Assembly (NCBI GenBank): GCA_029261055.1
Contig: JAJDCA010000014.1
Coordinates: 5,295-69,294, forward strand
Reading direction: 5' to 3'
Source: Candidatus Omnitrophota bacterium
Lineage (GTDB): Bacteria > Omnitrophota > Gorgyraeia > Zapsychrales > Zapsychraceae
Length of the DNA stretch: 64,000 nucleotides
Shown here one piece after another: positions 1-64,000 of the stretch (position 1 is the stretch's first letter; the number at the start of each line of letters is the position of its first letter). The notes beneath the pieces are model-generated. The model searched no databases and was not told the origin of the DNA. It worked only from the letters and a program-made list of their open reading frames with translations. The position numbers were made by a program, and so were the translations under genes.

Positions 1-98
1 AGATGTGAGTCAATAGTGCACAAATTCACATAGAATTTTGTGTAAATTTATGAAAATATACTAACCAAAGCTTTGTTTAATCGAAGTTTTACCTGGAT

Positions 99-434
99 TT
101 GTGCACTAGCATGGAATTTTCTTACGGAAATGGGACCTATCGTGAAGGTTCAAAGCGTATGGACGGGGAGATTGTTCTTGGTGAACATAAATTGTATTTA
201 AGGACGTCTGAAGGGGATTTAGCGCAGACGTATGTGCCTTTGGAAAAAATAGAGAAGGTTACAAAAAGGGGAAGTAGTGCCGAGTTTCATGTCAGGCCTT
301 CCTTATCTTTTCGTTACATTGCCATGATTCAGGGCGAATCTAAGTACATCGTTGAACTTATTAAGGACATTGTCCAGAGGCGAGGCTTAAAAAAGAAATT
401 CTTAAGAAAAGAATGGATTGATGAGACGGTATGA
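99..434 (+). CDS. hypothetical small protein (111 aa; start may be the ATG at 111)
   Basis: Intact ORF with no recognisable motif. Its stop overlaps the start of a downstream 58-aa ORF (ATGA overlap). Confidence 0.35.
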   Translation: MCTSMEFSYGNGTYREGSKRMDGEIVLGEHKLYLRTSEGDLAQTYVPLEKIEKVTKRGSSAEFHVRPSLSFRYIAMIQGESKYIVELIKDIVQRRGLKKKFLRKEWIDETV

Positions 435-607
435 ATACTAAGAAATTTATTATTATTACATTTATCCTATGCGCTGTTTTTACACAAAGCGGCTGTGCTT
501 TGCTTAATGTCCCTTTGGCTTTGGCAGGTAAAACTTTTTCCCTATTGAAACAAGTTATCGGGGTTGTCGACAAACTTCCCAAACCACCACCGTGGGTGTT
601 TTTGTAA
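431..607 (+). CDS. small hydrophobic / lipoprotein-like peptide (58 aa; below the ORF-track cutoff)
   Basis: ATG at 431 overlaps the upstream stop (ATGA). N-terminus MNTKKFIIITFILCAVFTQSGC resembles a signal peptide plus a Cys lipobox-like site. Ends just before a strong palindrome. Confidence 0.3.
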   Translation: MNTKKFIIITFILCAVFTQSGCALLNVPLALAGKTFSLLKQVIGVVDKLPKPPPWVFL

Positions 608-712
608 CGGTTAATACTTTTCCTGGCCCTTCAAATCATTACTTAAAACTTTAGAAAAAAAATAAAAACAGTCTTTAGTCATCAAATATGAAATTTATGT
701 ATTTCTACGCCA

Positions 713-757
713 AAATCCAGGCTCACAGGCTCCGCGGAGCCTGTGAGCCTGGATTTT
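713..757. terminator. 45-nt perfect palindrome: 22-bp GC-rich stem flanked by A-run and T-run, a bidirectional rho-independent terminator
   Basis: AAAATCCAGGCTCACAGGCTCC GC GGAGCCTGTGAGCCTGGATTTT read directly from the sequence. Confidence 0.7.
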
Positions 758-824
758 AGTAGTAAATACGAAAAATCATGTTCAGCGGGATAAGAATTAA
801 GTTAGTTCAATCACTTCCCAAAAA

Positions 825-853
825 TTGACATCCCAATACATTTAGATTAGAAT
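825..853 (+). promoter_or_regulatory. sigma70-like promoter: TTGACA, 17-nt spacer, TAGAAT; -10 ends 9 nt before the ATG at 863 (near-leaderless transcript)
   Basis: Consensus -35 and a good -10 at optimal spacing. No Shine-Dalgarno sequence before the ATG. Confidence 0.5.
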
Positions 854-862
854 ACCCCCACT

Positions 863-1741
863 ATGTACGAAATCCTCAATAAACAAATTCTTGCCGAAGA
901 TGTGAAACGTTTGGATGTTTCGGCTCCTAATATTGCCAAGAAAATCCAGCCCGGTCAGTTTGTGAGTGTTTCTCCCGAGGAGGGAGATGAGCACATTCCT
1001 CTAAGTATTGTGGACACAGATCCTCAAAAAGGTGTTATTTCACTTATTTTTCAGGAAGTGGGTTTGACCACGGGCAAGTTGGGAACCCTTCCGATTAATG
1101 AATCCATTTTTTCGATTCTCGGACCTCTGGGAGTGCCGTCAAAAATTGACAAGAAAGGTGTTGTTGTATGTGTAGCGACGGGCGTGGGATCTGCTCAGAT
1201 TTTGCCGATATGCCGTGCGTACCGAAAAGCCGGCAATAAAGTGATCGGTATTATTGGGGCGAAGACGAAACGATCGCTGCTGCTGGAAGCCCAGATGCGG
1301 CTGTCATGTAATAAATTGTTAATTGCGACAAATGATGGTACGTATGAACGTCGTGGATTGGCTACAGATATTCTTAAAGAAATCGTGGCCCAACAAAAAA
1401 TAAATTTTGTGTATGCGATTGGATCGGTCGATATGATGCAGGCCGTGTGTGTATTTACGAAAGAAAAGAAAATTAAGACACGTGTGTATTTGAACCCGGT
1501 GATGGTGGATTGTATGGGGATGTGTGGATCTTGTCGGGTCAAGGTAGGTGGAAAGATTTTGTTGGCCTGTATTGAAGGTCCGGAATTTGACGGACATAAA
1601 GTAGATTTTCAGTATTTTAATATTCGGATGAAAGCTTTTGAGGAGTTAGATAGATGGGACAACCAGAAGGGGCTCTCCAGCCCAAAGAAAAGCGAGTCAG
1701 GAATTTTAACGAGGTTTCTCTCGGGTATTCTAAGAAAATAA
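863..1741 (+). CDS. nfnA: PyrK-like FAD/NAD(P)-binding, 2Fe-2S electron-transfer subunit (NfnA / sulfide dehydrogenase SudB-like)
   Basis: 292 aa. Ferredoxin-reductase-type FAD/NAD fold and a C-terminal Cys cluster (CMGMCGSC). Immediately followed by a GltD-like partner. Confidence 0.65.
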   Translation: MYEILNKQILAEDVKRLDVSAPNIAKKIQPGQFVSVSPEEGDEHIPLSIVDTDPQKGVISLIFQEVGLTTGKLGTLPINESIFSILGPLGVPSKIDKKGVVVCVATGVGSAQILPICRAYRKAGNKVIGIIGAKTKRSLLLEAQMRLSCNKLLIATNDGTYERRGLATDILKEIVAQQKINFVYAIGSVDMMQAVCVFTKEKKIKTRVYLNPVMVDCMGMCGSCRVKVGGKILLACIEGPEFDGHKVDFQYFNIRMKAFEELDRWDNQKGLSSPKKSESGILTRFLSGILRK

Positions 1742-3015
1742 GCACCGAAGAAGCTCGTCGTTGTCCGCAATGTGCCGATGCGGTATGTACAGCAGCGTGC
1801 CCTATTGGTGTGGATGTGCCTGGGTTTGTGCGTTTTCTTCGTGAGGGAAATTTGTCTGCCGCTTATGAACGCATAAAAGAACAAAATTGTCTGCCTGCAG
1901 TGTGCGGCCGGATTTGTTCCGCCCCGTGTGAAGCCGCCTGTGTATTGATGGAGGAAGAATCTCCGATTGGGGTGCGTGCCTTGGAGCGTTATGCCGCAGA
2001 TTTTGGAAAACCGCGTCTTTCCCGACGGGAACGTGTAGAGCGCAAAGGAAAAAAAGTGGCCGTGGTTGGTTCCGGTCCGGCAGGGTTAGCCGCTTCTGCA
2101 GATTTAGCCCGCAAGGGTTATCAGGTGACCATTTTTGAGGCTCTTGAAAAACCCGGCGGTGTTTTGCGTTATGGCATACCGGAATTTCGCATTCCACGGA
2201 AGGTGTTAGATGGGGAGATTAATGACATTAAAGCCCTGGGCGTTAATATTGAAACGAATTTTTTTATTGGGCAAACCGCTACCGTCGCTGATCTTAAAGA
2301 GCAAGGCTATGCCGCAATTCTTTTAACGACTGGCGCAGGAATTCCTCAATTTATGGATCTTCCCGGCACAAATTTTGGTGGAGTGTATTACGGCGAAGAA
2401 TTTTTGATGCGTGTGAATTTGATGAAGGTGAATATTTTTTCGCGCAATATTCCTAATTTTGTGATTGGTCCTAAAGTTGTCGTAATCGGGTCCGGCAATA
2501 CGGCTTTAGATTGTGCCAGGGCCAGCGTACGTTTTGGCCGGGAGGTAAAGCTGATTTTTCGTCGTACTGAAGAAGATATGCGTGTCCGACCGCAAGAACG
2601 TGAATATGGCAAAGAAGAAGGGATTCAGTTGGAGCCGCTCGTCCGTCCTGTCGAAATTCTAGCAGATCAGAATAATTTTGTAAGTGGTGTTAAATGTGTG
2701 CGTATGGATTATGCTGAAGCAGAAGAGAGTGATGCGTGGGAGCTCATGCCTGTTCCCGATTCTGAATTTATTATTGAGGCCGACACCGTGATTATCGCCA
2801 TCGGACATAAGCCCAATTCCATCATTAAGCGAACAACACCGCAGCTAAAATGTGACCCCGATGAAACCATTAAGGTTGATTCTGATACCCACATGACCGC
2901 CATCAAGGGCGTCTTTTCTGCAGGAAATGTCGTCACCAACGCCGGCCCTTTAGTTGAAGCCATTGCTTCAGGAAAAAGCGTCGCGGAAGACATTCATCAG
3001 TATTTGACAAAATAA
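1654..3015 (+). CDS. nfnB: GltD-like NADPH-dependent FAD oxidoreductase with two N-terminal [4Fe-4S] motifs (NfnB / SudA-like)
   Basis: CPQCADAVCTAACP and CGRICSAPCEAAC cluster motifs. GSGPAGLAAS dinucleotide-binding motif and a second Rossmann GxGxxA. The N-terminal region KRVRNFNEVSLGYS matches the family start, implying an 88-nt overlap with the upstream gene. Confidence 0.75.
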   Translation: MGQPEGALQPKEKRVRNFNEVSLGYSKKISTEEARRCPQCADAVCTAACPIGVDVPGFVRFLREGNLSAAYERIKEQNCLPAVCGRICSAPCEAACVLMEEESPIGVRALERYAADFGKPRLSRRERVERKGKKVAVVGSGPAGLAASADLARKGYQVTIFEALEKPGGVLRYGIPEFRIPRKVLDGEINDIKALGVNIETNFFIGQTATVADLKEQGYAAILLTTGAGIPQFMDLPGTNFGGVYYGEEFLMRVNLMKVNIFSRNIPNFVIGPKVVVIGSGNTALDCARASVRFGREVKLIFRRTEEDMRVRPQEREYGKEEGIQLEPLVRPVEILADQNNFVSGVKCVRMDYAEAEESDAWELMPVPDSEFIIEADTVIIAIGHKPNSIIKRTTPQLKCDPDETIKVDSDTHMTAIKGVFSAGNVVTNAGPLVEAIASGKSVAEDIHQYLTK

Positions 3016-3101
3016 CAGGCCTTCGGTAATTCTAAAACAGAAAGTGTGGACATTGTGTGTACTTTATGTTATCCTTTAATTAAGGAAAGGAGCTTAAAGT
3101 T

Positions 3102-3389
3102 ATGGAAAAAAATATTTACAAAGACAGTCGGATTGATCTTCGCATAGAGGTGGATCAAAAGAAATTTTTAGTTTACGCAGCATCTCTTCGTGATATGAAG
3201 CTTTCATCCTTTGTTGTGGCCAGCGCTTTAAAAGAGGCTGAAGAAATTGTGGCAGATAAAATTTCTTTTGCATTACCGGAAAAAAAATGGAAGGCCTTCT
3301 GTGCCGCGCTTGATCGTCCTGCGCGTACGATTCCAAAATTGAAAAAACTTTTTACTGATCCGAGTGTGTTTGATGCGGAAAAAGAATGA
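3102..3389 (+). CDS. DUF1778-type (TacA/AtaR-like) antitoxin
   Basis: 95 aa, preceded by a GGAAAGGAG ribosome-binding site. Overlaps the start of a GNAT toxin gene, the classic TacAT arrangement. Confidence 0.6.
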   Translation: MEKNIYKDSRIDLRIEVDQKKFLVYAASLRDMKLSSFVVASALKEAEEIVADKISFALPEKKWKAFCAALDRPARTIPKLKKLFTDPSVFDAEKE

Positions 3390-3885
3390 TCTTAGTCTTC
3401 CAGTTCTTTTGAAGAAATCGTATTCCGTGACAACATTTGATTGCGGCGTTGAAGTTCTTAACACGTACCTCAAACGATTTGCCTATGTGAATAATCAAAA
3501 CAGTTCATCGCGTACATATGTAGCCGTACGGGGGAAACACGTTGTGGGTTATTACACTGTAACCCCGGGGTCTGTAACAAAGGAAGAGACTCCTCTTCGC
3601 GTTGCCAAGGGGTTAGCCAATCATCCCGTGCCTGTGATTATTTTGGCCCGCCTGGCTGTTGATAAAACAGAACAAGGCGCCGGCTTAGGCAAAGGGCTTC
3701 TGCTGGACGCTTTAATACGTATTATTCGTGCTGCTGATAGTATTGGTGGCCGTGCAATTTTAGTACATGCCAAAGACTCTAAAGCTAAATTTTTCTATAA
3801 AAAATTTGGCTTTGAACCCTCCCCAATTGACCCTTTCCATCTGTATCTTCTTGTAAAAGATGTGAAACGTACTTTAAAATCATAA
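3373..3885 (+). CDS. GNAT-family acetyltransferase toxin (TacT/AtaT/KacT-like)
   Basis: FDCG near the N-terminus and the acetyl-CoA-binding region VHAKDSKAKFFYKKFGFE. ATG at 3373 (the track ORF begins with GTG at 3364) overlaps the antitoxin stop. Confidence 0.7.
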   Translation: MRKKNDLSLPVLLKKSYSVTTFDCGVEVLNTYLKRFAYVNNQNSSSRTYVAVRGKHVVGYYTVTPGSVTKEETPLRVAKGLANHPVPVIILARLAVDKTEQGAGLGKGLLLDALIRIIRAADSIGGRAILVHAKDSKAKFFYKKFGFEPSPIDPFHLYLLVKDVKRTLKS

Positions 3886-4024
3886 AAATTAATATTTTTA
3901 GAAGAATTCTATCATTATTTACTGCAATAGGTTGTGTAGATTTTGGGATTATTTACTTTTTGCTGTTCTTGTAAGTTATTATTCTTCAATGTATTATGAT
4001 TTTTTTAGCTGTGTTTTGGGCCCC

Positions 4025-4055
4025 TTGACACTTATCAAAAATATGTTATCTTTTC
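4025..4055 (+). promoter_or_regulatory. promoter of giant gene 1: TTGACA, 16-nt spacer, extended -10 TGTTATCTT. Contains a 16-mer, AATATGTTATCTTTTC, also found upstream of giant gene 2
   Basis: The motif at 4040-4055 is identical to 13629-13644. Confidence 0.5.
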
Positions 4056-4166
4056 ATTATCTGAACAAGAAAACGTTTTTTCTACAAAATTATGCCAATA
4101 ACCTGCCTTCCTATCGTCAGGCAGCCACGCCACGGATTGGTTGAATTTATCAATATTGGAGGAAAT

Positions 4167-7100
4167 ATGAGCATTTTTATAAAAAAACAACGCTTTTGTC
4201 TATTTTATAGGCTTTTATCTGCATTTATTGCCGTGGCATTCGTAACCACAACAATTATTCCGCGAGGATATGCAAATACAATGATTAATGGTCAGGGGTC
4301 AGTGCTCAGTCTTCCGATTCCCGGTACGATGGTCACGGCAAGTGAGGCGTTTGTGCCTACGCTGATTAAAGGGATTACGATTCATCCGGAGAATCCGTTA
4401 CAGTTCAATTTTATTGTAGATACGGGAAATACGGGCATGCAGCAAGGGAAGGTGCTTGAAGATGAAACGACCAAATTGGTGAAATATTTTTTGGCGGCAC
4501 TTACGGTACCGGAACAAGAGATGTGGGTCAACTTGAGTCCGTACGAAGAGAATCGTATTATTGCCGATGGCTTGGGCGATACTGAGTTAGGACGCGATAT
4601 GCTCGCGCAGGATTATTTGCTCAAACAATTGACTTCTTCTTTGATGTATCCGGAAGACGAATTAGGTGAAAGATTTTGGGATCGCGTGTATGCCCGTGCG
4701 CAAGAAGAATTCGGAACGACGGACATTCCGATGAATACGTTTAACAAGGTGTGGATTGTACCGGAGAAGGCTGTGGTGTTTGAGGACGAGAAGACATCGA
4801 GTACGTATGTGTTGGAGAGTCATTTGAAGGTGATGTTGGAGGAGGACTATGTTACGATGGAACATAATACGGATCGTAGGGGTCTGATTCATCAAACCCA
4901 GGACAAGGGCATGATAAATCATGCCCCTACGGATATCATCCGCGAAATCCTCATTCCCGAAATCGAACGCGAAGTCAACCACGGAAAAACCTTCGCCAAT
5001 CTCCGTCAAATTTACAATTCCATGATTTTAGCGACGTGGTACAAACAAAATCTCAAACAATCCCTTTTAGGGCAAGTTTACATCGACCAAAATAAAACCA
5101 AAGGCATCGACACCGAAGACAAAAAAATTACCCAAAAAATCTACAACCAATACGTCGAATCCTTCCAAAAAGGCGTCTACGACTACATCAAAGAAGATTA
5201 TGATCCCGTCACCCAGCAAATCGTTCCGAGAAAATATTTCTCGGGAGGATTATTAGGACCAGTTACATCAAATCCTGATTTTTCAATGGTTGTTTTAACA
5301 AATACGAAAGATATCGATAGAAGTTTGTTAGGTAAAAATCCGCAGTTTAGTGCTTTGTTTAATTTGGCAGATTTAGGGGGTGAGTCCAAAAGCATATTAG
5401 AAATCACACAAGCGGTCAATAATGCAACAATGATCGATAAGTATATGGTTAAGGAAAAAGTGTTGGATAAAGACGAAGCCATGACAGTGAAAGATGTATC
5501 GATGATGACGAAAAAAAAGGATGGAATAAAAAAAGTAATAAAAAGGGGAGAGATAAGAAACTTTCTTTTTTCCTTATTAGCAATTCCGTTGTTTTTTTCG
5601 ATTTTTATTCCTCCTGTAATTATTGTGCAGATGTTTGTTTCTGTAAATGATATGATGTCTCCTAATCCTTTTTTTCAAATAGAATCAGTGCAAACTAATA
5701 ATAGGCTAGAAGTACAAAATCCGTTTTCAGAAGATCTATTTAAGAAGACTATTAACGATTTGGAAAAATTTTTTCGGAGCGATAAGTCTGCAAATAAAGA
5801 ATTGAAATTCATGAAAATTAGTGAGTTTGTTGCACAATTGAAGTTTGCGCTACGAGATAATGTTAATCTTGATAATTTGAGTTGGGACATGGAGGATATT
5901 AACGAACCTCTTGTAACAGATAAAGATATATTTAACAATATTGCAAAGAGTACATCTAAATGGTTGGAAAATGCTAATGAGGAAACTCAAAAGAGGATAA
6001 TAAATCAACTTTTAGACGTTGAGGATCTTCATTATAGTAGTAAGTATAATTTTTTTAGGTCAATTGGGGGATACCTTAGAAAGCACGATCATGCCATGCT
6101 GGTCGCTCCCGAGATACGGTCAACGGTTAAGTTTCTTACGGAGACGATTGGTGAAGATGTGATGCTCGCGGATGTGCGTTTGCTTGATCAATTGAAAGCA
6201 ATAGAGAATGATGAAGAGTATCAGAATGAAGGCGGTCGTAAGAATTCCACAGGACGTGCGATTCATGACTTTATTGATGATTTAGAAAAAAAATTTGATA
6301 AGAATATGGATGTAATAAAAATGAACGAATTGGGTATTAATGTTGATGATGAAAAAAAGAAACTTGAGAATTGGCGCAATACGTTTCATAAGAAATATTA
6401 TGTTAATCAACGTATTGGATATGCAGGTATTTCGGAAGGAGAAAAGAAAAGTGCTATGAAGGTTATTAATGAAGTAAGTAGATCTTTAATAAAGAAATTC
6501 TTTAACCAATATATTGTTAAAAAGGGTAATAAGCTGATTAACACTAGGTTCTCAGCATCACAAGATCATACAATTCAACCTGAAAAATGGCATTCAGGTG
6601 GGTGGAGTGTAAAAGATAATTTCATTGGTGTTCCTCTCGCCATTGGTTCTTTGATTGCCTTGGAAAGAGAATACAAAAAGGGGGTGTATCGTGACATCAA
6701 TAACACTGGACAGGAGGTTGTCAACTTGGTGTTAGAAGAGTTTTATCAAATCAGACGATCAGAACGTGCTTCTGATTTGAGTAATGTGATTGGTCAAGTT
6801 TTGAATACGTACCGTAGGTATCAAAATTCGACAAATTCGATTGGTCAAGAAATTAAAGAAGATGCTGTTAATGATTTTCGGGATTTAGGAATAGATGAGA
6901 GTGAAATCAGGGAGTTGATCAAATCCAAAGATTCCTTCGGTGCCAAAATGTTGTACATAGCGAAACGTATCCTTTCGGATAATGTAAAAACAGACGAACA
7001 GGCTATTCAACATGCGATTAATGGGCTATCGATACCAGAGCTTGATATTCTTGATGAATTTATTGATGGTGTAGAAACGAAAGTTACAAAAGAAGATCCC

Positions 7101-8639
7101 GTATCTTTAGCAGATGTTTTAAATAAGGTTAGAGAAAAATTGGTTTATAAGTCAATCGTAAGGCCTAGGAAGCGTAATTATAGCATAATCATATCCGAAG
7201 ATTATGATTACGGATCTACTGACACGGATTCAGAGCTCAAAGAACGATTGATACGCCTCAATACAAAAAAAATGATCGCTGACAGGAAAAAAGAGTTAGG
7301 AGATAAGGCTATGGTGGCGGAAATGAAGGATATTGATAAGTTTCAGAAAGTCAGGGGTATTAATCTGGATGCTTCGATGATGGATGATGAAAGTTTGCGT
7401 AAAGAGATTAAGGTTGCTCTTGTGAATATGGATGAGCATATAAAAAAATGGGAAGGTGCGAAAAATGAGTTTCTTGAAACTTTAAATAAAATTTTGTATG
7501 AATATAGGGAGTATTCTGAAATAGAAAATAAGCTTGAGGGAGGTCTTTCAGAAAATGATGAGAAAAAGCAATATGATGTGAAGGATAGCGAAGAAAGTAT
7601 TTCTTTTTCACTAGGAATTAGTGACCAAATTAGGCTGGCGGTTGAAAGATTTTCCAACATAGTTTGGGATAAAGAAATAAAACAATATAATAGGGCAAAA
7701 CTTTGGGAAGGTGATGAGTCTCAAGGTGAGACTAATGAAGAAGAAATTGATAGAGTTCGTCAAGATGTGATAGAAATAACGCATATTGGTATTCAGGAAA
7801 TTATTAATAATATTTTAAAAGACCTGAGTAGTGAAGGTAAAGTTTTGAATTTAATAGAGCATTATTCTATTGTCGAGAAAGTATTAAATAATTTGATAAG
7901 TGAGGAGCCTACATTGAATGATGAGGTAGATTGGATAAATGTGGCATTAAGGGCTATTAATCGATTTAAAGAGATGACACAAAGATTAACGGTTGTTGAT
8001 CAAAATCTTAATATTTCAGGGGAGTCGGTTAACGATTCTGAAAAATATATTAATGAAAATGTGCTGGGACTTAAAAGGGATGCGAATACGTATATTTTGA
8101 AGATGTATTTAAAGTTTATGGGGATTGAAATAACAACCAATGCAGAATTATTTAATGAAGATGTAGATAGTTTTGGAAAGGGGCTTCTTGATTCATTGTT
8201 TAATGCTCTTAACGATAAAGATCATCCTATTAATAATGAAGGTTTTGGTCCATTTGATGATGGTATTGATTTAGAAGATGACGATTCTAATTTAGAAGAT
8301 GATCCTGATGTGGGTGATGATTCAATGATCACGCAAACTGTTAATCATATAAATAACCCTGGAGGTATCAACCTTGACGCGGCGATGTTGGATTTGCAGA
8401 TTAGGCGGGATGGGAATGGGGTGCCGTTGCCGGTTGCGGAGCAGGATTTTTCAACAATGCATATTGAAGGGTTTTTGCCGATTATGATAGATATGGCACC
8501 GGTGAGCATTCCTATGCTGCTCGGTTTCGCGGATGAAGATGGCGGCGTGCCGGTGACCGGTTGTCCTTCGGATGAAGAGGGAATCAATTGCAACCACGAT
8601 TTCATTTTAACCAAGCAGGAAGACGAGATATTTTTGTAA
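4167..8639 (+). CDS. giant secreted / membrane-anchored protein, paralog 1 (1490 aa from the ATG at 4167 with a GGAGG ribosome-binding site)
   Basis: Strong RBS plus an N-terminal hydrophobic signal or anchor. A ~330-aa N-terminal domain is shared with the protein at 13647-17357. An internal 28-aa hydrophobic segment, a long K/E/D-rich low-complexity core and an acidic D/E run follow. The C-terminal ~60-aa motif (GGINLD..LDLQ..HIEGFLP..PV) is shared with the paralog. Confidence 0.8.
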   Translation: MSIFIKKQRFCLFYRLLSAFIAVAFVTTTIIPRGYANTMINGQGSVLSLPIPGTMVTASEAFVPTLIKGITIHPENPLQFNFIVDTGNTGMQQGKVLEDETTKLVKYFLAALTVPEQEMWVNLSPYEENRIIADGLGDTELGRDMLAQDYLLKQLTSSLMYPEDELGERFWDRVYARAQEEFGTTDIPMNTFNKVWIVPEKAVVFEDEKTSSTYVLESHLKVMLEEDYVTMEHNTDRRGLIHQTQDKGMINHAPTDIIREILIPEIEREVNHGKTFANLRQIYNSMILATWYKQNLKQSLLGQVYIDQNKTKGIDTEDKKITQKIYNQYVESFQKGVYDYIKEDYDPVTQQIVPRKYFSGGLLGPVTSNPDFSMVVLTNTKDIDRSLLGKNPQFSALFNLADLGGESKSILEITQAVNNATMIDKYMVKEKVLDKDEAMTVKDVSMMTKKKDGIKKVIKRGEIRNFLFSLLAIPLFFSIFIPPVIIVQMFVSVNDMMSPNPFFQIESVQTNNRLEVQNPFSEDLFKKTINDLEKFFRSDKSANKELKFMKISEFVAQLKFALRDNVNLDNLSWDMEDINEPLVTDKDIFNNIAKSTSKWLENANEETQKRIINQLLDVEDLHYSSKYNFFRSIGGYLRKHDHAMLVAPEIRSTVKFLTETIGEDVMLADVRLLDQLKAIENDEEYQNEGGRKNSTGRAIHDFIDDLEKKFDKNMDVIKMNELGINVDDEKKKLENWRNTFHKKYYVNQRIGYAGISEGEKKSAMKVINEVSRSLIKKFFNQYIVKKGNKLINTRFSASQDHTIQPEKWHSGGWSVKDNFIGVPLAIGSLIALEREYKKGVYRDINNTGQEVVNLVLEEFYQIRRSERASDLSNVIGQVLNTYRRYQNSTNSIGQEIKEDAVNDFRDLGIDESEIRELIKSKDSFGAKMLYIAKRILSDNVKTDEQAIQHAINGLSIPELDILDEFIDGVETKVTKEDPVSLADVLNKVREKLVYKSIVRPRKRNYSIIISEDYDYGSTDTDSELKERLIRLNTKKMIADRKKELGDKAMVAEMKDIDKFQKVRGINLDASMMDDESLRKEIKVALVNMDEHIKKWEGAKNEFLETLNKILYEYREYSEIENKLEGGLSENDEKKQYDVKDSEESISFSLGISDQIRLAVERFSNIVWDKEIKQYNRAKLWEGDESQGETNEEEIDRVRQDVIEITHIGIQEIINNILKDLSSEGKVLNLIEHYSIVEKVLNNLISEEPTLNDEVDWINVALRAINRFKEMTQRLTVVDQNLNISGESVNDSEKYINENVLGLKRDANTYILKMYLKFMGIEITTNAELFNEDVDSFGKGLLDSLFNALNDKDHPINNEGFGPFDDGIDLEDDDSNLEDDPDVGDDSMITQTVNHINNPGGINLDAAMLDLQIRRDGNGVPLPVAEQDFSTMHIEGFLPIMIDMAPVSIPMLLGFADEDGGVPVTGCPSDEEGINCNHDFILTKQEDEIFL

Positions 8640-8692
8640 ATTGACATTTTGGTAATTTTTTGTAGAATGAGCTATACTTAAGTTGAGGTGAC

Positions 8693-8893
8693 ATGATGAA
8701 ATTTAAAAATATGACAGAAATATTTACGGTATATGAAAATCAGTGGGTTGCGCTAACTGATGACGACAAAATTATTGCTTCTGCAGATACTTTAGAATCT
8801 GTTTTAGAAAAGGCCTCTAAAAAAGGATATGATACTCCCCTCACTGCAAAAATCCCCGACTCTAAACACGAGTTTGTTTTATGTCATCTTTAA
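8693..8893 (+). CDS. small 66-aa protein of the kind found paired with retropepsin-like proteases (possibly DUF5678-like, family name from memory only)
   Basis: Its stop overlaps the start of the downstream protease gene. Ribosome-binding site GAGGTG. Confidence 0.45.
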   Translation: MMKFKNMTEIFTVYENQWVALTDDDKIIASADTLESVLEKASKKGYDTPLTAKIPDSKHEFVLCHL

Positions 8894-9357
8894 AAGTTCC
8901 CTATACGCGGGTTTCCACTAATTTCAATCTTTCAATGTTTAAATTTAAGAATCAACCTCTTTTAAAGGTTGGTCTTTTAGGTCAAAATAATCAATGCATT
9001 AGAGCCACGGCGTATATTGACACAGGGGCTCAAGTATGTCTTTTTAATAAAGATTATGCTACTTTTTTGGGTATAAAAAATTACAAAGATACAGAAGAAA
9101 GTATTCCCTTAACTGGTATTGGTGGGAAAAAACCTGAAAATGTGGCCTATTTTCATAGTCTAACGTTGGTTGTTTTTAAAAATCAAAAAAAATTAGAAAT
9201 AAAGAATGCATATAAAATTCAGACAAAAATAGGTTTTTTGGAAAAAGAAATAGGGTTTGCTGGGATATTAGGTGTTTATGGATTTTTGGATCAATTCTCA
9301 TTTTTAGCTAATATCCCGGAACACTATTTTGAATTAACACCGAAGTTTGTAGCTTAG
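8881..9357 (+). CDS. retropepsin-like (clan AA) aspartic protease
   Basis: YIDTGAQ active-site motif (hydrophobic-hydrophobic-D-T-G-A). ~160 aa, typical of single-domain bacterial retropepsins. Confidence 0.65.
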   Translation: MSSLKVPYTRVSTNFNLSMFKFKNQPLLKVGLLGQNNQCIRATAYIDTGAQVCLFNKDYATFLGIKNYKDTEESIPLTGIGGKKPENVAYFHSLTLVVFKNQKKLEIKNAYKIQTKIGFLEKEIGFAGILGVYGFLDQFSFLANIPEHYFELTPKFVA

Positions 9358-9398
9358 ATTAAGACATTTCCATTGTCAATTTATCGATATTTGCTAGA

Positions 9399-10253
9399 AT
9401 GGCACACATGCAGAAGATATCCGTAGCACACATCCAAAATAAAAAAGTTAAGCAAGAGAAAATCACGATGCTGACGGCGTATGATTATCCGATGGGGGTG
9501 TTGTTGGATAAAGCCGGGGTGGATATGGTGTTGGTGGGGGATTCTGTGGCCAATGTGGTTTTGGGGCTTGAATCGACCACAGAGGTGGGGATGTTTGAGA
9601 TGTTGCATCATGCCAAGGCGGTCCGTCGTGGAGTCAAAGAGGCTCTTTTGATAGGGGACATGCCGTATGAATCTTATCAAACAGCTACACAAGATGCCGT
9701 GGCCAATGCCAAACGTTTTGTGGATGAAGCGGGATGTGATGCGGTGAAATTAGAATGGTTTGACCGTTGTATTGAGGTGGCGGCTGATATTGTTCAGGCG
9801 GGCATTCCGGTGATGGGGCATGTGGGGTTAACACCTCAGACAGCTGAGCAATTAGGGGGGTTTAAAGTTCAGGGGAAGGATGCGGATTCTGCGAAGATTA
9901 TTATCGGGAATGCAAAGGCGTTGGAGGAAGCAGGGTGTTTTAGTATTGTTTTGGAGTGTGTTCCGGATAAAATTGCGCAATTAATTACAAAGCAATTATC
10001 CATTCCAACGATCGGGATTGGGGCTGGCCTTTATTGTGACGGACAGGTTCTGGTGACACACGATCTTTTAGGTTTGTTTGATCGTTTTCGTCCAAAATTT
10101 TCTAAACAGTATGTGGATTTAGGGGCCGCGGTTGTTGACGGTGTAAAGAATTTTTGTCAAGAGGTCCGTCAGGGTAAATTCCCCGATGAAGTGCATAGTT
10201 ATTCGATCAAACAAGAGGAATTATCTAAGATAAACGGAGGTGATCTTGTATGA
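9399..10253 (+). CDS. panB: 3-methyl-2-oxobutanoate hydroxymethyltransferase
   Basis: [18 protein letters not shown] and GHVGLTPQ motifs, all characteristic of PanB. Confidence 0.85.
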
Positions 10254-10588
10254 AAAAATGTCCTTTTTGTGCGGAAGAAATTCAAGATCAAGCTATTAAA
10301 TGTCGGTTTTGTGGTGAATTTTTGAATAAAGATAAAGAAGCACCTGTACATGAAAAACCAAAATGGTTTTTTAAGACATCCAGTTTGGTTGTTGGTTTTT
10401 TATTTGTGGGGCCTTTTATTTTACCCGTGATTTGGTTTAACCCGCGGTTTTCAACGATGAAAAAAATTATTTTTAGTCTCATTGTTTTTATTGTTTCTAT
10501 AATTCTTTTAAAAATACTGATGATGAGTTTCGAATCGATCAATGAATACTATGAAATTTTTCAGGATATGAATCAAGCAAGGAGTTAG
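10250..10588 (+). CDS. zinc-ribbon (CPFC..CRFC) membrane protein, hypothetical
   Basis: N-terminal CxxC-x9-CxxC motif followed by two hydrophobic helices. Confidence 0.45.
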
Positions 10589-10593
10589 TACCT

Positions 10594-11451
10594 ATGGAAA
10601 ATATTGTAGAAAATAAAACACAAGATGTGGGGATTGAATGGCAGAAAGTCGATGGGTTTACGGATATCACATATCATAAAGCCGACGGTATTGCAAAAAT
10701 TACAATTAATCGACCTGAGGTACGCAATGCCTTTCGTCCTTTGACGGTGCACGAAATGTCAGAAGCTTTGGCTGATGCGCGCGATGATGAAGATATTGGG
10801 GCGATTATTTTAACAGGTGAAGGTGAGAAAGCTTTTTGTTCTGGAGGGGATCAAAAAATTCGTGGCGAAGCCGGATACAAAGATCATAAATCTGGAAATA
10901 AAAATCGATTAAATGTGTTGGATTTTCAGCGACAGATGCGTACGTGTCCGAAACCAATTATTGCGATGGTGGCTGGGTATGCTGTGGGTGGCGGTCACGT
11001 TTTGCATTTATTGTGTGATATCACAATTGCTGCCGACAATGCGATCTTTGGACAAACTGGCCCGAAGGTGGGGTCATTTGACGGTGGTTACGGCGCGAGT
11101 TACATGGCACGGATTGTTGGACAAAAGAAGGCGCGAGAAATTTGGTTTTTGTGTCGTCAGTACAGTGCCCAAGAAGCGTTAGATATGGGATTGGTGAACA
11201 AAGTTGTTCCTTATGCCGATTTAGAAAAAGAAACGGTTCAATGGTGCCGTGAAATTTTAGTTAATTCTCCGATGGCCATACGCTGCCTTAAAGCTGCACT
11301 TAATGCTGACTGCGACGGCCAAGCCGGTCTGCAAGAACTCGCGGGTAATGCCACGATGTTATTTTACATGACCGAAGAAGGCCAGGAAGGCCGCAATGCC
11401 TTTGTCGAAAAACGTAAACCGGATTTTAAAAAATTTCCACGAAGACCTTAA
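10594..11451 (+). CDS. menB: 1,4-dihydroxy-2-naphthoyl-CoA synthase (crotonase fold)
   Basis: Enoyl-CoA hydratase fold with FCSGGDQ and [11 protein letters not shown] motifs. Lies in a men gene neighbourhood. Confidence 0.85.
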
Positions 11452-11533
11452 CAGTCATCAGCTATCAGTCCTCAGCCTTCAGTATACTTTATTATTTACT
11501 GATGTCTGAAGTCTGATAGCTGACGGCTAAATA
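11452..11533. terminator. imperfect ~30-bp inverted repeat (long hairpin) downstream of menB
   Basis: GTCATCAGCTATCAGTCCTCAGCCTTCAGTA ... TACTGATGTCTGAAGTCTGATAGCTGAC. Confidence 0.35.
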
Positions 11534-11535
11534 TT

Positions 11536-12417
11536 ATGATTTCATCACTCAAACTTTGGTTTATGGCCATTCGGCCAAAAACATTAACCGCCGCCGTGGC
11601 GCCGGTGTTGATCGGCACGGCGATGGCTTTCGGCGATGGCATTCATCATTTGCCAACCGCTTTTCTTTGTCTTTTCGGCGCTATTCTTATTCAAATCGGT
11701 ACGAATTTGGCCAATGATTATTTCGATTTCAAAAAAGGGACGGACGACGTAGATCGTATCGGGCCGACGCGGGTTACGCAGGCAGGGCTGATTTCACCCG
11801 AAGTGGTGAAATTTGCCTTTATTTTGACATTTGTTCTATCGGCATTGGTGTGTATTGCATTGGTTATCCGTGGTGGTTGGCCGATTGCGGTGATCGGTAT
11901 TCTTTCGATTATTTCCGGCATTCTTTACACGGCAGGGCCGAAACCTTTAGGGTATATGGGGCTGGGAGATGTTTTTGTTTTTGTTTTCTTTGGTCCTGTG
12001 GCAGTCGCTGGAACGTATTATGTGCAATCCTTTGAAATGAATATGGCCGTCATCCTTGCCGGTGTGGCGCCGGGTTTAATTTCCGCCGGAATTTTAACCG
12101 TCAATAATTTGCGAGATATTGTTGGAGATAAAAAATCTGGTAAAAAAACGCTGGCTGTTCGTTTTGGTCGTTCGTTTGCACAGAGTGAATATTTGTTTTC
12201 GATGATTGCCGCCTCGCTGGTGCCGGTATTGATTTATGCTCTCATTCAGGATCATTTACCCATTTTAATGGGTACAGTCGTGAGTCTTTTGGCTATTCCT
12301 ATTATGAAAAAGGTTTTGGTTTCTACGGATGGCCCTGCGCTTAACCTTGCCTTAGCGAAAACCGGAAAATTATTATTAATTTACAGTGTGCTTTTTTCGA
12401 TAGGTTGGATTTTATGA
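11536..12417 (+). CDS. menA: 1,4-dihydroxy-2-naphthoate polyprenyltransferase (UbiA family)
   Basis: Multi-pass membrane protein with the NDYFD Asp-rich prenyltransferase motif. Confidence 0.8.
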   Translation: MISSLKLWFMAIRPKTLTAAVAPVLIGTAMAFGDGIHHLPTAFLCLFGAILIQIGTNLANDYFDFKKGTDDVDRIGPTRVTQAGLISPEVVKFAFILTFVLSALVCIALVIRGGWPIAVIGILSIISGILYTAGPKPLGYMGLGDVFVFVFFGPVAVAGTYYVQSFEMNMAVILAGVAPGLISAGILTVNNLRDIVGDKKSGKKTLAVRFGRSFAQSEYLFSMIAASLVPVLIYALIQDHLPILMGTVVSLLAIPIMKKVLVSTDGPALNLALAKTGKLLLIYSVLFSIGWIL

Positions 12418-13490
12418 AAATCATTTCTTTTCAAACCTACAGATACGTTTTGCCTTTTGTGAATCCGATATCTGTGCGAGGTGTTAAGCTTTCGCAGAGG
12501 GAGGGGCTGATTATTCATTGCACGTCAGAACAAGGTATTGAAGGTTTTGGCGAGGCGGCCCCCTTACCGGGATTAAGTGAAGAAAGTTTAGAAGATGTTA
12601 TTGAAGAAGTCGAAATGTTTGAAAGTGTTTTGTTAGATCAGGATGTTCCAAAAAATATTGAAAAGTTTGAAGGCGCTTTGACAGAATGGCTTTCCGCATA
12701 TTCGCTTAGTCCATCGTTACAGTTTGCTATCGAAACGGCCATGTTAAATTTGATGGCGAATAGTCGTAAGATTCTTTTAAGTCAGCTATTCGAAGAATCC
12801 CCAGTAGAGAACATTAGTGTTAATGGTTTATTACAAGGGACAATGGATGAGGTTGTTTTACAAGCGAAGGCATGTTTGTTAAATGGATTTACCGCCATGA
12901 AATTAAAGGTTGGTCGAAAAGATATGGATGAAGATATTCGTAATGTTCAGGCGGTATCAGAAATTATTAGAGATAAAGCTTTGTTACATTTGGATGCGAA
13001 TCAGGCTTGGACATTAAAGGAAGCCGTTAAGTTTGGGCAAGCTATCGGTTGCGCGTGTGTGGATTATATTGAAGAGCCATTACAAGATGTGGCAGGGATA
13101 CCAGAATTTTTTCATCAGACATTAATCCCTGCGGCTTTGGATGAATCATTACAGAATTTAGATATTAAAGATGTTGGTTCGATCGAAGGGGCTGATGTTG
13201 TAGTTGTTAAACCTACTATTTTGGGCGGCATTGAAAAAACTTACCATCTTATCAAATATGCCAGAGAACGTGCTTTACGGTGTGTTGTCAGTTCCTCATT
13301 TGAATCTTCCATTGGAGTTACTACTTTAGCGCATTTGGCCGCAAGCCTCACACCTCGCACCGCAGCTGGATTAGATACCTTAAAATTCTTTCAAAAAGAT
13401 GTCTTGAAAAAAGGTGTTTTTATTCAAAAAGGTAAGATTCCTCTTTCTCAATGCCGGGTCCGGAAAGAAAATGTCCAAATCAATGTTTAA
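12405..13490 (+). CDS. menC: o-succinylbenzoate synthase (enolase superfamily)
   Basis: MKLKVG...LDANQAW...IEEP catalytic Lys/Asp/Glu pattern of the MR/MLE family. Sits in men context. Confidence 0.75.
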   Translation: MDFMKIISFQTYRYVLPFVNPISVRGVKLSQREGLIIHCTSEQGIEGFGEAAPLPGLSEESLEDVIEEVEMFESVLLDQDVPKNIEKFEGALTEWLSAYSLSPSLQFAIETAMLNLMANSRKILLSQLFEESPVENISVNGLLQGTMDEVVLQAKACLLNGFTAMKLKVGRKDMDEDIRNVQAVSEIIRDKALLHLDANQAWTLKEAVKFGQAIGCACVDYIEEPLQDVAGIPEFFHQTLIPAALDESLQNLDIKDVGSIEGADVVVVKPTILGGIEKTYHLIKYARERALRCVVSSSFESSIGVTTLAHLAASLTPRTAAGLDTLKFFQKDVLKKGVFIQKGKIPLSQCRVRKENVQINV

Positions 13491-13628
13491 ATATAAAATA
13501 TTTATTTATGAAGATATTCTTGCCGTTGTGCGCTGAATACGTTTTCTCTTACCATTTTTTCAGCGTCATGAATTAATCTTACCAAGTCTTATTCTAATAA
13601 AAATATATTTTTGGCAGGGTAGTAAGGA

Positions 13629-13644
13629 ATATGTTATCTTTTCC
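13629..13644 (+). promoter_or_regulatory. conserved 16-mer AATATGTTATCTTTTC (extended -10-like), identical to 4040-4055
   Basis: Exact repeat seen upstream of both giant paralogs. Here it abuts the annotated ATG (13647), so the true start is probably downstream (ATG 13659). Confidence 0.5.
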
Positions 13645-13646
13645 AT

Positions 13647-16600
13647 ATGAAGTCGATTATGCGGAGTATTTTTTATTTTATTATTTATGTAATACTGTTA
13701 ACTTTTGGGATGACGACATGTTTTCCTTCAGGGGTAAGCTGTGCTCAGGATGTTTCAAGTTATCCTGTTGAATTAGGCTTGCCGCCTATTGGGCAAAGTC
13801 TTTCTTTAAGTCCTCTCTATGTGCCGCCATTGTTCAAAGGGTTAATGGTTTATCCTCAAGAGCCTTTTCGTTTTGATTTTATTATGGACACTGGGCATGC
13901 AGGTTTATTGCCTGATGAAAAAGCTACAGAAGGGGAAAAGTTGATGCGTTATTTTCTTGCAGCTTTGACTATTCCTGAGGATGAACTGTGGGTCAACCTT
14001 TCGCCGTACGAGGCAGATCGGATTATTCCTGATGCATTGGGTGTGACAGAAATGGGGCGGGATATGCTGGCGCAGGATTATTTACTCAAACAGTTGACGG
14101 CATCATTGATGAATCCTGAAGAAGAGTTAGGGGGAGAATTTTGGGATAGGGTGCACACACAGGCTTATGCACAGTACGGGGTGACGAATATTGACATGAA
14201 CATGTTTCATAAAATTTGGATTGTGCCGGAGAAGGCATTAGTTTATGAAAATACAGGGCAGGTATTTATTTTGGAGTCAAAGTTGAATGTTATGTTGGAG
14301 GAGGATTACAAGGCATTGAACAACAATAATCCCAATGCCGAGTCCCGAGCAACCCTTGGTGAAAATCAGTTGCGAGGGATCTCTACTAAAATTATCCGTG
14401 AAATTCTCATTCCCGCAATCAAACAAGAAATCAACCACGGCCAAACCTTCGCCCCTTTACGCCAAATTTATCATTCCATGATTCTCGCCACGTGGTACAA
14501 GCAGGCATTACAAGAAAGCCTGATTAATCAATCCTATTCCAATCAAAAAAAGACATTGGGTGTGGATATTGAAGATAAAGACGTTAAAGATAAAATTTAT
14601 CAGCAATACATTGCAGCCTTCAAGCAAGGAGTGTCTGACATTATCAGAGAAGATTATGATCCAGTCACCCAGGAAATTATTCCGCGAAAATATTTCTCTG
14701 GTGGGTTGATCGGAAAAGTTAAATTTATCGCAACCAACGATGCCTCCCAACTCACTACTGCCCAAGCCGTAGGCGACTGGGCACTTTTAGCAGGAGATGT
14801 ACAGCTTCGTAATTATTTAGAAATAGATTTAGGTGTGTCGGTGAATAAAATTAATACAGATGAGTATGTAAAAATACTTAATGATAAAGTATTTCAGAAT
14901 GTAGCAGCATTACTTGAGCAGAATAAATTTAGTCAAGCAAAGAAATTACTGTCTGTAGTCAGGAAAGGTTATGAAGAAATTAAACAGGTTAATCAAAATG
15001 CTGCGGTGGGAAGTCTTAATTATAAACGAGCAAAGATTGTTGAGTTGAATAGTAAGCATGTTGAGAATTTGATTCATGATATTGTTAGAGATGAATCGAA
15101 TATTGGTTTTTTATCTATTGATTATGAAGTTCGTAATCTTTTAAAAGTTTTTTTTGAGGAATATAATATTACAGAAGATGGGTTTAGGTTTTTTTTAGAT
15201 CATGTTTTACATGGAATGAGTATAGGCGATCTTAAAGAACGAATAGAAAAATTCTTTTTATGGGGGAATGCGAAAGTAACGGATGAAAAATTATCAAAAG
15301 AACTTGCCCAAAAGATATGGAATTTAGATTTTGAAGGGGGCGTAGGCCTAGAAACGTTTCCTGAGCGATCACGATTTGGTGAGAAAATTATTTTAAATCT
15401 TATTCAAAAATTGATGGATATTAATAAGCAGGAGTTAAATGTTGGAATTATTGGGGGGGGATGGTTTCCTGATAATGGGATGCCTTTTTCTAATGGACCA
15501 ATTATTACAGGAAAAATGGCTTACCGAATTGGGGAAATATGTTCTGCTTGTAGAGTTAGCGGGTTAGATATTTTTTTTCCTGTTGAAAAAGTTGAAGATT
15601 CTATAGGAAATATTCTTTTGGTAGATAAGGACGGATATTATGTTTCTGTGCAGGGGTCGAATATTTTAATAGAACCGTTTCTTGATATGCAAAAACGGTT
15701 GTTAAAAAAGAGAAAAATACTTTTAGCGATGCGGCAAGCTTCAGGAGATAATCCAGAGGTTTATGTGGTTGAAAAAAATGAAGGTTTGATTGAAGCAGGA
15801 GATCGTATAGTAAGAAATCCTCTTGATCGATATGTAGAAAGATTTCATGATGTTAATCGAGGTGGTCAAGGGGTTAAATTGAAGAATTTACATTTTCAGA
15901 GAGCAGGAAAAAATTTTGAGTTGTACAGTGAAAAGAAATTTGATGGGATATATACAGCTAATACGGGTTGGAGAAATTTGCCTGAAACGTATTTGGATGG
16001 TATGCAAAAATGGGGAAAGAAAATTAAAAAGGGAGGTTTTTTAGTAAGTGAAATTAATTTTCCAAAGGGGTTCCCTCTTGTTGTAGGTGAATTCCAAAAA
16101 GGAGAAGATGAGTTGTCTTTAATGAAACTCCATTTTTCTATGTGGGATTATTATTCAATTATTTCATCTGGAAGAATTTTTGATAGTAAAGATGCTTTTG
16201 ATCATATCGTCGAGACGAAATATCGTAATATTCTTATGGAGGTTTGGAAAAAATTGATCAATATTAAAGGTGGGGATTTAACAATAATAGGAGCGGACCT
16301 TACTGAAGAGTTTATTGATAATGTAAAAGTTGAATTAAACGGCTTAGCCGCCGTCCACATTGCCGATGCGGAGGAGGGGCGGGAAGGGCATTTGGTGGTG
16401 ACGATTGATTTTGATAAGTCAATGATGGGGGGGGATAACTCTGGGCGTAAAAAAAATAAACGGACTGTTTTTGTGGAAACATTGGTTAAGAAGTGGATAA
16501 AGAAAAATAAGGGTAAGAGAATAAGAAAAATTCCTATAAGTGGTGCAGCATTAGGAGGGATTGTGATGCTCAGTAAAGAGACTGCGCTTAAAGCTGTTAA

Positions 16601-17357
16601 ATATTCTAGTGATGGAAAAGTTGAAACAACATATAAACCGGCATTGCTTGATGAATATGATTTTTTGGTATTTATGAAAAAAATTTTAAATGAGTCCCCA
16701 GGTGCGTATCAGAGTGTGGAATTCTTAAAGGTTAGGATAAATTTAAAAAATAAATTTGATAATATCATAGATAAAATTCGGAAAGTAGAAGAGGAAAATA
16801 GTAATAAAAAATTAAAAGGAAAGAAAAGAATTGGAGGGCAGCCCGGTTATAACAAAATGGCATTGGATGATTTTGTGGCATATACAAGAAAAAGGAAGAA
16901 ACATCTCGATACATTTCCAATTAAATCAATAGAATTGCAATTTTTATTTGGTTTTCCTAAAAGGGAGAATATTTCAACATATCGCTCTCGATATTTAGGT
17001 GGGCTTATTATAAAGGAGCCTCTGGACAAAAATGACAAGATAAATTTTTTAAAGTTAATTCGTAGATGGGCAAAAAAATATGAAGGGGAAAATGAAATTA
17101 TTAAAGAAATGCCTGGGAAAATTAACGTTATGCTAAAAGATTTTGCGGCTTTGGCTTTACCTCAGCAAGGTGGAGTTGATTTTAATCCGCAATATTTGGA
17201 TTTACAAAGGCAAGGGAATAGGATAGATTCAGCTGTACTGACAGAAGGCCTGACGCAAGGTCAGATTCATTTTGATGGTTTGGAGCCTGTGGTTTTACGC
17301 GTTTTGCCGGTGACGGATATTGTGGGGTTGTTTGAGGCTTCAGGAGTTATGTGGTAA
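13647..17357 (+). CDS. giant secreted protein, paralog 2 (1236 aa)
   Basis: N-terminal signal peptide. The ~330-aa N-terminal domain is ~55-60% identical to paralog 1, with ~80% nucleotide-identity tracts. The core is divergent, and the C-terminal motif (GGVDFN..LDLQ..HFDGLEP..PV) is shared. Confidence 0.8.
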   Translation: MKSIMRSIFYFIIYVILLTFGMTTCFPSGVSCAQDVSSYPVELGLPPIGQSLSLSPLYVPPLFKGLMVYPQEPFRFDFIMDTGHAGLLPDEKATEGEKLMRYFLAALTIPEDELWVNLSPYEADRIIPDALGVTEMGRDMLAQDYLLKQLTASLMNPEEELGGEFWDRVHTQAYAQYGVTNIDMNMFHKIWIVPEKALVYENTGQVFILESKLNVMLEEDYKALNNNNPNAESRATLGENQLRGISTKIIREILIPAIKQEINHGQTFAPLRQIYHSMILATWYKQALQESLINQSYSNQKKTLGVDIEDKDVKDKIYQQYIAAFKQGVSDIIREDYDPVTQEIIPRKYFSGGLIGKVKFIATNDASQLTTAQAVGDWALLAGDVQLRNYLEIDLGVSVNKINTDEYVKILNDKVFQNVAALLEQNKFSQAKKLLSVVRKGYEEIKQVNQNAAVGSLNYKRAKIVELNSKHVENLIHDIVRDESNIGFLSIDYEVRNLLKVFFEEYNITEDGFRFFLDHVLHGMSIGDLKERIEKFFLWGNAKVTDEKLSKELAQKIWNLDFEGGVGLETFPERSRFGEKIILNLIQKLMDINKQELNVGIIGGGWFPDNGMPFSNGPIITGKMAYRIGEICSACRVSGLDIFFPVEKVEDSIGNILLVDKDGYYVSVQGSNILIEPFLDMQKRLLKKRKILLAMRQASGDNPEVYVVEKNEGLIEAGDRIVRNPLDRYVERFHDVNRGGQGVKLKNLHFQRAGKNFELYSEKKFDGIYTANTGWRNLPETYLDGMQKWGKKIKKGGFLVSEINFPKGFPLVVGEFQKGEDELSLMKLHFSMWDYYSIISSGRIFDSKDAFDHIVETKYRNILMEVWKKLINIKGGDLTIIGADLTEEFIDNVKVELNGLAAVHIADAEEGREGHLVVTIDFDKSMMGGDNSGRKKNKRTVFVETLVKKWIKKNKGKRIRKIPISGAALGGIVMLSKETALKAVKYSSDGKVETTYKPALLDEYDFLVFMKKILNESPGAYQSVEFLKVRINLKNKFDNIIDKIRKVEEENSNKKLKGKKRIGGQPGYNKMALDDFVAYTRKRKKHLDTFPIKSIELQFLFGFPKRENISTYRSRYLGGLIIKEPLDKNDKINFLKLIRRWAKKYEGENEIIKEMPGKINVMLKDFAALALPQQGGVDFNPQYLDLQRQGNRIDSAVLTEGLTQGQIHFDGLEPVVLRVLPVTDIVGLFEASGVMW

Positions 17358-17440
17358 TAAAAATAGTTGCGATTTAAAAAATATCTGGATGTGACTAAAA
17401 GAGCATGGTATTCTTTGAATAGAGAAAGGGAGGTTATAAA

Positions 17441-17659
17441 ATGTATAAGTCCAGTATTGTGAATGATATTCTTCAAAGAGCTTCTTCATTATCTCTGGAG
17501 GAGCAAAATTTTATTGTGGAGACGCTTAATAAGCGTATTCATGAGTATCGGAGAAATAAAATTGTACGACGGGTGAAGGAGGCTGAAAAGAATTACGGTA
17601 AAGGGAATGTAAGCAAAGGTAAGGTTAGTGATTTAATGAGTGAGTTAGATGATGATTAG
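17441..17659 (+). CDS. putative antitoxin (72 aa)
   Basis: AGGGAGG ribosome-binding site. Overlaps by 11 nt with a RelE/YafQ-like toxin gene. Confidence 0.45.
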   Translation: MYKSSIVNDILQRASSLSLEEQNFIVETLNKRIHEYRRNKIVRRVKEAEKNYGKGNVSKGKVSDLMSELDDD

Positions 17660-17921
17660 TCTAATTTGGGATGCCGCGTTTATTCGGATTCTTAAAAAAT
17701 GGAAGAAAAAACATCCGCATTTAATTAAAACTTTCCAAGAAGTGCTCTCTGAATTTGTTAAAAATCCTTTTCAACCTTCCCTACGAACACACTGTTTGAG
17801 TGGTAAGTTAAAAGACTGTTGGGCTTGTAGTATTACTTACGAATATCGCGTAGTATTTAAATTTATTTCCAAGAATAAAGTGCTGCTTATCGATATTGGA
17901 ACGCATGACGAAGTATACTAA
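17649..17921 (+). CDS. RelE/YafQ-family type II toxin (mRNA interferase)
   Basis: C-terminal HCLSGKLKDCWACSITYEYRVVFKF..LLIDIGTHDEVY matches the YafQ/RelE signature. Confidence 0.65.
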   Translation: MMISLIWDAAFIRILKKWKKKHPHLIKTFQEVLSEFVKNPFQPSLRTHCLSGKLKDCWACSITYEYRVVFKFISKNKVLLIDIGTHDEVY

Positions 17922-19299
17922 TTATCCTCCGCAGGTTTGTTTTAAAATCCAATCAAATAAAATCTTTATTATTTGCGGGCAGCAAATTGTAACATATGCG
18001 CAGTTTTTTGATGCTGTTGGTGGTGTGATTGATTATTTTCAATCAAGCGGAATTAAGTCTAAAGATCGTGTTGGAATTTGCTGCGCTAATAGTGTTGAGT
18101 ACGTGGCAGCATTAATAGCCCTGTGGCGTATTGGCACTGTCGCTTGTCTTTTGAGTCCGCGCTTACCACAGGAGGCGTTGCAGCAGCAATGTAGCAATTT
18201 GAGTTGTCAGAATGTTTTAACGAGCTTTCCTGAAGTGCCCTATTCAGATAAATTAACAGAAACAAATCCAAAATGGTCTTTGCCGGTAGATCAAGAGGCT
18301 ACGATTATGTTTACCTCCGGCAGTAGTGCCTCGCCCAAAGCGGTTTTGCATACGATTGGTAATCATTATTTCAGTGCCAAGGGCGCGAATGTTCATATTC
18401 CGTTAGTCGCTGGGGATCGATGGTTATTAACGCTTCCATTGCATCACGTCGGGGGTTTAAGTATTTTATTTCGTGCACTTTTGGCCGGGGCAACACTGGT
18501 TATTCCCGAGAAAGATGAGCCTATTGAGGCGGCAATACGGCGCTACGGCATTACGCATGTATCGATGGTGCCGACGCAGATTTATCGTTTATTAGGGGAA
18601 AATGAAGAAGGTGATTTAAAAAGTTTGAAGGCGATTCTTGTCGGCGGAGGGCCGATACCGGAAGCCCTTTTACAAAAAGCAATGGAAAAAGGTTTCCCGG
18701 TTCATACGACGTACGGCTTAACAGAAATGGCTTCGCAAGTTGCCACGTCAAACGTGTTGACGTCGGAAACTATTTCAAATGGCGGTAGAGTGTTGGAGGA
18801 TAGAGAAGTAAATGTTTCTGAAGAAGGTGAAATTTTAGTGCGTGGCAAGACGCTTTTTCAAGGTTATGTAGAAGGCGGGCACATTGATTGTTCGTTTGAC
18901 GCAGGCGGTTGGTTCGCAACCGGTGATTTAGGTGAGCTCAACGACGAAGGTTATTTAAAAGTGACTGGACGTAAAGATAATATGTTTATCTCCGGTGGCG
19001 AAAATATTCAGCCGGAAGAAATTGAACGGCATTTGTGTCGGTTAGAAGGCGTTGAGGAGGCTATCGTCATTCCCGTAGAACATGCGGAATTTGGCTTTCG
19101 CCCGGTGGCGTTTATAAAGTACATGAATGGAAAATCAATAACCTCCGAAGAAATCAAAAGAACTCTGCAACAATATCTCCCTAAATTCAAAATTCCCGAT
19201 ACCTTTTACGATTGGCCGGAAGGCATTATTAGTGAGGGGATTAAGCCAAGTCGGCTAGTATTTAAGCATTATCTTGAGCGAACAATTCCACGATCTTAG
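17896..19299 (+). CDS. menE: o-succinylbenzoate-CoA ligase (adenylate-forming enzyme)
   Basis: AMP-binding motifs TSGSSASPK, YGLTE and GDLG, in men context. The start is uncertain (17896 or 17905). Confidence 0.75.
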   Translation: MERMTKYTNYPPQVCFKIQSNKIFIICGQQIVTYAQFFDAVGGVIDYFQSSGIKSKDRVGICCANSVEYVAALIALWRIGTVACLLSPRLPQEALQQQCSNLSCQNVLTSFPEVPYSDKLTETNPKWSLPVDQEATIMFTSGSSASPKAVLHTIGNHYFSAKGANVHIPLVAGDRWLLTLPLHHVGGLSILFRALLAGATLVIPEKDEPIEAAIRRYGITHVSMVPTQIYRLLGENEEGDLKSLKAILVGGGPIPEALLQKAMEKGFPVHTTYGLTEMASQVATSNVLTSETISNGGRVLEDREVNVSEEGEILVRGKTLFQGYVEGGHIDCSFDAGGWFATGDLGELNDEGYLKVTGRKDNMFISGGENIQPEEIERHLCRLEGVEEAIVIPVEHAEFGFRPVAFIKYMNGKSITSEEIKRTLQQYLPKFKIPDTFYDWPEGIISEGIKPSRLVFKHYLERTIPRS

Positions 19300-19678
19300 C
19301 GCGTAAATCTGAGGGGAGAGGAATTTTTGTATTTGTGGATTTGTCCATCGTGACATGCACGGTTTTGGCGGTACCGACGAGTTCTTGTTTGGCATTGAGG
19401 AGTTTGTAAGAGAATGTAAATGAGGTGTGGCCGACTTTTGCCGTTTTTACTTGAATTTCAACGACATCCCCGACAAATAAAGGTTTTTTGTAGCCGGATT
19501 CGGCGTGCACAATCGGTAGGAAAAAATCTTTTTCTCTCAAGAGTTTTGCAAATCCAAACCCGATATTTTCCAGTAATGATTCATACGCATCATGAACAAT
19601 ATCAAATTGTGTGCTGAAAAATAACAGCCCCGCGGCATCGGTTTGGTGAAGTTTAATTTTTGTTTGGTAAATGTACAT
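19262..19678 (-). CDS. hotdog-fold acyl-CoA thioesterase (4HBT/YbgC-like; plausible DHNA-CoA hydrolase)
   Basis: 138 aa hotdog fold with QTDAAG near the N-terminus. Convergent with and overlapping menE. Confidence 0.65.
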   Translation of the reverse strand: MYIYQTKIKLHQTDAAGLLFFSTQFDIVHDAYESLLENIGFGFAKLLREKDFFLPIVHAESGYKKPLFVGDVVEIQVKTAKVGHTSFTFSYKLLNAKQELVGTAKTVHVTMDKSTNTKIPLPSDLRAKIVELFAQDNA

Positions 19679-19751
19679 AAGAATTAAAGTATCACTACGT
19701 CAAGGTTTTGTCAATGTGCGTTCGTTGGCATTTTGGAGGTAATTTTTCCCA

Positions 19752-19779
19752 TTGACAAAAAAAGTAAAAGTTGTATTAT
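19752..19779 (+). promoter_or_regulatory. sigma70-like promoter: TTGACA, 16-nt spacer, TATTAT
   Basis: Read directly. The -35 overlaps the right arm of a TTGTCAATG / CATTGACAA inverted repeat. Confidence 0.5.
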
Positions 19780-19862
19780 TGGGGCCTGCCAACAACAGAT
19801 CATTAGATCTTTGAATGACAATAGATAAGCAACAATTTAAATTAAAAATTAGGAGGAAGTCA

Positions 19863-20447
19863 ATGGTATTAGTTAACAAGCAAGCCCCGGATTTTACGGC
19901 TAAGGCTGTAAAGAATGGTCAAGTCATCGACGAGTATAAGCTGTCAGATTCTAAAGGAAAATATGTGGTGTTGTTTTTTTATCCGCTTGATTTTACTTTT
20001 GTCTGTCCAACGGAATTGCATGCTTTCCAAGCTAAATTAGCTGAATTTGAAAAGCGTAATGTTGAAGTTATCGGCGTTTCTACCGATTCTTGGTTTTCTC
20101 ATTTAGCATGGTTACAAACACCAAAAAATAAGGGCGGGATTGAAGGGATTACTTATCCTCTCGTTTCTGATTTTAATAAAACAATTAGTAAAGATTACGG
20201 TATTTTATTTGAAGATTTAGGCGTGGCTTACCGCGGATTATTCCTGATTGATAAGGATGGAATTGTCCAGCATCAAGTGGTAAACAATCTAGCCTTAGGG
20301 CGCAGTGTGGATGAAGCTCTGCGTATGGTTGAAGCTTTGCAATTTACAGAAAAGCACGGCGAAGTTTGTCCTGCCAACTGGAAAGAAGGCGACAAAGCAA
20401 TGAAACCAGACGACGCTGGCCTAAAAGAATACTTTGCGGCAGCTTAA
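19863..20447 (+). CDS. typical 2-Cys peroxiredoxin (AhpC/Tsa family)
   Basis: FTFVCPTEL peroxidatic Cys motif and C-terminal EVCPANW resolving Cys. AGGAGG ribosome-binding site before the ATG at 19863. Confidence 0.9.
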
Positions 20448-20614
20448 GTATAAAAGTGTATAAAGAAGTAAGAGACAAGATGCAAGAAGTAGAGAGGTAA
20501 ATGAGTAAAAAATTCAGAGAAGCAAAAAAACAAAAAATGTATTTTTTACAGATTTAATTTTTTTTCTGCTTCTTGCCTCTTGTATCTCTGCTTCTTTTAA
20601 GAAAGGATCATACA

Positions 20615-21256
20615 ATGGCTCATTCTTTACCTGATTTACCTTACGCGTTTGACGCGTTAGAACCGCATATTGATGCTAAGACGATGGAAATTCATCACGA
20701 CAAACATCATGCGGCTTATGTTGCTAAATTGAATGCCGCTCTTGAGGGAAAGGCTGATTTAGAAGCAAAAAGCATTGAAGAATTGATGGCAAGTTTATCT
20801 TCAGTTCCTGAGGATATTCGAGGTGCTGTGCGTAATAATGGCGGTGGGCATTACAATCATTCGTTGTTTTGGAATGTGATGGGTGCTAATGCCGGTGGCG
20901 TACCTGAAGGCGAATTAGCTGAGGCGATTAATAGTGACCTTGGCAGTTTTGATGCCTTTAAGGAAAAGTTTGCCAATGCAGCGGCTACGCAGTTTGGTAG
21001 TGGTTGGGCTTGGTTATGTGTGAGCAAGGATGGTAAACTCTGTGTTTGTTCTACACCTAATCAGGATAATCCAGCGATGGATACGGCAACTTGTAAAGGT
21101 ACGCCGATTCTTGGGCTTGACGTCTGGGAACATGCGTATTATCTGAATTATCAAAATCGACGTCCGGATTACATTGCCGCTTTTTGGAGTGTGGTTAATT
21201 GGGATGCGGTTTCCAAGAATTATCAATCTGCAAAGAACGAACACGTTCCTGCCTAA
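20615..21256 (+). CDS. Fe/Mn superoxide dismutase
   Basis: [22 protein letters not shown] and DVWEHAYY motifs. Confidence 0.9.
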
Positions 21257-21261
21257 CATTT

Positions 21262-21296
21262 TTCTCCCCGGAAAGTCATTTCCGGGGAGAAAAAAT
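21262..21296. terminator. hairpin TTCTCCCCGGAAA...TTTCCGGGGAGAA flanked by T- and A-runs (bidirectional terminator)
   Basis: Read directly. Confidence 0.65.
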
Positions 21297-21338
21297 ACAA
21301 ATAATTAAGGTTTTTGTGAAAAATAATTAAGAAAAATC

Positions 21339-21402
21339 TTGACTCTGAAGTATTTTTAACTACTATATGTAGTGCTAATGAGCAAATCCTATCAACATGT
21401 TG
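21339..21402 (+). promoter_or_regulatory. nrdA promoter (TTGACT, 16 nt, TACTAT) with two candidate NrdR boxes (CTATATGTAG at 21363-21372; CAACATGTTG at 21393-21402) spaced 30 bp apart
   Basis: The first box matches the NrdR core CwAtATaTwG 9/10, the second 8/10. The first overlaps the -10, which is typical NrdR placement. Confidence 0.4.
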
Positions 21403-21498
21403 TGTTATTTACTTTCCTTAATTTTTTGATGTTTTTAGACCCATTTCAAATAAAATTTAATTCTCATCCCAACACTTTAACCCAGGAGGACCGCCCTT

Positions 21499-24400
21499 AT
21501 GCTGCATGACACCACTATCGCCCCAGAGATGAAAGTCACTAAACGTAATGGACAAGTTGTCGCTTTTAACACAATACGCGTTAAGCGAGCGATTGGTAAT
21601 GCTCTTAAAGAGCAGCAGGGGATGCCGCGTGAGGCAGAATTATCTATTGAAATGGTTAAGCAGGTTGAAAAGGTTTTGCATTGTGTGGAAGATGTTCTGA
21701 AAGAAAGGGCGACAGAGAACAATCATATTACGGTTGAAGAAATTCAGGATGAGGTCATTCGTCAACTATTTGAAAATGGGTTTAAAGAAACAGGCGAGCT
21801 TTATGCCAATTATCGAAAAAAACATGCGGCCAGGCGTTCTCTTTATGAATTGTATTCCACGATCAAGCGTGATGGTAAGGTCGTATCCTTTAAACCGGAA
21901 AAAGTAACTTTGGCGGTGGCCAAGGCTTTTCGGGCTAATAATAGTGAAATTTTGACGGAGACTCTATTAGAGAAGGCCCGTGAAGTGGCCAGTGATGTGG
22001 TGAAGGAAATTTGTTCGGTTTGGCCGGAAGGAAAAGCAATTAGTATTGAAGAAATTCAGGATTTGGTAGAAAAGAATTTGATGAAAGATGGTTATCACGA
22101 TGTGGCGAGAAGTTTTATTCTTTATCGAGAGCAAAGAGCCAAAGCCCGTCGGGCGAAACAAACACGAAAGACGGTTGAGCCGACTTACGATTGGGTTAAG
22201 AGCATTTTTTACAAGACCAAAGATGGTGAGGATAAGGCCTTGGATGTGGAAGACATTCGTTTTCAAATTGAAACGTGTTGTTTGGGATTAGAAAATGTTG
22301 CGTCGGAGGATATTTTAAAGGAATCCTTAAAAAATTATTTTAATGGGATTACGGAATCACAAATGACCGCGTCGAATATTATGGCGGCTAAAGCCTTTTT
22401 GGAAAAGGATCCTAATTATACCTTTGTGGCCAGCCGTTTATTGTTATTAAAGGAATATGAAGAGGCGATTGGGCATAGGGTCAGTTTTGAAGGCATTAAA
22501 ACGGAATATCCTACGTATTTTGCGAAATATATTCACAGGGCTGTTGAGCTTGAACTTTTGAGCCCGGATCTGCTTCAATTTGATTTAAGAAAGTTAGGTC
22601 AATACCTTAAGCCTAAACGAGATTTTCTTTTTAGATATATGGGCCTACAGACGCTGTATGATCGGTATTTTATTCACAGCGAAGGTCAGCGTCTTGAATT
22701 GCCACAGATTTTTTGGATGCGTGTGGCGATGGGACTTGCTAAAAAAGAAGGGGCTAAGAGGAATGAAAAGGCGATTGAGTTTTACAATGTTTTATCGACC
22801 TTCCGTTTTGTTTCTTCAACACCGACTTTGTTTAACTCCGGAACACGGCATTCACAATTATCATCCTGTTTTTTAACGACGATTAATGATGATTTGAATC
22901 ATATTTTTAAGTGTGTTCAGGATGATGCGATGCTCTCTAAATGGAGTGGAGGGCTTGGCAATGATTGGACCAATGTTCGCGCGATGGGTTCGCGTATTAA
23001 GGGTACCAACGGAAAGAGTCAGGGCGTGATTCCTTTTTTAAAGGTGGCCAATGACACCGCCTTAGCCGTAAATCAAGGTGGTAAACGGCAAGGGGCGATG
23101 TGTGCCTATTTGGAAGTTTGGCATATGGATATTGAGGAATTTCTGGAATTACGTAAGAACACCGGGGATGATCGACGACGTACGCATGATATGCACACCG
23201 CCAGTTGGATTCCTGATTTGTTTATGAAGAGGGTCAAAGAAAATAAAGAGTGGACATTATTTAGTCCAAATGAAGTGCCTGATTTGCATCACATTTATGG
23301 GACGGTCTTTGAAAAATCTTATGAACGGTATGAATCGATGGCTAAGGACGGACAAATTAAGCAGTTTAAAACGATGCCTGCCGTGCAGCTTTGGCGTAAG
23401 ATGTTGAGTATGCTTTTTGAAACAGGGCATCCGTGGATTACGTGGAAAGACCCTTCAAATATTCGTTCAGCCCAGGATCACGTCGGAGCTGTACATAGTT
23501 CGAATTTGTGCACGGAGATTATTCTCAACACATCCGAGGATGAAACGGCTGTGTGTAATTTGGGGTCTGTTAATTTAGCAGCCCACACCACGCCCAAAGG
23601 TGTTGATCATAAAAAGTTAAAGACGACCATTTTGACGGCTATCCGGATATTGGATAATGTGATTGAAAATAATTATTATCCCACGGTGGAAGCTAAAAAT
23701 GCTAATCAGAAACACCGTCCTGTTGGTCTGGGGCTTATGGGATTTCAGGATGCTTTATTTATTCAAAATTTGAGTTATGCCTCGCAGGAAGCCGTGAATT
23801 TTGCGGATGAAAGTATGGAGGCTATTTCGTATTATGCTATTTTAGGTTCGATTCATTTAGCCAAAGAGCGTAAGACGTATTCATCCTATCGTGGTTCCAA
23901 ATGGGACAGAGGTTTGTTGCCGATTGATACTCTGGCGCTTTTGAAAAAAGAGCGGGGGAGTTATTTAGACGTGGACACAACATCAAAGATGGACTGGGAT
24001 GTGTTGCGTACAGAATTAAAGAAATACGGTATGCGTAATAGTCAGGTGATGTCGATTGCCCCGACGGCGACAATTGGAAACATTATCGGTGTGACCGCTT
24101 CAATTGAACCGATTTATAAAAATATGTTTGTGAAAAGTAATTTGTCCGGAGAATTTACCGTGCTTAATGAATTCCTGGTGGCGGATTTAAAGAAATTAGG
24201 TTTTTGGGATCAGGATATGATTAATGATATCAAGTATTTTGACGGCAGTATTCAGGAAATTCCACGCATTCCCGAGGAGCTTAAACGTAAATATGCAACG
24301 GCTTTTGAAATTGAATATGAGTGGCTGATTGAAGCCGGCAGTCGTCGTCAGAAATGGATTGATATGGGCCAATCGCTTAATTTGTATCAAGCCAACCCTA

Positions 24401-24669
24401 ATGGCAAGAAGGTTAATGATATGTATATGTTGGCTTGGGAAAAAGGATTGAAGACAACATATTATTTGCGCTCAATGGGGGCAACACGGATTGAGAAAAG
24501 TACGTTGGATATTACAAAATACGAAAATGTTGTCGGAAAGCGGGAGCGCGATAAATTTGGCCGCGTTGTTGATAATGCAGAAGCGGCAACGACTACCAGC
24601 ACGACTACGAATACAAAAACCAGCACCTTGAGTGTTGAACCGGCAGAAGATTGTGAAGCGTGTCAATAA
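21499..24669 (+). CDS. nrdA: class Ia ribonucleotide reductase alpha subunit with N-terminal ATP cones
   Basis: 1056 aa. ATP-cone-like N-terminus (VTKRNGQVVAFN, KRDGKVVSFKPEK) and an NCTEI catalytic Cys region. Followed by nrdB. Confidence 0.9.
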   Translation: MLHDTTIAPEMKVTKRNGQVVAFNTIRVKRAIGNALKEQQGMPREAELSIEMVKQVEKVLHCVEDVLKERATENNHITVEEIQDEVIRQLFENGFKETGELYANYRKKHAARRSLYELYSTIKRDGKVVSFKPEKVTLAVAKAFRANNSEILTETLLEKAREVASDVVKEICSVWPEGKAISIEEIQDLVEKNLMKDGYHDVARSFILYREQRAKARRAKQTRKTVEPTYDWVKSIFYKTKDGEDKALDVEDIRFQIETCCLGLENVASEDILKESLKNYFNGITESQMTASNIMAAKAFLEKDPNYTFVASRLLLLKEYEEAIGHRVSFEGIKTEYPTYFAKYIHRAVELELLSPDLLQFDLRKLGQYLKPKRDFLFRYMGLQTLYDRYFIHSEGQRLELPQIFWMRVAMGLAKKEGAKRNEKAIEFYNVLSTFRFVSSTPTLFNSGTRHSQLSSCFLTTINDDLNHIFKCVQDDAMLSKWSGGLGNDWTNVRAMGSRIKGTNGKSQGVIPFLKVANDTALAVNQGGKRQGAMCAYLEVWHMDIEEFLELRKNTGDDRRRTHDMHTASWIPDLFMKRVKENKEWTLFSPNEVPDLHHIYGTVFEKSYERYESMAKDGQIKQFKTMPAVQLWRKMLSMLFETGHPWITWKDPSNIRSAQDHVGAVHSSNLCTEIILNTSEDETAVCNLGSVNLAAHTTPKGVDHKKLKTTILTAIRILDNVIENNYYPTVEAKNANQKHRPVGLGLMGFQDALFIQNLSYASQEAVNFADESMEAISYYAILGSIHLAKERKTYSSYRGSKWDRGLLPIDTLALLKKERGSYLDVDTTSKMDWDVLRTELKKYGMRNSQVMSIAPTATIGNIIGVTASIEPIYKNMFVKSNLSGEFTVLNEFLVADLKKLGFWDQDMINDIKYFDGSIQEIPRIPEELKRKYATAFEIEYEWLIEAGSRRQKWIDMGQSLNLYQANPNGKKVNDMYMLAWEKGLKTTYYLRSMGATRIEKSTLDITKYENVVGKRERDKFGRVVDNAEAATTTSTTTNTKTSTLSVEPAEDCEACQ

Positions 24670-24741
24670 TTTAAGTGGTAAGAAATTTACTGCTTATCAC
24701 TTAGCACTTACCTTTTACTACTTAAATATGAAAGGAAAAAT

Positions 24742-25791
24742 ATGTCCCACTCATCCCTACTAGGAATGTCCAAAGAAAGAATGACGGCTGATAATAAAAG
24801 GGTTATTAATAATGACCGTACTGTCGATGTCAATCAACTCGTGCCCATTAAATATCAATTTGCGTGGCATTTTTATTTAGACGGATGTGCAAATCACTGG
24901 ATGCCAACCGAAGTTTCGATGCAGCGGGATATTGAACAGTGGAAAGATCCCAAGGGTTTTACGGATGAAGAGCGGCATGTGGTTAAGCGGGTTTTAGGTT
25001 TTTTTGCGACGGCGGAATCGCTCGTAGGAAATAATTTGGTTTTAGCCGTTTACCGTTGTGTGGATAATCCAGAATGTCGTCAGTATTTGTTAAGGCAAGC
25101 TTTTGAAGAAGCGATTCACATTCACGCCTTTCAATATATCGTACAGTCGCTTTCGTTGGATGAGGGGGAGATATTTAATATGTACCGCGAGGTTGAGGCT
25201 ATTTACAAAAAAGATCAGCACGCGATGAGTTGTACGGACAGTGTTTTGGACCCTTGCCTGGATACCACGACTAAAGAAGGTCTGCAGACATTAGTTAAAA
25301 ATTTGATTGGTTTGTATGTCGTTACAGAAGGCATATTTTTCTACGGTGGTTTTGTGACGATGTTGTCTTTTGGTCGTCAAAATCGTTTACCGGGGACGTG
25401 TGAGCAAATTCAATATATTTTACGTGATGAGAGTATTCACATGAATTTTGGTATTGAATTGATCAATGCTATTATCGATGAAAATCCGGAAGTATGGGAT
25501 GAGTCTTTTCAAGAAGAGATGATTATTTTTATCAAAAGTGCCGTGACACTGGAAGGCGAATACATCAGTGATTGTCTCCCTAATGGTATTCTCGGTCTGA
25601 ATACCGACGTGCTTGACGAATATATCAAATATCTTGCCGATCGTCGTTTCGAAAAGCTTAAACTTCCTCAACAATACGGTGCCAGCAATCCTTTTCCGTG
25701 GATGAGCGAAGTCATTGATCTTAAGAAAGAAAAGAATTTTTTCGAAACACGCGTCACCGAATATCAAACTGGCGGAGCGTTGGAGTGGTAA
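24742..25791 (+). CDS. nrdB: class Ia ribonucleotide reductase beta subunit (diiron-tyrosyl radical)
   Basis: Ferritin-like fold with E..H iron ligands (EAIHIHAF, DESIHMNF). Confidence 0.85.
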   Translation: MSHSSLLGMSKERMTADNKRVINNDRTVDVNQLVPIKYQFAWHFYLDGCANHWMPTEVSMQRDIEQWKDPKGFTDEERHVVKRVLGFFATAESLVGNNLVLAVYRCVDNPECRQYLLRQAFEEAIHIHAFQYIVQSLSLDEGEIFNMYREVEAIYKKDQHAMSCTDSVLDPCLDTTTKEGLQTLVKNLIGLYVVTEGIFFYGGFVTMLSFGRQNRLPGTCEQIQYILRDESIHMNFGIELINAIIDENPEVWDESFQEEMIIFIKSAVTLEGEYISDCLPNGILGLNTDVLDEYIKYLADRRFEKLKLPQQYGASNPFPWMSEVIDLKKEKNFFETRVTEYQTGGALEW

Positions 25792-25833
25792 GAAAGACTG
25801 TTCAGATACATATTTAACATGTTTGACCCAAAA

Positions 25834-25856
25834 GGCTCCCCAACCGGGAGCCTTTT
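25834..25856 (+). terminator. GGCTCCC-CAAC-GGGAGCC hairpin followed by TTTT, the nrdB terminator
   Basis: Read directly. Confidence 0.7.
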
Positions 25857-25857
25857 C

Positions 25858-25948
25858 AATTCCGAACGGCCGTTCGGAATTGGCAGTTTGGATTAAGGGT
25901 TGAATTCCGACCGCAAGTTCCGAATTCCGACCGTGCGGTCGGAATTGG
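25858..25948. repeat. cluster of GC-rich palindromic units built on AATTCCGA(A/C)CG (REP-like)
   Basis: AATTCCGAACGGCCGTTCGGAATT, then GAATTCCGACCGCAAGTTCCGAATTCCGACCGTGCGGTCGGAATTGG. Confidence 0.6.
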
Positions 25949-25974
25949 AAACGTGGGATATTTAAGGTCAGGCT

Positions 25975-26166
25975 ATGTCTTTATTAAATACGGTTACAGT
26001 GCAATGCCCTTATTGTTGGCAGTCGATTGAGATTGTGGTGGATGGCTCGGTGACACATCAGGAATATGTGGAGGATTGCCAGGTGTGTTGTCGGCCAATT
26101 GTGGTTAAAGTGGCGGTAGATGAATGCACAGAGCCGACCGTTGAGGTTTATCGAGATGATGAATAG
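25975..26166 (+). CDS. CPXCG-motif cysteine-rich small protein (zinc-finger-like)
   Basis: CPYC ... CQVCC arrangement in 63 aa. Confidence 0.5.
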   Translation: MSLLNTVTVQCPYCWQSIEIVVDGSVTHQEYVEDCQVCCRPIVVKVAVDECTEPTVEVYRDDE

Positions 26167-26182
26167 AGGAGGCGAATAGTTA

Positions 26183-26797
26183 ATGGAACCTTTAAGCGCT
26201 TTAGGATCAATGGGGCTTTTGATGGGGAGTGGGTGGGCGGCCGGTATCAATTTATATTTAACAGCCGCAGGCCTTGGCATTGCGCATCGTTTGGGTTGGG
26301 TTTTACTTCCAGGCCAGATGGACGTATTAGCCCATCCTGTTGTCATCACGGTAGCCATTGTGCTCTATTTGATTGAATTTTTTGCCGATAAATTTCCCTA
26401 CGTGGATTCCGCCTGGGACACGGTGCACACCTTTATCCGCCCGATTGGAGGTCTTGCTTTGGGGTATATGGCGATGAGCGGTACTAACCCGGCATATCAA
26501 TATGCCACAGCGCTTTTTGTTGGCACGCTTGCACTGGATTCGCATTTGACCAAAGCAACAGCGCGTGCCGCTATTAATACCTCACCTGAACCCGTCACAA
26601 ATACCGTTGCCAGCGTTTCTGAAGATATCAGTGTCTTGGGGGCATTGTACCTAATTATTAAACATCCTGTCGTTATATCTATCTTAGTCATCATCTTTGT
26701 GGTGTTTTCTATTTGGTTTTTAAAGAAAATGTTTTATTTAGTGAAGAAAATTTTTAAATCTAAAAAGGGTAAGCAAGTTGTGAAAGTTGACACTTAG
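26183..26797 (+). CDS. polytopic inner-membrane protein (DUF4126-like)
   Basis: Multiple hydrophobic helices and a Gly-rich N-terminus. The family assignment is from memory. Confidence 0.4.
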   Translation: MEPLSALGSMGLLMGSGWAAGINLYLTAAGLGIAHRLGWVLLPGQMDVLAHPVVITVAIVLYLIEFFADKFPYVDSAWDTVHTFIRPIGGLALGYMAMSGTNPAYQYATALFVGTLALDSHLTKATARAAINTSPEPVTNTVASVSEDISVLGALYLIIKHPVVISILVIIFVVFSIWFLKKMFYLVKKIFKSKKGKQVVKVDT

Positions 26798-26995
26798 GCG
26801 CCCAGCAATTAGGAGCATTATTTTTGCTTGGTCTCTTGAATGAAGTTTGATATACTTGCCTCATTAATTTTTATCACCATAAATTTCATCCCCTCATAAT
26901 AATTTCCCCAGAAAGGAGTAAAGATAAACACGTATCGTGTATGTAGAAAATTGTCAGGAAAATTAAATAACGATATATTCAAGGGGGGATCCAAA

Positions 26996-27820
26996 ATGAC
27001 TCAAGAAATAACAAAAATAGCGCTATTTAAAGGGAAGAAAATTCGTCGAACTTTTCGAGATGGGCAGTGGTGGTTTGCTGTTGCTGATGTTGTAGAAATT
27101 TTAACAGACGCCGCGAATATTACGGATTATATTAAGAAGATAAGAAAGAGGGATGAAGAATTATCCAAAGGGTGGGGACAAATTGTCACCCCCCTTCCAA
27201 TTAAAACGTCAGGCGGTAAACAAAAAGTGAATTGTGCTAACACAGAAGGAATATTCCGCATTATTCAATCTATTCCATCCAAGAAAGCTGAGCCCTTTAA
27301 ACGTCGGCTAGCCAGAGTAGGGAAAGAACGCATTGATGAAATTGAAAACCCTGAGTTGGCAATGCAAAGGGCAAAGGCGCTTTATGAAAAGAAAGGATAT
27401 CCCAAAGATTGGATTGAAAAGCGGATGCGAGGCATTGCTGTCCGGCAGAAGCTTACGGATGAATGGGATGTTCGTGGTGTTGAGACAGAGCTTGAATATG
27501 CCATATTGACGAATGAGATTATGCAAGGGGCATTTGATTTTGATGTAGAAGATTACAAAAAATATAAAGGTCTTAAGCGGGAAAATTTGCGTGATCATAT
27601 GACGGATTTGGAACTTATCCTTACAATGCTTGGAGAGGCAACAACTACAACGATCACCCAAGATAGGGATTCACAAAGGTTTCCTGAGTTACAAAAGGAT
27701 GCCAAAGACGGTGGCGCCGTTGCTGGGAGGACGCGTAAGGACATCGAGTATCAAACGAAAAAGAAAATTGTATCAAGAAAGAATGTTCTTTTTAAACAGA
27801 AAACAGAAAAGATTCACTAA
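26996..27820 (+). CDS. Bro-N domain protein with a RhuM/DinD-like C-terminal region (phage-associated antirepressor-like)
   Basis: WWFAVADVVEIL, NTEGIFRII and KAEPFKRRLARVG match the Bro-N pattern. GGGG ribosome-binding site before the ATG at 26996 (the track ORF begins with TTG at 26951). Confidence 0.6.
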   Translation: MTQEITKIALFKGKKIRRTFRDGQWWFAVADVVEILTDAANITDYIKKIRKRDEELSKGWGQIVTPLPIKTSGGKQKVNCANTEGIFRIIQSIPSKKAEPFKRRLARVGKERIDEIENPELAMQRAKALYEKKGYPKDWIEKRMRGIAVRQKLTDEWDVRGVETELEYAILTNEIMQGAFDFDVEDYKKYKGLKRENLRDHMTDLELILTMLGEATTTTITQDRDSQRFPELQKDAKDGGAVAGRTRKDIEYQTKKKIVSRKNVLFKQKTEKIH

Positions 27821-27836
27821 ACGAAAGGATAAAACA

Positions 27837-28265
27837 ATGAGTTTAAACAGTGTTAATGTTATGGGAAATTTGACGCGGGATCCAGAGTTGAAGTATACGA
27901 CATCGGGTAAAAGTATTTGTAATATTTCGATTGCGAATAATCGTGTCTATTCAAAAGGTGGAGAGAAAGTTACGGAAACATCGTATTTTGATGTTGAAGT
28001 GTGGGGCGTGGTTGGTGAAAATTGCGCTAAATATTTAGCTAAAGGGAGTGGTGTTATTGTTGAAGGGCGTCTTAAACAAGATCGTTGGGAAAAAGATGGG
28101 AAGACTCAAAGTCGTGTAAGAATATCTGCCAATAATATTCATTTTTTACCTAAAAGAGATGGTGGAGCCGGACAATCGTCAGGCGCGCAACAACCAGCTG
28201 CAGCTGCTTATGCGGCAACCACCGCCGAAAAAAAACCACAAGACTCTGTTGCCTGGGATGAATAA
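27837..28265 (+). CDS. ssb: single-stranded DNA-binding protein with an atypical C-terminus
   Basis: OB-fold N-terminus (NSVNVMGNLTRDPELKYT..G) and a Gln/Ala-rich linker. Ends ...SVAWDE rather than the canonical DIPF tip. Confidence 0.75.
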   Translation: MSLNSVNVMGNLTRDPELKYTTSGKSICNISIANNRVYSKGGEKVTETSYFDVEVWGVVGENCAKYLAKGSGVIVEGRLKQDRWEKDGKTQSRVRISANNIHFLPKRDGGAGQSSGAQQPAAAAYAATTAEKKPQDSVAWDE

Positions 28266-29052
28266 ATTTATCAAAAATATGATTAGCCCCTATCTCAAAA
28301 CTTCAATTGTGTCGCGGGTCCTGTCGCATCCAAATAGAGGTTTTGGGATAGTGGTTAAGAAATTAACCTATCTATTCAGCTTAGTTTTTGTTCTTGCTGG
28401 AAGTCATCTGTCTTTGGCTGCCACAGGTAGTCATTTTGTCTATAACGAGCTTTCAACAAAAACCGGAAAGAGGCTTAAGACATATCATAAAACCCTTACA
28501 GAAGATTCTTCAGGTCAGATAAAAATACAACGTAGTCTGAAGGGTAAGAATTATACGCAGGATGAGACATATGTCTTAGATTCAGAGTATGCCACCCTTA
28601 GTTGGTCTGTTAAACGGGCAGACAAAGGGACGGATTATTCCGGAGGTAGAGAAGGAAATGTTCTTTACATCAAGGGTAAGTTGGCAGGCAAGTCTATTGA
28701 TAAAGAAATCACACTTGATGATCGCCCTTTGTATAACCATCCGAAAGTGAACCTCACAAAATTTGTCCTTTCCGATCAGGATAATATTGAATTCTGGGGG
28801 TTGCGCAAAGCAACTCTTATGAAATATGTTATGCAGGCGAAGAAGATGGGGGAAGAAATAATTACGGTTGATGGCCAAGCTATTGATACGATTAAAGTTT
28901 ATTTCAGTCCAACAGGACCTCTTAAAAAATATTACCGCCGCACTTATTATTTCCGCAAATCAGACGGTCTTTTTATAAAAAAGAAACCCTCCAAAGGCAA
29001 AACGACTGTGTTAGACATCAGTCATCAAGCATCAGACGCCAGTAAAAAATAA
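28258..29052 (+). CDS. hypothetical secreted protein (264 aa)
   Basis: Its start overlaps the ssb stop. A hydrophobic signal-like segment ends ...LSLAA. Confidence 0.4.
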   Translation: MNKFIKNMISPYLKTSIVSRVLSHPNRGFGIVVKKLTYLFSLVFVLAGSHLSLAATGSHFVYNELSTKTGKRLKTYHKTLTEDSSGQIKIQRSLKGKNYTQDETYVLDSEYATLSWSVKRADKGTDYSGGREGNVLYIKGKLAGKSIDKEITLDDRPLYNHPKVNLTKFVLSDQDNIEFWGLRKATLMKYVMQAKKMGEEIITVDGQAIDTIKVYFSPTGPLKKYYRRTYYFRKSDGLFIKKKPSKGKTTVLDISHQASDASKK

Positions 29053-29102
29053 ACTACTGATGACTACTGAAGGCTAACGTCTAAGAATTTTTGAACCTTA
29101 AA

Positions 29103-29873
29103 TTAGTCTTTAATCTTCTTACGACGAGCTTGAACAAAGGCGTGTTGTAAGGCGATGTAGGGGTCGATCGCGTCTTCGGTGAAGGTTTCGTAGGCATCAC
29201 GGACATGAAAGGAAAAGTTATTAACGCGTCGAACAGGTCGCATCACAGCAAAGGCTTTTTCCGATTCTACATCAAATATACCAAACCAGGTAAAAGGGCT
29301 GAAAGCAGCATCACCGATAAAACCAAGAACTTCGCGTGTGGTGGCTGGGCCGAATAGCGGAAGCATAAGAAAGCGCCCTTCACCCATTCCCCAAACAGCA
29401 AAAGTTTGGCCAAAATCTTCGTCTTGCACTTCAAGGTTAAAAACAGCATCTGCCGGATCAAAAAAACCTCCTAGACCAACTGAAGAGTTTATAAGTAATC
29501 GGCCGAATTCAGTGGAAGCCCCTTTGAGTTTTCCTTGGAAGAGGCAGCTAAAAAGACGGACAGGGGTTTTAATATTAACAAAAACATTGTTGATACTTTT
29601 TTGTACTTTTTTTGGTACTAAGAAGTCATATCCTTTGGAAATGGGAGTGAATAAATGAAATAATTTATCATTAAGTTTAAAGAATTTACGGTTCATGTTT
29701 TCCCAAGGGTCATAAATAGGATCTTTTGGTTCCCCGTTGTCCCAATCATTTTCAAGGTCGAGATCATCTTCAAGAAATAACTGTTCTTGTGCGTGAAGTG
29801 GTGTGGTTAAGAAAGAAAGGGGGGTGAGAAAAATACTGAATATTAGGAAAGCCTGCACGTAAAGTTTTTTCAT
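29103..29873 (-). CDS. mlaA: MlaA/VacJ-family outer-membrane lipoprotein
   Basis: Signal peptide, DPWENMNR and EDFGQT motifs. Last gene of the mla operon. Confidence 0.75.
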   Translation of the reverse strand: MKKLYVQAFLIFSIFLTPLSFLTTPLHAQEQLFLEDDLDLENDWDNGEPKDPIYDPWENMNRKFFKLNDKLFHLFTPISKGYDFLVPKKVQKSINNVFVNIKTPVRLFSCLFQGKLKGASTEFGRLLINSSVGLGGFFDPADAVFNLEVQDEDFGQTFAVWGMGEGRFLMLPLFGPATTREVLGFIGDAAFSPFTWFGIFDVESEKAFAVMRPVRRVNNFSFHVRDAYETFTEDAIDPYIALQHAFVQARRKKIKD

Positions 29874-29877
29874 AAGA

Positions 29878-30495
29878 TTATCCTTTTTTTCTTAAATCAG
29901 TCATGAGTTTTTCAAAACTCGATCGATTTAAGATACTATTAAATTGGCTACGATAGTTGCCGATAATACTTACACCCTCAATTGTCACGTCATATATTTT
30001 CCAAGTGTTGGTATTATTGATCAGGCTAAAATCAATGGAGAATTTATCACCATTCGCAGTATAAACATATGTTTGAACTTTGCTGCGGTTTCCTTTCATC
30101 ATCGTACGGATATAGTCTACACGCTCTCCACGATAAGTGTCTGTTTTTCCAAGATAAACTCTTTTAAGGGTAGATGTAAACGCAGTAATAAATTCTTTTC
30201 TTTCTTCAGGGGTGCGCTGTCGCCAGTGATGGCCCAGGGCGCGTTTGGACATTTCTTCTAAATTAAAATGCGGTTCTAAAAGTTGCCAGATGCGAGCTTG
30301 TCGCTCTATTAAATTTTTGGCACCGGCTAGTGTAGGATCTTGAAGTATTTCAATGCCATCTTCAACGACAGCGAGGATTATTTCATCAGGTTTTTTCTCT
30401 GTCTGACTGAAGGCAGGTATTCCCATCAGAAGGTTTATAATAAGGGCAAGGGATGTAATGTGTTTTATAGGTATCATAGTTTTTTTACTCATCAT
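29878..30495 (-). CDS. mlaC: MlaC/Ttg2D-like periplasmic phospholipid-binding protein
   Basis: Signal peptide, ~200 aa, sits between mlaD and mlaA. Confidence 0.6.
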   Translation of the reverse strand: MMSKKTMIPIKHITSLALIINLLMGIPAFSQTEKKPDEIILAVVEDGIEILQDPTLAGAKNLIERQARIWQLLEPHFNLEEMSKRALGHHWRQRTPEERKEFITAFTSTLKRVYLGKTDTYRGERVDYIRTMMKGNRSKVQTYVYTANGDKFSIDFSLINNTNTWKIYDVTIEGVSIIGNYRSQFNSILNRSSFEKLMTDLRKKG

Positions 30496-30928
30496 CGACT
30501 ACAAAATGTTTAATAACACCTTCTAAGTCGAAAGGGGGTTCTGTATCAAAAATAGTTCCGTTAGATCCAATCAAATCATCAGAAGCTCCGGGTGTAATGG
30601 CGATGTACTTTTCGCCTAATAAACCTTTGGTTCGAATTGAGGCGATGGCGTCTTCTTGAATTTCAATATTTTTACGGATCGACATGCTCACAGTCGCCTG
30701 ATAATTCTCTAATTCAATATTTTTAATGGTGCCAACTTTAACGCCGGCAATTTCAACATTTGTATCTTTTTTAAGCCCGGTGACTGAACTAAAAATAGCT
30801 TTTATAGGATAATAATTCTTTTGATTAAAAATGTCAACTTGTCCTAATTGGATAGAGGTATACACAATACACAATAAACCAACGGAAATAAATAAGCCGA
30901 CACTTAGTTCAATATCAAATTTTTTCAT
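30485..30928 (-). CDS. mlaD: MCE-domain protein MlaD
   Basis: N-terminal transmembrane helix plus an MCE domain (VTGLKKDTNVEIAGVKVGTI). Confidence 0.75.
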   Translation of the reverse strand: MKKFDIELSVGLFISVGLLCIVYTSIQLGQVDIFNQKNYYPIKAIFSSVTGLKKDTNVEIAGVKVGTIKNIELENYQATVSMSIRKNIEIQEDAIASIRTKGLLGEKYIAITPGASDDLIGSNGTIFDTEPPFDLEGVIKHFVVDDE

Positions 30929-30972
30929 TTTTGTAGACCCTTCTTAATTCGTAGGTTAGGAGTTGTAAGGTA

Positions 30973-31701
30973 TTATTCAATTTCCCCTTTGAGAAATCTT
31001 CGGATGGTCGGATTATCAGAAGCAATAAATTCTTCAGGAGTTCCGACCGAAAGGATTTCTCCTTCGTGAAGCATCGCCACTTTATCGACGATATTAAAGA
31101 TTGTTGGGATTTCATGCGAAACAATGAGTGCGGTTAAATTTCGTTTTTGTTGTAAGCGTTTAATTAATTGATGAATGGTGTTGGTAATAATGGGATCTAA
31201 ACCTGTTGTCGGTTCGTCAAAGAGTATCGCTTCCGGATCCATGACCAGGCATCGGGCCAGGGCAACACGTTTTTTCATGCCGCCACTTAATTGTGCAGGA
31301 TATTTTTCTTCGCATCCTTTTAAATCAACGTTGGCTAGTTCTTGGGCAACTTTTTCTTTTATTTGTGAAAAGCTTAACTTTGTTTTTTCTTTTAAAGGAA
31401 AGGCGATGTTTTCAAAAACTGTAAGAGAATCAAAAAGCGCGGCCGATTGAAAAACGATACCAAGCTGTTCTTTGATTTTTTTTAATTTCTTTCCACTAAG
31501 TCGGCTAATATCTTGCTGATGGATTAAGACTTGTCCGCTATCAGGTTTGAGTAATCCGATAACAGACTTGAGTAAAACAGATTTACCTTTACCACTTCCC
31601 CCTATAAGAGCGACGATTTGGCCTTTCTTAATTTCCAAATGCACGCCTTTGAGGACGGTATGTTCTCCAAAATTTTTGTGGACATCAATAATTTTAATCA
31701 T
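30973..31701 (-). CDS. mlaF: ABC transporter ATP-binding protein MlaF
   Basis: Walker A (GGSGKGKS), LSGGMKKR signature, Walker B (ILFDEPT), H-loop. Confidence 0.8.
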   Translation of the reverse strand: MIKIIDVHKNFGEHTVLKGVHLEIKKGQIVALIGGSGKGKSVLLKSVIGLLKPDSGQVLIHQQDISRLSGKKLKKIKEQLGIVFQSAALFDSLTVFENIAFPLKEKTKLSFSQIKEKVAQELANVDLKGCEEKYPAQLSGGMKKRVALARCLVMDPEAILFDEPTTGLDPIITNTIHQLIKRLQQKRNLTALIVSHEIPTIFNIVDKVAMLHEGEILSVGTPEEFIASDNPTIRRFLKGEIE

Positions 31702-31745
31702 AATTTAGAGATTGTAAATAAATATATATTGGTTATTTACAACTC

Positions 31746-32540
31746 CTAGGCAAAAAGTAATATAGACGTTAATATATAATCCCAAATTAATACCACCACA
31801 GAAGACAGCACTACAGCTTCAGTTGTGGCCCTACTGACACCTTCTGCGCCAAAATGTGATTTTAAGCCGGCAAAGAATCCTTTGTAGCAGCTTATCCAAG
31901 TGATTAATAAACCAAAACTTAATGATTTATAGAAGCACAGTGTCAAATCTTTAAATAATATTGAATCCGCAATGGCCCCGTAATATGTGCCTGTGGCGAG
32001 GCCTGTTAATTCGACACCTACGAGGTGTCCGCCCCAGATGCCTACGACAACAAAAATGGCCGTTAAAAGAGGTAGGCAAATGATGCCTGCGATTAAATTT
32101 GGGATAATTAAATATTTATGCGGGTTTAAGGCCATCGCATCAAGGGCGTCAATTTGATCAGAAATACGCATAATGCCAAGTTGAGCGGTCAGTGCCGAGC
32201 CTGCTCTTCCTGTTACCATTAGAGCTGTGATCACCGGCCCTAATTCTCGAATTAAAGATAAGGCTGTGACGGAGCCAACGCTTGATTCCGCTCCAACAGT
32301 TACTAAAACATAATATACCTGAAGGGTAAGTACCATCCCGGTAAATAGACCTGTCAGAATAACGATAGGAAGGCTTTTAACACCTATAAAATGAATTTGC
32401 TTAATTATTCGGCTGGGGAGATAGGGCGGAAAAATCATATAATACAGATTTAACGCAAGAAAGAGTCCCATCTGGCCTAATTCACGTAAAAAAGTTAAGG
32501 CATTTTTGCCTAAAGATTGAAAGGGAAGTATAATATTCAT
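31746..32540 (-). CDS. mlaE: ABC transporter permease MlaE
   Basis: ~260-aa polytopic permease of MlaE type, upstream of mlaF. Confidence 0.75.
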   Translation of the reverse strand: MNIILPFQSLGKNALTFLRELGQMGLFLALNLYYMIFPPYLPSRIIKQIHFIGVKSLPIVILTGLFTGMVLTLQVYYVLVTVGAESSVGSVTALSLIRELGPVITALMVTGRAGSALTAQLGIMRISDQIDALDAMALNPHKYLIIPNLIAGIICLPLLTAIFVVVGIWGGHLVGVELTGLATGTYYGAIADSILFKDLTLCFYKSLSFGLLITWISCYKGFFAGLKSHFGAEGVSRATTEAVVLSSVVVLIWDYILTSILLFA

Positions 32541-32601
32541 TAGAGGCGCATTTTATCAGTAATTTTTAAAATTGGAAATATTTTCTTAAAAATTATTATA
32601 C

Positions 32602-34122
32602 TTAAGATATAGGTATAGAGTAATTTAAAGTTTTGTTTTTCAATACACGTCGACAATAAAATATAAAAATAATAAAAGCAATAATGCCAACGGCAAATAA
32701 AGTCCATTCCACTATCATACGTTCAATGCTACGGTTTTGAATATTAATCATATTGCCTGTCAGGCAGCCGAGATAAACGTAGAGGATGGTGCTTGGGAGT
32801 CGTCCTATACTTGACGCATAGATAAAATCTTTTAACCGCATGCTGGATAACCCGCAAATGTAATTTAAAAACATGGAACTGACAATTGGGATGTTACGTA
32901 ATAAGAGAAGAATTTTCCATCCTTTTTCCTCAATCAATTGATCGATGGCTTGCCATTGGGGGTTGGTTTTAATTCTTTTTGCAACGGATTCGCGGCACCA
33001 ATGGCGAGCCAAAAGAAATTTGATGATGGATGAGATTGTAGAAGCGATGGTAACGAGAATAATGCCTTGAGTCATTCCAAATAGAAATCCAGCACTTATT
33101 TTTAATATGAGAGCAGGTAGAAATAAACCTGCGAGCAGCAGGTATAGGCCCAGAAAGAGGAAAGGTGCAAAAATATGAAAATCTTTAATCCAATCGAGAG
33201 ATTGAAGATACATTTGTTTTACGCCTAATTTTTGTCCTAAAATACCGAATGCCGCTATCATCAATAACCAGCAAGCGAGTTTAACAAAGCCTAAATAGCT
33301 TTTATGTGTAGTTTTTTTTACAAGGGCCGGATTTTCATCGGCTTTCTTAGGCATTGGAATGTTTGGCGCCAGTAATTGGTTTATAAGTTCATAATCTTGA
33401 GGTTTATCTACATCAATGCCCATTTCCGGGTGGGGAGATGTAAAAATACGGACTTTGGCTTTTAAAAGGGAAGAAAGGATGATTTCAATTTCTGGAAAGG
33501 TTTTTCCTGTACATCCCAATAGTTCTAAAATTTTGTTAGGCTCTTTGCGTACTTTTCGGATGCGACCAATATAAGGAAGACATTTTAATAAAAGGCTGGA
33601 TTTACGAATGTAGTAAATATTTGTTCCGGTGTATTCTTTTCCCCCAATTGTCATATACGATCTGTCTTTAGACGGTAATCCAGCCTTGATTAATGTGGAT
33701 TTTTCAACATAATGCATCACGATATCCGCCTCTGATTGATCAATATTATGTAACGTGTTTTTAATAATTCTTGGCGTCAGAAGAGGGGCATCACAAAATG
33801 AAATGACATATCCTTGATGGGATTTTGCCATTTTATAAATAAAGAATTTAATATAAAGGACGGCATGAACAAGGTTTTGCAGAAGACTTGAGCCCTGAGC
33901 AAGACGTTTTTTGATATATTGCATTGAATTTAAATTGTCTAATTGCTTAGTGCCGACTACAATGATATTTTTAAAAATGTTGCTTTTGTGAAAAGCCTCG
34001 ATAACCCAGTCCAGCATAGGTTTGCCGGCAATCGGTAAGTGGGCCTTCATAGTGCAGGTATATTGTTGAGGCCAGTCTTTACGTTTGCCTCCAGCTAATA
34101 TTATAAGATTAAAATTCTTCAT
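32602..34122 (-). CDS. fusion protein: N-terminal nucleotidyltransferase (LicC/MobA-like NTP-transferase fold) plus C-terminal DedA/TVP38 membrane domain
   Basis: N-terminus LIILAGGKRKD...IAGKPMLDW resembles the sugar-/choline-phosphate cytidylyltransferase signature. The C-terminal ~230 aa are polytopic with a DedA-like pattern. First gene of the mla operon. Confidence 0.55.
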   Translation of the reverse strand: MKNFNLIILAGGKRKDWPQQYTCTMKAHLPIAGKPMLDWVIEAFHKSNIFKNIIVVGTKQLDNLNSMQYIKKRLAQGSSLLQNLVHAVLYIKFFIYKMAKSHQGYVISFCDAPLLTPRIIKNTLHNIDQSEADIVMHYVEKSTLIKAGLPSKDRSYMTIGGKEYTGTNIYYIRKSSLLLKCLPYIGRIRKVRKEPNKILELLGCTGKTFPEIEIILSSLLKAKVRIFTSPHPEMGIDVDKPQDYELINQLLAPNIPMPKKADENPALVKKTTHKSYLGFVKLACWLLMIAAFGILGQKLGVKQMYLQSLDWIKDFHIFAPFLFLGLYLLLAGLFLPALILKISAGFLFGMTQGIILVTIASTISSIIKFLLARHWCRESVAKRIKTNPQWQAIDQLIEEKGWKILLLLRNIPIVSSMFLNYICGLSSMRLKDFIYASSIGRLPSTILYVYLGCLTGNMINIQNRSIERMIVEWTLFAVGIIAFIIFIFYCRRVLKNKTLNYSIPIS

Positions 34123-34182
34123 AGGTATAAATTATAACAAAGTATTAGACAAATTTATTTAATAAAAGTTGATATTTAATTC

Positions 34183-34211
34183 TTGTAGATAAATGCAGAG
34201 ATTAGTATAAT
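34183..34211 (+). promoter_or_regulatory. promoter: TTGTAG, 17-nt spacer, TATAAT
   Basis: Perfect -10. Lies in the divergent intergenic region. Confidence 0.5.
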
Positions 34212-34254
34212 CAAATTAATAAATATTTCAACATGTAGCTTAGCGGAGGAAATT

Positions 34255-34977
34255 ATGAATAATAAATTACAAGAGATTTTGAAGAAGAATGCAGAATTTG
34301 AAAAAGAATCTCCGTATAACTTTTGTGATCGATGGTGTGAGCGTTGTGATTTTAAAATTCAACGACGATGTAAGTTGTATCTGGATGAATTAGACAGGCG
34401 TGCAACGAATATTGCCCACGGTAAACCTGAAAATGATTTAGAGATTCTTAAACAAGATTTTGAAGATCAGATGGAAGAGATGGAGGATTCGATTGACGAA
34501 TGGGCGGAAGAAGAAGGGGTTGATCCTTTCGAATTAGAACCCGATGAAGGTTTTGTTGAGGAGATACGAAAAAAAGAAGAAGAGCTGCACAAGCATCCTT
34601 TACAAAAAGTGACCTACCAATATATGAAAATATCACATGATTTTCTTAAAGAAGAATATTACAGTAAGCAAATTCTTACACAAGATATGAGGCTTAATTA
34701 TGAAATAGTGGCATGGTATCATAGTCTTCTTCCTGCGAAGATGCATCGTGCTCTGTGTGGTCTTTATGTACCGGATGTTCATGATGAAGAGGATTATGCC
34801 TTGTGTGATGCCGTTGCACAATTTGCTGTTTGTCGAAAATCTATTAGTTTGTCGGTTGCTTCCTTGCGTGAAATCGGACAGCAAAATAGCCAGTTAAAGA
34901 AGCGGATAACTCTACCTCTTACACTGCTCCACAATATGGCCAGTCAGATTGATATTATTTTAAAAGAGATTGGATAG
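34255..34977 (+). CDS. hypothetical protein with an N-terminal CxxxCxxC-x7-C motif and an acidic region
   Basis: CDRWCERCDFKIQRRC. Otherwise unrecognised. Confidence 0.4.
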   Translation: MNNKLQEILKKNAEFEKESPYNFCDRWCERCDFKIQRRCKLYLDELDRRATNIAHGKPENDLEILKQDFEDQMEEMEDSIDEWAEEEGVDPFELEPDEGFVEEIRKKEEELHKHPLQKVTYQYMKISHDFLKEEYYSKQILTQDMRLNYEIVAWYHSLLPAKMHRALCGLYVPDVHDEEDYALCDAVAQFAVCRKSISLSVASLREIGQQNSQLKKRITLPLTLLHNMASQIDIILKEIG

Positions 34978-35039
34978 TTCGACAGGTTTGTTTTACTTGT
35001 TTGAGAACCACAAGTAGAGAAGGTGTTTTAAAAATTTAT

Positions 35040-35113
35040 CGGGGCGTAGCGCAGTTTCCGCCACACAGCGTGGCGGATCCGCCAAAGTTTTGATGGCGGA
35101 GGCTAGCGCGCAG
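35040..35113 (+). pseudogene. partial duplicate of the tRNA-Pro 5' end (nt 1-29) interrupted by a 44-nt GC-rich double hairpin
   Basis: 35040-35056 equals tRNA nt 1-17, and 35101-35112 equals tRNA nt 18-29. The 35057-35100 insert folds as CCGCCAC-ACAGC-GTGGCGG and TCCGCCA-AAGTTTTGA-TGGCGGA. Confidence 0.5.
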
Positions 35114-35128
35114 AAAAAAAGAAATTAT

Positions 35129-35205
35129 CGGGGCGTAGCGCAGTTGGCTAGCGCGCAACGTTCGGGACGTTGAGGTCGACGGTTCAAATCCGTCCGCCCC
35201 GACCA
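35129..35205 (+). tRNA. tRNA-Pro (anticodon CGG), CCA encoded
   Basis: Manual cloverleaf: acceptor CGGGGCG/CGCCCCG, D-stem GCGC, anticodon stem CAACG/CGTTG, loop TTCGGGA, T-arm GACGG-TTCAAAT-CCGTC, discriminator A, CCA. Confidence 0.85.
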
Positions 35206-35236
35206 GTTTACCGTCGCTCATCGCGATATCAAAAAT

Positions 35237-35509
35237 ATGCTTCAATCCCATATCTTTTTTCACGGCATAGTTCAAGGGGTAGGATTTCGTTATACGGTTC
35301 AACGATATGCTGTGCGTTTGGATCTTAACGGTTGGGTAAGGAATGTGCCTGACGGGAGTGTTGAGGTTCTTGTAGAAGGGGCAAAAAAAGATATTGAAAA
35401 ACTTTGCCGGGATGTTGAAGAACATTTTTCAGGATATATCCGGAATAAGGAAATTCATTTTCTTGAGGACGCCGTACATAAATTTACAAATTTTAAAATA
35501 ATCGCCTAA
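35237..35509 (+). CDS. acyP: acylphosphatase
   Basis: VQGVGFR and GWVRN motifs in 90 aa. Confidence 0.85.
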   Translation: MLQSHIFFHGIVQGVGFRYTVQRYAVRLDLNGWVRNVPDGSVEVLVEGAKKDIEKLCRDVEEHFSGYIRNKEIHFLEDAVHKFTNFKIIA

Positions 35510-35600
35510 GAAATTGTCCATAAATAATTTGGACAATTGCTTGATAATCTTGGTATGAAATGCTGTTAAACTTGACCAGCTTATTTATGGACAACTCCTA

Positions 35601-38885
<3,285 letters not shown>

Positions 38886-38909
38886 AAATTTACCCTAATT
38901 TGGATAATT

Positions 38910-39797
38910 ATGAAACAGTATATTGATGAATTTATTAATTATCTTGCGGTTGAAAGAGGGTTAGCTAACAATACGCTCTTGGCTTACGGACGGGATTTAG
39001 CGAAATATGAGCGGTATTTTGAAGAAAAAAATATTCAAGAACCAAGTCATGTTAAGCGTGATGATATTACAGATTACATGTATTATGAAAAAAATGAGGG
39101 GTTGTCTGCTAATTCTATCTGCCGGAGTTTAGCGGCTATAAAGATGTTTCATCGATTTTTAGTGCGGGAAAGATTAGTGCAAGAAGATCCTACCCATCTA
39201 GTTGAGACGCCAAAGTTGTGGAAGCGAATCCCAGGGGTTTTGACTAGCGCGGAAGTTGAGGCTATGATTAATGCTCCTAAAGGATGGAAGTGGCAAGCGG
39301 TTAGAGATAGGGCGATTTTGGAGTTATTTTATGCCAGCGGGATGCGTGTTTCCGAACTGTCCAATTTATCTTTGGAGAATATTAATTTAGATGTCGGGTA
39401 TGTTCGTTGTACCGGTAAAGGACGTAAGGAACGCATTGTGCCGATAGGGAACAAAGCCAAGGAAGCCGTAAGAAAGTATTGTGAAACAGCGCGAACGAAA
39501 TTAGTTAAGTATCCTATGACGATGGAATTATTTTTAAGCCGGTTAGGTAAAAGAATCAGTCGGCAGAGTCTTTGGAGCATTATCAAGCTTTATGCCAGGG
39601 TAGCCGGCATTAAAAAGGAAATAAAACCACACACACTTCGACATTCTTTTGCAACACATCTTTTACAACACGGTGCGGATTTACGTTCGGTTCAGGAAAT
39701 GTTGGGACATTCGGATATTTCTACAACGCAGATTTATACGCATGTCGATAAGGAACGGTTAAAATCTATTCATAAAGAATTTCATCCTCGGGGTTAG
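38910..39797 (+). CDS. xerD: site-specific tyrosine recombinase XerD
   Basis: C-terminus HTLRHSFATHLLQHGADLRSVQEMLGHSDISTTQIYTHV closely matches XerD R-H-R-H-Y catalytic region. Confidence 0.75.
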   Translation: MKQYIDEFINYLAVERGLANNTLLAYGRDLAKYERYFEEKNIQEPSHVKRDDITDYMYYEKNEGLSANSICRSLAAIKMFHRFLVRERLVQEDPTHLVETPKLWKRIPGVLTSAEVEAMINAPKGWKWQAVRDRAILELFYASGMRVSELSNLSLENINLDVGYVRCTGKGRKERIVPIGNKAKEAVRKYCETARTKLVKYPMTMELFLSRLGKRISRQSLWSIIKLYARVAGIKKEIKPHTLRHSFATHLLQHGADLRSVQEMLGHSDISTTQIYTHVDKERLKSIHKEFHPRG

Positions 39798-39800
39798 GCA

Positions 39801-41066
39801 TTGTCCAGTGACATGAAAAATTATTTAGTAAATATTGATAAACGTTTTTTGGATGTTATTAAAAAGATCGGCCAAGAAAGTGACCGTCAAAAAATGTCAG
39901 CGTACATTGTTGGCGGTATTGTGAGGGATATTCTTCTGAAGAAGAAAAATTATGATTTGGATATTGTTATTGAAGGCAATGTGAAAAAATTGGCACAGAG
40001 TTTGGCTAAGAAATTAAAGGCGAAAGCGATATTTTATGAACAATTCGGTACAGCTACGTTGAATTTGGAGAATAAGCTGCGTATTGATTTGGTCACCGTA
40101 CGAAAAGAATCTTATGCGCGCTCAGGTGCGTTGCCTAATGTTAAGCTGGGGACGTTAAGGGACGATCTTTTTCGTCGGGATTTTACCATTAATGCAATGG
40201 CGATGGGCATTAATCATTCAAATTTTGGGCATCTCATTGATTTATTTAACGGCAAGGAAGATATTCGGCACGGTAAAATTAGGGTCTTACACGATAAGAG
40301 TTTCATTGATGATCCAACGCGGATTTTGAGGGCTGTACGTTTTGAACAACGGTTTCAATTTCATATTGAACGGCACACGTTAAGCTTATTAAAGAAGGCT
40401 ATAAAAAATAAATTAACGGATAATGTCACCCCGACGCGTTATTTTGTCGAATTTAAAAAAATGTTATGTGAGAAAAGTCCTGTGCCAAATTTAAGGCGTT
40501 TAAAGGGGCTGGGAGGTTTTTATTTTTTACATCCACAGTTTAAAATTAATCTTCGGCATGTTAACGCTGTTCATCAAAATATTCAAAAGATGAGACGGAA
40601 GTCTATGTATAAGGATCAGAACCAATGGTGGATGGTTTATTTGTTGGCTATTGTCACTCATCTTTCAGGGGATCAACGTAAAGGTTTTGGAAAAAAGGTG
40701 CATTTACGCCGAGAAGAGGCCAAGAGTTTGGCGCAACTCGAGGATTGCTCAGAAATTATGAAGCAATTTTTACGCAAATCATTAAAACGAAGTGAAATTT
40801 TAAAAATGTTGCATTCTTTGGAAGAATCTGTAATTTTTTATTTGCGGGCCAAGACAAACCAGCAGCAAAGTCATCAGTACATTGATCGATATTGGTCGGT
40901 CGATAAAAATGTGCAATTGAGTATAAGTGGCGAGGATCTCAAACAAATAGGATTGCATGAAGGTAAGAAAATGGGTAGAATGTTAAACGAAATTTATTAT
41001 CACAAGATCGATAAGCACATACAAACAAAACAAGAAGAGTTGAAATTAGCAAAACAATTATACTAA
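39801..41066 (+). CDS. CCA-adding enzyme / poly(A) polymerase family nucleotidyltransferase with a C-terminal HD-like domain
   Basis: GGIVRD..DLD..RDFTINAMA head-domain motifs. Confidence 0.75.
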   Translation: MSSDMKNYLVNIDKRFLDVIKKIGQESDRQKMSAYIVGGIVRDILLKKKNYDLDIVIEGNVKKLAQSLAKKLKAKAIFYEQFGTATLNLENKLRIDLVTVRKESYARSGALPNVKLGTLRDDLFRRDFTINAMAMGINHSNFGHLIDLFNGKEDIRHGKIRVLHDKSFIDDPTRILRAVRFEQRFQFHIERHTLSLLKKAIKNKLTDNVTPTRYFVEFKKMLCEKSPVPNLRRLKGLGGFYFLHPQFKINLRHVNAVHQNIQKMRRKSMYKDQNQWWMVYLLAIVTHLSGDQRKGFGKKVHLRREEAKSLAQLEDCSEIMKQFLRKSLKRSEILKMLHSLEESVIFYLRAKTNQQQSHQYIDRYWSVDKNVQLSISGEDLKQIGLHEGKKMGRMLNEIYYHKIDKHIQTKQEELKLAKQLY

Positions 41067-41208
41067 TTCTATTATTTAATAGATTTAGTATTATAGCAAA
41101 TCCATTAAATAATTACTCTTTTGGTAGTGGCTATTCTCGTAGAAGCGTTCGAGAAAAGCCAAATGGATTATGGTCATTATTTAATGGAATTGGTATTACT
41201 AGGAGCAA

Positions 41209-41580
41209 ATGATTATGGATCGAATGGACAGAATTAATCAGCAAATGAAACGTGAATTGGGGACTATTCTCCAGCAAGATTTAAGTGATCCACGTTTACA
41301 ATTTGTCTCAATCACGGCCGTCAATGTGAGCCGGGATTTAAGAAGTGCGAAGGTGTATTTTAGTGTATTAGGTGAGCCGCATCAAGAAAGTATTATTCAT
41401 GAAATATTGGATAAAGCGGGCGGGTTCATCCGGAAATTAATTAGTCAGCGTCTTAATTTAAGAAACACGCCGGCATTTTCATTTTATTATGATAAATCAA
41501 TTGCCTTTAGCGATCAGCTAGAGGAAACTTTAAAGGAAATCCATGATGAAGAAGATACTTCAAACGATCAAGAAGAATGA
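41209..41580 (+). CDS. rbfA: ribosome-binding factor A
   Basis: RINQQMKRELGTIL..DPRL..VSITAVNVSRDLRSAKVYFSV. Confidence 0.85.
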   Translation: MIMDRMDRINQQMKRELGTILQQDLSDPRLQFVSITAVNVSRDLRSAKVYFSVLGEPHQESIIHEILDKAGGFIRKLISQRLNLRNTPAFSFYYDKSIAFSDQLEETLKEIHDEEDTSNDQEE

Positions 41581-42499
41581 AACTTTTCTTCTCAGTACAC
41601 ATGTTAATCCTGACCCGGATGCTTTGTCTTCCGAGTTAGTATTGGATATTTATTTGCGGTCACTGGGAAAGAAAGTTTTTATTGTTAATGAAGAAAAGGT
41701 TCAGGACAGGTTAGATTTTTTACCTGGAGGAAAGCGGATAAGAGGTTTTAAGAAAAACTTAACGATAGATTATGATGTGGCTATTGTTGTCGATTGTGGT
41801 GATTTAAATCGCATCGGAAAAGTGCAAAATCTTATTCAAAGCGATAAAGTGCTCATTAATATTGATCATCATATTACTAATGATAAATTTGGTAGCTTAA
41901 ATTTAGTTGTACCGGATGCTTCTTCAACAGCTGAGGTTTTGTATGATTTCTTAAAAACAGCACATTTTCAGATGACAAAGAACGCCGCCCTTTTATTGTA
42001 CGCGGGTATTTTAACAGATACAGGGTCATTTCGTTATGCCAATACAACACATAAGACCCATTTGATTGCCGGGGAATTACGAAAATTTCCCTTTTCAGCG
42101 GATGATCTGTATCGCCAGCTTTACGAGACAATGCCTTTAAATGACGTCAAAGAATTTACAAAATTGATAAGTCGTTTTGATGCAATTTATTTGGGAAAAG
42201 TCGTATGTCTTGAATTGCGTAAACGTGTCCTTGCACGTTTTTCCGGGAATATTGATTTGCGCGATATGATTTTTAAATTCTTGCGTGCTATAAAAGGTGT
42301 TGAGGTTTGTGTTATTTTTACAGAGGTGAATTCTAAGGAAACAAGAATTAATTTTCGGTCAATGGGAGATTTTAATGTAGCTAAATTGGCATCAAATTTT
42401 AATGGCGGTGGTCATCGTCGGGCTAGTGGAGGTCGAATGGATGCAGGTATCAGCGAAACGCGTAAGGCTGTATTAAAGAAAATTGGAAAGGCTTTATGA
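41543..42499 (+). CDS. nrnA: DHH/DHHA1 phosphoesterase (NrnA-like nanoRNase / pAp phosphatase)
   Basis: HVNPDPDA, DHH and GGGH motifs. Confidence 0.75.
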   Translation: MMKKILQTIKKNETFLLSTHVNPDPDALSSELVLDIYLRSLGKKVFIVNEEKVQDRLDFLPGGKRIRGFKKNLTIDYDVAIVVDCGDLNRIGKVQNLIQSDKVLINIDHHITNDKFGSLNLVVPDASSTAEVLYDFLKTAHFQMTKNAALLLYAGILTDTGSFRYANTTHKTHLIAGELRKFPFSADDLYRQLYETMPLNDVKEFTKLISRFDAIYLGKVVCLELRKRVLARFSGNIDLRDMIFKFLRAIKGVEVCVIFTEVNSKETRINFRSMGDFNVAKLASNFNGGGHRRASGGRMDAGISETRKAVLKKIGKAL

Positions 42500-43161
42500 T
42501 GGAAGGCATACTTATTCTGGATAAGCCGAGTGGAATGACATCACATGATGTTGTTCAGAAGGTGCGGAAGAAGTTTCATATGAAACGTGTCGGTCATGCT
42601 GGCACACTTGATCCTTTGGCGACGGGTGTTTTGGTGATTTTGATTGGAAAAGCCACTAAACTTATGGAGAAGTTTGTTGCCTTTGATAAAGCCTACCGGT
42701 CGACCCTGATTTTAGGACGAACAACCCGTTCAGCTGATATTCAAGGCGAGACACTTGAAGAGGCTCCGTATGACCATATTACAGAACAAGAAATTATTGA
42801 ATCGTTTAAATGTTTTGAAGGAGATATTGAACAAGTGCCTCCAATGGTTTCGGCCGTCAAAGTGAAGGGGAAAAAGTTGTATGAACTTGCGAGAAAGAAA
42901 ATAGTCATTGAGCGCAAACCTCGTCAAATACGCATTGATTGCCTAAAGGTATCTGAAATGGACATCCCTCATGTTAAATTTTATATGGAATGTTCTAAGG
43001 GGACCTATGTGCGTCAATTGGCGGACGATATTGGAAAGAAATTAGGATGCGGGGCATGTATTTCACAGATTGAGCGGACAAAAGTCGGTCCTTTTACGCT
43101 TGAAGAATCTGTTAATTTAGAGGATATCAATGAAAGTCATATACGGCATTGGACAGGTTAA
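42496..43161 (+). CDS. truB: tRNA pseudouridine(55) synthase
   Basis: GHAGTLDPLATGVL catalytic Asp motif. Shorter than E. coli TruB (no PUA domain). Confidence 0.85.
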   Translation: MMEGILILDKPSGMTSHDVVQKVRKKFHMKRVGHAGTLDPLATGVLVILIGKATKLMEKFVAFDKAYRSTLILGRTTRSADIQGETLEEAPYDHITEQEIIESFKCFEGDIEQVPPMVSAVKVKGKKLYELARKKIVIERKPRQIRIDCLKVSEMDIPHVKFYMECSKGTYVRQLADDIGKKLGCGACISQIERTKVGPFTLEESVNLEDINESHIRHWTG

Positions 43162-44074
43162 AAAGAAATTTAAGAATGCCGTTTTAGCGATCGGCGTTTT
43201 TGACGGTCTGCATATTGGGCATCAGGCTTTGATTAAAAAAGCTGTTGCCAGAGCCAAAGCGATTAAGGGACAAGCCCTTGTGATGACGTTTGCGCCTCAT
43301 CCGGTGCATGTTTTGCGCCCGGAAATTTTCCAGCCACTTATTACGCCAATGGACTATCGACTTAAACTTATTGAAGAGTTTGGTGCTGCCGCCTGTATTG
43401 TTGTACGTTTTACAAAACGATTTGCGCAACTCACGCCGCAGAAATTTATTCAACGGTATTTTATTGACCGCATTCAGCCTAAAGAAATTTTTGTCGGTAA
43501 TGATTTTCGTTTTGGTCACGGCCGGAGTGGTACGTTGGATTATTTTAGTAAGACGGCGAAGGATAACGGATTAAAAGTTAACCCTGTCGAGACAGTTCCT
43601 CTTAATGGGGAAAAAGGAAAAAAAATAGGCAGTACGCATATCCGGCATTTAATTCACGATGGAAAATTAGAAAATGTACACAAACTTTTGGGCCGTCCTT
43701 TTTCATTGATGGGCCATATCGTCCGGGGAGATAAGCGAGGTCAAACCTTGGGATATCCCACGGCTAATCTTCACCCGGATGTGTCCAAACAAATTTTACC
43801 TCCTTTAGGCGTTTATGCCGTTATTATCAGAATTGGCCAAAAGACTTACCACGGTATGGCTAATGTCGGCCGCAGACCATCGTTTAAAACACCCAAATCG
43901 GCCATCACCGTTGAAACGCATATTTTTGATTTTTCAAAAGACATTTACGGGCAGGAAATCATAGTGTTATTCTACAAAAAAATCCGCAACGAAAAGAAAT
44001 TCCCCTCAAAAGAATGTCTTATCCGGCAATTAAAAAAGGATGAGGTTGTAGCTCAAGAAATTTTCCTGATTTAG
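43130..44074 (+). CDS. ribF: bifunctional riboflavin kinase / FAD synthetase
   Basis: GVFDGLHIGH adenylyltransferase motif and GYPTAN, GRRP kinase motifs. Confidence 0.85.
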   Translation: MKVIYGIGQVKKKFKNAVLAIGVFDGLHIGHQALIKKAVARAKAIKGQALVMTFAPHPVHVLRPEIFQPLITPMDYRLKLIEEFGAAACIVVRFTKRFAQLTPQKFIQRYFIDRIQPKEIFVGNDFRFGHGRSGTLDYFSKTAKDNGLKVNPVETVPLNGEKGKKIGSTHIRHLIHDGKLENVHKLLGRPFSLMGHIVRGDKRGQTLGYPTANLHPDVSKQILPPLGVYAVIIRIGQKTYHGMANVGRRPSFKTPKSAITVETHIFDFSKDIYGQEIIVLFYKKIRNEKKFPSKECLIRQLKKDEVVAQEIFLI

Positions 44075-44190
44075 CAGTATTTTTACCCCACCATTTTTCA
44101 AATAAAGAATTCCATATGTAGTATTCTAAATAAAACTCACCACAATTTTTTGTATCTTGTTGAAATATAATATGTTTTCTTAAAAAATGA

Positions 44191-44219
44191 TTGACACTGT
44201 CCCATAGTATAGATATACT
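44191..44219 (+). promoter_or_regulatory. dcw-cluster promoter: TTGACA, 17-nt spacer, TATACT
   Basis: Read directly. Lies ~130 nt upstream of mraZ. Confidence 0.55.
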
Positions 44220-44227
44220 GTAGTTCG

Positions 44228-44253
44228 AAGTGGGGGGAAGTGGAGTGAAGTGG
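44228..44253 (+). promoter_or_regulatory. MraZ operator: three direct AAGTGG repeats at exact 10-bp periodicity
   Basis: AAGTGGGGGG AAGTGGAGTG AAGTGG immediately downstream of the -10. MraZ boxes are GTGG(G) direct repeats at 10-bp spacing. Confidence 0.7.
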
Positions 44254-44348
44254 TTTTAGTGTTATTCATCTTCTTTTCATCCTCAGAAGTACTCCTCTTT
44301 TGACCTCAAAGGGCACGATTAAAATTTTGGCTTACCAAAGGTATTGAT

Positions 44349-44786
44349 ATGTTTTACGGAGAATATAAACATAACCTCGATCGAAAAGGCCGATTGATTT
44401 TGCCGTCGAAATTCCGTGAAGTATGCCGGGAAAACATGGTAGAACGTTTTTTTCTGACACGTGGTTTGGATAAATGTATCTTTATGTTCAGCGAAGCCGA
44501 GTGGCGTATCCAGGAGCAAAAATTTAAAAATATGCCGTTTACAAAACAGGAAACACGAAATTTTAATCGTATGTTTTTTGCAGGAGCGGTGGACGTTAAT
44601 CCGGATAAACAAGGACGTTTTGTGATGCCTCCGTATCTGAAAGAATATGCGGATATTCAACGGGAGACAGTCGTGATTGGTGTTTCAAATAGAATAGAGA
44701 TTTGGAGTCAAAAAAAGTGGGAAGATTTTTATACAAATTCCAGCGATTCGTTTGAGCAGATTGCAGAGAATATGTTGACTTTGTAA
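44349..44786 (+). CDS. mraZ: transcriptional regulator MraZ
   Basis: Two DXXXR-containing halves: N-terminus YKHNLDRKGRLILP and second half PDKQGRFVMPP. Confidence 0.9.
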   Translation: MFYGEYKHNLDRKGRLILPSKFREVCRENMVERFFLTRGLDKCIFMFSEAEWRIQEQKFKNMPFTKQETRNFNRMFFAGAVDVNPDKQGRFVMPPYLKEYADIQRETVVIGVSNRIEIWSQKKWEDFYTNSSDSFEQIAENMLTL

Positions 44787-44807
44787 ACATTTTATGGCGT
44801 GTAATTA

Positions 44808-45770
44808 ATGGCTAAAGGTAAAAAAAAGATGACCCCAGCGATAGAAGAACACATCGAAAATAAGATTGAAAAAACGCAGACGAATCACATTTCTGTGATG
44901 TCGAATGAAGTGGTTGAATATTTACGGCCGCAGGAGGGTGAGGTTTTTGTCGATGGAACGCTTGGTATGGGTGGGCATGCTGAGGAAATTCTTAAGCATC
45001 TTGGGTCAAAGGGGCGATTGATCGGCATTGACCGTGATGCAGCGTCATTGGCTGTGGCCAAAGAGCATTTGCAAGCCTATCATGATCAATGCCTATTTAT
45101 TCATGAAGATTATAGAAATATCAATAAAGTTTTAGAAGGATTGAGCACTCCATCTGTGGATGGCATACTTTTGGATTTGGGGCTTTCCAGTTTTCAGTTA
45201 GATAATCCTGAACGTGGTTTTAGTGTGCGGGCCGAAGGGCCTTTAGATATGCGTATGGATCAAAACAGTCATATTTCAGCGTATGATTTAATTAATTCGC
45301 TTTCTGAAAGAGAAATTAGTTCAATTCTCAAGGATTTTGGAGAGGAGCGTTGGCATAAGGCTATTGCGCGTCGTATTGTTTGGCAACGTGCTAAGGAACC
45401 GATTGAAACAACAAAGGATTTAAGTCGGGCTGTGTTGCAGGCCATTCCTATGCAAAGAAAACGAAAATCTGAACGCATTCACCCTGCGACACGGACATTT
45501 CAGGCTTTCCGTATTGCCGTCAATAGAGAATTAGAATCATTAGAAATTGCTTTAGAAACATGTAAGAGTTTCTTGAAAGTGGGAGGGCGATTGGGCGTGA
45601 TAGCTTTTCATTCTCTTGAAGATAGAATTGTGAAACATAAGTTTCGGGCTTGGGCCAAAGAAAAGAATTTTCGTTTAAGCATGCAAAAACCATTACGTCC
45701 AACCGAAGAAGAAATTAAACAAAATTCGCGTGCCAGAAGTGCACGGTTAAGAGTTATAGAGCGTATTTAG
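44808..45770 (+). CDS. rsmH: 16S rRNA (cytosine1402-N4)-methyltransferase
   Basis: HISVM, DGTLGMGGH and DLGLSS motifs. Confidence 0.9.
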   Translation: MAKGKKKMTPAIEEHIENKIEKTQTNHISVMSNEVVEYLRPQEGEVFVDGTLGMGGHAEEILKHLGSKGRLIGIDRDAASLAVAKEHLQAYHDQCLFIHEDYRNINKVLEGLSTPSVDGILLDLGLSSFQLDNPERGFSVRAEGPLDMRMDQNSHISAYDLINSLSEREISSILKDFGEERWHKAIARRIVWQRAKEPIETTKDLSRAVLQAIPMQRKRKSERIHPATRTFQAFRIAVNRELESLEIALETCKSFLKVGGRLGVIAFHSLEDRIVKHKFRAWAKEKNFRLSMQKPLRPTEEEIKQNSRARSARLRVIERI

Positions 45771-45781
45771 GAGCAGTTAAA

Positions 45782-46165
45782 ATGTCATTAGGAAAGTTTT
45801 TTAAATTTGTCGGTTTAGCCACACTTTTAAGTCTGGTGTATATCCATATGCAGATGCAGATTATCGATATGGCCTATAAAGGGCGTGCTAAAGAACATGA
45901 TATTCGAAAGCTTATTGAAGAAAATGGCAATACGACCTATACGATTTTATCGCTGAAATCTGCGAATAATTTAGGTATTCAAATTCTTTCTGAAGATTCC
46001 GACATGCAGTTTGCTGATCCTGATGATATTGTGAGACTCAATGCGCCTGATAAAATTTTTGGTATTGATCAGCTTTCAAAAAAATCTCAACCTGAAACAA
46101 AATCTAATCCTTTGTTATCATTCTTATCTTTTGAGACCCTCGCAGAGGCAAGAGATAAAGAATAA
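45782..46165 (+). CDS. ftsL: cell-division protein FtsL-like (bitopic)
   Basis: Single N-terminal transmembrane helix. Position between rsmH and ftsI. Confidence 0.55.
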   Translation: MSLGKFFKFVGLATLLSLVYIHMQMQIIDMAYKGRAKEHDIRKLIEENGNTTYTILSLKSANNLGIQILSEDSDMQFADPDDIVRLNAPDKIFGIDQLSKKSQPETKSNPLLSFLSFETLAEARDKE

Positions 46166-46176
46166 GAGCAAGACGT

Positions 46177-47856
46177 GTGCAAATTCGTAAATATCCCCTT
46201 CGATCTAGTGTTATCATTATCGGTTTTATTGCCTGCCTGATTTTCTTTTCTGTTAAATTGGTTCTTATCCAGATTTTTCGTTCTTCTTATTTAGCTGATC
46301 TTGCGGAAAAACAGCATAGTTATTTTGTCGAATTAGAGTCTGTCCGCGGCAGTATTTATGATCGGAATTTACGCCCATTGGCTTTTAACGTGGCCGTGTA
46401 TTCTTTATTTGCTAATCCCAGAATAATGTCGGATGCAGATAAGGAAAAGGCCCTTCAATATCTTCCCGGCTTACTTAATTTGGAAACGGCTCTTATTCAG
46501 AAGCGTCTGAGTAGGAAAAAATATTTTGTTTGGATTAAGCGAAAATTGACATCTGAATTAGTCGAAACCATCAAACAATTAAAAATTAATGGTCTTGATT
46601 TTCGTAAAGAGAGTAAACGATTTTATCCAAACGGATATTTAGCGGCCCATATTATAGGATTTGCCGGGACGGATAATCAAGGTTTGGAAGGGTTGGAGTT
46701 GTCGTATAACAGAGAATTAAAGGGGCAGTCGGGACGTATGCAGGTTTACCGTGATGCACGGCAGAAAGGGCTGATGTTGGGCAATCATTACATTCCCCCT
46801 CAGGATGGTCACCATCTTATTTTAACGATCGATGAAACGGTCCAGTATGTGGCTGAACGGGCCCTTGAAAAAGGAATGAAAAAACATAACGCCAAGTCCG
46901 CTAGTATTATCGTTATGGATATTAAAACGGGAGAAATTCTGGCGCTTGCCAATAGGCCGACTTACAATTTGGGGGAAGTGGCCAAAAGCGATATCGGGAG
47001 TCGGACAAACAGGGCGATTAGTTTTGTTTATGAGCCGGGATCGGTTTTCAAGATTGTGGCAGCAGCCGCGGCTCTCGAAGAAGAAAAGTTTATTGAAACA
47101 GATACGATTTTCTGTGAAAATGGAGAATATAAAGTAGGCAATCATATTTTGCATGATCATCATCCGCAGGGTAAATTGACATTTCGGGAGGTTTTTGAGA
47201 AATCAAGTAATATCGGTGTTACAAAAATTTCTCAGAAGTTAGGTCCAAATAAAATATATAAATATGGAAAGAGATTTAATTTTGGCAATAAAACGGGGAT
47301 TGATCTTAAGGGGGAAGTTTCTGGCCATTTAAAACATCCATCCCGATGGTCAAAGACATCCATAGGGGCTATTCCGATAGGTCAAGAAGTCATTGTTACG
47401 CCTCTTCAGTTAGCATCGGCTATTTCAGCCGTGGCGAATAACGGGCTTTACATGAAGCCATTTGTGGTAAAATATATTAAAGATCAGCATGATCAGGTGA
47501 TTAAGTCTTTTTCCCCGAAGATTATTGACCGTGTGATTAGTCCGGACACAGCCAGGAGGGTTAAAGAAATTCTAGCTGGCGTCGTTGAAAGCGGAACGGG
47601 AAAAAGGGCTCAGATTAAAGGAATACGCGTGGCTGGTAAAACAGGCACAGCTCAAAAAGTTGAAAATAAACGGTATTCACACACCAAATTTTATGCCAGT
47701 TTTATAGGTTTTGCACCTGTAGATAATCCGCGTATTGCCGCTGTTGTGGTGTATGATGAGCCTCATCCTAGTCATTACGGTGGTACCGTTGCTGCTCCGG
47801 TATTTCAGGAAGTGGTGGAAAGTGCATTGAAATATTTGGGAAGTTTGGAGAGATAG
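46177..47856 (+). CDS. ftsI: penicillin-binding transpeptidase (FtsI/PBP3-like)
   Basis: SVFK (SxxK), SSN and KTGTA motifs. N-terminal membrane anchor. Confidence 0.85.
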   Translation: MQIRKYPLRSSVIIIGFIACLIFFSVKLVLIQIFRSSYLADLAEKQHSYFVELESVRGSIYDRNLRPLAFNVAVYSLFANPRIMSDADKEKALQYLPGLLNLETALIQKRLSRKKYFVWIKRKLTSELVETIKQLKINGLDFRKESKRFYPNGYLAAHIIGFAGTDNQGLEGLELSYNRELKGQSGRMQVYRDARQKGLMLGNHYIPPQDGHHLILTIDETVQYVAERALEKGMKKHNAKSASIIVMDIKTGEILALANRPTYNLGEVAKSDIGSRTNRAISFVYEPGSVFKIVAAAAALEEEKFIETDTIFCENGEYKVGNHILHDHHPQGKLTFREVFEKSSNIGVTKISQKLGPNKIYKYGKRFNFGNKTGIDLKGEVSGHLKHPSRWSKTSIGAIPIGQEVIVTPLQLASAISAVANNGLYMKPFVVKYIKDQHDQVIKSFSPKIIDRVISPDTARRVKEILAGVVESGTGKRAQIKGIRVAGKTGTAQKVENKRYSHTKFYASFIGFAPVDNPRIAAVVVYDEPHPSHYGGTVAAPVFQEVVESALKYLGSLER

Positions 47857-47926
47857 ATTTTTATTAGAGAAGCAAGAAGTAAAGAATCAAGATGCAGAGA
47901 GATAATAGATATAATTTGAGGAGAAA

Positions 47927-48286
47927 ATGCTAATGCAAAGAAATGTTATTTTTCATAATCCACGCTGTAGTAAAAGCCGGCAAACACTTCATTTTTTGGA
48001 AGAAAGAAATGTTGATATCGAGGTTGTTGAATATTTGAAGACACCACCATCTAAAGAAGAGTTGCAATTTATTTGTTCTAGATTAGATAAGAGACCTATT
48101 GAATTGATGAGAGTTAAAGAAAATCTTTTTAAGGAGTTAGGTTTGTCTATTGAAGATCCACGTTCTGATGAAGAGTGGATTGATATTTTATGTAAAAATC
48201 CGGCTCTTATTGAGCGTCCGATTGTTGTTTATAATCAAAAAGTTGCTCTAGGCCGCCCGCCCGAGGATGTGTTGGAGATAATTTAG
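47927..48286 (+). CDS. ArsC/Spx/YffB-family thioredoxin-fold protein
   Basis: 119 aa with an N-terminal CSKS (CxxS) motif of the ArsC family. Atypically located between ftsI and murE. Confidence 0.6.
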   Translation: MLMQRNVIFHNPRCSKSRQTLHFLEERNVDIEVVEYLKTPPSKEELQFICSRLDKRPIELMRVKENLFKELGLSIEDPRSDEEWIDILCKNPALIERPIVVYNQKVALGRPPEDVLEII

Positions 48287-48289
48287 AGT

Positions 48290-49744
48290 ATGTATTTGGA
48301 GGCATTATTAAAGGGTATTTATCCGCATGAATTAAATGAGGCTTATCGACAGACGGATATTGCAGGCATTTATTGTGATTCACGGCGCGTTAAGACAAAT
48401 AGTCTTTTTGTGGCGACGAAAGGATCATCGTCTGATGGGGCCAATTTTATTAATCAAGCGATTGATAATGGAGCTTCTGTAGTCGTTTCGCATAAGCCAA
48501 GAGATAAATATTGTATTGAAAAAAAAGTTTGTTATCTCACCGTTGAAGATGCGTCTCAGTTTTTACGTGATGTCGCTAAACGGTTTTATGGGCAACCTTC
48601 TGAAAAAGTCTGCACAATCGGTATTACCGGAACTAATGGTAAGACCACCGTCGCTTATCTTATTGAATCTATTTTACATCAGGCCAAAAAAATATGTGGT
48701 GTTATTGGAACGGTGAATCACCGTATTGGGTCAAGAATCTTTCCATCCAAAAATACAACGCCGGGATTTCTTGATAATCAGGAGTTTTTAGCTTCTTTAG
48801 TTGAGCAAAATATCGATTATTGCGTTATGGAGGTGTCTTCGCATGCATTAGATCAGGGGCGTGTGGATGGTATTGATTTTAAACAAGCCGTATTTACAAA
48901 TTTGTCGCATGAACATTTGGATTACCATGAAAATCATGAAAATTATTTTGAAGCCAAATCTAAACTGTTTACCGGGTTGTCTTCCACGTCTGTAGCGGCT
49001 GTTAATAATGATGATCCTTACGGGCAGAGGCTTATTCCACAAATTTCTTCCGGTATTAAGACGTATGGCATTGGCCGTCCAGCTGATATTATGGCCAAAG
49101 ATATTCAATTACATATTAACGGATCCCAGTTTCAATTATGCACCCCTGACGGGAATGTGCCTGTCCATACAGCGTTGATGGGGATGTATAATATTTATAA
49201 TATTCTCGCGGCTGTAAGTGTTTGTTTGAACGAAGGGATCCCTTTAAACGAAATTAAAGAAGGGATAGAGAAATTGTCTTGTGTGCCTGGCCGTTTGGAG
49301 AGAGTGGATTGCGGGCAGGATTTCGCTATTTTTATCGATTATGCCCACACAGAAGATGCTCTTGTAAATGTTTTGCAGGCGATTAAAGATATTTCTAAAG
49401 GCAGGCTCATTTTAGTTTTTGGATGTGGTGGTGATCGAGATAAAACAAAACGACCTTTGATGGGTCGTGTGGCCGGTCAGTTAGCAGATATATCCATTGT
49501 CACCAGCGATAATCCCCGTAATGAGGATCCACAGAGTATTATTGATCAAGTAGTAGAGGGGTTTGAAGGGGATAATTACGTTTCTATTCTAGATCGCAAA
49601 GAAGCGATACGTAAAGCTCTAGGGATGGCTCTGCAAGATGATGTTGTTCTTCTGGCTGGTAAAGGACATGAGGATTATCAAATCATTCGGGGAAAGAAAG
49701 GGGCCTTTAATGAACGGCTGGTTATTGAAGAAATATTAAAGTAA
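48290..49744 (+). CDS. murE: UDP-N-acetylmuramoyl-L-alanyl-D-glutamate--2,6-diaminopimelate ligase
   Basis: GITGTNGKTT P-loop and the DNPR motif of meso-DAP-adding MurE. Confidence 0.85.
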   Translation: MYLEALLKGIYPHELNEAYRQTDIAGIYCDSRRVKTNSLFVATKGSSSDGANFINQAIDNGASVVVSHKPRDKYCIEKKVCYLTVEDASQFLRDVAKRFYGQPSEKVCTIGITGTNGKTTVAYLIESILHQAKKICGVIGTVNHRIGSRIFPSKNTTPGFLDNQEFLASLVEQNIDYCVMEVSSHALDQGRVDGIDFKQAVFTNLSHEHLDYHENHENYFEAKSKLFTGLSSTSVAAVNNDDPYGQRLIPQISSGIKTYGIGRPADIMAKDIQLHINGSQFQLCTPDGNVPVHTALMGMYNIYNILAAVSVCLNEGIPLNEIKEGIEKLSCVPGRLERVDCGQDFAIFIDYAHTEDALVNVLQAIKDISKGRLILVFGCGGDRDKTKRPLMGRVAGQLADISIVTSDNPRNEDPQSIIDQVVEGFEGDNYVSILDRKEAIRKALGMALQDDVVLLAGKGHEDYQIIRGKKGAFNERLVIEEILK

Positions 49745-49853
49745 GTTAACCCAACTTTACAAGAATTGATGGTTTTTTGGACTAATCAATAAATGGCAAA
49801 AATTTAAAGACGTACGGAAGAGCCTGAGGCTTGGAAATGAGAAAGAGGAATAT

Positions 49854-51863
49854 ATGACGATTAATTTTAAAGAACGAGCCAATTTTATCTGGAGTATTGC
49901 TGATCTCCTGCGCGGTGATTATAAGCAGTCAGAATATGGCCGGGTGATTTTGCCTTTAACAGTTTTACGGCGGCTTGATTGCGTGCTTGATCCAACCAAA
50001 GCGAAAGTTTTAGATGCCCTTCCTAAAGTTAAGAAGTTTTCTCCAACAGCCGCAGAGGAAGTGCTGAAACGTAAAGCAAAATTGTCCTTTTATAATAAAA
50101 GTAAATTTGATTTCCAAAGGCTAGCGGCGGATCCCAATGATATTGCCGCTAATTTACGTAATTACCTGAACGGGTTTTCCAGGAATGCACGTACCATTCT
50201 GGAGCATTTTAATTTTATTGAGCATATTGAACGTTTGGATAAATCTAATCTCCTTTACAAAATTGTCAAACGCTTTGCGGAAATCGATCTTCACCCGGAT
50301 AAAGTTAAGAATATTGAAATGGGTTATATTTTTGAGGAGCTTATCAGAAAATTTGCTGAAATATCCAATGAGACAGCCGGGGAGCATTTTACACCACGGG
50401 AAGTTATTCGTCTGATGGTCAACGTTTTATTTTTAAATGACAAAGACGTTTTGACTAAAAAAGGGATTGTTAAAACCATTTATGATCCGGCCTGCGGAAC
50501 AGGCGGGATGCTTTCGACGGCAGAGGAATATTTACTTGAGTTAAACCCTGACGCAGATTTACGTGTGTTTGGTCAGGAAATTAATCCTGAAACTTATGCT
50601 GTTTGCAATTCTGATATTCTTATTAAAGGGCAGAATGCCGATCAAATTAAATTTGGCAATTCATTTACTCAAGACGGGTTAAAAGATGAAAAGTTTGACT
50701 ACATGCTAAGCAATCCTCCGTTTGGTGTCGAGTGGAAAAAGGTTGAGGCCGAAATTAGGAAAGAACATGACAAACTTGGGTTTACCGGCCGGTTCGGTGC
50801 AGGTTTGCCGCGTATTAGTGATGGTTCATTTTTGTTTTTACAGCATATGATTTCTAAAATGCGCTCTGCAAATGGCGGAGCGCGTTTAGGCATTGTTTTT
50901 AACGGTTCACCGCTTTTTTCAGGTGGTGCCGGCAGCGGCGAGAGTGAAATTCGAAGATGGATTATTGAAAACGATATGCTCGAAGCGATTATTGCTCTGC
51001 CTAATCAACTTTTTTATAACACAGGCATTGCGACGTATATTTGGATTGTGACAAATCGTAAAGAAAAAAAGCGTAAAGGAAAGATTCAATTGATCAACGC
51101 CGCGTCTTTTTTTCAGAAGATGTCGAGAAGCCTTGGCAATAAACGTAATGAAATCGGAGACAAACACATTGCAGAGATTACGCGGATTTATGGGAATTTT
51201 AAAAAAGGAGAGTTCTGCAAAATATTCGATAATAACTATTTCGGTTACACACGGGTGACCGTTGAGCGTCCGCTTAAGTTGAATTTTATGGCAATCCCAG
51301 AAAGAATCGCACGACTGGAGAATGAATCGGTATTTAAGAATTTAGCGAAATCAAAGAAAAAGGGTAATAAGGCATTAACAGAAAATGAAACAGGAGAAAA
51401 ATATCAAAAATTGATTAAAGATGCACTTGGATCCTTGAATGCCAAAAAAATATATAAAAACCGTGAGAAATTTATTGATGATTTGAAATCAGCGTTTGAG
51501 AAAAATGGGGATAATGTCAAGTCTCCGATTATCAAAATGATCATTAAAGCCCTCAGCGAGCGGGATGAAACAGCGGACGTATGTCTTGATGCCAAAGGCA
51601 ATTCCGAACCCGATTCAGAACAACGCGATTATGAAAACGTGCCTTTGCAGGATGATATTGAAAAATATTTTAAGCGGGAAGTTCTACCGCATGTTCCGGA
51701 CGCGTGGATGGATCGAAGCAAAGATAAAGTCGGATACGAAATCAATTTTACTAAGGAATTTTATAAATACAAACCTCTGCGAAGTCTTGAAGAAATTCGT
51801 AAGGATATTCTGGCTCTTGAGAAAGAGACAGAAGGGCTTTTGGAGGAAGTATTACATGGATAA
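49854..51863 (+). CDS. hsdM: Type I restriction-modification system methyltransferase subunit
   Basis: 669 aa with NPPFG (motif IV) and DPACGTGGML (motif I). Confidence 0.9.
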   Translation: MTINFKERANFIWSIADLLRGDYKQSEYGRVILPLTVLRRLDCVLDPTKAKVLDALPKVKKFSPTAAEEVLKRKAKLSFYNKSKFDFQRLAADPNDIAANLRNYLNGFSRNARTILEHFNFIEHIERLDKSNLLYKIVKRFAEIDLHPDKVKNIEMGYIFEELIRKFAEISNETAGEHFTPREVIRLMVNVLFLNDKDVLTKKGIVKTIYDPACGTGGMLSTAEEYLLELNPDADLRVFGQEINPETYAVCNSDILIKGQNADQIKFGNSFTQDGLKDEKFDYMLSNPPFGVEWKKVEAEIRKEHDKLGFTGRFGAGLPRISDGSFLFLQHMISKMRSANGGARLGIVFNGSPLFSGGAGSGESEIRRWIIENDMLEAIIALPNQLFYNTGIATYIWIVTNRKEKKRKGKIQLINAASFFQKMSRSLGNKRNEIGDKHIAEITRIYGNFKKGEFCKIFDNNYFGYTRVTVERPLKLNFMAIPERIARLENESVFKNLAKSKKKGNKALTENETGEKYQKLIKDALGSLNAKKIYKNREKFIDDLKSAFEKNGDNVKSPIIKMIIKALSERDETADVCLDAKGNSEPDSEQRDYENVPLQDDIEKYFKREVLPHVPDAWMDRSKDKVGYEINFTKEFYKYKPLRSLEEIRKDILALEKETEGLLEEVLHG

Positions 51864-52494
51864 CGGGAGCGGTAAACAACAAAATAAAAATTGGTTTGGT
51901 CAAAATTGGATAGCTTTAATTGCGCTTTTAATCTCAATTTTCTCGGTTTTTTATACCCATTTGAATTATGGCCTTCAGACTAAGTTATCTCATTTGCAGA
52001 TAAAACCAATGATAAAAACGTATTTTGATTTGCCTGTTGATAAAAATCCTATTTTTGTTGTGGCTAATGAAGGTAGTGTCCCAGCAGTATCTCTTAGCTG
52101 TGGTTATTATGTTTTCACATTTAATAAGAATCAGAAAAAAGTTGTGGTGGCAGGTAAGGCAGGACGAGTTTTTAGCCCAGGAGTGATATATAAAGAACTT
52201 TTTAACCCAACAGACTACGAATCAATGGAGTTGGTCGGAGTATCATCTGCCGAGAATACTCTTGTAATTTATCAATTTGATTTAATTTATTTTCGTAAAC
52301 AAGATATGGATGAATATTCAAGAAGGGAATATTATTTTGTAGATAATGGGCGTTTATTATCGCATTCGGAATATCGTTTGGATCCATTGTATCGTGATGT
52401 AATGTATCAGATTTCTCAGACAATTATTCCTGATTCTCAGTGGGATTCGGGTGCTTTGAGACAATATTTAGAAAATCAATCTGAATTTAAATGA
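51856..52494 (+). CDS. membrane-anchored hypothetical protein embedded between hsdM and hsdS (212 aa)
   Basis: ATG at 51856 overlaps the hsdM stop. One N-terminal transmembrane helix. No recognisable motif. Confidence 0.5.
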   Translation: MDNGSGKQQNKNWFGQNWIALIALLISIFSVFYTHLNYGLQTKLSHLQIKPMIKTYFDLPVDKNPIFVVANEGSVPAVSLSCGYYVFTFNKNQKKVVVAGKAGRVFSPGVIYKELFNPTDYESMELVGVSSAENTLVIYQFDLIYFRKQDMDEYSRREYYFVDNGRLLSHSEYRLDPLYRDVMYQISQTIIPDSQWDSGALRQYLENQSEFK

Positions 52495-52498
52495 AAGT

Positions 52499-53818
52499 AT
52501 GAATAGATATTTAGAATATAAAGATTCAGGGATAGAATGGGTTGGTAAAATTCCAAAGGATTGGGCATTGAAACGTCTCAAGTTTGTTTCTAAGATTAAT
52601 CCTTCGAGATCATTAAATATTTCAGAAAATACTCAGTGTGCCTTTATCCCAATGGCGGCGATGAATACTGATGGAAATTTTGATCAATCTGAGCGCCATC
52701 CGCTATCAAAACTCAAAAGTGGTTTTACGTATTTTGTTAAAGATGATGTTATCTTTGCAAAAATAACCCCGTGTTTTGAAAATGGTAAAGGGGCTTTGCT
52801 AGCTAATTTGGAAAGTGAAATTGGGTTTGGTTCGACAGAATTTCATGTATTACGACCTGGAAAAGGATGGACATTATCAGCATTTCTTTATTATATTACA
52901 ATATCAGGGCAATTTCGGCGAATCGGTGAAGCTTTCATGCAGGGAGTAGCTGGACAAAAGCGAGTAACAAATGATTTTGTTGAAAATTATGTTGTGGCAG
53001 TTCCTTCGGTTGATGAACAAAAAATTATTACCGATTACTTGGATTGTAAGACGGCGCAGATTGATGACTTGATCGCCAAAAAAAAACGGATGATTGAGCT
53101 GCTTAAAGAGGAGCGGATGGCTGTAATCAATCAGGCGGTGACAAAGGGGCTTGATCCAAACGTCGAGATGAAGGATTCCGGAATTGAATGGCTTGGCAAA
53201 ATTCCGAAGCATTGGAAATTAAAGAAACTTAAATATGTGGTTAGGATAAACAAAGACTCATTATCAGAAACAGTTAGAGAAAATTATGCGTTTAATTACA
53301 TTGACATTGGTAGTGTTGACTTAGAGGAAGGGTTTAATCTGGGGGAGAAAATTAATTTTGTCGATGCACCCTCAAGAGCCAGGCGGATTGTTAGCAAGGG
53401 GGATACAATCATATCCACTGTTAGGACATATTTAAAAGCAATTGCATATATCGAGAATGATGTTAGAGATATGATAGTTTCAACAGGTTTTGCAGTAGTG
53501 TGTCCTGGTAGTGAAATAGAATCGGAATTTCTTTATTATGTTTTAAGAAGTGAGAAAATTATTGATCGCATTTGTGCCATTTCTGTGGGGGTAAGTTATC
53601 CTGCGATTAATGCATCAGATTTATCAAATACAGTTATTTGGTATCCAAAAGAGAAGGAAGAGCAAAAACGAATTACTCAACAACTTGATAGGGAACTTTT
53701 AAAGTCGAAAAGGATAATTCAAAAACTGTATAGTGAAATAGAATTATTCCAAGAATACCGCACCTCACTTATTTCTGAAGTGGTGACGGGGAAGATTGAT
53801 GTTCGGGGAGGAAGTTAA
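52499..53818 (+). CDS. hsdS: Type I restriction-modification specificity subunit (two target-recognition domains)
   Basis: Duplicated architecture: GIEWVGKIPKDWALKRLKFV and GIEWLGKIPKHWKLKKLKYV start the two target-recognition domains, with the central conserved coiled region in between. Confidence 0.85.
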   Translation: MNRYLEYKDSGIEWVGKIPKDWALKRLKFVSKINPSRSLNISENTQCAFIPMAAMNTDGNFDQSERHPLSKLKSGFTYFVKDDVIFAKITPCFENGKGALLANLESEIGFGSTEFHVLRPGKGWTLSAFLYYITISGQFRRIGEAFMQGVAGQKRVTNDFVENYVVAVPSVDEQKIITDYLDCKTAQIDDLIAKKKRMIELLKEERMAVINQAVTKGLDPNVEMKDSGIEWLGKIPKHWKLKKLKYVVRINKDSLSETVRENYAFNYIDIGSVDLEEGFNLGEKINFVDAPSRARRIVSKGDTIISTVRTYLKAIAYIENDVRDMIVSTGFAVVCPGSEIESEFLYYVLRSEKIIDRICAISVGVSYPAINASDLSNTVIWYPKEKEEQKRITQQLDRELLKSKRIIQKLYSEIELFQEYRTSLISEVVTGKIDVRGGS

Positions 53819-54550
53819 ATGTTTAGCGAAAATAGATTTTATAATATTTATTGTGATGAAAGCTGTCATTTAGAGAATGATCATCAGAAAGTAATGACCC
53901 TTGGCGCACTTTGGTGTCTTAATGATGTTAAAAGGGATATGTTTTCTAAGATAAGAGAGATAAAGCGAGAACATGGCTTACCAAATCATTTTGAGATCAA
54001 ATGGACGAAGGTATCTCCTGCAAAGATAGATTTTTATATTGATATTTTAAAGACTTTTTTTGACGAATCAGATTTGCATTTTAGGGCGGTGATTATCAAA
54101 AACAAAGAGCATCTAGATCATACAAAGTTTGCAGGGCAGGATCATGACGTTTGGTACTACAAAATGTTTTTTTGTTTATTGAATGTTATTTTAGAGCCGC
54201 ATGCTTGTTATAAAATTTATCTTGATAAAAAAGACACTAGGGGTGCTGATAAAATTATCAAATTACATGATGTTTTGTGTAACCATCGATATGATTTTTC
54301 AAAAGAAATAATTCAGAATGTGCAGTCAGTTCATTCTCATGAGATAGAACTTCTTCAAGTGGCCGATCTTTTAATAGGAGCAGTTGGATATGTCAATAGA
54401 GGGATTAATACTAGCGAGGCAAAGTCTAAATTAATTTCGTACATCCGGGAACGTTCAGGGTATAGTTTATTAGCAACGACTCTTTTAAAAGAGGAAAAAA
54501 TGAATTTATTTTTTTGGGAGCCTAAGAAAGGTTTAGATAATGGCGAGTGA
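53819..54550 (+). CDS. DUF3800-family protein
   Basis: IYCDESCH near the N-terminus and LLQVADLLIGAVGY near the C-terminus match the DUF3800 pattern. Confidence 0.6.
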   Translation: MFSENRFYNIYCDESCHLENDHQKVMTLGALWCLNDVKRDMFSKIREIKREHGLPNHFEIKWTKVSPAKIDFYIDILKTFFDESDLHFRAVIIKNKEHLDHTKFAGQDHDVWYYKMFFCLLNVILEPHACYKIYLDKKDTRGADKIIKLHDVLCNHRYDFSKEIIQNVQSVHSHEIELLQVADLLIGAVGYVNRGINTSEAKSKLISYIRERSGYSLLATTLLKEEKMNLFFWEPKKGLDNGE

Positions 54551-55094
54551 AATTGATTGGCTGCCAGAGCTAGTAATTTTTGAAAGCTATGATAACAATT
54601 GGAATAAATACTTAGAAGCTTTGTATGGATTTTACAAAATTGATTTTTTGGACAATAAGCCTAAATATAAAAATAAGGATGTTGGTGTTAAAAGACTCCC
54701 TATGTATGAGGGAAAAGAATCTAATTTTTGGCATTTGATTCAAGAGAGTTACCAGACTAAGGAGGAAGAAGATCGTATTCCTGATTTGCGAAGATGTGAA
54801 AGAATACGATGGCCGAAACCAATTATCGAAAATGTAAAAAATTCAAGGGTGTTAGTTTGGGAAAATACAAGGCACAATAAGGCTGGAATTGAGAATAATG
54901 TATGTTTTTGGTTTAAAAATAAAGAATATTTAGTTGTTTTACGAAAGAGAAAAAAGTATTTCTTGCTTTGGACTGCTTATCCGGTGATAAAAGAACATAC
55001 GAAAAGAAAATTGTGGAAGGAATATGAGGCGTATAAAAAAGCTGGGGACGCCATTTCTGACGACCCCGTTACTCCTTCTACACATGGTAGATGA
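54540..55094 (+). CDS. hypothetical protein whose start overlaps the DUF3800 gene (184 aa)
   Basis: 11-nt overlap implies translational coupling. Basic and aromatic-rich, unrecognised. Confidence 0.45.
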   Translation: MASEIDWLPELVIFESYDNNWNKYLEALYGFYKIDFLDNKPKYKNKDVGVKRLPMYEGKESNFWHLIQESYQTKEEEDRIPDLRRCERIRWPKPIIENVKNSRVLVWENTRHNKAGIENNVCFWFKNKEYLVVLRKRKKYFLLWTAYPVIKEHTKRKLWKEYEAYKKAGDAISDDPVTPSTHGR

Positions 55095-55155
55095 GCTATT
55101 TAAAATATAACATACAAAATTATGAAAAACAAAGGAAAATTAGTTCAAAAAATAA

Positions 55156-55338
55156 ATGATAGAATCTAACCACAATCAAAGCGTTAAGATTGAAATAAAA
55201 ACACCTGCGGAGGAAAAGTCCTTGCAGGCTGTGGATTGTGTAAGCTGGGCCATATTCAGGAAACTGGAGTATAGGGATGATACGTATTACAATACCATCA
55301 GGGAAAAGATCATTGAAGAAAACCCTTTGTTTCCCTAA
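55156..55338 (+). pseudogene. possible C-terminal remnant of a second DUF3800-like gene
   Basis: The 60-aa ORF contains SLQAVDCVSWAIFRKLE, resembling the DUF3800 C-terminal LQ.AD....A motif. No N-terminal part is present. Confidence 0.3.
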
Positions 55339-55520
55339 GAATGATAAAGCCTCATTCGCTATTTACGAGGAACCCTGCGGAACCCCACGGATGAGGACTT
55401 ACTTATCTAGATCGACCGGGAATCCCCAGTCCTTTTTATATCTAATGTAAGTATATGCTATAGGTTGACATTTATCAACTAGAAAGCTATACCTTTTGTG
55501 TGGGTAAAAATCGAGCTAAA

Positions 55521-58500
55521 ATGAGATCAATAACCAATGAAAAAGCCTTTGAAGAATTAATTGAGCAGTGCCTTTTGAAGAGTGGCGGTTATGTAAAAGG
55601 AGATCCTGCGAAGTTCAATCGTGGATTGGCTATGGATACGGTTGTGCTTCTTCAGTTTATTCAGGCCACACAGAAAAATGTTTGGGATGAGCTTGTAAAA
55701 ATTCACGGAATAGATGCTGAACCAAAGTTTCTTTATCGACTTAATCAGGAACTTGAAACGAGAGGTATGTTAGATTGTTTGCGCAACGGAATCATTGATT
55801 ACGGTAAGAAATTTAAATTGGCCTTTTTTAAGCCAGTCAGCGGGCTTAACCCTGAAACGCAGGAATTATATGGCAAGAATGTTCTTACGGTGACAAGGCA
55901 AGTGCGTTATTCCACAAAGGATGAAAGTTCAATTGATATGCTTCTTAGCCTTAACGGTCTTCCTATGGCCACTATTGAACTTAAGAATGCTTTTACCGGA
56001 CAAAATGTTAATAATGCCAAGCAGCAATATAAATATGACAGGAATGCGCAAGAGCTTTTATTCCAATTCAAGAAGCGTGCGCTTGTCCATTTTGCGGTGG
56101 ATACGGATGAGGTTTATATGACCACCCGGCTGCAGGGAAGCAAAACACGGTATTTGCCTTTTAACCGTGGTGTCAATAAAGGGGCTGGTAATCCTATTAT
56201 TGAGGGGAAGCATAAGACCCATTATTTATGGGAGGAAGTTTTTGTTAAAGATAGTTGGATGGATATTTTGGCGAGATTTGTTCATCTTCAGATTGAAGAT
56301 TTCTTGATTGAGGGTAAAAAAGTTAAAAAGGAAAAGATGATATTCCCGCGGTACCATCAGCTGGATGTTGTAAGAAAGATTGCGAGTCATTCTTTAGCGA
56401 ATGGAGCTGGAGAAAATTATCTCATTCAGCATAGTGCCGGAAGCGGTAAAAGTAACTCTATTGCTTGGCTTTCCTATCATTTAGCCAGTCTTCATGGTAA
56501 GACGGACGAAAGAGTATTTGATTCAGTGATTGTTGTGACAGACCGGCTTGTGCTTGATCAGCAGCTTCAGGATACGATTTATCAATTTGAACATAAACGG
56601 GGCGTAGTTGAAAGAATTGATAAGGATTCTCAACAATTGGCAGATGCATTATCCGGCGGAACAAATATTATTATCACGACACTTCAGAAATTTCCGTTTG
56701 TCCTCGATAAAGTTAAAGAACTCCCTAAGCGGAATTATGCTGTTATTGTGGATGAGGCGCATAGCTCTCAGGGAGGAGAAATGGCTAGTGACCTTAAAAA
56801 AATTTTGATGCTTAGAGATGAAGAAGATGTTGAAGATGGTCTTAGGGAAATGATGCATGCTCGTGGTCCTCAATCGAATGTAAGTTATTTTGCGTTTACG
56901 GCCACACCTAAAGCAAAAACGATTGAGATGTTTGGACAAAAAGACGATGATGGTAAGCCACAACCTTTTCATCTTTATTCGATGCGGCAGGCAATTGAGG
57001 AAGGATTTATTTTAGATGTCTTGCAGAATTATATGTCCTATAAAATATTCTTTCAGTTATCCAAGAAAATTGAGGAAGACCCTGCCGTCAATAAGAAAAA
57101 AGCCGCCCAGGCGATTGCGCGATTTTTAACGCTTCATCCGCATAATCTTGCACAAAAAACAGAGATCATTATTGAACATTTTAGGCAAGTGACCATGAGA
57201 AAAATTGGAGGTAAAGCCAAGGCAATGGTGGTTACTGCTTCGCGGGAGCATGTTGTGCGTTATAAACAGGGATTTGATAGATATCTTAAGGAAAAGGGAT
57301 ATTCAGGCATTAAAGCATTAGTTGCGTTTTCTGGGAAAGTGCTATTAGATGGGATCCCACCAGAATATACAGAGGTAAAGATGAATAATTGTGGGGAAAA
57401 GGAGCTCCCTGAGAAGTTTAGCACATCTGAATATCAGTTATTGCTGGTGGCGGAAAAGTATCAAACCGGGTTTGACCAACCTTTACTGCATACAATGTAT
57501 GTCGACAAACGGCTTGATGGTGTTAAAGCTGTTCAGGCCTTGAGCCGTTTAAATAGAATGCATCCGGGAAAAGACGATACTTTTGTGCTTGATTTTGTGA
57601 ACCAGCGAGAAGATATTCTTAACGCGTTTCAACCCTATTATGAACGAACAACATTGGTCGATACAACCGACCCTAATAAATTGTACGACCTTAAAAATAA
57701 AATTGATACGTTTAAAGTCATCGACTACGGGGACGTTGATGTGTTTTCTTCTGTGTTTTTTAAAGATAAAAAATTGCACAACAAGACCGAGCACGCCCAG
57801 TTAAATGCCTTGGTCGATAAAGCTGTTGAACGCTACGAAGCGATTGAGAAAGAAGAAGACAGAGAGGATCTGGCTAATACTTGCCGAGTCTTTACTCGTT
57901 TGTATGCCTTTTTAGCACAGATTATGCCGTTTAGTGATGTTGAACTTGAGAAGTTTTACGCATACATACGATTATTTCTTAAGAAACTTCCTAAAAGAAC
58001 GAATGATGGTCGCTTTACACTCGATGATGAGGTTGCTTTGGAATATTATCGATTACAAAAAATTGCAGAGGGAAAGATTGAATTACAAAAAGGCGTAGAT
58101 GCCGGGCTTAAGCCTGTTAATGAAGCGGGGACAAAAAAAGATAAAGAAGAATATAAGCGCTTATCAGAAATTATTAAAATTATTAATGATCACTTTGGAA
58201 CCGATTTTACGGAGGCCGATAAATTATTTTTTGACCAAATTGAGGAGGAGCTTGTTTTAGATGAAAAGTTGGGACTGCAGGCTAAAAACAATACGATTGA
58301 GAATTTTAAGTATGGATTTGAGGATATTTTTGTTAGCAAGCTTGTCGATCGGATGGATCAGAACGAGGATCTTTTTAATAAGATCATGGAGGACAAAGCC
58401 TTCGCTGCTGTTGTGAAAGATTATTTGCTAAAGAAGGTGTATCAAAGATTAAATGTGCGTAGTGGGGTCGTTGAAGAAGCTGAGTCATTTTTGCGGGACT

Positions 58501-58982
58501 TGGTTTCAGATGAGGCAATAACACCTGCACAGCGTAAAACGCATGTTCGTGTTTGTTCTCTTGAAGCGATGGCGACATCGTTTCAGGAACAGCGAAGACC
58601 TGAGGTTATTGGTTGGAAAGAAATGAAGGGTGTTTTTAAGTTAAATAAAGATATGTTTATTGCTCAAGTTGTCGGCAAATCTATGGAACCGACACTTAAA
58701 GATGGCAGTTGGTGTTTATTTCGTCCGGATCAGGGGGGATCCCGAAATAATAAAATCGTTTTGGTTGAGTCGGAGTATATTACTGATTCTGAAACAATGA
58801 AGAATTATACGATTAAGCGATATTTTAGTAAAAAGACGGACGGCGAGGATGAAGACAGCTTCCGGCATACAAAAATTATATTAAAGCCGGATAATAAAGA
58901 ATTTCCGGATATTATATTACCCGAAGAAACTAGGGAAGATGAATTTCACGTTGTTGCGGAGTTTGTGAAGGTGGTGGGTTAG
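55521..58982 (+). CDS. hsdR: Type I restriction endonuclease subunit HsdR fused to a C-terminal S24 (LexA/UmuD/CI-like) peptidase domain
   Basis: SF2 helicase motifs (SAGSGKS Walker A, DEAH, FTATP). The last ~125 aa carry VVGKSMEPTLKDGSWCLF (catalytic Ser motif), YTIKRYF (catalytic Lys) and LKPDNKEFPDIIL. Confidence 0.8.
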   Translation: MRSITNEKAFEELIEQCLLKSGGYVKGDPAKFNRGLAMDTVVLLQFIQATQKNVWDELVKIHGIDAEPKFLYRLNQELETRGMLDCLRNGIIDYGKKFKLAFFKPVSGLNPETQELYGKNVLTVTRQVRYSTKDESSIDMLLSLNGLPMATIELKNAFTGQNVNNAKQQYKYDRNAQELLFQFKKRALVHFAVDTDEVYMTTRLQGSKTRYLPFNRGVNKGAGNPIIEGKHKTHYLWEEVFVKDSWMDILARFVHLQIEDFLIEGKKVKKEKMIFPRYHQLDVVRKIASHSLANGAGENYLIQHSAGSGKSNSIAWLSYHLASLHGKTDERVFDSVIVVTDRLVLDQQLQDTIYQFEHKRGVVERIDKDSQQLADALSGGTNIIITTLQKFPFVLDKVKELPKRNYAVIVDEAHSSQGGEMASDLKKILMLRDEEDVEDGLREMMHARGPQSNVSYFAFTATPKAKTIEMFGQKDDDGKPQPFHLYSMRQAIEEGFILDVLQNYMSYKIFFQLSKKIEEDPAVNKKKAAQAIARFLTLHPHNLAQKTEIIIEHFRQVTMRKIGGKAKAMVVTASREHVVRYKQGFDRYLKEKGYSGIKALVAFSGKVLLDGIPPEYTEVKMNNCGEKELPEKFSTSEYQLLLVAEKYQTGFDQPLLHTMYVDKRLDGVKAVQALSRLNRMHPGKDDTFVLDFVNQREDILNAFQPYYERTTLVDTTDPNKLYDLKNKIDTFKVIDYGDVDVFSSVFFKDKKLHNKTEHAQLNALVDKAVERYEAIEKEEDREDLANTCRVFTRLYAFLAQIMPFSDVELEKFYAYIRLFLKKLPKRTNDGRFTLDDEVALEYYRLQKIAEGKIELQKGVDAGLKPVNEAGTKKDKEEYKRLSEIIKIINDHFGTDFTEADKLFFDQIEEELVLDEKLGLQAKNNTIENFKYGFEDIFVSKLVDRMDQNEDLFNKIMEDKAFAAVVKDYLLKKVYQRLNVRSGVVEEAESFLRDLVSDEAITPAQRKTHVRVCSLEAMATSFQEQRRPEVIGWKEMKGVFKLNKDMFIAQVVGKSMEPTLKDGSWCLFRPDQGGSRNNKIVLVESEYITDSETMKNYTIKRYFSKKTDGEDEDSFRHTKIILKPDNKEFPDIILPEETREDEFHVVAEFVKVVG

Positions 58983-59159
58983 AAATGATATATGACTCGA
59001 ATTGATAACCAAACAAGTTCGGCATTTTTCTAGATAGGGACAAATTGTCCCCAGATAGAAATGCCAGAAAAGAAACCAAAAAAGAGTTGGCAGAAGCGTT
59101 GTTTCGAAACAGAATTTTGTAGATAAAGATGATCAATTAGAACTGGAAAATCAAAAATA

Positions 59160-60527
59160 ATGATACACGCACACATTAATGACATTGTAAAATGCACTAA
59201 AGGGAAGCTTGTTAAGGGGAATGAGGAGGTCCAGGTTAGAGGTGTATCCATTGATTCGCGGACTGTAAAGAAGGGGAACCTTTTTATTGCGATCAAAGGA
59301 GTGAACTTTGACGGTCATCGGTTTGTTGCGCAAGCGATTAAAAAAGGGGCGGCGGCGATTATTGTTTCAAAGCGAAAGGTCGTGCCTTGTGACGTTCCCA
59401 CTATTTTGGTCAATGATACAACGCAAGCTTTGGGTGAAGTGGCGCGATTTCATCGGTGTCGGTTTTCGATTCCGCTTATTGCTATTACCGGGAGTACTGG
59501 TAAAACCACCACAAAGGATATGATTGCGGCGGTCCTTAAAGTTAAGTTTAAAGTATTAAAGAATATCAAAACAGAAAATAATCAGTTCGGGGTTCCGTTA
59601 ACGCTTCTGAAGCTGAATGCCTCTTATGATGTGGTTGTGTTGGAATTAGGGACGAACCAGCCGGGCGATATTCCGTGGCTTGCCTATGTTGCCCAGCCCA
59701 CCGTGGCTGTTTTTACAAATATCGGGGAATCACATCTTCAAGGGCTCAAGACGCCGCAGGGGGTGTTTCGTGAGAAATATCAGTTAATTAAGCATACGGC
59801 TGAAGATGGTACGGTAATTTTTAATGGCGATGACATTTATTTAAAAACTATTACAAATAAAAAATTATCGCAGACAAAAATAACGTTTAGTATTCAAGAA
59901 AAATCTGATTACCAGGCTATGAAAATCAAAAAGAGCGGTAATTATAAGTTATGTTTTCAAACGTACCGGAATATTTTTTCTATAGTCAGTCCGGCTGAGC
60001 ATAATATTTATAATGCATTAGCCGCAATGTGTTGTGGCCGGTTCTTTAAAATTAGTTTTGATGATATTAAGGGTAGGATTTCTAGATTTAAGGGGGCTGA
60101 TGGGCGTCAAATTGTTAAAAAGTGTAAGAATTTTTGGTTGATTGATGATACGTACAATTCTAATCCTGTATCTTTTAAAAGTGCTTTAAAGACCTTGAGT
60201 TCTTTTGAAACAAAAGGAAGGAAAATTTTAGTGTTTGGAGATATGATGGAATTAGGTTCGCAAGCGCAGGATTTACATCAGCGGATGGGAAAATTGATTA
60301 GACAGTCAAGCATTGATGCTATTTTTACATTTGGTCAATATTCTGATCAGATAACTAAAGAAATTACAAAAAATTCAAAGGCTATGCAAGCAAGGCATTG
60401 TAAGACTCAAAACAAATTGCAGCAGCATTTACAGCATTTTTGTCAAAAGGGTGATGTTATCCTTATTAAAGGTTCCCGCAGCATGAAAATGGAAAGGGTT
60501 GTTGATTTTTTATGTTCTATTACTTAG
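59160..60527 (+). CDS. murF: UDP-N-acetylmuramoyl-tripeptide--D-alanyl-D-alanine ligase
   Basis: ITGSTGKTTTK P-loop and Mur ligase domain order. Confidence 0.85.
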   Translation: MIHAHINDIVKCTKGKLVKGNEEVQVRGVSIDSRTVKKGNLFIAIKGVNFDGHRFVAQAIKKGAAAIIVSKRKVVPCDVPTILVNDTTQALGEVARFHRCRFSIPLIAITGSTGKTTTKDMIAAVLKVKFKVLKNIKTENNQFGVPLTLLKLNASYDVVVLELGTNQPGDIPWLAYVAQPTVAVFTNIGESHLQGLKTPQGVFREKYQLIKHTAEDGTVIFNGDDIYLKTITNKKLSQTKITFSIQEKSDYQAMKIKKSGNYKLCFQTYRNIFSIVSPAEHNIYNALAAMCCGRFFKISFDDIKGRISRFKGADGRQIVKKCKNFWLIDDTYNSNPVSFKSALKTLSSFETKGRKILVFGDMMELGSQAQDLHQRMGKLIRQSSIDAIFTFGQYSDQITKEITKNSKAMQARHCKTQNKLQQHLQHFCQKGDVILIKGSRSMKMERVVDFLCSIT

Positions 60528-61597
60528 CTGAATTTCGTGACATTTTTTCCAGTTTAAATATTTTTCGATACATTACTTTTCGTGCCGGTATGGCTGGTGT
60601 GACAACATTTTTATTGTGTGTTGTGTTTGGTCCATATTTTATTAATAAACTTAAGAAAATGAAAATTCGGGAAATTGCCAAACGCGAAGATTGTCCGGAC
60701 TTGGATCAATTTCAGAATGCCAAAGAAGGTACGCCGACAATGGGGGGGGTGTTTATTGTAGGCAGTATTCTTTTGTCGGTTCTTTTATGGGCAGATTTAA
60801 GTAATCGTTATGTGTTGCTTACAATGGGAACATGTTTTTGGTTAGCTATTTTGGGTTGGGTCGATGACTATGTAAAATTAACACGAACAGCCCGCCGGGG
60901 GTTAAGCATGAAAACCAAATTGATTTGGCAAATCCTTTTGGGATGTTTTATTGGGACGTATGTTTTCTTTAATCCGGATACCTCAACGCAGTTAACTTTT
61001 CCATTCGTTAAGAGTTTTATTTTGAATTTAGGAATTTTATATATTCCTTTTGTGGCCCTCATTGTGATCGGAACGTCTAATGCCGTGAATTTAACTGACG
61101 GTTTAGATGGATTGGCCATAGGGTGTGTCTTGATTGTCAGTTTGACGCTAGCGATTGTGAGTTACATTACGGGGCATTTTCTTTTTAGTCAGTATCTTTT
61201 TATCCCTTTTGTTTCCGGTGCCGGGGAATTAGCCGTTTTTTGTACGGCGATGGTTGGCGCCAGTTTGGGGTTTTTATGGTTTAATTGTCATCCAGCCTCT
61301 GTGTTTATGGGGGATGTCGGCTCCTTGTCGTTGGGCGGGACATTGGGCGTGATTGCCGTTTTGATCAAACAAGAGCTGATGCTTGTGATCTTAGGCGGTG
61401 TTTTTGTGATCGAGGCATTATCCGTGATTTTGCAAGTGGCTTCTGTTAAATTTCGCGGAAAACGGATTTTTAAAGTTTCTCCACTGCATCATCATCTGCA
61501 GCTATCCGGTTGGAAGGAATCGAAAATCATCATACGTTTTTGGATTTTGGCCATTATTTTGGCGATGATTACTTTGACGATGTTGAAGATAAGGTAA
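60512..61597 (+). CDS. mraY: phospho-N-acetylmuramoyl-pentapeptide transferase
   Basis: NAVNLTDGLDGLA and FMGDVGS motifs, 10 transmembrane segments. Confidence 0.9.
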   Translation: MFYYLAEFRDIFSSLNIFRYITFRAGMAGVTTFLLCVVFGPYFINKLKKMKIREIAKREDCPDLDQFQNAKEGTPTMGGVFIVGSILLSVLLWADLSNRYVLLTMGTCFWLAILGWVDDYVKLTRTARRGLSMKTKLIWQILLGCFIGTYVFFNPDTSTQLTFPFVKSFILNLGILYIPFVALIVIGTSNAVNLTDGLDGLAIGCVLIVSLTLAIVSYITGHFLFSQYLFIPFVSGAGELAVFCTAMVGASLGFLWFNCHPASVFMGDVGSLSLGGTLGVIAVLIKQELMLVILGGVFVIEALSVILQVASVKFRGKRIFKVSPLHHHLQLSGWKESKIIIRFWILAIILAMITLTMLKIR

Positions 61598-62874
61598 TGA
61601 ATTTAACCAATAAAAAAATAACAATTATCGGCTGTAAACGCAGCGGGATGGCTTTGGCTAAGTTGGCTGTTCGTCTTGAAGCTCGGGTAAGAATTTCAGA
61701 ATACGGCTCTGAGGATTCGGTAACACCTGAGGATAGGAAGTGGTTCGAACAAAACCATATTTCTGTTGAGTTTGATGGGCATACACAAGAGTTTATCGAA
61801 GAAAGTGATTTTGTTATTGTCAGTCCCGGCGTTCCCTTTGATGCGCAACCGGTGCAGTGGGCCAGAGCGAAAGGAATTCCTGTTTTGGGGGAGGTTGAAT
61901 TTGCATTTCAATTTTGCTCTAAGCCTGTTATTGCTGTTACGGGCAGTTGCGGCAAGACAACGGTTGTCACGCTGATCAGTGATGTTCTTCAGGCCGCAGG
62001 ACATAAGGTAAGCTTGTGCGGGAATATCGGGATGCCATTTTCAGAGCAAGTATTGGCAACCGCGGACAAAGATTATGTTGTTTTAGAAGTAAGCTCTTTT
62101 CAATTGGAAACGTTGTTGTCCTCGGAAGATTGTCAGAAATATGATGTAAAAGGCTTTCAGCCGCAGATTTCTGTTTTATTAAACCTGAGTCCTAATCATC
62201 TGGATCGGCATAAAGATTTTGAAGAATATAAGGCCGCGAAAACCAGCATTTTTTTGAATCAAACATCCACAAATTTTGCGGTAGTGAATCAAAATGATGC
62301 TTTAACAAAAGATTTAGTTGAGCAAGTTAAGGCTAAGGTTTGTTCTTTTAATAATAGTGATGAGAATCCTAATTATGCGGCGGTTAGAGAGGTGGCTAAG
62401 ATTCTTGATGTAGATTCCGATATTTGTGATCAAACATTTCAGGCATTTAAAGGTATTGAGCATCGTCTGGAATGGGTGCGTAATATCAACGGTATTGATT
62501 TTATTAATGATTCAAAGGCTACCACAACGCAATCTACTATTTGGGCGTTCAATCGAGTTCAGCAGCCTATTTTGATGCTGTGTGGAGGCAAGGATAAAAA
62601 TCTTGATTTTACACCGCTAACAAAAATGGTCACGGATAAAGTCAAAAGGATGTTTGTGTTTGGTGAGGCGATCGATAAAATTCAGAACACTTTTGAAAAT
62701 TATGTGGATATTGAAACATGTGCCAGTATGAAAGAAGCTGTCGTGCGGGCACAGGCGACAGCTATTGAAGGGGACTGCGTTCTCTTAAGCCCTATGTGTG
62801 CGAGTTTTGATATGTTTAAGAATTATGAGGAAAGAGGAAAGGTTTTTAAGGAGATTGTTAATAATTTAAAATGA
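61597..62874 (+). CDS. murD: UDP-N-acetylmuramoylalanine--D-glutamate ligase
   Basis: ATG at 61597 overlaps the mraY stop (TAATG). VTGSCGKTT P-loop. Confidence 0.85.
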   Translation: MNLTNKKITIIGCKRSGMALAKLAVRLEARVRISEYGSEDSVTPEDRKWFEQNHISVEFDGHTQEFIEESDFVIVSPGVPFDAQPVQWARAKGIPVLGEVEFAFQFCSKPVIAVTGSCGKTTVVTLISDVLQAAGHKVSLCGNIGMPFSEQVLATADKDYVVLEVSSFQLETLLSSEDCQKYDVKGFQPQISVLLNLSPNHLDRHKDFEEYKAAKTSIFLNQTSTNFAVVNQNDALTKDLVEQVKAKVCSFNNSDENPNYAAVREVAKILDVDSDICDQTFQAFKGIEHRLEWVRNINGIDFINDSKATTTQSTIWAFNRVQQPILMLCGGKDKNLDFTPLTKMVTDKVKRMFVFGEAIDKIQNTFENYVDIETCASMKEAVVRAQATAIEGDCVLLSPMCASFDMFKNYEERGKVFKEIVNNLK

Positions 62875-63959
62875 AATCCCTTCGTATATCCATAGTCGCG
62901 ATAGTAACAATTTTAATCAGCATAGGCATAGTTTTTATTTACAGCTCCAGTGGTGTGTATGCCATGCAGGAATTGGGGGACCGGGCGTATTTTCTTAAAC
63001 GGCATGTGTTATTTTTGTTTATGAGTATATTAGCGGCCTGTGGGATGATGTTTGTGGATTATCGCCGTTTACGACCCGCGGCTAAGCCGATGATGATAGG
63101 GACCATTGTTTTACTTGTTTTAGTTTTGATTCCTATGATAGGACAGTCCAGTTTTGGAGCCAGACGTTGGTTTAAAGTCGGCGTTTTTCATTTTCAGCCT
63201 TCGGAGTTGGCGAAGTTTGTCATGTTGATATATGCTGCAGACTTTTTAGCTAGAAAACGGGATGCGATTAAGGATTTTGTGGAAGGGTTTTTGCCTCTTA
63301 TTTGTGTGGTGGGGATTAATTGTCTTTTGGTTGTTAGACAGCCGGATTTAGGGAATTCAATTCTTATCGCGAGCATTGTCTTGATTATGATGTTTGTTGC
63401 AGGGGCACGGCTTTTACATATGGGGCTTTTGATATTGGCGTCGGCACCTGTAGTATTTCTTTTGGTTGTTAAAGTTTCTTATCGTCTTAAAAGAATTATG
63501 TCGTTTTTAAATCCCGGACAGGATGTGCATGGGGTAGGATTTCAATTATTTCAATCACAAATTGCTTTAGGATCCGGAGGGATTTTTGGTGTAGGACTTG
63601 GAAAAAGCATGCAAAAGCTTTTTTATTTGCCTGCTGCACACACAGACTTTATTTTTGCGATTATTGGGGCTGAGCTAGGCTTGCTGGGGACACTGGCCGT
63701 TATTATTTTATTTGGAGCTTTTATTTGCCAGGGCGCCCGCATAGCCAAACGTACGCAGGATCCGTTTGGGTATTACTTAAGTATCGGGATTGTGGCCATG
63801 CTAGGCTTGCAAGCTGTTGTTAATATTGGCGTTAGCATAGGTGCTTTACCAACCAAAGGCCTTCCATTACCCTTTATCAGCTATGGCGGCTCTGCGCTCA
63901 TCTTTAATATGATGGCGGTAGGGTTACTGCTTAACATTTCACGTACAGAGGATTTGTGA
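62871..63959 (+). CDS. ftsW: peptidoglycan glycosyltransferase FtsW (SEDS family)
   Basis: SEDS polytopic architecture. Position after murD. Confidence 0.8.
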   Translation: MKSLRISIVAIVTILISIGIVFIYSSSGVYAMQELGDRAYFLKRHVLFLFMSILAACGMMFVDYRRLRPAAKPMMIGTIVLLVLVLIPMIGQSSFGARRWFKVGVFHFQPSELAKFVMLIYAADFLARKRDAIKDFVEGFLPLICVVGINCLLVVRQPDLGNSILIASIVLIMMFVAGARLLHMGLLILASAPVVFLLVVKVSYRLKRIMSFLNPGQDVHGVGFQLFQSQIALGSGGIFGVGLGKSMQKLFYLPAAHTDFIFAIIGAELGLLGTLAVIILFGAFICQGARIAKRTQDPFGYYLSIGIVAMLGLQAVVNIGVSIGALPTKGLPLPFISYGGSALIFNMMAVGLLLNISRTEDL

Positions 63960-64000
63960 TCCTTTCCTATCTTTAGTTGACGGGTTTAATTCCTCGGGGC

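Follow-up and report, generated by a model that had tools for sequence, protein, structure and literature searches.

Gene-order comparison indicates that a large gene (large gene 2) and a RelE-type toxin–antitoxin (TA) pair were inserted, jointly or separately, between menC and menE of the menaquinone cluster in the lineage represented by the 64-kb window, that is, the whole stretch of DNA that was analysed. By its position, a second large gene of the same family (large gene 1) seems to correspond to a family gene found at the start of the men operon in other Omnitrophota. Across metagenome loci, the link between such large genes and TA modules is real but loose, and reflects ordinary accessory-gene clustering. 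Taken as a whole, the flanks of these polymorphic family genes are probably permissive spots in which independent selfish TA modules lodge.

Two large genes of an Omnitrophota family

Large gene 1 (4092–8639, + strand; likelier start at 4167) encodes a protein of 1515 aa with a signal peptide, a conserved N-domain of ~350 aa, an AT-rich middle found in this protein alone and, at the C-terminus, a conserved motif of ~55 aa. Large gene 2 (13647–17357, + strand; 1236 aa), which lies between menC and menE, belongs to the same family. In this family, the ~350-aa N-domain ends in PRKYFSGG and the ~55-aa C-terminal motif is common to the members, and the middles are AT-rich and mutually unrelated. 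Neither large gene had a Pfam or NCBIfam match. For the N-domain, 1231 homologues were found, and nearly all of the matches with a named source are labelled Omnitrophota or Omnitrophica. Judged by sequence comparison, the large genes represent a family of polymorphic proteins with signal peptides that is specific to Omnitrophota.

Giant or very long signal-peptide-bearing proteins of unassigned function are described for Omnitrophota in two preprints (bioRxiv 10.1101/2023.11.21.568195; 10.64898/2026.06.07.730766). The genes in the window come from the same phylum but are, at 1.2–1.5 kaa, far smaller than the proteins described there. The genes reported to flank the giant-protein loci include one RHH antitoxin, and in the passages searched TA genes form a minor flanking or cargo category.

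The sequence-only reading had taken the two large genes for a recent duplication. However, the N-domains share only 50–52% identity, the middles show no relationship, and genes in other organisms are as close to each copy or closer; in the ranking of the neighbours of gene 1, gene 2 comes 32nd of 88. With similarity confined to the N-domain, at 50%, and with this ranking, recent duplication was rejected.

Organization of the menaquinone locus

The first segment of interest (3102–9357, hereafter block 1) is bordered on the left by a conserved gltD-like FAD/NAD(P) oxidoreductase gene (1654–3015, + strand; Pfam Fer4_20 and Pyr_redox_2) and on the right by panB together with a gene for a small Zn-ribbon protein (9399–10588, + strand; Pantoate_transf, E = 4e-110). 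These are followed by menB-menA-menC (10594–13490, + strand; Pfam ECH_1, UbiA and MenC_N/MR_MLE_C), large gene 2 with the RelE-type pair, menE (17905–19299, + strand; TIGR01923) and a hotdog (4HBT_2) thioesterase gene (19262–19678, − strand; Pfam). The thioesterase gene is a conserved partner downstream of menE and occupies the same position in six other loci (L001, L004, L006, L007, L009, and L093).

The earlier assignments of menB, menA, menC, menE, and the thioesterase were all borne out, and menC (TIGR01927, 233 bits, cut-off 130) and menE (TIGR01923, 399 bits, cut-off 330) exceed the cut-offs of NCBIfam equivalog models. The menE ATG lies within the 3′ end of the toxin gene, with an overlap of 17 nt, as seen both in the sequence and in an independent gene call. 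A 26.8-kb Logan contig shows the same gene order. A type I restriction gene is present elsewhere in the 64-kb window.

Two-gene modules beside the large genes

Directly 5′ of large gene 1, the + strand carries a TacA/TacT-like pair, as the sequence-only reading had proposed. The TacA-type (DUF1778, RHH) antitoxin (3102–3389) matches PF08681 TacA1 (72 bits against a cut-off of 21, E = 3e-20), and its PDB relatives are KacA and DUF1778 antitoxins. The TacT/AtaT/KacT-type GNAT toxin (3364–3885) matches the Pfam families Acetyltransf_7, _1 and _10, and its best PDB relatives are TacT, AtaT, and KacT chains, aligned over nearly the full length (E from 3e-31 to 1e-16). The two genes have the same orientation, with the antitoxin gene upstream and an overlap of 26 nt. 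No NCBIfam model names the pair. This arrangement, a DUF1778/RHH antitoxin gene overlapping a downstream GNAT toxin gene, is that of TacA/TacT, AtaR/AtaT, and KacA/KacT, to which the homology is clear; the window pair differs from known TacAT pairs in its Omnitrophota source, and its aminoacyl-tRNA acetylation is a prediction.

For the RelE/YafQ-like pair (17441–17921) placed by the same reading directly 3′ of large gene 2, the position and the toxin were also confirmed. The product of the downstream gene (17649–17921, + strand), a RelE/YafQ/YoeB-superfamily toxin of 90 aa, exceeds the curated cut-offs of PF15738 YafQ_toxin (34.3 against 30 bits) and TIGR02385 RelE_StbE (39.9 against 27.9 bits), and its PDB relatives are HP0894, HP0892, and YoeB (E from 5e-4 to 2e-3). 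The upstream ORF (17441–17659, + strand), which has a GGGAGG ribosome-binding site and is overlapped by the toxin gene by 11 nt, encodes a putative antitoxin of 72 aa. This protein had no match in Pfam, NCBIfam, or the PDB, including a search of a profile against the PDB, and a word-indexed search returned the protein itself alone. An exhaustive search yielded 299 representative clusters, typically of ~71 aa and without annotation, indicating an unnamed conserved family. The protein is predicted to be all-helical, with three helices in the AF2 model (pLDDT 85). The pair resembles RelBE, DinJ-YafQ, and YefM-YoeB in that a small upstream gene overlaps that of a 90-aa RelE-superfamily toxin. It differs from them in that the upstream protein falls outside the RelB, DinJ, YefM, and Phd families, and in that the 3′ end of the toxin gene holds the menE start.

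In addition, a third pair, absent from the sequence-only reading, follows directly after large gene 1 (8693–9357, + strand). The first gene of this TA-like module (8693–8893) encodes a small DUF5678 protein (PF18929, E = 5e-12). The second (8881–9357), which overlaps the first by 13 nt, encodes a retropepsin-like aspartyl protease with weak Pfam matches (Asp_protease_2, gag-asp_proteas, and RVP) and a match to the PADLOC model PDC-M08B (E = 1e-7). The DUF5678 protein had no PADLOC match, and of the two components of PDC-M08 (A and B) only B was matched. The best promoter-like site of the region (8641–8668) lies just ahead of the DUF5678 gene; promoter and terminator sites were no more frequent in the scan than in shuffles, and are for this reason only suggestive. 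A similar arrangement, a family gene followed by a DUF5678 ORF with an overlapping, co-directional ORF of 150 aa, was seen in one metagenome locus (L033).

The remaining 18 small ORFs of the window gave no Pfam match to a TA family, and every TA or TA-like module found in the 64 kb abuts one of the two large genes. When 2–3 modules are placed at random among ~60 gene junctions, the probability that all adjoin the two large genes is roughly estimated at ~4e-3 to 3e-4.

Comparison with relatives

menC and menE are contiguous in 10 relatives, comprising eight GTDB Omnitrophota (L001 and L003–L009) and two closer metagenome loci (L092 and L093). Large gene 2 and the RelE-type pair therefore represent a lineage-specific insertion into the men operon, and the interruption of this operon proposed from the sequence is upheld by synteny.

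The history of block 1 is less simple. The relatives are distant, and the closest, L092 (MenC identity of 60%, on a 2x-coverage contig with frameshifts), lacks the whole of 3102–9357: only 217 nt separate its gltD-like gene (72% identity) from panB, and the panB and Zn-ribbon genes (71% and 68% identity) lie ahead of menB as in the window. A gene-1-like N-terminal remnant of 26 aa is found after menE in L092, indicating that rearrangement occurred, and the absence of block 1 there could reflect a deletion instead of an insertion in the window's lineage. The outgroups do not polarise block 1, because ubiE-menF-menD, and not panB, stands upstream of menB in them.

Two loci, L045 and L088, carry a family gene directly ahead of the ubiE-menF-menD-men operon, and L003 and L005 carry homologues of the C-terminal motif at the same head-of-men position; none of the four has a TA neighbour there. 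The family genes of L045 and L088 are also the nearest to the N-domain of gene 1 (59% and 57.5% identity), by a small margin over other members (55–56%). From gene position, large gene 1 looks like the counterpart of these men-heading genes. Of the proposal that each large gene together with its TA pair forms an inserted cassette, the insertion of gene 2 and the RelE-type pair is supported, whereas a cassette is not supported for gene 1. The four TA-free loci correspond in part to the arrangement that the sequence-only reading had itself named as speaking against it.

Signs of mobility and base composition

No transposase, integrase, or recombinase Pfam domain was found in any ORF of 863–24669. 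The search for direct repeats in the flanks, suggested by the sequence-only reading, gave none of at least 12 nt (2900–19500); the sole flanking repeat was an AT-rich 11-mer, which is plausible by chance. There was no tRNA target in 2900–19500, the only tRNA of the window being at 35129. The region thus bears no integrase, repeat, or tRNA mark of a mobile unit. The island-like pattern of presence here and absence at the same junction in relatives was found for gene 2 with the RelE-type pair (10 relatives) and for 3102–9357 (L092). The GC contents of the TA-like modules and the large-gene middles are 0.31–0.36, compared with 0.40 ± 0.03 for other genes; in the large genes the conserved ends have typical values, 0.41–0.46, and the conserved Zn-ribbon gene (ZnR) is also low, at 0.30.

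TA-stabilised chromosomal islands, for example Salmonella Genomic Island 1 with sgiAT (PMC5006074), likewise have TA modules beside variable accessory genes that relatives lack. Cassette arrays such as superintegrons, with their TA cassettes, are similar in this respect, and a post-segregational-killing logic could disfavour segment loss here as well. Unlike in such islands, the searches gave neither an integrase nor att sites, and neither attC-like repeats nor excision machinery, and one of the two large genes is apparently at an ancestral position.

TA modules near family genes in metagenome loci

The association was assessed in 90 family genes from 80 metagenome loci. TA modules were counted by Pfam scans of concatenated ORFs, in which each match was mapped to an ORF, on crude ORF calls. 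They were ~3–6-fold enriched within 1.2 kb of family genes, with p values from 0.04 to 1e-4, a spread that is due to the counting rules. By distance, 11–13 Pfam-supported TA loci fell within 1.2 kb (140 kb covered) and 7 lay more than 3 kb away (283 kb); the 156 kb covered at 1.2–3 kb held none (binomial p = 9e-4 to 1.3e-4). When gene ends were compared with those of other genes of at least 300 aa, a TA module was present at 14 of 118 family gene ends and at 8 of 245 control ends (OR 4.0, p = 0.004), or, under conservative counting, at 10/115 and 8/241 (OR 2.8, p = 0.04). The modules beside family genes are usually immediately downstream and co-directional, and downstream ends with a TA module amounted to 8/47 for the family and 5/121 for controls.

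Conversely, only ~10–15% of family genes have a TA neighbour. Such a neighbour was found for 5 of the 36 family genes with both flanks covered and for none of five additional short members on long contigs. The neighbouring types comprise HicAB (three), MNT/HepT-HEPN (three), PemK, PIN, RelE-PF06296, Gp49/HigB, and MazE, and the window's own TA proteins had no homologues in other family loci. Joint movement of a large gene and a TA pair is not supported, as the neighbouring TA types vary between loci.

Discussion

These comparisons can be accommodated by a simple sequence of events. Large gene 1 would stand at the front of the menaquinone cluster, a site at which a family gene is present in relatives as well. 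Large gene 2, with the RelE-type pair, would have been inserted between menC and menE, leaving the operon split, and the three two-gene modules (TacAT, DUF5678/protease, and antitoxin/RelE) would be later additions. The large genes are presumably non-essential polymorphic genes, and the modules may be independent selfish addiction units that lodged, or were retained, in permissive, recombination-prone flanks. Each antitoxin would neutralise its own toxin, predicted to be a GNAT enzyme acetylating charged tRNA in one case and an mRNA interferase of the RelE type in the other; loss of the DNA would free the toxin, and as a side effect deletion of the adjoining segment may be slowed. No dedicated functional coupling between a large gene and its TA pair would be involved. 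Independent acquisition of the modules is suggested by the diversity of the neighbouring TA types and by the absence elsewhere of homologues of the window's TA proteins.

The model of the sequence-only reading, in which a large gene and its TA pair travel together as one mobile accessory cassette that the TA pair stabilises, is unlikely. It would explain why L092 has neither block at the corresponding sites and why ten relatives lack gene 2 with the RelE-type pair, as well as the low GC of the middles and TA genes and the immediately downstream, co-directional placement (8/47 against 5/121 control ends). Mobile-element genes lie near some members (L052, a resolvase; L098, IS66; L092, a transposase-like fragment), and TA-mediated island maintenance is established, for example for SGI1 (PMC5006074). 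However, 2900–19500 contains no integrase or transposase domain, repeat of at least 12 nt, or tRNA target, the counterparts of gene 1 in L045, L088, L003, and L005 have no TA neighbour, the TA types vary by locus with the window's TA proteins beside no other family gene, and ~85–90% of family genes lack a TA neighbour altogether. This last proportion, the marginal conservative gene-end test (p = 0.04), and the 0/5 additional members would fit mere coincidence, with Omnitrophota being TA-rich and two modules merely adjoining large genes; in a recent survey, TA genes are also listed as making up only a minor part of the hypervariable regions of Omnitrophota (bioRxiv 10.64898/2026.06.07.730766). 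Coincidence is nevertheless improbable, given that all TA and TA-like modules of the window abut the two family genes (rough p of 3e-4 to 4e-3), that the density test in independent loci gave p ≤ 9e-4, and that the 1.2–3 kb zone holds no TA module at all.

We regard as highly improbable a functional tie of the modules to the large proteins, whether as immunity or regulatory partners of polymorphic toxins or as parts of an anti-phage defence island. Their immediately downstream, co-directional position and the conserved ends and variable interior of the family recall such systems, but the modules consist of full, canonical toxin and antitoxin pairs from many unrelated families, and not of single immunity genes. 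Rhs/CdiA-like systems combine a conserved N-terminal delivery region with a variable toxin domain at the C-terminus and an immunity gene downstream. In the large proteins here the C-terminus is conserved and the middle varies, the searches revealed no toxin domain, and the genes downstream are complete TA pairs. The match of the aspartyl protease to the defence-candidate model PDC-M08B (E = 1e-7) and the type I restriction gene elsewhere in the window point towards defence, but the large genes and the canonical TA proteins have no PADLOC match and most family genes lack such neighbours. A further possibility, speculative and rather doubtful, is that the N-domain and the C-terminal motif serve as recombination anchors for exchange of the AT-rich middles, and that TA or TA-like modules, including the DUF5678/protease pair, are kept directly downstream by selection, since they fix certain variants in place. 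If true, this would amount to an integrase-free, superintegron-like variation system for secreted surface proteins.

Permissive flanks that collect independent TA modules, the reading that we prefer, reveal no new kind of system. The locus shows cleanly how an accessory gene and an addiction module have split a biosynthetic operon that is otherwise conserved, and the start of menE inside the toxin gene prompts one to ask how this gene is expressed. Omnitrophota are thought to live as host-dependent nanobacteria. For this phylum, the metagenome comparison provides a controlled record of a modest TA tendency beside the genes of a large and uncharacterised family of secreted, polymorphic proteins specific to Omnitrophota, a tendency that marks the family as part of the phylum's flexible genome.

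Interruption of the men cluster by large gene 2

Gene identities were assigned from the ORF listing and profile searches. On the forward strand, a gltD-like oxidoreductase gene (1654–3015) is followed by genes for a TacA-type antitoxin (3102–3389) and a GNAT toxin (3364–3885), large gene 1 (4092–8639, 1515 aa, signal-peptide-like start at 4167), genes for a DUF5678 protein (8693–8893) and a retropepsin-like aspartyl protease (8881–9357), panB (9399–10253), a Zn-ribbon gene (ZnR, 10250–10588), menB, menA and menC (10594–13490), large gene 2 (13647–17357, 1236 aa), a 72-aa ORF (17441–17659), a RelE/YafQ-type toxin gene (17649–17921) and menE (ATG at 17905, end at 19299). A hotdog thioesterase gene lies on the reverse strand (19262–19678), and beyond it are forward-strand genes for a peroxiredoxin, a superoxide dismutase and a ribonucleotide reductase. 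The menB–menA intergenic region (11453–11528) is taken up by a 32-nt imperfect inverted repeat with 81% complementarity and a 12-nt spacer. Elsewhere in the window, 55500–58982 encodes an unusual fusion of a type I restriction R-subunit-like helicase (HSDR_N, SWI2_SNF2 and T1R_D3-like domains) with a C-terminal Peptidase_S24 (LexA-like) domain.

The sequence-only reading, in which large gene 2 and the RelE-type pair split the men cluster between menC and menE, was upheld by synteny. In eight GTDB Omnitrophota relatives (MenC 43–48% identical), menB-menA-menC-menE are contiguous, no family gene (one with the conserved N-domain common to the two large genes) or toxin–antitoxin (TA) pair lies between menC and menE, and the thioesterase, prx, sod and RNR genes follow menE where the contig is long enough. 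The MenC-derived relatives are mostly Omnitrophota MAGs; in one (L001), a NIT-HAMP-MCP chemoreceptor gene (12613–14550) lies between menE and the thioesterase gene. Two closer metagenome relatives found by protein search, L093 (MenC 52%) and L092 (MenC 60%), also have the contiguous order. In L092, a gltD-like gene (72% identity) and a 217-nt gap precede panB-ZnR-menB-menA-menC-menE, and L092 alone among the relatives shares the panB-ZnR-menB arrangement of the window. Both block 1 (3102–9357) and block 2 (~13491–17904, large gene 2 plus the RelE-type pair) are therefore absent from these sites in the closest relative. Outgroup gene order polarises block 2 as inserted along the lineage of the window.

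The menE start codon lies within the 3' end of the toxin gene (17905–17921, a 17-nt overlap, with a concordant independent gene call), and the first ~20 residues of MenE do not align with those of the relatives. Expression of menE may require that the TA pair is transcribed or translated through. Foreign genes have entered the 3' end of the men cluster on more than one occasion.

Profile searches found no integrase or transposase domain at the window locus, and no tRNA lies near it. The search of the flanks for direct repeats returned none of ≥12 nt; the only flanking repeat, an AT-rich 11-mer bracketing large gene 2, is plausible by chance. A promoter-like site precedes each unit, and such sites are not enriched over shuffles.

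Position of large gene 1 relative to the men cluster

Directly upstream of menB, seven relatives (L003, L004, L005, L007, L009, L045 and L088) carry ubiE-menF-menD, and the window and L092 carry panB and ZnR; the 64-kb window has no ubiE, menF or menD. The outgroups, with ubiE-menF-menD ahead of menB, give no polarity for block 1. A family gene immediately precedes ubiE-menF-menD in L045 and L088, and these two genes are, by a small margin, the nearest N-domain relatives of large gene 1. In L003 and L005, the same place is held by a large protein ending in the C-terminal motif of the large proteins; over its final 84 residues, the L003 protein shares 84.5% identity with the C-terminal end of the family protein in L088. 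None of these four genes has a TA neighbour. Thus, a family gene heading the men cluster is a feature of several Omnitrophota. Of the view that both large genes are inserted cassettes, outgroup synteny supports the insertion of large gene 2 with its RelE-type pair; large gene 1, judged by these positions, is probably not an insertion.

What is left of a gene-1-like N-terminus in L092 (26 aa, MNIYIKKQRFSLFFRLL..., within 6524–7690) lies just after menE, beside a MazE/AbrB-like antitoxin gene and an opposite-strand transposase-like fragment. The men locus has clearly undergone repeated rearrangement. A short palindromic element (GTAAACAAAC..GG..TTTGTTTAC) occurs three times in the gltD–panB spacer of L092 (507–722) and is absent from the window.

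TA and TA-like modules of the window

Among solved structures, the GNAT toxin is closest to TacT, AtaT and KacT, and the TacA-type protein to KacA and DUF1778 antitoxins. The RelE-type toxin scores above two curated cut-offs and is similar to HP0894, HP0892 and YoeB. These profile and solved-relative matches therefore confirm the earlier observation of a TacA/TacT-like pair immediately before large gene 1 and a RelE/YafQ-like pair just after large gene 2, which omitted the DUF5678/protease pair.

For the 72-aa ORF, Pfam, NCBIfam and PDB profile searches returned no named family. An exhaustive search gave a family of 299 representative clusters, typically ~71 aa, and the predicted structure has three helices (pLDDT 85). 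The ORF is a genuine, conserved gene and, by position only, a putative antitoxin.

The overlapping DUF5678 and protease genes (8693–9357) lie directly after large gene 1, behind the region's best sigma-70-like site (8641–8668, 11/12 matches). In PADLOC, the protease matches PDC-M08B, a candidate defence model (E=1e-7). At L033 (18919–19591), a DUF5678 ORF and an overlapping, co-directional 150-aa ORF lie 76 nt past another family gene. The DUF5678/protease pair looks like an undescribed two-gene module, TA-like or defence-like. Pfam found no TA family in the remaining small ORFs of the 64-kb window, and every such module found there adjoins large gene 1 or 2.

The large-gene family

Large proteins 1 and 2 share a ~400-aa N-terminal region (50–52% identity) and a ~50–55-aa C-terminal motif, and their middles are unrelated. 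Both genes (4167–8639 and 13647–17357) are GC mosaics, with conserved ends of 0.41–0.46 and unique middles of 0.33 (GC3 0.25–0.30). A recent duplication, as proposed from the sequence, was rejected, as other metagenomes hold closer relatives of each gene (57–63% identity for large gene 1, 54–58% for large gene 2); large gene 2 ranks 32 of 88 among the neighbours of large gene 1.

The N-domain has at least 1231 homologues, and nearly all source-named matches are labelled Omnitrophota. In 80 metagenome loci, family genes encode ~770 to >3600 aa, usually with the same C-terminal motif, and often form same-strand tandem arrays; nine of the 80 loci hold at least two N-domains. In several further loci, a C-terminal motif closes shortly before the start of the following family gene (loci entered for tandem genes or motif-then-start: L020, L023, L028, L033, L044, L047, L070, L075; L038/L040; L086). 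The large genes have no match in Pfam, NCBIfam, PADLOC or PDB, and the AF2 model was of low confidence and gave no fold match.

The motif, GGI[DN][LF]..LDLQ.. (fuller form GGIDLNP..LDLQ..G.P...I.GF.PVI..I.P), occurs at 8361–8573 and 17163–17321 and at >40 sites in L003–L090, and has no Pfam or NCBIfam model. It also ends L003:47–3586, a large ORF that has phosphoglucomutase-type domains and no detected family N-domain. The motif resembles a tag for sorting or secretion.

Association of TA modules with the family

ORFs were called in the 80 metagenome loci, which hold 90 family genes, and all 256 small ORFs (50–180 aa) were scanned against Pfam, with each match mapped to its ORF. Within 1.2 kb of a family gene (140 kb), 11 canonical TA loci were found (13 including a DUF5678 ORF and a ParE-like pair), compared to none at 1.2–3 kb (156 kb) and seven beyond 3 kb (283 kb; binomial p = 9e-4 to 1.3e-4). 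Per gene end, TA matches adjoined 14/118 family ends versus 8/245 ends of other genes ≥300 aa (OR 4.0, p=0.004), or 10/115 versus 8/241 (OR 2.8, p=0.04) when duplicate contigs and non-canonical matches were excluded. Most family-adjacent modules are co-directional and immediately downstream, like those in the window, and belong to HicAB, MNT/HepT, PemK, PIN, RelE-PF06296, Gp49/HigB and MazE; no homologues of the window's own TA proteins were found in the 80 loci.

Family genes are more often TA-adjacent than other genes, but of the 36 that are covered on both sides only five have a TA module next to them. None of five short family members on long contigs has one; one of the five precedes IS66. 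These results indicate that the association is real but loose.

Interpretation

TA modules are already known to cluster with flexible genes, and those of the window add new members to established families. More novel, but outside the TA-flank finding, are the uncharacterised gene family and its C-terminal motif. In the passages searched, a recent Omnitrophota survey mentions TA genes solely as a minor cargo category (bioRxiv 10.64898/2026.06.07.730766). From known TA biology (e.g. PMC5006074), it is a reasonable inference that the modules would stabilise neighbouring DNA.

The best-supported account has four parts. A lineage-specific insertion of large gene 2 and its RelE-type pair would have split the men operon, and large gene 1 would be an old resident heading the men cluster. 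The small modules would be selfish addiction modules, each acquired independently, and such modules may build up beside polymorphic, non-essential family genes, whose flanks would be permissive and prone to recombination.

Follow-up and report, generated by a model that had tools for sequence, protein, structure and literature searches.

Extended -10 ("TGn") promoters carrying a -16 "TRTG" element are reportedly used by sigma-A in Bacillus and other Gram-positive bacteria. The -10 element of E. coli sigma-S (RpoS) promoters is said to be about (T/G)CTATACTTAA. A TATACT with T-rich or A-rich bases after it is similar to this E. coli sigma-S type of -10 consensus, and RpoS is, to our knowledge, proteobacterial. 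For the Omnitrophota, we know of no cultured representatives and of no experimental work on transcription signals, and our literature search found no paper on promoters in this phylum. Dyad-symmetric operators provide a further point of comparison: the palindromic core GAAAACGTTTTC is that of the PurR operator in structure 1PNR (acGaAAACGTTTtCgt; PMC4655474) and of a CcpA-bound site in group A Streptococcus (AAAGAAAACGTTTTCT; PMC8359418).

Here we analyze a window of 64,000 nucleotides (the whole stretch of DNA under study; 64 kb) from a Candidatus Omnitrophota bacterium, in which the 16-nt sequence AATATGTTATCTTTTC occurs as two exact copies, both on the + strand and each non-coding and oriented towards the large gene that follows it (Table 1). 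No third copy with two or fewer mismatches was found anywhere in the window. The original prediction, made from the letters of this window, had correctly noticed that the 16-mer occurs twice and exactly, but placed the second copy at 13629-13644, one position too high. Its estimate of about 110 nt between the first copy and the gene-1 ATG agrees with the 111 nt that separate the end of that copy from the ATG at 4167; the second copy, said to end 2 nt before the gene-2 ATG, is in fact separated from the ATG at 13647 by 3 nt. Our preferred reading, to which we assign a probability of roughly 0.8, is that the 16-mer is the extended -10 core of an ordinary sigma-70-type promoter that precedes both large genes and is linked to the gene family to which they belong. 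The shared promoter element that had been proposed is thereby upheld in the form of an extended -10 with a properly spaced -35, conserved upstream of the family.

Both copies read A-A-TATG-T-TATCTT-TTTC, so that a TG stands one base before a TAnnnT hexamer and a T-rich discriminator follows. As had also been proposed, each of these extended -10 forms has a -35 hexamer at a suitable distance (Table 1). The sequence hallmarks of a sigma-70-type extended -10 promoter (TAnnnT, TGn, a -35 at 16-18 nt and an intergenic position oriented towards a gene) are all present. Gram-positive TRTG promoters share with these sites the TATG before n-TAnnnT, a TTGnnn at 16-18 nt and the intergenic, gene-oriented placement. 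The sites described here differ from them by phylum, in a hexamer of the form TAT(A/C)(T/C)T followed by T instead of TATAAT, and in their concentration on one gene family, where the Gram-positive type is a general form of promoter.

With a position-weight matrix refined on the family (see below), the gene-1 site scores 21.1-21.3 bits and the gene-2 site 18.2-18.4 bits, which makes them the best and second-best matches in the window, where the top five matches are all intergenic. A similar motif had been noted before the TacA-TacT pair, and there we indeed find a site of the same type: TGTTATCCTT at 3067-3076, with TGGACA 17 nt upstream, precedes TacA (ATG 3102; Pfam TacA1 and GNAT domains identify the pair). 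At 15.6 bits this site is the top non-family match of the whole data set. Outside the family, the class is also found before a MazE gene at one of the additional loci described below (L201).

We infer from this arrangement that the -35 contact of RNA polymerase holoenzyme would be TTGACA or TTGGCA and its -10 contact the 16-mer block, which comprises a TRTG-type -16 element (TG at -15/-14), the hexamer TATCTT and the T-rich discriminator. Transcription of gene 1 would then begin near 4059, so that its leader would be 108 nt long and include the ribosome site GGAGGA. Gene 2 would be transcribed from 13647, the A of its first ATG, as a leaderless mRNA.

Table 1. Promoter elements, putative operators and genes in the 64-kb window (positions count from its first letter).
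Feature	Position	Strand	Remarks
TacA-TacT promoter of the same type, predicted	3047-3076	+	TGGACA 3047-3052; 17-nt spacer; TATG-T-TATCCT 3065-3075, then T
Gene-1 -35 hexamer TTGACA, predicted	4025-4030	+	16-nt spacer to TATCTT; 10/12 matches; preceded by CC (family cCTTG form)
Gene-1 extended -10 (16-mer), predicted	4040-4055	+	TATG 4042-4045; TG 4044-4045; TATCTT 4047-4052
Predicted gene-1 transcription start (A)	4059	+	Seventh base after the -10 hexamer; 108-nt 5' UTR
Operator-like palindrome GAAAACGTTTTT	4069-4080		1 mismatch to GAAAACGTTTTC; centre about +16 from the predicted gene-1 start
Gene 1, 1490 aa	4167-8639	+	Signal-peptide-like N-terminus; conserved ~370-aa N-terminal domain
Operator-like palindrome GAATACGTTTTC	13535-13546		1 mismatch to GAAAACGTTTTC; centre about -106 from the predicted gene-2 start
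Gene-2 -35 hexamer TTGGCA, predicted	13611-13616	+	18-nt spacer to TATCTT; TG before TATCTT
Gene-2 extended -10 (16-mer), predicted	13628-13643	+	TG 13632-13633; TATCTT 13635-13640
Gene 2, 1236 aa from ATG 13647	13647-17357	+	Alternative starts 13659, 13710

The two large genes are paralogues. Their products have in common a signal-peptide-like N-terminus, a domain of ~370 aa (50-55% identity) and a short motif at the C-terminus; they are otherwise unrelated, and neither protein has a match in Pfam or NCBIfam. The gene-1 open reading frame opens at 4092; we place its start at 4167 because the homology of its relatives begins there and a Shine-Dalgarno sequence, GGAGGA, lies at 4158-4163. Gene 2 is located between menC and menE of a menaquinone operon. 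The unique 856-aa part of its product has no homologue besides itself, which precludes footprinting with orthologues. One further locus (L001) is of the same strain; the region upstream of its gene 2 is identical and so of no use for footprinting.

We found more than 1480 relatives of the N-terminal domain; nearly all of those with an organism name are from Candidatus Omnitrophota. Scanning one genome per species yielded at least 572 confirmed family loci, with five or more copies in several MAGs. For comparison we used the 79 best loci (49-60% identical) of these at least 572, plus the window. From them we took 86 family upstream regions and, as controls, 98 other intergenic regions, within 566 kb of sequence in total; as the loci come partly from the same or related MAGs, the observations are not fully independent.

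An unbiased count of k-mers in the family upstream regions returned ATATGTTA, TATGTTAT, TATCTTT, TATATTT and TATACTT at the top. The pattern ATATG.TA[TA]..T has 31 matches on both strands of the 566 kb, 26 of which lie directly upstream of family genes in the orientation of the gene; one lies 467 nt upstream (L033) and four fall in coding sequence. With the pattern ATATG.TA...T, 24 of the 86 family upstream regions are positive and none of the 98 other intergenic regions (Fisher p = 1.6e-9). The generic pattern TG.TA...T is equally dense in the two sets (2.33 per kb in family regions vs 1.88 per kb in the others).

Refinement of the matrix on the family gave the consensus (A/T)ATATG-t-TAT(A/C)(T/C)TT. 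Above a threshold of 10.5 bits it finds 38/86 family regions and 3/98 others (p = 6e-12), with gene 1 and gene 2 among the best of the family regions. The high scorers make up only ~44% of the family upstream regions; among the low scorers are several in tandem or operon-like arrangements, several at contig ends and several with TATACTT but no TATG. Of the 38 high-scoring sites, 33 have the TG, 35-36 the ATA before it and 36 a T after the hexamer. In 29 of them a TTG is separated from the hexamer by 16 nt (12 sites), 17 nt (9 sites) or 18 nt (8 sites), and no other spacer between 8 and 31 nt accounts for more than 4. Across the family, anything from 3 to 238 nt separates the -10 box from the start codon. 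This variable distance, together with the TTG spacing, indicates a motif that is tied to transcription, with a -35 element as its partner, and not to the start codon or the reading frame.

As an out-of-sample check, we fetched four loci by way of metagenome proteins; none had been used in building the matrix, and each was scanned over its whole length (~14-22 kb). In three of the four, the top match lies 50-90 nt upstream of the family gene (19.4, 17.7 and 21.1 bits). One of these loci (L204) carries AAAAATATGTTATCTTTTC, which contains the exact 16-mer of the window, with TTGACA 16 nt upstream and GAAAACGTTTCC centred at about +15. A second (L201) has the same layout. The family gene of another of the four (L202) is preceded by TTGACA-16-TATACT-T, without TATG. 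As judged from sequence, promoters of this type, often with a small operator-like palindrome beside them, most likely recur before relatives of the two genes across this uncultivated phylum.

The palindrome forms a second element. In the window, matches to GAAAACGTTTTC with at most one mismatch number only two, one before each large gene (Table 1). Across the comparison set, the perfect palindrome and close variants accompany the promoters, with the consensus (a)GAAAnCGnTTTC(t), often flanked by A...T. Of 18 matches with at most one mismatch in all loci, 14 are within 400 nt upstream of family genes, a space that amounts to 6.4% of the sequence (binomial p = 4e-14). In a relaxed form the palindrome is present in 24/86 family regions vs 4/98 others (p = 7e-6), and two of those four control regions are the same intergenic regions viewed from the divergent gene. 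Measured from the start predicted from the -10 hexamer, the palindrome centres group in two places, with 9 sites (that of gene 1 among them) at +16 to +20 and 6 sites at -62 to -59. Such phasing relative to the predicted start lends independent support to the promoter assignment.

The simplest reading suggested by this element is a binding site for a dimeric regulator. At gene 1, the putative operator would be at +16, a repressor-like position, and at gene 2 it would be at -106. A palindrome of 12-14 bp with a central CG is the feature shared with operators of the LacI/GalR type (E. coli PurR box, Gram-positive CcpA cre), and the dyad symmetry over 14-16 bp and the central CG of known operators of this type are present in the sites found here. 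They differ in being placed at both about +17 and about -60, which is atypical for a single simple repressor. We treat the likeness to LacI-family operators as a possible lead and not as a test. A Pfam search of essentially all proteins of the window found no LacI-like or other obvious regulator, and the genes divergent from palindrome-bearing regions are not regulators. Clustering of 182 neighbouring open reading frames in the 79 loci gave no regulator beside the family genes; tandem family genes alone recur.

The family promoters also stand apart from promoters of other genes in the same genomes. In the window, AhpC is preceded by TTGACA-16-TATTAT, and the gene downstream of gene 1, as well as panB, by TAGAAT. 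At locus L202, rpsA has TTGACA-16-GATAAT and the stretch before secE-nusG-rplK a perfect TTGACA-16-TATAAT. Among sites with a TTG at 16-18 nt, the hexamer has A as its fifth base in 14/84 family cases vs 22/39 others (p = 1.4e-5) and a pyrimidine there in 65/84 vs 14/39. We considered whether the element is simply a consensus strong promoter and rejected this, as housekeeping and ribosomal operon promoters are of the canonical TATAAT type and the family -10 hexamers differ from it. By its sequence, the family promoter class differs from the TTGACA-16-TATAAT form that is canonical for housekeeping genes of these organisms.

This distinctness bears on which sigma factor would read the promoters. 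A dedicated alternative factor of the sigma-70 family (group-2-like or other), whose regulon would comprise the family and some toxin-antitoxin pairs and whose signature would be the 16-mer, would account for the systematic deviation of the family hexamers from TATAAT in their fifth-base pyrimidine, for the ATA before TG and for the T after the hexamer in 36/38 sites, features set against the TATTAT, GATAAT and TATAAT of AhpC, rpsA and secE-rplK. The likeness to the RpoS type lies in TATACT/TATCTT, in the pyrimidine at the fifth position and in the T directly after the hexamer; position -13 of the family sites is mostly T, not C (22/38 sites), so that this is a resemblance only. Against a dedicated factor, the TTG at 16-18 nt, the TGn and the TAnnnT are what the primary sigma reads, and TATACT is also found in promoters of other genes (7/39). 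Pfam identified no sigma gene in the window. We consider a dedicated sigma factor unlikely but credible; the deviation may instead mark a variant, kinetic or regulatory in nature, that the primary sigma itself reads. The 16-mer might instead be primarily a transcription-factor site that resembles a -10 box, with the true promoter elsewhere. Conservation beyond the usual needs of a -10 (ATA before TG, TT after the hexamer) and the strong family specificity would fit such a site, which would nonetheless have to explain the fixed 16-18 nt relation to TTG, the lack of dyad or direct-repeat symmetry in the 16-mer and an ATG exactly 6-10 nt downstream in four members; moreover, the separate palindrome, phased relative to the 16-mer motif, already fits the role of a regulator site. 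On this evidence a factor site is very unlikely. That the 16-mer is part of a riboswitch, an sRNA target or another structured element at the 5' end of the RNA has its position upstream of genes as the only point in favour and is close to negligible: given the predicted starts the 16-mer would not be transcribed, it lies anywhere between 3 and 238 nt from the ATG, the predicted fold of the gene-1 leader is no more stable than those of shuffled sequences (z = 0.40), and the sole Rfam match in the window is a tRNA-Pro at 35129-35202, with none for the gene-1 UTR.

Two other accounts concern why the copies in the window are identical. The window contains 10 repeated 16-mers, forming 4 maximal pairs, and dinucleotide shuffles contain 2.1 +/- 2.2 (maximum 9). 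A repeat count this near to chance for 64 kb makes the repeat weak evidence by itself, and it is position and comparison that carry the case. A metagenome search with the 15-mer AATATGTTATCTTTT returned at least 120 matches, mostly in AT-rich DNA of unrelated organisms, and none of the matches listed is near a family gene; this 15-mer is common by chance in unrelated AT-rich DNA, and the search is uninformative on the Omnitrophota. A few of its matches resemble generic TTGACA-N17 extended -10 promoters. What is above chance is the promoter position before two paralogous genes and the recurrence upstream of homologues in other genomes. A functionless chance repeat of an AT-rich 16-mer would be compatible with the roughly two repeated 16-mers expected from shuffled windows and with the metagenome matches, yet it is hardly conceivable in view of the -35 boxes at both paralogues, the family enrichment (p about 1e-9 to 1e-12) and the out-of-sample validation. 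The second account takes the 16-mer as a neutral leftover, under no selection, of the duplication that gave rise to the paralogues, which according to the original prediction "evidently" included the regulatory region. The genes are indeed paralogues (50-55% identity over ~370 aa), and a promoter could have been copied along with them. However, MAFFT found no alignable similarity between the flanks of the two copies beyond the 16-mer, and the copies are unequal both in -35 spacing (16 vs 18 nt) and in distance to the ATG (111 vs 3 nt). The homologous coding DNA is 62% identical, and 46% identical at third codon positions, with a longest exact match of 15 nt, which leaves the upstream 16-mer as the longest exact match between the two loci; at this level of divergence an unconstrained 16-mer would have been lost. 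In addition, the identical 16-mer (L204) or a 15-of-16 variant (L063) is found upstream of 49-57% identical homologues in other organisms. A neutral leftover is accordingly most improbable. Comparison of 703 pairs of high-scoring family promoters gave 2 that agree at all 16 positions (the pair in the window, and L012 vs L014, which are from different MAGs) and 11 that differ at one, L063 and the window being such a case. The two copies are probably identical because both fit the tight consensus (A/T)ATATG-n-TAT(A/C)(T/C)TT, and by this comparison their identity reflects a tight selected consensus, not a leftover of duplication. Shared descent followed by purifying selection is a possible source of the identity.

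The start of gene 2 can be predicted from the same geometry. Start calls for this gene disagree: the longest open reading frame begins at 13647, the Logan assembly gives 13659 (1232 aa) and NCBI 13710 (1215 aa). As the -10 hexamer ends at 13640, the usual transcription start, at the seventh base after it, would be the A of the ATG at 13647. No Shine-Dalgarno sequence is present before 13647 or 13659 (nothing like GGAGG in the preceding 3 nt and 12 nt, respectively); gene 1 and TacA, by contrast, have strong ones. The gene is one of four members with an in-frame ATG shortly after the end of the -10 and without a Shine-Dalgarno sequence (gene 2, 7 nt; L032, 7 nt; L074, 6 nt; L055, 10 nt). These four resemble leaderless bacterial mRNAs in geometry only, and they differ in this from gene 1 and most family members, where an ordinary leader, 20-240 nt long, carries a Shine-Dalgarno sequence. 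The most economical reading, to which we give slightly better than even odds, is that the gene-2 mRNA is leaderless and starts at the ATG at 13647. A start at 13659 or 13710 is possible; the former, originally judged the probable true start, is less likely than 13647, since the -10 geometry would put the start at the A of 13647.

Extended -10 promoters and dyad operators are textbook kinds of element, and what is worth pursuing is that here they belong to a conserved, putative promoter-plus-operator module linked to one gene family of an uncultivated phylum. The promoter model (cTTGnnn, 16-18 nt, (A/T)ATATGnTAT(A/C)(T/C)TT) singles out one large gene family. The predicted transcription starts, including those of leaderless mRNAs, bear on disputed start codons such as the three annotated for gene 2, and the putative palindromic operator has two preferred positions; all three are testable predictions. 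Together, the promoter model, the starts and the operator could be used to list the regulon in complete genomes and to interpret metatranscriptomes.

On our preferred reading of the 16-mer as a promoter core, the consensus is maintained before the genes of a large, multi-copy family of secreted or membrane proteins in the Omnitrophota, which have the ~370-aa N-terminal domain in common. A more far-reaching reading, speculative and rather unlikely, is that the promoter core and the phased palindrome define a phylum-wide regulon, in which a dedicated regulator, and possibly a dedicated sigma factor, would govern a family of exported proteins that is hypervariable and multi-copy. In some MAGs this family numbers five or more copies, and its members combine a conserved N-terminal domain with unrelated or orphan C-terminal parts. 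If so, an operator at about +17 would repress some paralogues and one at about -60 would activate others, such that a single factor would switch them in opposite directions. This may amount to a transcriptional choice of surface or effector variant in host-dependent or predatory nanobacteria.

The general promoter consensus of this organism resembles that of E. coli, because near-perfect canonical promoters precede each of the DUF5678 gene, panB and ahpC. The family promoter matrix also matches strongly on the minus strand near 55.1 kb, at a site directed leftwards and antisense to the 3′ end of the ORF at 54540-55094. The sole ORF downstream of this match encodes 48 aa. The product of such a promoter may be an antisense or small RNA. 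The upstream regions of the gene family are enriched in the palindrome GAAAnCGnTTTC, whose position is phased relative to the predicted start, at about +16 to +20 or about −60. Its core is the same as that of known operator sequences for PurR and CcpA.

Features in the window and at other Omnitrophota loci carrying family genes (L numbers)
Feature	Position	Detail
Promoter before DUF5678 gene	8641-8668	TTGACA-16-TAGAAT
Promoter before panB	9373-9400	TTGTCA-16-TAGAAT
Promoter before ahpC	19752-19779	TTGACA-16-TATTAT
Family promoter matrix match	55095-55130, minus	17.8 bits; TTGTTT-17-TATATT with TATG; TG at 55112
GAAAnCGnTTTC, window	4069-4080; 13535-13546	
GAAAnCGnTTTC, other loci	L201 9965; L204 9971; L063 2885; L052 2806	present at further loci
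Toxin-antitoxin regions, window	3102-3885; 8690-9357; 17400-17921	
Toxin-antitoxin regions, L201	2670-3196; 13500-14068	
Toxin-antitoxin region, L204	12030-12569	
Shared-cluster ORFs (upstream)	L003, L004, L006, L009, L019, L021, L039, L052, L071 and others	
Gene 2 start, longest ORF	13647	1236 aa
Gene 2 start, Logan	13659	1232 aa
Gene 2 start, NCBI	13710	1215 aa
72-aa ORF		after gene 2, between menC and menE
YafQ-type toxin gene	17649-17921	after gene 2, between menC and menE
21-nt direct repeat TTATCGGGGCGTAGCGCAGTT	35036-35056; 35125-35145	
tRNA-Pro	35129-35205	
Tyrosine recombinase gene	38910-39797	

The second copy of TTATCGGGGCGTAGCGCAGTT extends across the 5′ end of tRNA-Pro, which makes the first copy look like an incomplete duplicate of this tRNA. 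The window also encodes a tyrosine recombinase. A type I restriction-modification system (49854-58982; hsdM, hsdS, a DUF3800 gene, an unknown ORF and hsdR) is inserted between murE and murF within a cell-wall/division cluster. In its HsdR protein, residues 1043-1155 form a C-terminal Peptidase_S24 (LexA-like) domain, an unusual fusion.

Gene 2 is flanked by menC and menE (12405-19299), and apart from gene 2 and its accompanying ORFs the menB-menA-menC-menE cluster is ordinary; gene 2 with its trailing ORFs looks like an insertion into the men operon. Three start codons for gene 2 are in use, differing by resource. Family members have the N-terminal domain in common and unrelated C-terminal bodies, and the non-conserved 856-aa part of gene 2 (14787-17354) had no homologue but itself among 5.8 billion clustered proteins.

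Toxin-antitoxin pairs repeatedly adjoin family genes, in the window and at L201 and L204, and include TacAT, DUF5678 with an aspartyl-protease-like ORF, YafQ, MazE, PemK and HicA types. The TATG-n-TAT..T promoter type found before family genes also precedes two antitoxin genes, TacA (window) and MazE (L201). At 16 of the 79 loci, the ORF next to the family gene (in most cases immediately upstream) comes from one cluster, which appears to be the body or C-terminus of another family member; tandem arrangement of family genes is therefore frequent.

Follow-up and report, generated by a model that had tools for sequence, protein, structure and literature searches.

Two Omnitrophota proteins with conserved ends and unrelated cargo, members of a very large and previously unnamed family

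A 64,000-nucleotide stretch of DNA from a Candidatus Omnitrophota bacterium (GCA_029261055.1), here called the window, carries two long genes, A and B, whose products resemble each other at both ends and differ completely in the middle. The locus raises the question of what kind of proteins these are and what their conserved ends do.

Genes A and B and their family

Both open reading frames were recovered in the ORF list where the first-pass annotation had placed them; "giant", as it called them, is an overstatement for 1,490 and 1,236 aa. Their parts are as follows.

4167-8639, plus strand: gene A, 1,490 aa, from the ORF list; the N-termini of the family align from the Met at 4167
4167-4274, plus strand: Sec-type signal peptide of A (MSIFIKKQRF...TTTIIPRGYA↓NT, the arrow marking the cleavage site), with basic n-region, hydrophobic core and small-x-small site
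4275-5252, plus strand: N-module of A (LSLPIPG ... WVNLSPYE ... WIVPEKA ... PRKYFSGGL), from BLASTP against B, family alignment and family search
5253-8354, plus strand: cargo of A; in a search of 5.8 billion proteins it matched only its own entry, with no Pfam, NCBIfam or PDB match
5553-5645, plus strand: hydrophobic segment of A, 31 aa (IRNFLFSLLAIPLFFSIFIPPVIIVQMFVSV), about 100 aa past the N-module, from a hydropathy scan
8355-8540, plus strand: C-tag of A (NPGGINLDAAMLDLQIRRDGNGVPLPVAEQDFSTMHIEGFLPIMIDMAPVSIPMLLGF), aa 1422-1483 of the 1,515-aa form; family HMM 69.5 bits, E 2e-23
13647-17357, plus strand: gene B, 1,236 aa, from the ORF list
13647-13745, plus strand: Sec-type signal peptide of B (MKSIMRSIFYFIIYVILLTFGMTTCFPSGVSCA↓QD), from family alignment and signal-peptide comparison
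13746-14708, plus strand: N-module of B, with PRKYFSGGL at its end, from BLASTP against A, family alignment, family search and AlphaFold models
14709-17162, plus strand: cargo of B; in a search of 5.8 billion proteins it matched only its own entry, with no Pfam, NCBIfam or PDB match
17163-17339, plus strand: C-tag of B (QQGGVDFNPQYLDLQRQGNRIDSAVLTEGLTQGQIHFDGLEPVVLRVLPVTDIVGLFEA), aa 1173-1231; family HMM 45.3 bits, E 7e-16

A GGAGG lies 6 nt 5' of the ATG of gene A at 4167 and supports this start. The database model of this gene (P0078) starts at an upstream ATG at 4092, 25 codons earlier, giving the 1,515-aa form, while the model of gene B (P0001) starts at Met22 and misses most of the signal peptide. 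Gene B is flanked by menC and menE. The neighbours of both genes are housekeeping genes, and their downstream genes are unrelated. Only two copies of the N-module were detected in the window by tblastn. The organism is diderm, as an Mla system is encoded within the window.

The N-terminal 360-400 aa or so of A and B were aligned by BLASTP with 50-53% identity (E 1e-117). The common N-terminal domain of about 330 aa proposed in the first-pass annotation is thus real, and the motifs quoted for it are present in both proteins. The N-module of B is 44-59% identical to its best 120 matches. The family alignment of this module has 62 invariant columns; no protease signature and no invariant Cys or His was found in it. 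Its fold was predicted by AlphaFold as mixed alpha/beta. At the other end, the pairwise similarity of the two C-tags is weak (29% over 51 aa, E 0.003), yet an HMM built from 107 other members, with A and B left out, recovered both with the scores listed above. The related C-terminal motif of about 60 aa noticed at first is therefore a family-wide domain, with the consensus GGIDxNP...G(L/F)xPVIxNIxPV..LLG. Its hydrophobic stretch is proline-rich (PVIINITPVTNLPLLLG) and is followed by an acidic tail, which in A reaches 8636. The tail beyond the tag has a median length of 17 aa, and the net charge over the last 25 residues is about -1.4.

The family is very large. At least 7,902 representative clusters at 50% identity match the N-module, and at least 4,054 matches cover the N-module only. 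More than 570 copies were confirmed in species-representative genomes labelled Omnitrophota or in mislabelled 'Planctomycetales' bins, and the family is almost confined to Candidatus Omnitrophota MAGs. Complete members are composed of a Sec-type signal peptide, an N-module of about 330 aa, a variable cargo, a C-tag of about 60 aa and a short acidic tail, in this order. The cargo ranges from 240 to more than 3,300 aa. Members extend to 4,969 aa or more, and some 12 ORFs of more than 3,680 aa run past the ends of the sampled loci. The 1.3 Mb of loci examined contain 110 N-modules and 88 C-tags, always one of each and terminal; all 17 ORFs with a C-tag only were cut by the end of the locus or split from an upstream N-module ORF. 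Exactly one N-module and one C-tag were present in 166 of 201 sampled proteins, and all 166 complete relatives have one C-tag. No conserved gene neighbour was found beside family members across 79 loci. Neither module matched Pfam, NCBIfam, PDB sequences or PDB folds, and no description of either was found in the literature. A and B are thus two members of a very large, Omnitrophota-specific and previously unnamed family.

Signal peptides and cargo

Signal-peptide-like N-termini were observed in 114 of the 128 intact family members, with the consensus ..PPxx(V/A)YA↓Q(S/T)VLNLP. The small-x-small cleavage site directly precedes the L-x-L-P-x-x-G start of the N-module, as in A (...PRGYA↓NT...LSLPIPG) and B (...VSCA↓QD...LGLPPIG). 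The strict twin-arginine motif of Tat signals (S/T-R-R-x-F-L-K) was present in 0 of 133 family sequences and a loose RRx-hydrophobic form in nine of the 133. Since the members carry a canonical Sec signal peptide, they are likely exported across the inner membrane. To this extent the earlier reading as exported proteins is supported. Sec export is unusual for proteins of 1,000-5,000 aa with cofactor-dependent enzymes, which counts against the explanation preferred below.

Between the modules, A and B are unrelated in pairwise comparison, as had been claimed. Comparison with other members showed the same pattern. A and P0159 are 72% identical in the N-module and 66% in the C-terminus, with the cargo at chance (z = 1.1), and of 508 pairs whose N-modules share at least 65% identity, only 39 showed any cargo similarity. 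In orthologous pairs the cargo diverges far faster than the ends; in one example the identities are 94% for the N-module, 90% for the C-tag and 64% for the cargo. These comparisons show that the termini are inherited together while the cargo changes at several times their rate and is often exchanged completely. The proposal of a modular family with swappable cargo between conserved termini is in agreement with this, as cargos that are unrelated and differ in length sit between closely related N-modules and C-tags. The cores were also said to be low-complexity and repetitive, which is not the case: SEG masks about 5% of the A cargo and 3.5% of the B cargo, and there are no internal repeats. A single tandem repeat was found in the DNA (21 nt x 2.3 at 8256-8303). 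K, E and D together make up 25-28% of the cores and 18-19% of the N-module. Pfam domains are present in 48 of the best 120 matches (about 40%), among them PGM, UGPase, methyltransferase, HATPase, REC, GGDEF, GNAT, PRTase and GDH. They are cytoplasmic-type enzyme or signalling domains, and catalytic motifs are retained in several.

Coupling of the two ends and its possible meaning

Residue covariation between the N-module and the C-tag was analysed by DCA; covariation in general can be inflated by co-inheritance. The residues of A and B at the leading pair of positions are given below.

4398-4400, plus strand: Leu78 of A, profile position N69, which covaries with C-tag position 41 (A = L/F)
8472-8474, plus strand: Phe1436 of A, C-tag position 41, next after the invariant Gly; covariation partner of Leu78
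13866-13868, plus strand: Phe74 of B, profile position N69, covarying in the same way (B = F/L)
17280-17282, plus strand: Leu1212 of B, C-tag position 41; covariation partner of Phe74

Among about 98,000 pairs, the couplings N69-C41, N135-C8 and N295-C41 took ranks 4, 10 and 18, with scores of 1.89, 1.66 and 1.40; in four pairing shuffles the top score was 1.03-1.17. At N69/C41 the combinations are L/F (95), F/L (57), F/F (23) and L/L (18), a size-compensating L/F versus F/L swap, and both positions changed together at 14 tree nodes versus 5.6 expected. Inter-domain pairs are not over-represented among the top couplings overall, which counts against a contact of the two modules. AlphaFold modelling of a 680-aa member gave a pLDDT of 85-96 in the N-module, 58-87 in the C-tag and below 50 in the cargo. 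Because residues of the two modules covary recurrently and AlphaFold places the tag confidently, N-module and C-tag probably form one unit, packed together. The first-pass annotation gave them separate roles, export or anchoring for the N-module and sorting or cleavage for the C-tag, which is conjecture; covariation and model suggest instead that they act jointly and not as two independent signals.

The best explanation overall, to which we give about an even chance, is a conserved terminal handle that carries interchangeable exported cargo. The chain would be exported by Sec, and cleavage of the signal peptide would leave an N-terminal Gln. The N-module would then pack against the C-tag, making the handle a split domain with the cargo inserted in it. 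The handle may be recognised by unlinked machinery, either a system of the cell for secretion, anchoring or processing, or a structure on the prey. As the handle is what the machinery would recognise in this proposal, it could serve as a common chassis for interchangeable cargo, bringing it to the periplasm, the surface of the cell or the contact between predator and prey. That export or delivery of cargo is the function we infer from the sequences. More speculatively, the D-x-A-M motifs enriched at module boundaries may mark sites of processing or docking, and the family may be an effector set delivered to the host cell by epibiotic predators or parasites, since the cytoplasmic-type cargos need nucleotides and sugar phosphates to make sense. 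Omnitrophota have been proposed as predators or parasites (PMC10066038), and open cytoplasmic contact with transfer of molecules into prey has been reported for V. archaeovorus (PMC13153191). Delivery into prey by this family is pure conjecture. Because 60% of the cargos, A and B included, have no recognisable domain, the effector reading is extrapolated from the remaining ones. Tentatively, N-module and C-tag could be the halves of one unrecognised carrier domain of new fold. The thousands-strong family, possibly a building principle of the long and giant proteins of the phylum, would then be the substrates of an undescribed route that moves active cytoplasmic-type enzymes and signalling proteins into or onto prey, with D-x-A-M as processing points.

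The strict co-occurrence and covariation of N-module and C-tag would also fit a surface coat, in which molecules are joined head to tail, the C-tag of one sitting in the N-module of its neighbour, to form a heteropolymeric envelope layer ('velamen') that displays the cargos. The C-tag segment PVIINITPV is beta-strand-like, paralogues with compatible ends are very numerous, and V. archaeovorus has been described as coated (PMC10066038). We consider such a coat unlikely, since the tag is placed confidently in a monomer model, covariation cannot separate cis from trans, and cytoplasmic-type enzymes with intact catalytic motifs would be an odd decoration.

The distribution of the D-x-A-M motif brings in a second alternative. 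In cargo and linkers no gapped triplet is more strongly enriched than D.AM (201 observed versus 18.5 expected), and non-family proteins of the same genomes show no such excess (19 observed versus 20.2 expected). The motif is concentrated right after the N-module and right before the C-tag, and in P0044 it lies exactly between Pfam domains. The A cargo has several D-x-A/S-M motifs (7-8 sites, with starts at nt 5277, 5472, 5493, 6087, 7302, 7368 and 8316). From this, members could be polyprotein precursors that are exported and cut at D-x-A-M by a dedicated protease or by the N-module, freeing the cargo domains, with N-module and C-tag as intramolecular chaperone or pro-domains. A D-x-A-M site is absent in 69 of 166 members, however, and the B cargo has a single D-x-S-M motif (FDKSMMGG, 16413-16424). 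The N-module also lacks the protease signature and the invariant Cys or His that were looked for. This reading is doubtful, a little more so than the coat.

A hydrophobic segment 70-130 aa past the N-module was found by hydropathy scan in A and in about 8 of the best 120 matches. If the A-type segment spans the membrane once, cargo and C-tag would lie on the side opposite to the N-module. The members might accordingly be enzymes or sensors anchored in the inner membrane by an uncleaved N-terminal anchor or a later helix, with a periplasmic sensor or binding N-module and the cargo in the cytoplasm of the bacterium itself. The cytoplasmic-type cargo domains agree with this, and many long Omnitrophota proteins are read as membrane-anchored in the searched text of the 2026 preprint (10.64898/2026.06.07.730766). 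In most members, however, B among them, no hydrophobic segment lies between N-module and C-tag; the positive charges before the signal sequence and the conserved A↓Q cleavage site predict the whole chain outside; and a cytoplasmic C-tag could not touch a periplasmic N-module, yet the two covary. Such anchoring is improbable.

The layout of signal peptide, conserved terminal modules and variable part is shared with known secretion substrates, and one relative, P0106, has a Por_Secre_tail match, which is internal in that protein. That the family is a divergent form of TpsA, autotransporter, T9SS cargo, RTX/T1SS substrate or polymorphic toxin is nonetheless very improbable on the comparison given below. 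The reading of the first-pass annotation, a recent duplication or gene conversion around repetitive cores, is hardly tenable: DNA windows of 85-87% identity occur only on the most conserved peptide motifs, codon-aligned DNA of A and B is 60% identical overall and 45% at third positions with a longest exact run of 15 nt, the cores are of normal complexity, and the N-module of A shares 75% identity with proteins encoded in other genomes, against 53% with B. The two genes are old paralogues.

Omnitrophota are widespread, uncultured and ultra-small, and the family bears on how they act on hosts and why they have many very long signal-peptide proteins with 'cytoplasmic' enzyme domains. Sequence models of N-module and C-tag pick out thousands of candidate exported proteins. 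The family gives clear evidence for cargo exchange between fixed ends and offers a testable residue contact (N69-C41) and a candidate processing motif (D-x-A-M). If the carrier idea is true, it would provide a new sorting principle and a ready effector catalogue for the whole phylum. If it is false, the family is still among the largest unannotated bacterial domain families and merits database models.

Comparison with known systems

The first-pass annotation did not recognise either module, and both indeed lie outside known families, with T5SS, T9SS and RTX features absent. Substrates of type Vb secretion (TpsA) are similar in that a conserved N-terminal domain (about 250-330 aa) comes directly after the Sec signal peptide, downstream parts are diverse and some members are very long. 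They differ from the present family in its obligatory conserved C-terminal tag, which covaries with the N-module. The TPS domain (beta-helix, NPNL/NPNGI) was not matched, with no Pfam or NCBIfam hit at E <= 1 and an alpha/beta predicted fold. No TpsB (Omp85/POTRA) gene lies beside A or B among their housekeeping neighbours, and none is conserved across the 79 loci. A classical autotransporter (T5aSS) ends in a beta-barrel of 250-300 aa, against a conserved C-terminal part of about 60 aa plus tail here, with no Pfam match.

T9SS cargo proteins share the signal peptide, the highly diverse cargo, a small conserved C-terminal end domain and unlinked machinery. Unlike the family, they have no obligatory conserved N-terminal domain, and the system belongs to Bacteroidota/FCB. 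No Pfam match at E <= 10 was obtained with the tag consensus or with the C-terminus of A or B, which are not Por_Secre_tail (PF18962), CHU_C or TIGR04183. T1SS/RTX substrates were rejected on the presence of a signal peptide and the absence of any RTX (GGxGxD) repeat match or tandem repeats. Sortase and exosortase signals (LPXTG, PEP-CTERM, GlyGly-CTERM) have a signature motif, a TM helix and a basic cluster at the very C-terminus, where the family has a proline-rich stretch and acidic tail, and no NCBIfam match was obtained.

Polymorphic toxins (CDI, Rhs, MAF) resemble the family in their conserved trafficking parts, recombination-exchanged cassettes and many paralogues per genome. In the family, by contrast, the variation lies in the interior between two conserved ends, and the cargos are metabolic, signalling or orphan and not recognised toxins. 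The toxin assignment was rejected on the conserved C-terminus and the lack of a conserved downstream (immunity) gene. Of the ten best Foldseek matches in the PDB for the 680-aa model, five are ClyA-family alpha-pore-forming toxins (MakA/B/E, NheA), which have long helices and a beta-hairpin.

Long and giant Omnitrophota proteins have been classed by length, Pfam content and topology by West-Roberts et al. in 2023 and in a 2026 preprint (10.1101/2023.11.21.568195; 10.64898/2026.06.07.730766). The N-module, the C-tag, their coupling and D-x-A-M are not described in the searched text of either preprint. As far as that text goes, the proteins reported there are like the present family in phylum, in signal peptides and in the set of cargo Pfam domains (methyltransferase, HATPase, GNAT, PGM, REC, HEAT).

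Two old paralogues, A and B, in the window

The window is chromosomal with ~39% G+C and carries housekeeping genes on the + strand. The two proteins studied here, A and B, are encoded by the following entries of the ORF list, and tblastn found no further copy in the window.

4092 or 4167 to 8639, + strand, ORF A (1,490 aa)
13647-17357, + strand, ORF B (1,236 aa)

A is flanked by a GNAT acetyltransferase gene on one side and panB on the other. B lies inside a same-strand row of menaquinone biosynthesis genes (10594-19299) with the order menB-menA-menC, then B, then menE. The window also contains an operon for Mla lipid transport, which shows that the organism is diderm. The most likely true start of A, as judged from the sequence, is 4167, because GGAGG is found 6 nt upstream of this ATG and the signal peptides of the family align from this Met. 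P0078, the database model of A, opens 25 codons 5' of the Shine-Dalgarno-bearing ATG (4092-4166), while P0001, the model of B, opens at Met22 and misses most of the signal peptide (13647-13709). The starts of both public gene models seem wrong, and such errors would conceal signal peptides from automated surveys.

BLASTP confirmed the shared N-terminal region proposed by the first-pass annotation, with 50% identity between A and B over ~400 aa (E 1e-117). Outside this region only a weak C-terminal match was found (29% over 51 aa, E 0.003). The related C-terminal motif is nevertheless real, since an HMM trained on the C-termini of 107 family members other than A and B gives 69.5 bits for A and 45.3 bits for B. 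The cores were earlier described as low-complexity and repetitive, but SEG masks only 3.5-5% of them and they possess no internal repeats; the lone DNA repeat is 21 nt x 2.3, and the K+E+D content is 25-28%. Recent duplication or gene conversion, also suggested earlier, was rejected on the pattern of DNA identity and on closer relatives in other genomes. At the DNA level, 60% of all positions and 45% of third codon positions are identical, the longest shared exact run is 15 nt, and windows of 85-87% identity are confined to the most conserved peptides. The N-module, the ~330-aa domain following the signal peptide, is in A 75% identical to those of P0159 and P0036 from other genomes versus 53% to that of B. 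A and B are two old paralogues.

Other features were also observed in the window. In a type I restriction HsdR-like protein, the domains HSDR_N, SWI2_SNF2/ResIII and T1R_D3 are joined at the C-terminus (aa 1043-1155) by a Peptidase_S24 (LexA-like) domain, an unusual fusion. The gene of a BRO-N domain protein overlaps the ORF that follows it, which encodes an SSB with a ~70-aa N-terminal extension; this pair could be a mobile-element remnant.

26951-28265, BRO-N domain protein and SSB
35129-35205, tRNA-Pro gene
55500-58982, HsdR-like protein with Peptidase_S24 domain

A large family with conserved ends and hypervariable cargo

A search with B retrieved at least 4,054 proteins, all matching just its first ~28%. 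They are 680 to >2,100 aa long and come from Candidatus Omnitrophota where a source is named; the best 120 of them show 44-59% identity. When 1.84 billion representatives were searched exhaustively by HMMER with the N-module of B, 7,902 clusters (50% identity) matched, 6,055 of them at E <= 1e-30; the proteins are up to 4,969 aa long and have the N-module always at the N-terminus. At least 586 matches, at least 570 of them confirmed, were found in species-representative genomes; among the matches listed, all are in Omnitrophota MAGs or 'uncultured Planctomycetales' bins, with several copies per genome.

In 79 loci with family genes (1.3 Mb), an N-module was identified in 110 ORFs and the C-tag, the ~60-aa C-terminal domain, in 88; each module occurs singly, and the two always stand at opposite ends. 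All 17 C-tag-only ORFs begin at a locus edge or directly after an N-module-only ORF, the latter arrangement indicating a split gene. Eight family genes were observed in this split form, which could result from frameshift, stop codon, pseudogenisation, assembly error or recoding.

L031 1939-6611, split gene
L040 9989-12933, split gene
L044 16112-19003, split gene
L050 5751-12994, split gene
L057 10016-13709, split gene
L061 6430-9999, split gene
L036 7937-17214, split gene
L006 225-3550, split gene

Tandem same-strand arrays of 2 or 3 members are common, and the neighbours in them are 46-69% alike, no closer than the family median of 55%. No conserved neighbouring gene was found in the 79 loci; the largest cluster represents generic PAS/histidine kinases in 19 loci.

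The cargo, the sequence between the two modules, was earlier proposed to be swappable, and family pairs with like termini and unlike cargos support this. A and P0159 share 72% identity in the N-module and 66% in the last 92 aa, while the likeness of their cargos of ~970 aa is at the level of shuffled sequences (z = 1.1). N-module and C-tag identities correlate over 13,695 pairs (Spearman 0.37), C-tags being 65% identical in pairs with N-modules >=70% and 33-40% in the rest. Homologous cargos change much faster than the termini, as in P0020/P0056 (N-module 94, C-tag 90, cargo 64%) and P0029/P0055 (65, 67 and 34%). Outright replacement was found in P0032/P0084 (N-module 91%, C-tag 88%; cargos of 479 vs 1,205 aa) and P0039/P0124 (97% and 77%; 1,080 vs 2,299 aa). 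Both fast divergence and cassette replacement therefore occur. Cargo similarity of any kind was detected in only 39 of the 508 pairs with N-modules >=65% identical, and the sample contains a relative for just 31 of 166 cargos.

The cargos of A and B match only the query proteins themselves among 5.8 billion proteins and have no match in Pfam, NCBIfam or PDB, apart from two chance-level PDB ones for A. Pfam domains were found in the cargo of 48 of the best 120 matches to B, and nearly all are cytoplasmic-type enzymes or signalling modules. Among them are phosphoglucomutase (PGM), UDP-glucose pyrophosphorylase, methyltransferases, PRTase, GNAT, dehydrogenases, HATPase, receiver, GGDEF and HEAT/TPR repeats. 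Many of these matches are partial or broken by long insertions. Several cargos keep catalytic motifs (PGM TASHSP and DADSDR, GGDEF, PRPP loop, HATPase G1/G2 boxes), as judged by regex checks whose mixed results are indicative only. Motif-retaining cargos behind a Sec signal peptide were observed in P0044 (aa 996-1511), P0089, P0109, P0049, P0081 and P0007, and SAM motif I is also among the motifs kept in such cargos. The family as a whole is large, unannotated and confined to one phylum, and a fixed two-part frame encloses its hypervariable cargo.

Terminal modules, their putative contact and a recurrent cargo motif

The family N-terminus combines a basic n-region and a hydrophobic core with the consensus ..PPxx(V/A)YA|Q(S/T)VLNLP, and 114 of 128 intact members begin in this signal-peptide-like manner when classed by a simple rule. 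The Tat pathway as a route for folded enzymes was rejected, since a strict twin-arginine motif is absent from every member. The C-tag has the HMM consensus GGIDLNPALLDLQTQGDGNGVPLPLDQQELENINIDGLVPVIINITPVTNLPLLLG, and an acidic tail comes after it. The first-pass annotation recognised neither module; Pfam and NCBIfam likewise gave no relevant match to A and B or to their C-termini. Even at E <= 10 the C-tag has no Pfam match, and the N-module profile matches no PDB sequence. The lead to T9SS from P0106 was dropped because its Por_Secre_tail match is internal to the cargo. About 10-25% of members end in ...(L/V)S-x-L-N after the acidic tail, including P0005, P0011, P0016, P0022, P0027, P0037, P0039, P0041, P0049, P0076 and P0081; A and B do not have this ending. 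In a Foldseek search against PDB with the AlphaFold model of P0034 (mcf9486dbb9be), 5 of the 10 best matches were ClyA-family pore-forming toxins (MakA, MakB, MakE, NheA and VCA0883), all non-significant.

In a mean-field DCA of 231 paired sequences (effective number 207), three inter-module couplings, N69-C41, N135-C8 and N295-C41 (profile positions in N-module and C-tag), ranked among the 18 strongest of ~98,000 pairs. Their scores of 1.89, 1.66 and 1.40 exceed the highest values from four shuffled pairings (1.03-1.17), and the strong N69-N293 coupling makes the cluster self-consistent. Inter-module pairs showed no overall enrichment among the top couplings. The N69/C41 combinations are L/F in 95 sequences, including A, F/L in 57, including B, F/F in 23 and L/L in 18, which looks like a size-compensating hydrophobic pair. 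On a UPGMA tree N69 and C41 change 31 and 35 times, and jointly at 14 nodes against 5.6 expected (permutation P < 2e-4). In the AlphaFold model of a natural 680-aa member, the C-tag has pLDDT 58-87 and the cargo <50. The couplings, the covariation and the predicted confidence fit a putative physical contact between N-module and C-tag, in cis or in trans alike. A head-to-tail coat lattice of family proteins was also considered and is judged unlikely.

Outside both modules, the most over-represented gapped triplet is D-x-A/S-M, in many cases with L or M as the next residue. In family cargo and linkers (P0001-P0201) it was observed 201 times against 18.5 expected (~11-fold), with no enrichment in non-family proteins of the genomes concerned (19 sites, 20.2 expected) or in the remaining ORFs of the window (2 sites, 1.3 expected). 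In 34% of members (5% expected) it occurs in the first 50 aa past the N-module, and in 30% (3.5% expected) in the last 35 aa ahead of the C-tag.

5277, 5472, 5493, 6087, 7302, 7368, 8316 and 8376, + strand, eight D-x-A/S-M sites in A, one within the C-tag
16413, + strand, one D-x-A/S-M site in B

More speculatively, these sites could serve for processing or docking. In P0044 it is situated exactly between N-module, UGPase-like part, PGM part and C-tag, and 69 of 166 members have no site at all; that the family proteins are polyprotein precursors is considered a somewhat more doubtful proposal than the lattice.

Proposed export and comparison with known systems

According to the preferred model, family members would leave by Sec, after which the signal peptide would be cleaved. 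N-module and C-tag would then act as one unit, a common handle for genetically unlinked machinery, with the cargo as an exchangeable payload. More speculatively, the payloads might act at or in prey. Such action would fit the predatory or parasitic lifestyle proposed for Omnitrophota (PMC10066038) and the open cytoplasmic contact and molecule transfer into prey reported for V. archaeovorus (PMC13153191).

A strongly hydrophobic 31-aa segment with a central PP was observed in A (5553-5645), ~100 aa past the N-module. About 8 of the best 120 matches have a similar segment in a like relative position, for example P0068, P0076, P0106, P0032, P0051, P0117 and P0102. The preferred export model leaves the segment of A unaccounted for, and whether it makes a single membrane crossing or a hairpin settles the topology of the cargo. 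Inner-membrane-anchored enzymes acting in the bacterium's own cytoplasm are another, unlikely alternative.

A literature search gave no description of the modules, and the motif strings had no match in 8 million papers. In their searchable text, two preprints on giant Omnitrophota proteins (10.1101/2023.11.21.568195; 10.64898/2026.06.07.730766) report the same cargo domain repertoire and signal peptides, and no description of the N-module or C-tag was found there. In layout the family resembles TpsA proteins, T9SS cargo and polymorphic toxins, but all the tested defining features of these systems are absent from it. In general kind the family was rated as modular exported proteins with conserved trafficking ends, and there is a substantial chance that it represents something categorically new.

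Follow-up and report, generated by a model that had tools for sequence, protein, structure and literature searches.

A near-obligate gene pair of a DUF5678 protein and a divergent retropepsin-like protease in Candidatus Omnitrophota and other uncultivated bacteria

What does a small protein do when its gene overlaps that of a free-standing retropepsin-like aspartic protease, and do the two genes belong together at all? The question is raised by a locus in a 64,000-nucleotide stretch of a Candidatus Omnitrophota genome (contig JAJDCA010000014.1; hereafter the window). A sequence-only reading had described it as a two-gene module of a 66-aa and a 158-aa ORF with an overlap of 13 nt, a TTGACA at 8641, a YIDTGAQ motif in the larger protein and a position right after a giant gene. 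The coordinates and the overlap of the ORFs are exact, both motifs are present, and a 1515-aa ORF ends at 8639, directly ahead of the module (Table 1). The remark that free-standing bacterial retropepsins are poorly characterised also holds: few bacterial clan AA peptidases have been characterised, namely RimB, RloA, APRc and few others (PMC12239564). Literature searches for the DUF5678-retropepsin pair, retropepsin-based toxin-antitoxin (TA) systems, aspartyl proteases with antitoxins, PDC-M08 and PF13650 yielded nothing on the pair.

The overlap of the small gene and the protease gene is read as a sign of probable translational coupling. In relatives of the window pair, overlaps of 4 nt (ATGA) or 1 nt (TAATG) are the family norm. 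The overlap in the window is longer because its small gene has TGT where the relatives have the stop codon TGA, which extends the small ORF by three residues (CHL). A second in-frame ATG at 8696 gives a 65-aa small protein, the form called in one public assembly. The promoter-like region ascribed to the module is supported by a TTGACA-16-TAGAAT site; a consensus match only, it agrees with the sigma-70-like consensus at 11/12 positions and is the best site in the region, which has 8 promoter-like sites where shuffled sequences have 4.7 +/- 2.1. Relatives, too, have TTGAC-type and TATA(A/C)T-type hexamers and a GAGG Shine-Dalgarno sequence ahead of the small gene, and the leader ..TATACTTAA.TGAGGTG.. 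of the window is common to L010, L013 and L016. Downstream of the module, panB starts at 9399 with its own promoter-like site. The GC content of the module is 0.31-0.36, versus 0.45-0.50 for panB and menB.

Overlapping reading frames could also serve an expression of the Gag-Pro type, in which a programmed frameshift would yield a DUF5678-protease fusion that is autoprocessed as in retroviruses. The protease is indeed in the -1 frame relative to the small gene in most loci, but this frame is simply produced by the ATGA and TAATG coupling overlaps, and the frame is +1 or 0 in L012, L015, L070 and L075. The junction in the window has no in-frame X_XXY_YYZ slippery heptamer, and the protease has its own conserved ATG and N-terminus. 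Programmed frameshifting was rejected on these grounds and is extremely improbable.

Table 1. Positions of the features discussed, numbered from the first nucleotide of the window.
Feature	Position	Strand	Details
Promoter-like site	8641..8668	+	-35 TTGACA 8641-8646, 16-nt spacer, -10 TAGAAT 8663-8668
Alternative promoter-like site	end at 8678	+	TTGGTA-18-TATACT
Shine-Dalgarno-like GAGGTG	8685..8690	+	ahead of ATG 8693 or 8696; read from sequence
DUF5678 small ORF	8693..8893	+	66 aa
C-terminal tail of small protein	8852..8890	+	residues 54-66, IPDSKHEFVLCHL; motif P-x5-[FY]-[VI]-L, extended by CHL
Gene overlap	8881..8893	+	13 nt, 3' end of small gene / start of protease gene
Retropepsin-like protease ORF	8881..9357	+	158 aa
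Catalytic Asp-Thr-Gly (D47, T48, G49)	9019..9027	+	invariant in 85/85 sequences
Flap-like G79-I80-G81-G82	9115..9126	+	G79, G81, G82 at least 90% conserved
Third retropepsin motif, I129-L130-G131 ... D137 (ILGVYGFLD)	9265..9291	+	psi-psi-G; after S1/S1' pocket loop
menB-like ECH	10594..11451	+	
UbiA/menA	11536..12417	+	
menC	12405..13490	+	
menE-like AMP-ligase	17896..19299	+	

The two genes were followed through relatives from both sides. Clade A was sampled with protease-derived patterns and one genome per GTDB species, which gave 16 loci. Candidatus Omnitrophota MAGs account for 14 of them, and the other two are in MAGs labelled Planctomycetota/Planctomycetia. All 14 clade-A loci with upstream DNA have a DUF5678 ORF (61-73 aa) immediately upstream on the same strand, and its stop overlaps or abuts the protease ATG (ATGA or TAATG). 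Three more divergent proteases, individually looked up, showed the same arrangement. Including the window, the DUF5678 gene is directly upstream in 18/18 protease-first loci. Clade B was sampled via DUF5678 and comprises 80 metagenome loci with the tail ...MPxxLxxY[VI]G...; its identity to clade A is about 34% for DUF5678 and about 25% for the protease. A full-length protein of 129-142 aa with LVDSGAD, GVGG and GIVGQKGFF motifs is encoded directly downstream in 61/80 loci. The protease copy is truncated, frameshifted, deleted or contig-cut in 13/80, four loci have no or marginal protease traces, and two have no downstream sequence, so that pairing holds for 74/78 assessable loci. The co-occurrence on which the sequence-only reading had made its proposal depend is therefore found in both samples.

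The pairwise identities of the two partners are correlated across 61 pairs (r 0.89), and within clade B the correlation is 0.64 versus a maximum of 0.22 in 200 partner permutations. The two genes are therefore inherited as one unit. The pairing is near-obligate and not due to chance, and the DUF5678-retropepsin pair is almost certainly a real functional unit. Two modules follow each other as a tandem S-P-S-P in L065, L067 and L069 (about 1663..3122); the second protease of L069 is split by a frameshift or stop. Several loci have an intact small gene beside a truncated or missing protease. The protease-first sampling, with small numbers and biased, found no intact protease without the small gene. 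A fusion of the two full-length partner proteins was not seen among these loci.

The flanks of the module vary from locus to locus and include, besides other genes, GroEL/IMPDH, gyrA, polA, SecY and tRNA synthetases. The 150 flanking ORFs matched 168 Pfam families, mostly housekeeping and none in more than three loci; there was no recurrent third gene, no RimK-like ligase and no enrichment of defence genes in the loci compared. Searches by tblastn gave no match in 72,556 plasmids (window protease, clade-B protease and tandem DUF5678 protein) or in 50,697 phages (clade-B protease). IMG/VR scans with both alignments found no relatives, and PHROGs gave no match. These searches thus provided no plasmid or phage association in the collections covered. 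The pair occurs in Omnitrophota and other uncultivated groundwater bacteria, and we conclude that the module is a self-contained, patchily distributed chromosomal cassette, for which we propose horizontal mobility between genomes of uncultivated bacteria. A defence-island-like setting was seen in L101 and L102 only (1..6402). There, a clade-A module with a protease lacking the flap region (P0084, 133 aa) adjoins two DNA methyltransferases and a PD-(D/E)XK protein (restriction-modification), with an MNT/HEPN pair (NTP_transf_2 and HepT) about 2.4 kb downstream.

The sequence-only reading had left the nature of the small protein to a profile search. This search assigned it to the Pfam family DUF5678 (PF18929) by a match that spans most of the model (positions 3-48 of 49) and whose 45.8 bits exceed the curated cut-off of 23.2. 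Queried as a single sequence, the small protein returned itself only, and an alignment of locus-derived sequences was used instead. The profile from relatives found about 320 close DUF5678 homologues, all of 57-91 aa and annotated as DUF5678 only. A profile search of 1.84 billion proteins gave 857 DUF5678 cluster representatives, nearly all stand-alone and 57-90 aa long. For the locus scan, an alignment of 40 diverse DUF5678 representatives was too divergent and the closer subset A6 was used. The small ORF is a real gene, given the match above the cut-off and these homologues. Literature searches found no paper on DUF5678 function.

The core of the small protein (residues 7-53) has the order alpha1-beta1-beta2-alpha2-beta3 and is followed by a disordered C-terminal tail. 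Its small size and the upstream position of its gene would suit a mere operon regulator, which would control transcription or translation of the protease gene without protein-protein contact, and many clade-B small proteins are basic (mean pI 8.9). The window protein, however, is acidic (pI 5.2). Matches to RHH, HTH, AbrB or Phd-like families were found neither by sequence nor by fold, and no DNA- or RNA-binding fold or antitoxin fold is recognisable in DUF5678. The promoter regions compared by eye had no conserved palindrome. A purely regulatory role would also give no reason why the free C-terminal tail is conserved and covaries with the protease, and it is very unlikely.

In P0337 (80 aa), a DUF5678 core runs straight into ...DFGHGLLGQNGFF, which is the C-terminal motif of clade-B proteases; the protein looks like a deletion remnant of the module rather than a functional fusion. 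P0271 (187 aa) and P0329 (210 aa) have two tandem DUF5678 domains each and another tail (...PFGGW and ...HIIWA). The highly repetitive P0246 (1166 aa) has eleven short DUF5678-profile matches, at profile positions 19-36 only, with repeats such as ...NALVVKFDSNLNILARK...; the match is most likely spurious and repeat-driven.

Judged by its intact active-site motifs and its modelled fold, the window protease is a genuine but divergent retropepsin. Its family was built from 85 homologues of about 158 aa with 47-64% identity. The sequence-only reading would have been abandoned if the catalytic Asp were missing from an alignment; this residue is invariant, as are L130, G131, V132, Y133, G134, F135 and D137 among the 85 protease homologues. 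The residues I129-L130-G131 probably correspond to I84-I85-G86 of the HIV enzyme, an equivalence taken from the motif and not from an alignment. The hhalign comparison of the protease family with the HIV-1 PR sequence aligned only 11 columns around DTG. The DTGA of the window protease aligns to Ddi1, HIV and FIV, and its GIGG flap to the GVG/GIGG of Ddi1 and FIV PR. A PDB profile search with the protease family retrieved the Ddi1 retropepsin domain (E 0.005), with DTGAQ and the flap glycines aligned. The AF2 model of the monomer is confident (pLDDT 91.8, pTM 0.86), and the description as a single-domain retropepsin agrees with the fold: one lobe with a flap hairpin and psi-psi-G, together with the catalytic motif of clan AA.

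Curated family models are matched below their thresholds: PF13650 (Asp_protease_2) with 19.2 bits vs 24.3 and RVP with 18.5 vs 20.7. The matches to Asp_protease_2, gag-asp and RVP are each sub-threshold at E about 2e-3, and NCBIfam clan_AA_DTGA gave E 0.17. The clade-B proteases, in which DSGAD is invariant, pass the Asp_protease_2 threshold with 30.8 bits and match the profile of the window family at E 1e-16 to 1e-7. The window protease is therefore assigned at the superfamily level, as a divergent member below the curated Pfam thresholds that is linked by profile to relatives above them. Its family is a new divergent subfamily of clan AA retropepsin-like peptidases. A hydrophobic N-terminal stretch or membrane segment was not found in the window protease, which is for this reason presumed to be cytoplasmic.

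The C-terminal tails have a common register in both clades, P-x5-[FY]-[VI]-[L in clade A, G in clade B]. In clade A, the motif is present in 117/120 proteins, the end is Leu in 101/120 and hydrophobic in 115/120, and exactly one residue follows [FY][VI] in 99/120. The extended tails of the window copy (Cys-His-Leu) and of L012 again end in Leu. Clade-B tails continue for 2-8 residues beyond the [FY][VI] pair. A ubiquitin-like reading of the '...VGG' tails of clade B was rejected, since the core lacks the beta-grasp fold and there is no Gly in clade A.

Covariation between the partners was calculated as MI/APC on 48 non-identical clade-B pairs. In this small and underpowered sample, several tail columns are among the top inter-protein couplings, and the block of coupled columns, defined after the top list, had its value reached in 0/300 full shuffles. 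The tail-coupled protease columns are 96, 103 and 105 (V..P-Y-G-I-V-G), flap residues and the residue three before the catalytic Asp. Columns 96, 103 and 105 probably correspond to P81-V82-N83-I84-I85-G86 of HIV-1 PR, the S1/S1' pocket loop, on the basis of the psi-psi-G motif and the FIV alignment; P-Y-G-I-V-G and F-A-G-I-L-G were matched by motif. The DUF5678 tail thus covaries with protease segments that may line the cleft, which is suggestive only of a contact between tail and cleft.

Such covariation fits a substrate as well as an inhibitor. The two proteins might be a dedicated substrate or maturation pair with another cellular function, in which the protease cleaves the DUF5678 tail at or beside [FY]-[VI] and so activates, inactivates or releases the small protein or a peptide. 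The tail offers an aromatic and then a beta-branched residue in an extended disordered segment, and the S1/S1' pockets of retropepsins accept aromatic and beta-branched residues, as in HIV and FIV PR sites. The longer clade-B tails would occupy both sides of the scissile bond. Retropepsins normally need prime-side contacts, however, and the single residue after [FY][VI] in most clade-A proteins is too short for these and product-like. A recurrent third gene that could use the processed product is missing, and a mobile, context-free pair is unexpected for a housekeeping maturation step. A substrate role is unlikely in view of these points.

For the function of the pair, the sequence-only reading had offered either a TA-like inhibitor/protease pair or a dedicated substrate or chaperone. 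A stoichiometric complex with the tail of DUF5678 in the cleft of the protease is consistent with the data, and on balance the evidence points to direct binding of this kind and to a self-contained logic like that of TA modules. The upstream gene would supply a DUF5678 protein of 62-66 aa, and the downstream gene, coupled to it in translation, an aspartic protease of the retropepsin type that stays in the cytoplasm. Both would form a complex with the disordered tail in the substrate cleft of the protease dimer, where the clade-A end ...[DE]-[FY]-[VI]-L-COOH may serve as a plug that resembles a product or pseudo-substrate. In this arrangement DUF5678 would be the cognate, antitoxin-like inhibitor and the protease a latent, toxin-like effector, released upon depletion of the small protein as in type II TA or abortive-infection logic. 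Such a TA-like inhibitor/protease module, with the tail plugging the cleft, is a tentative reading to which we give a little less than an even chance. Physical binding, tail-in-cleft geometry, inhibition, toxicity and trigger are what we infer for the pair.

Several observations make a TA-like logic preferable to a role as substrate or assembly factor. The cassette is mobile, tied to no particular context and without a user of a processed product. The clade-A tail, which ends one residue past the aromatic/beta-branched pair, resembles a non-prime-side cleavage product. Decay is asymmetric, with the small gene kept and the protease lost, in small numbers and with biased sampling. Retropepsins are inhibited by the product peptides of cleavage; mature HIV PR is competitively inhibited by the free C-terminus of the transframe/p6* peptide, which is encoded upstream of it. 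This C-terminal inhibition by p6* would be a direct analogue of the proposed tail plug. A circumstantial parallel is present in the window, where two paralogous giant proteins are each directly followed by a small two-gene cassette. Against the TA reading stand the lack of a DNA-binding or antitoxin-like fold in DUF5678 and the low copy number, and we know of no aspartic-protease toxin. A new TA or abortive-infection class, with an HIV-protease-like toxin and an antitoxin whose product-mimicking free C-terminal tail sits in the cleft, is the less probable, somewhat doubtful form of this reading.

DUF5678 could instead have a positive role as an assembly factor, adaptor or activator without which the protease would fail to fold, dimerise or receive its substrate. 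The AF2 model of the protease monomer folds confidently without a partner. A positive role would also leave unexplained the mobility, the missing functional context and the fact that the protease often decays where the small gene stays intact, and it is distinctly unlikely.

The architecture of the pair is rated TA-like, with an effector class and a partner for which we know of no precedent. As in type II TA systems, two small, adjacent, co-directional and coupled genes occur in variable contexts: a small upstream gene with its own promoter-like site overlaps a downstream gene for about 130-160 aa. Further likenesses are a patchy distribution, tandem copies and a downstream gene that decays while its upstream neighbour stays intact. 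In contrast to type II TA systems, the small protein has no DNA-binding domain. Homology of either protein to TA families was not found in Pfam, NCBIfam and PADLOC. The IA3 inhibitor of yeast proteinase A (PDB 1dp5) differs in being eukaryotic and directed against a pepsin-type two-lobed enzyme; it is unrelated to DUF5678 in sequence, is not encoded in an operon, and binds as a helix, whereas the DUF5678 tail would be extended.

Like the proteases of HIV-1, FIV and RSV and the RVP domain of Ddi1, the window protease has the retropepsin fold, the DTGA motif, a G-x-G-G flap and psi-psi-G. Unlike these, it is not accompanied by a polyprotein, reverse transcriptase, integrase, UBL or UBA domains, and at 158 aa it has extra N- and C-terminal strands. 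Its upstream partner is a separate folded protein, whereas the retroviral counterpart is a precursor segment. APRc is the soluble domain of a membrane-embedded protein with roles in autotransporter processing and immune evasion (in part after works cited in PMC12239564). This enzyme, RC1339 of Rickettsia conorii (PDB 5c9b, 5c9f), shares about 15% identity with the window protease, which differs from it by the lack of a membrane segment and the pairing with DUF5678. In its modelled structure the window protease comes nearest to APRc and the retroviral enzymes, and it does not belong to the RimB/RloA type. RimB and RloA of Pseudomonas are likewise bacterial clan AA enzymes encoded in a small operon with a functional partner (PMC12239564); the adjacent ATP-grasp RimK-like ligase and the Zn_protease-type subfamily that mark them were not found here.

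Small stand-alone retropepsin-like proteins also occur in PDC-M08 and in the CRISPR-associated Saci_1895 group of Sulfolobales, where they are embedded in multi-gene conflict or defence loci (PMC3973734 for the Saci_1895 group). There are no cas genes near the module. PDC-M08, itself a PADLOC candidate system, calls for both components A and B. The window protease matches PDC-M08B weakly (E 1.1e-7, 29.9 bits), and at E up to 1 the small protein has no counterpart among the PADLOC models. The pair is therefore not PDC-M08.

The results tie DUF5678 and a bacterial retropepsin together as an almost obligate, co-evolving and mobile pair, and provide a concrete hypothesis that is cheap to test. If the TA reading is true, the protease would be the first aspartic-protease toxin and its partner the first endogenous prokaryotic protein inhibitor of a retropepsin, and a first function would thereby be assigned to DUF5678, a family of at least 857 clusters at 50% identity. 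An inhibitor/effector relationship would add a new enzymatic class to TA biology and a natural protein inhibitor scaffold for retropepsins, and would parallel, in evolutionary terms, the way in which upstream-encoded peptides inhibit retroviral proteases. Should the small protein be a substrate, the pair would be a minimal protease-substrate pair for studies of retropepsin specificity.

The surroundings of the module in the window include further features. The two giant paralogues (4092..8639, 1515 aa, and 13647..17357, 1236 aa, both +) share 50% identity over the N-terminal ~400 aa (E 1e-117) and also match over a short C-terminal stretch; no Pfam hit is recorded for the 1236-aa copy. The DUF5678-retropepsin module directly follows the 1515-aa ORF, and an antitoxin/YafQ pair directly follows the 1236-aa ORF. 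This second overlapping small pair (17441..17659 and 17649..17921, +), located between the 1236-aa ORF and menE, encodes a 72-aa protein without Pfam hit and then a 90-aa YafQ-family toxin (PF15738), and is probably a classical type II TA module. On the same strand, panB and a menaquinone set extend over 9399..19299 (+). Inserted among its genes are the 1236-aa ORF and the YafQ pair, which have a lower GC content than the biosynthetic genes. A 112-aa ORF (10250..10588, +), which has a 4-nt overlap with the panB stop and no recorded Pfam hit, encodes an N-terminal CxxC...CxxC zinc-ribbon-like motif followed by hydrophobic segments.

Follow-up and report, generated by a model that had tools for sequence, protein, structure and literature searches.

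Two G8 tracts in a predicted exported-protein gene of a Candidatus Omnitrophota bacterium: incidental glycine-codon runs or possible phase-variation sites

Described systems and the features of gene 2

The poly-G/C contingency loci of Campylobacter jejuni, Helicobacter pylori, Neisseria, and Haemophilus are the described systems closest in mechanism to the locus considered here (PMC6321876). The PhasomeIt program applies a cut-off of at least 7 G/C residues to phase-variable tracts, and every G/C tract of at least 8 residues varies in C. jejuni NCTC 11168 (PMC6321876). Phase variation has also been reported in Chlamydia trachomatis (PMC4514472) and indels in homopolymeric tracts in Mycobacterium tuberculosis (PMC11898584). 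These would be cases of frameshift variants arising from short intragenic homopolymers in bacteria that are not classically regarded as phase-variable. They rest on culture or deep sequencing, whereas gene 2, the subject of the present analysis, is known from assemblies alone. Chlamydia and Omnitrophota both belong to the PVC group. We found no literature linking Omnitrophota with phase variation, and homopolymers and frameshifts go unmentioned in the main genomic studies of the phylum.

We analyzed a 64,000-nt stretch of Candidatus Omnitrophota DNA, hereafter the window, which has a GC content of 38.9% and carries 14,854 G versus 10,052 C on its forward strand. It contains exactly three G8 runs, no G7 runs, and five G6 runs. 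Two of the G8 runs are in frame within a single ORF of 1236 codons (gene 2) and the third, used as a control, lies in mraY. The features needed below are as follows.

4092-8639, forward strand: gene 1 (1515 aa), a paralog of gene 2 with the same N domain and C-terminal tag and a different cargo
13647-17357, forward strand: gene 2 (1236 aa), a predicted member of an Omnitrophota-specific exported-protein family
13647-13745, forward strand: predicted signal peptide of gene 2, MKSIMRSIFYFIIYVILLTFGMTTCFPSGVSCA, followed by QD
13776-14705, forward strand: conserved family N domain (aa 44-353), which contains WVNLSPYE and ends with PRKYFSGG
14706-17150, forward strand: orphan 'cargo' region, which contains both G8 tracts
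15453-15460, forward strand: G8 tract 1, codons G603-G604-G605 (GGG GGG GGA), at 49% of the ORF
16427-16434, forward strand: G8 tract 2, the last base of M927, G928-G929 (GGG GGG), and the first base of D930, at 75% of the ORF
17151-17354, forward strand: conserved C-terminal tag (C-tag), GGVDFNPQYLDLQRQG...LEPVVLRVLPVTDIVGLF
60742-60749, forward strand: control G8 tract in mraY, ACA ATG GGG GGG GTG (T-M-G-G-V)

Tract 1 is read as ATT ATT GGG GGG GGA TGG (IIGGGW) and tract 2 as ATG ATG GGG GGG GAT (MMGGD). The initial annotation had reported a GGGW and an MGGD context within one ORF, which translation bears out, and had located the second tract accurately. Its coordinate for the first tract, 15463-15470, is 10 nt too high, and the letters at that position are ggtttcct. 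The A8 run that it had listed at 5511-5518 in gene 1 is present, and further A8 runs occur in gene 1 at 6286 and 7265; such a run is unremarkable because the window has 13 A runs of at least 8. The original observation thus holds in part: one of its coordinates is wrong, and the tract count, as detailed below, is not above chance.

Gene 2 is 100% identical to P0001 (the NCBI call, 1215 aa) and P0121 (the Logan call, 1232 aa). Its N terminus, read by eye, combines a basic n-region with a hydrophobic core and a VSCA site that resembles AXA, and is probably a signal peptide. In members of the family, the signal peptide is followed by an N domain of about 310 aa (WVNLSPYE...PRKYFSGG), a variable cargo, and a C-tag of about 65 aa with the motif GGIDxNP..LDLQ..G...PVIINIxPVxNLPxLLG, which is present in 101 of the 121 family proteins collected. 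Gene 2 shows both hallmarks, the signal peptide with the N domain and the C-tag. More than 4000 matches to gene 2 were obtained among 5.8 billion proteins, all of them limited to its first 25-38% at 44-59% identity, and wherever a match has a named source, this is either a Candidatus Omnitrophota MAG or a hydrothermal-vent bin without classification. The cargoes of the family range from nothing recognizable to GGDEF, methyltransferase, GNAT, HEAT, histidine-kinase ATPase, and other domains. The gene 2 cargo (approximately aa 364/365-1164) has no homolog except itself in the 5.8 billion proteins, and a full phmmer search of 1.84 billion representatives likewise returned only the query. Neither gene 1 nor gene 2 matched Pfam or NCBIfam at full length; 50 isolated C-tags gave no match in NCBIfam, and for Pfam the tag was covered within the full-length proteins. 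An AF2 model of the C-tag has no secondary structure and no beta-sandwich or other fold (pTM 0.19). The main genomic papers on Omnitrophota do not mention this family. Within a menaquinone operon, menC and menE flank gene 2 together with a small ORF and the gene of a YafQ-like toxin; the neighbors of gene 2 are menC on one side and the small ORF and the toxin on the other.

Like the contingency loci of C. jejuni and the other species named above, gene 2 has intragenic G tracts of at least 7-8 nt at which a ±1 change would truncate a variable protein that is predicted to be exported, and the tract length of a related gene (L040) differs between assemblies, with full-length and truncated products. 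Unlike those loci, the gene 2 tracts are not over-represented, lie in the middle of the gene rather than at its 5' end, and occur twice in one gene; the same tract is found in the essential mraY, and the host is an uncultured Omnitrophota bacterium. The family also resembles polymorphic toxin and effector families in that a conserved N-terminal module is fused to diverse domains across thousands of paralogs (PMC3482391). Unlike in those families, the variable part lies inside the protein, with the C-tag behind it as a second conserved module, and many of the cargoes are enzyme or signaling domains of a housekeeping type (GGDEF, methyltransferase, GNAT, HEAT). No toxin/immunity pair was identified at gene 2, whose C terminus is the conserved tag and whose cargo matches nothing in Pfam or NCBIfam. 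Finally, the T9SS CTD and PEP-CTERM sorting tags offer a parallel, as the family likewise bears a conserved extreme C terminus of about 65 aa on proteins with a predicted signal peptide, and a frameshift would cost gene 2 its tag; unlike T9SS CTD and PEP-CTERM, the family tag matches no Pfam or NCBIfam model and its AF2 model has no beta-sandwich.

Products of slipped tracts and records of the locus

A one-nucleotide change alters the gene product at both tracts. By computation, tract 1 would yield a product of 639 aa as G7 and of 608 aa as G9, and tract 2 a product of 950 aa as G7 and of 930 aa as G9. All four products retain the signal peptide and the N domain, and none has the C-tag. The claim of the initial annotation that a change of 1 nt at either tract truncates the protein upstream of its C-terminal tag is therefore correct, with products of 608-950 aa. 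The shifted frames run for 1-37 codons before they stop, and no conserved sequence is encoded in them. Since the alternative frames are closed by 37 codons, a compensating double shift between the two tracts is impossible.

The records of this locus are two assemblies of one sample, the NCBI MAG contig and Logan. The Logan assembly of SRR15505515 aligns with the window over 18,938 bp at 100% identity, with G8 at both tracts, and an exact-protein look-up returned a single Logan contig that is identical to the window. No truncated variants of gene 2 were found among public protein records, and DNA patterns with exact 12-nt flanks and tracts of 6-10 nt gave 0 matches in JGI metagenomes for either tract. 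This agreement bears on the suspicion that the G8 runs arose as artifacts of sequencing or assembly. Poly-G artifacts do occur in metagenome assemblies, and a poly-G block in one of the related loci described below (L044) is a probable example, but here the NCBI contig and the independent assembly by Logan do not differ at a single base across the whole 18,938 bp. Moreover, both tracts keep open the 1236-codon ORF that joins the conserved N domain to the C-tag. We regard an artifact as extremely improbable.

Tract counts against chance expectation

The number of G8 tracts in the window is not convincingly above chance. Dinucleotide shuffles produced a mean of 1.38 G8 runs, and 17 of 100 shuffles had at least the 3 that are observed. 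When synonymous codons were resampled with the proteins kept, 0.79 runs of at least G8 were expected versus 3 observed (P=0.056), with 2.9 expected versus 3 observed for runs of at least G7 and 10.4 versus 6 for runs of at least G6. GGG accounts for 25% of glycine codons, and neither GGG-GGG pairs (4 observed versus 5.8 expected) nor GGG-GGN pairs (14 versus 23) are in excess. The presence of two G8 tracts in gene 2 has a post hoc probability of P=0.016 under the codon null, and a binomial calculated by hand from Gly-Gly counts, equally post hoc, gives P of approximately 0.09; the latter is higher because, of the 92 Gly-Gly dipeptides in the window, 12 fall in gene 2. The G8 density of the window is 3-5 times that of a wider sample of the phylum (Poisson P of approximately 0.03-0.05).

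That sample consists of 80 loci, 1.29 Mb in total, which surround family genes in GTDB species representatives. Under the codon null, family genes in these loci have 47, 15, and 5 runs of at least G6, G7, and G8, against 88, 23, and 6 expected, and other genes have 89, 16, and 6 against 146, 40, and 11 expected. Counts by G-run length fall geometrically (39, 14, 5, 2, 1) with no second peak, and the density of runs of at least G8 per 100 kb is 1.41 in family genes and 0.90 in other genes. With G runs depleted, their lengths decaying geometrically, and their densities similar in the two gene classes, there is no signature of selection for long tracts. Over-representation was thus seen neither in the window, where the excess is non-significant, nor in the phylum sample, which is depleted and has no bimodal length distribution. 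Where G tracts do survive in a phylum that otherwise purges them, they could be tolerated or favored. G9-G10 tracts also occur directly 5' of start codons. A G24/C9/G12 block in L044 is probably a poly-G assembly artifact.

The mraY tract offers a comparison with a gene of essential function. It encodes the M-G-G of the conserved GTPTMGG motif, and a frameshift there would leave only 82-97 aa of the essential enzyme. The ATG-GGG-GGG-G context of tract 2 is also present, intact, in this gene. One of the three G8 tracts in the window is therefore in essential mraY, and the tracts are not restricted to dispensable or variable genes. The initial annotation had itself proposed that an equal occurrence of G8 in housekeeping genes would speak against a switch, and this counter-argument holds in part, as far as the mraY tract goes, which we confirm at 60742-60749.

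Frameshifts in related genes and the readings of the gene 2 tracts

We tested every G/C tract of at least 7 nt systematically for ±1/±2 shifts (n=49, of which 46 are in the 80 loci and 3 in the window). Three of the 49 sit exactly at frameshifts, two of these in family genes, L059 and L040, where the shift restores a much longer ORF. The third is a G9 in a gene outside the family (L017), which splits a CusB-like RND adaptor; G10 would restore 579 aa. None of the 181 A/T tracts of at least 8 nt in the 80 loci is at a frameshift, and the sole A/T site flagged in the window, an A8 at 28228, proved to be the stop of SSB overlapping the next ORF. Seven further split family genes were rejected as cases of this kind: L024, L039, and L046 are broken by runs of N, L045 by a TAA nonsense codon, and L083 by an IS insertion, while the breaks in L082 and L084 involve no homopolymer.

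In L040, a G11 tract at 11225-11235 lies about 90 aa after PRKYFSGG, and the interval permissive for the shift spans 61 nt. As assembled, with G11, the gene encodes 457 aa; with G12 it would encode 981 aa and have a canonical C-tag. By exact-sequence look-up, the G11 product (452 aa) is found on a single contig (CAIOPG010000018.1, 38,800 bp), and the predicted G12 product (976 aa) matches residue for residue on four other contigs, including one of ERZ1426836 with 38,801 bp and one of 305,356 bp. As the G11 and G12 records have no other amino-acid change, they represent OFF and ON states, respectively, one G apart, and homologous genes with ON and OFF tract lengths do exist in the family. Long G tracts in the family can therefore differ between assemblies in a way that toggles the C-tag, which fits slipped-strand phase variation, although an assembly error at G11-12 may also account for it. 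In L059, removal of one G from a G7 at 12762 would join a 964-aa ORF with the N domain and a 275-aa ORF with the C-tag into 1230 aa. The shift is confined to 44 nt that include the G7, the 275-codon downstream frame is still open, and no intact form is on record. At least 17 contigs carry the frameshift, and it is the same wherever shown among them; at the consensus level, short G tracts thus give no visible sign of flipping. All family G tracts of at least 8 nt that were examined, together with the G7 of L059, are at or downstream of the N-domain end; a second tract of L040, a G7 at 10960, is within the N-domain coding region.

Taking the tract counts and the family frameshifts together, we consider it most likely, with moderate confidence, that the two G8 runs of gene 2 are incidental runs of glycine codons and slippage-prone mutational hot spots, and we infer that selection does not maintain them as switches. 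A G8 would form wherever Gly-Gly or Gly-Gly-Gly is encoded by GGG beside a codon that ends or starts with G, and both tracts lie in what is probably the fast-evolving orphan cargo of an exported family protein. They would be the most slippage-prone sites of the gene, and both are at present in frame; after a slip of ±1 the protein would still have the signal peptide and N domain but no longer the C-terminal tag. Five points go against this reading, namely the two G8 runs in one gene, the density in the window, the three G tracts at frameshifts, the G11/G12 difference in L040, and the survival of G tracts in a phylum otherwise depleted of them. A second reading is that the tracts are true contingency switches, in which slipped-strand mispairing from G8 to G7 or G9 toggles a C-tagged full-length protein and a truncated N-domain form, and a population would mix surface or effector states. 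The length of the tracts reaches the accepted cut-offs (PMC6321876), a ±1 change at either removes the C-tag, and the gene encodes a hypervariable paralog with an orphan cargo that is predicted to be exported. Precedent within the family is given by L040, with G11 (OFF, 38,800 bp) and G12 (ON, four contigs), and by L059, in which a G7 frameshift is followed by a downstream frame and C-tag that are still open. The position of family tracts at or after the N-domain end and the pairing of two tracts in one gene (P=0.016) can be added. Several observations nevertheless weigh against switching at gene 2: both assemblies of this locus read G8/G8, the tract counts are within chance, an identical tract is present in mraY, and the family as a whole has neither enrichment nor a bimodal length distribution. 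Furthermore, one tract would suffice, and the model does not predict two; the tracts are in the middle and late parts of the gene, away from the 5' end, and the tract that does vary, G11/12, is far longer than G8. On balance, switching at these tracts is possible, and we put it forward tentatively. The interpretation given in the initial annotation is to this extent plausible, and three parts of its reasoning stand: runs of at least G8 are of slippage-site length by the PhasomeIt cut-off of at least 7 G/C (PMC6321876), a 1-nt change at either tract truncates the protein ahead of the tag, and gene 2, a hypervariable paralog with predicted export, is of a type in which such switches are found.

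Slippage might also act on expression with the gene unchanged, if ribosomal or transcriptional slippage on G8 made a fixed share of truncated isoforms. The intact downstream frame of L059, behind a G7 frameshift fixed in at least 17 contigs, would fit obligatory recoding, but the shifted frames of gene 2 close after 1-37 codons with nothing conserved and, to our knowledge, G runs are atypical as slippery sites. Such programmed recoding is very improbable at this gene. The widest form of the switching idea is that Omnitrophota switch their largest exported paralog family by poly-G tracts, between full-length C-tagged and N-domain-only forms, with gene 2 carrying two such switches. The G11/G12 tract of L040, the frameshifts at the G7 of L059 and the G9 of L017, and the G9-G10 tracts 5' of starts would then be its first traces, and no earlier evidence of phase variation would exist for this uncultured, probably host-dependent phylum. 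We consider this phylum-wide proposal possible but less likely than not.

If the gene 2 tracts are incidental, as we are inclined to think, they provide a useful caution, in that chance G8 runs arise with a G-rich coding strand and common GGG codons, even in mraY. The polymorphism of L040 at the family level is somewhat more interesting than the tracts of the window. If the tracts do switch, the ultra-small and probably host-dependent Omnitrophota would vary their exported repertoire by the mechanism with which pathogens alter their surfaces, and this would give a handle on the role of an unannotated family with more than 4000 members.

Homopolymeric G tracts at frameshifts

One gene of the exported-protein family, at locus L040 (CAIOPG010000018.1; loci given as L-numbers were fetched around family genes from GTDB species representatives), is cut to 457 aa by a G11 tract at 11225-11235. 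The exact full-length product of 976 aa, encoded with G12, is present on four further contigs in public databases; at 38,801 bp, one of them is exactly 1 bp longer than the 38,800-bp contig carrying G11. At locus L059 (CAIUQE010000007.1), a G7 tract (12762-12768) lies at a frameshift that splits the family gene into two ORFs, of 964 and 275 aa. At least 17 contigs, drawn from several samples, share this split, and an intact form of the gene is absent from public records, while the downstream frame past the frameshift, including the C-tag, remains open. A CusB-like RND efflux adaptor at locus L017 (CAZIRV010000019.1) is likewise split into 91 aa and 478 aa by a G9 tract (1319-1327), and its product is restored by G10 or G7 (579 or 578 aa, respectively).

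Other tracts and interruptions at the fetched loci

Tracts of G9-G10 were also observed 0-2 nt 5' of ATG codons at L011:5484, where the ORF behind the ATG is a response regulator, at L038:1645, and on the minus strand of L006 at 2033. These tracts may represent Shine-Dalgarno-like or spacing-sensitive sites. An assembly artefact probably accounts for the low-complexity block at L044:5980-6045, which is composed of G24, C8, C9, G12, and G7.

Family genes are broken by other means as well. An IS630-like DDE transposase interrupts the family gene at L083:3898-8710, leaving the C-tag approximately 2.3 kb downstream, and a TAA nonsense codon at L045:10273 falls within a conserved N-domain motif (GVTEMGRD to GVT*MGRD).

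Gene 2, its family, and the remainder of the window

In the whole window, 47 of the 55 ORFs lie on the + strand, on which G runs of at least six number eight versus a single C run, indicating a strong strand bias in composition. The cell-wall (dcw) cluster holds a restriction-modification system, with murE and murF on either side, whose hsdR encodes an S24 peptidase domain at the C terminus. In a menB-menA-menC...menE operon (12405-19299), menC is separated from menE by the inserted gene 2, a small ORF, and a YafQ-like toxin.

Features of the window
13776-14705, +: gene 2, conserved N domain (alignment A1)
14739-17138, +: gene 2, cargo of 800 aa
17151-17354, +: gene 2, conserved C-tag (alignment A2)
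49854-58982: type I restriction-modification system (hsdM, hsdS, DUF3800 protein, hsdR)

Among 1.84 billion representative proteins, the gene 2 cargo has no homologue but itself. No Pfam or NCBIfam model covers the family, which exceeds 4000 members, and no solved structure matched the predicted structural model of its N domain. Two family proteins that lack the C-tag, P0006 and P0064, share the same last six residues (GVFQRV), which could be a common insertion or an alternative terminus. Despite the signal peptide, many of the family's cargoes are enzyme or signalling domains of a cytoplasmic type.
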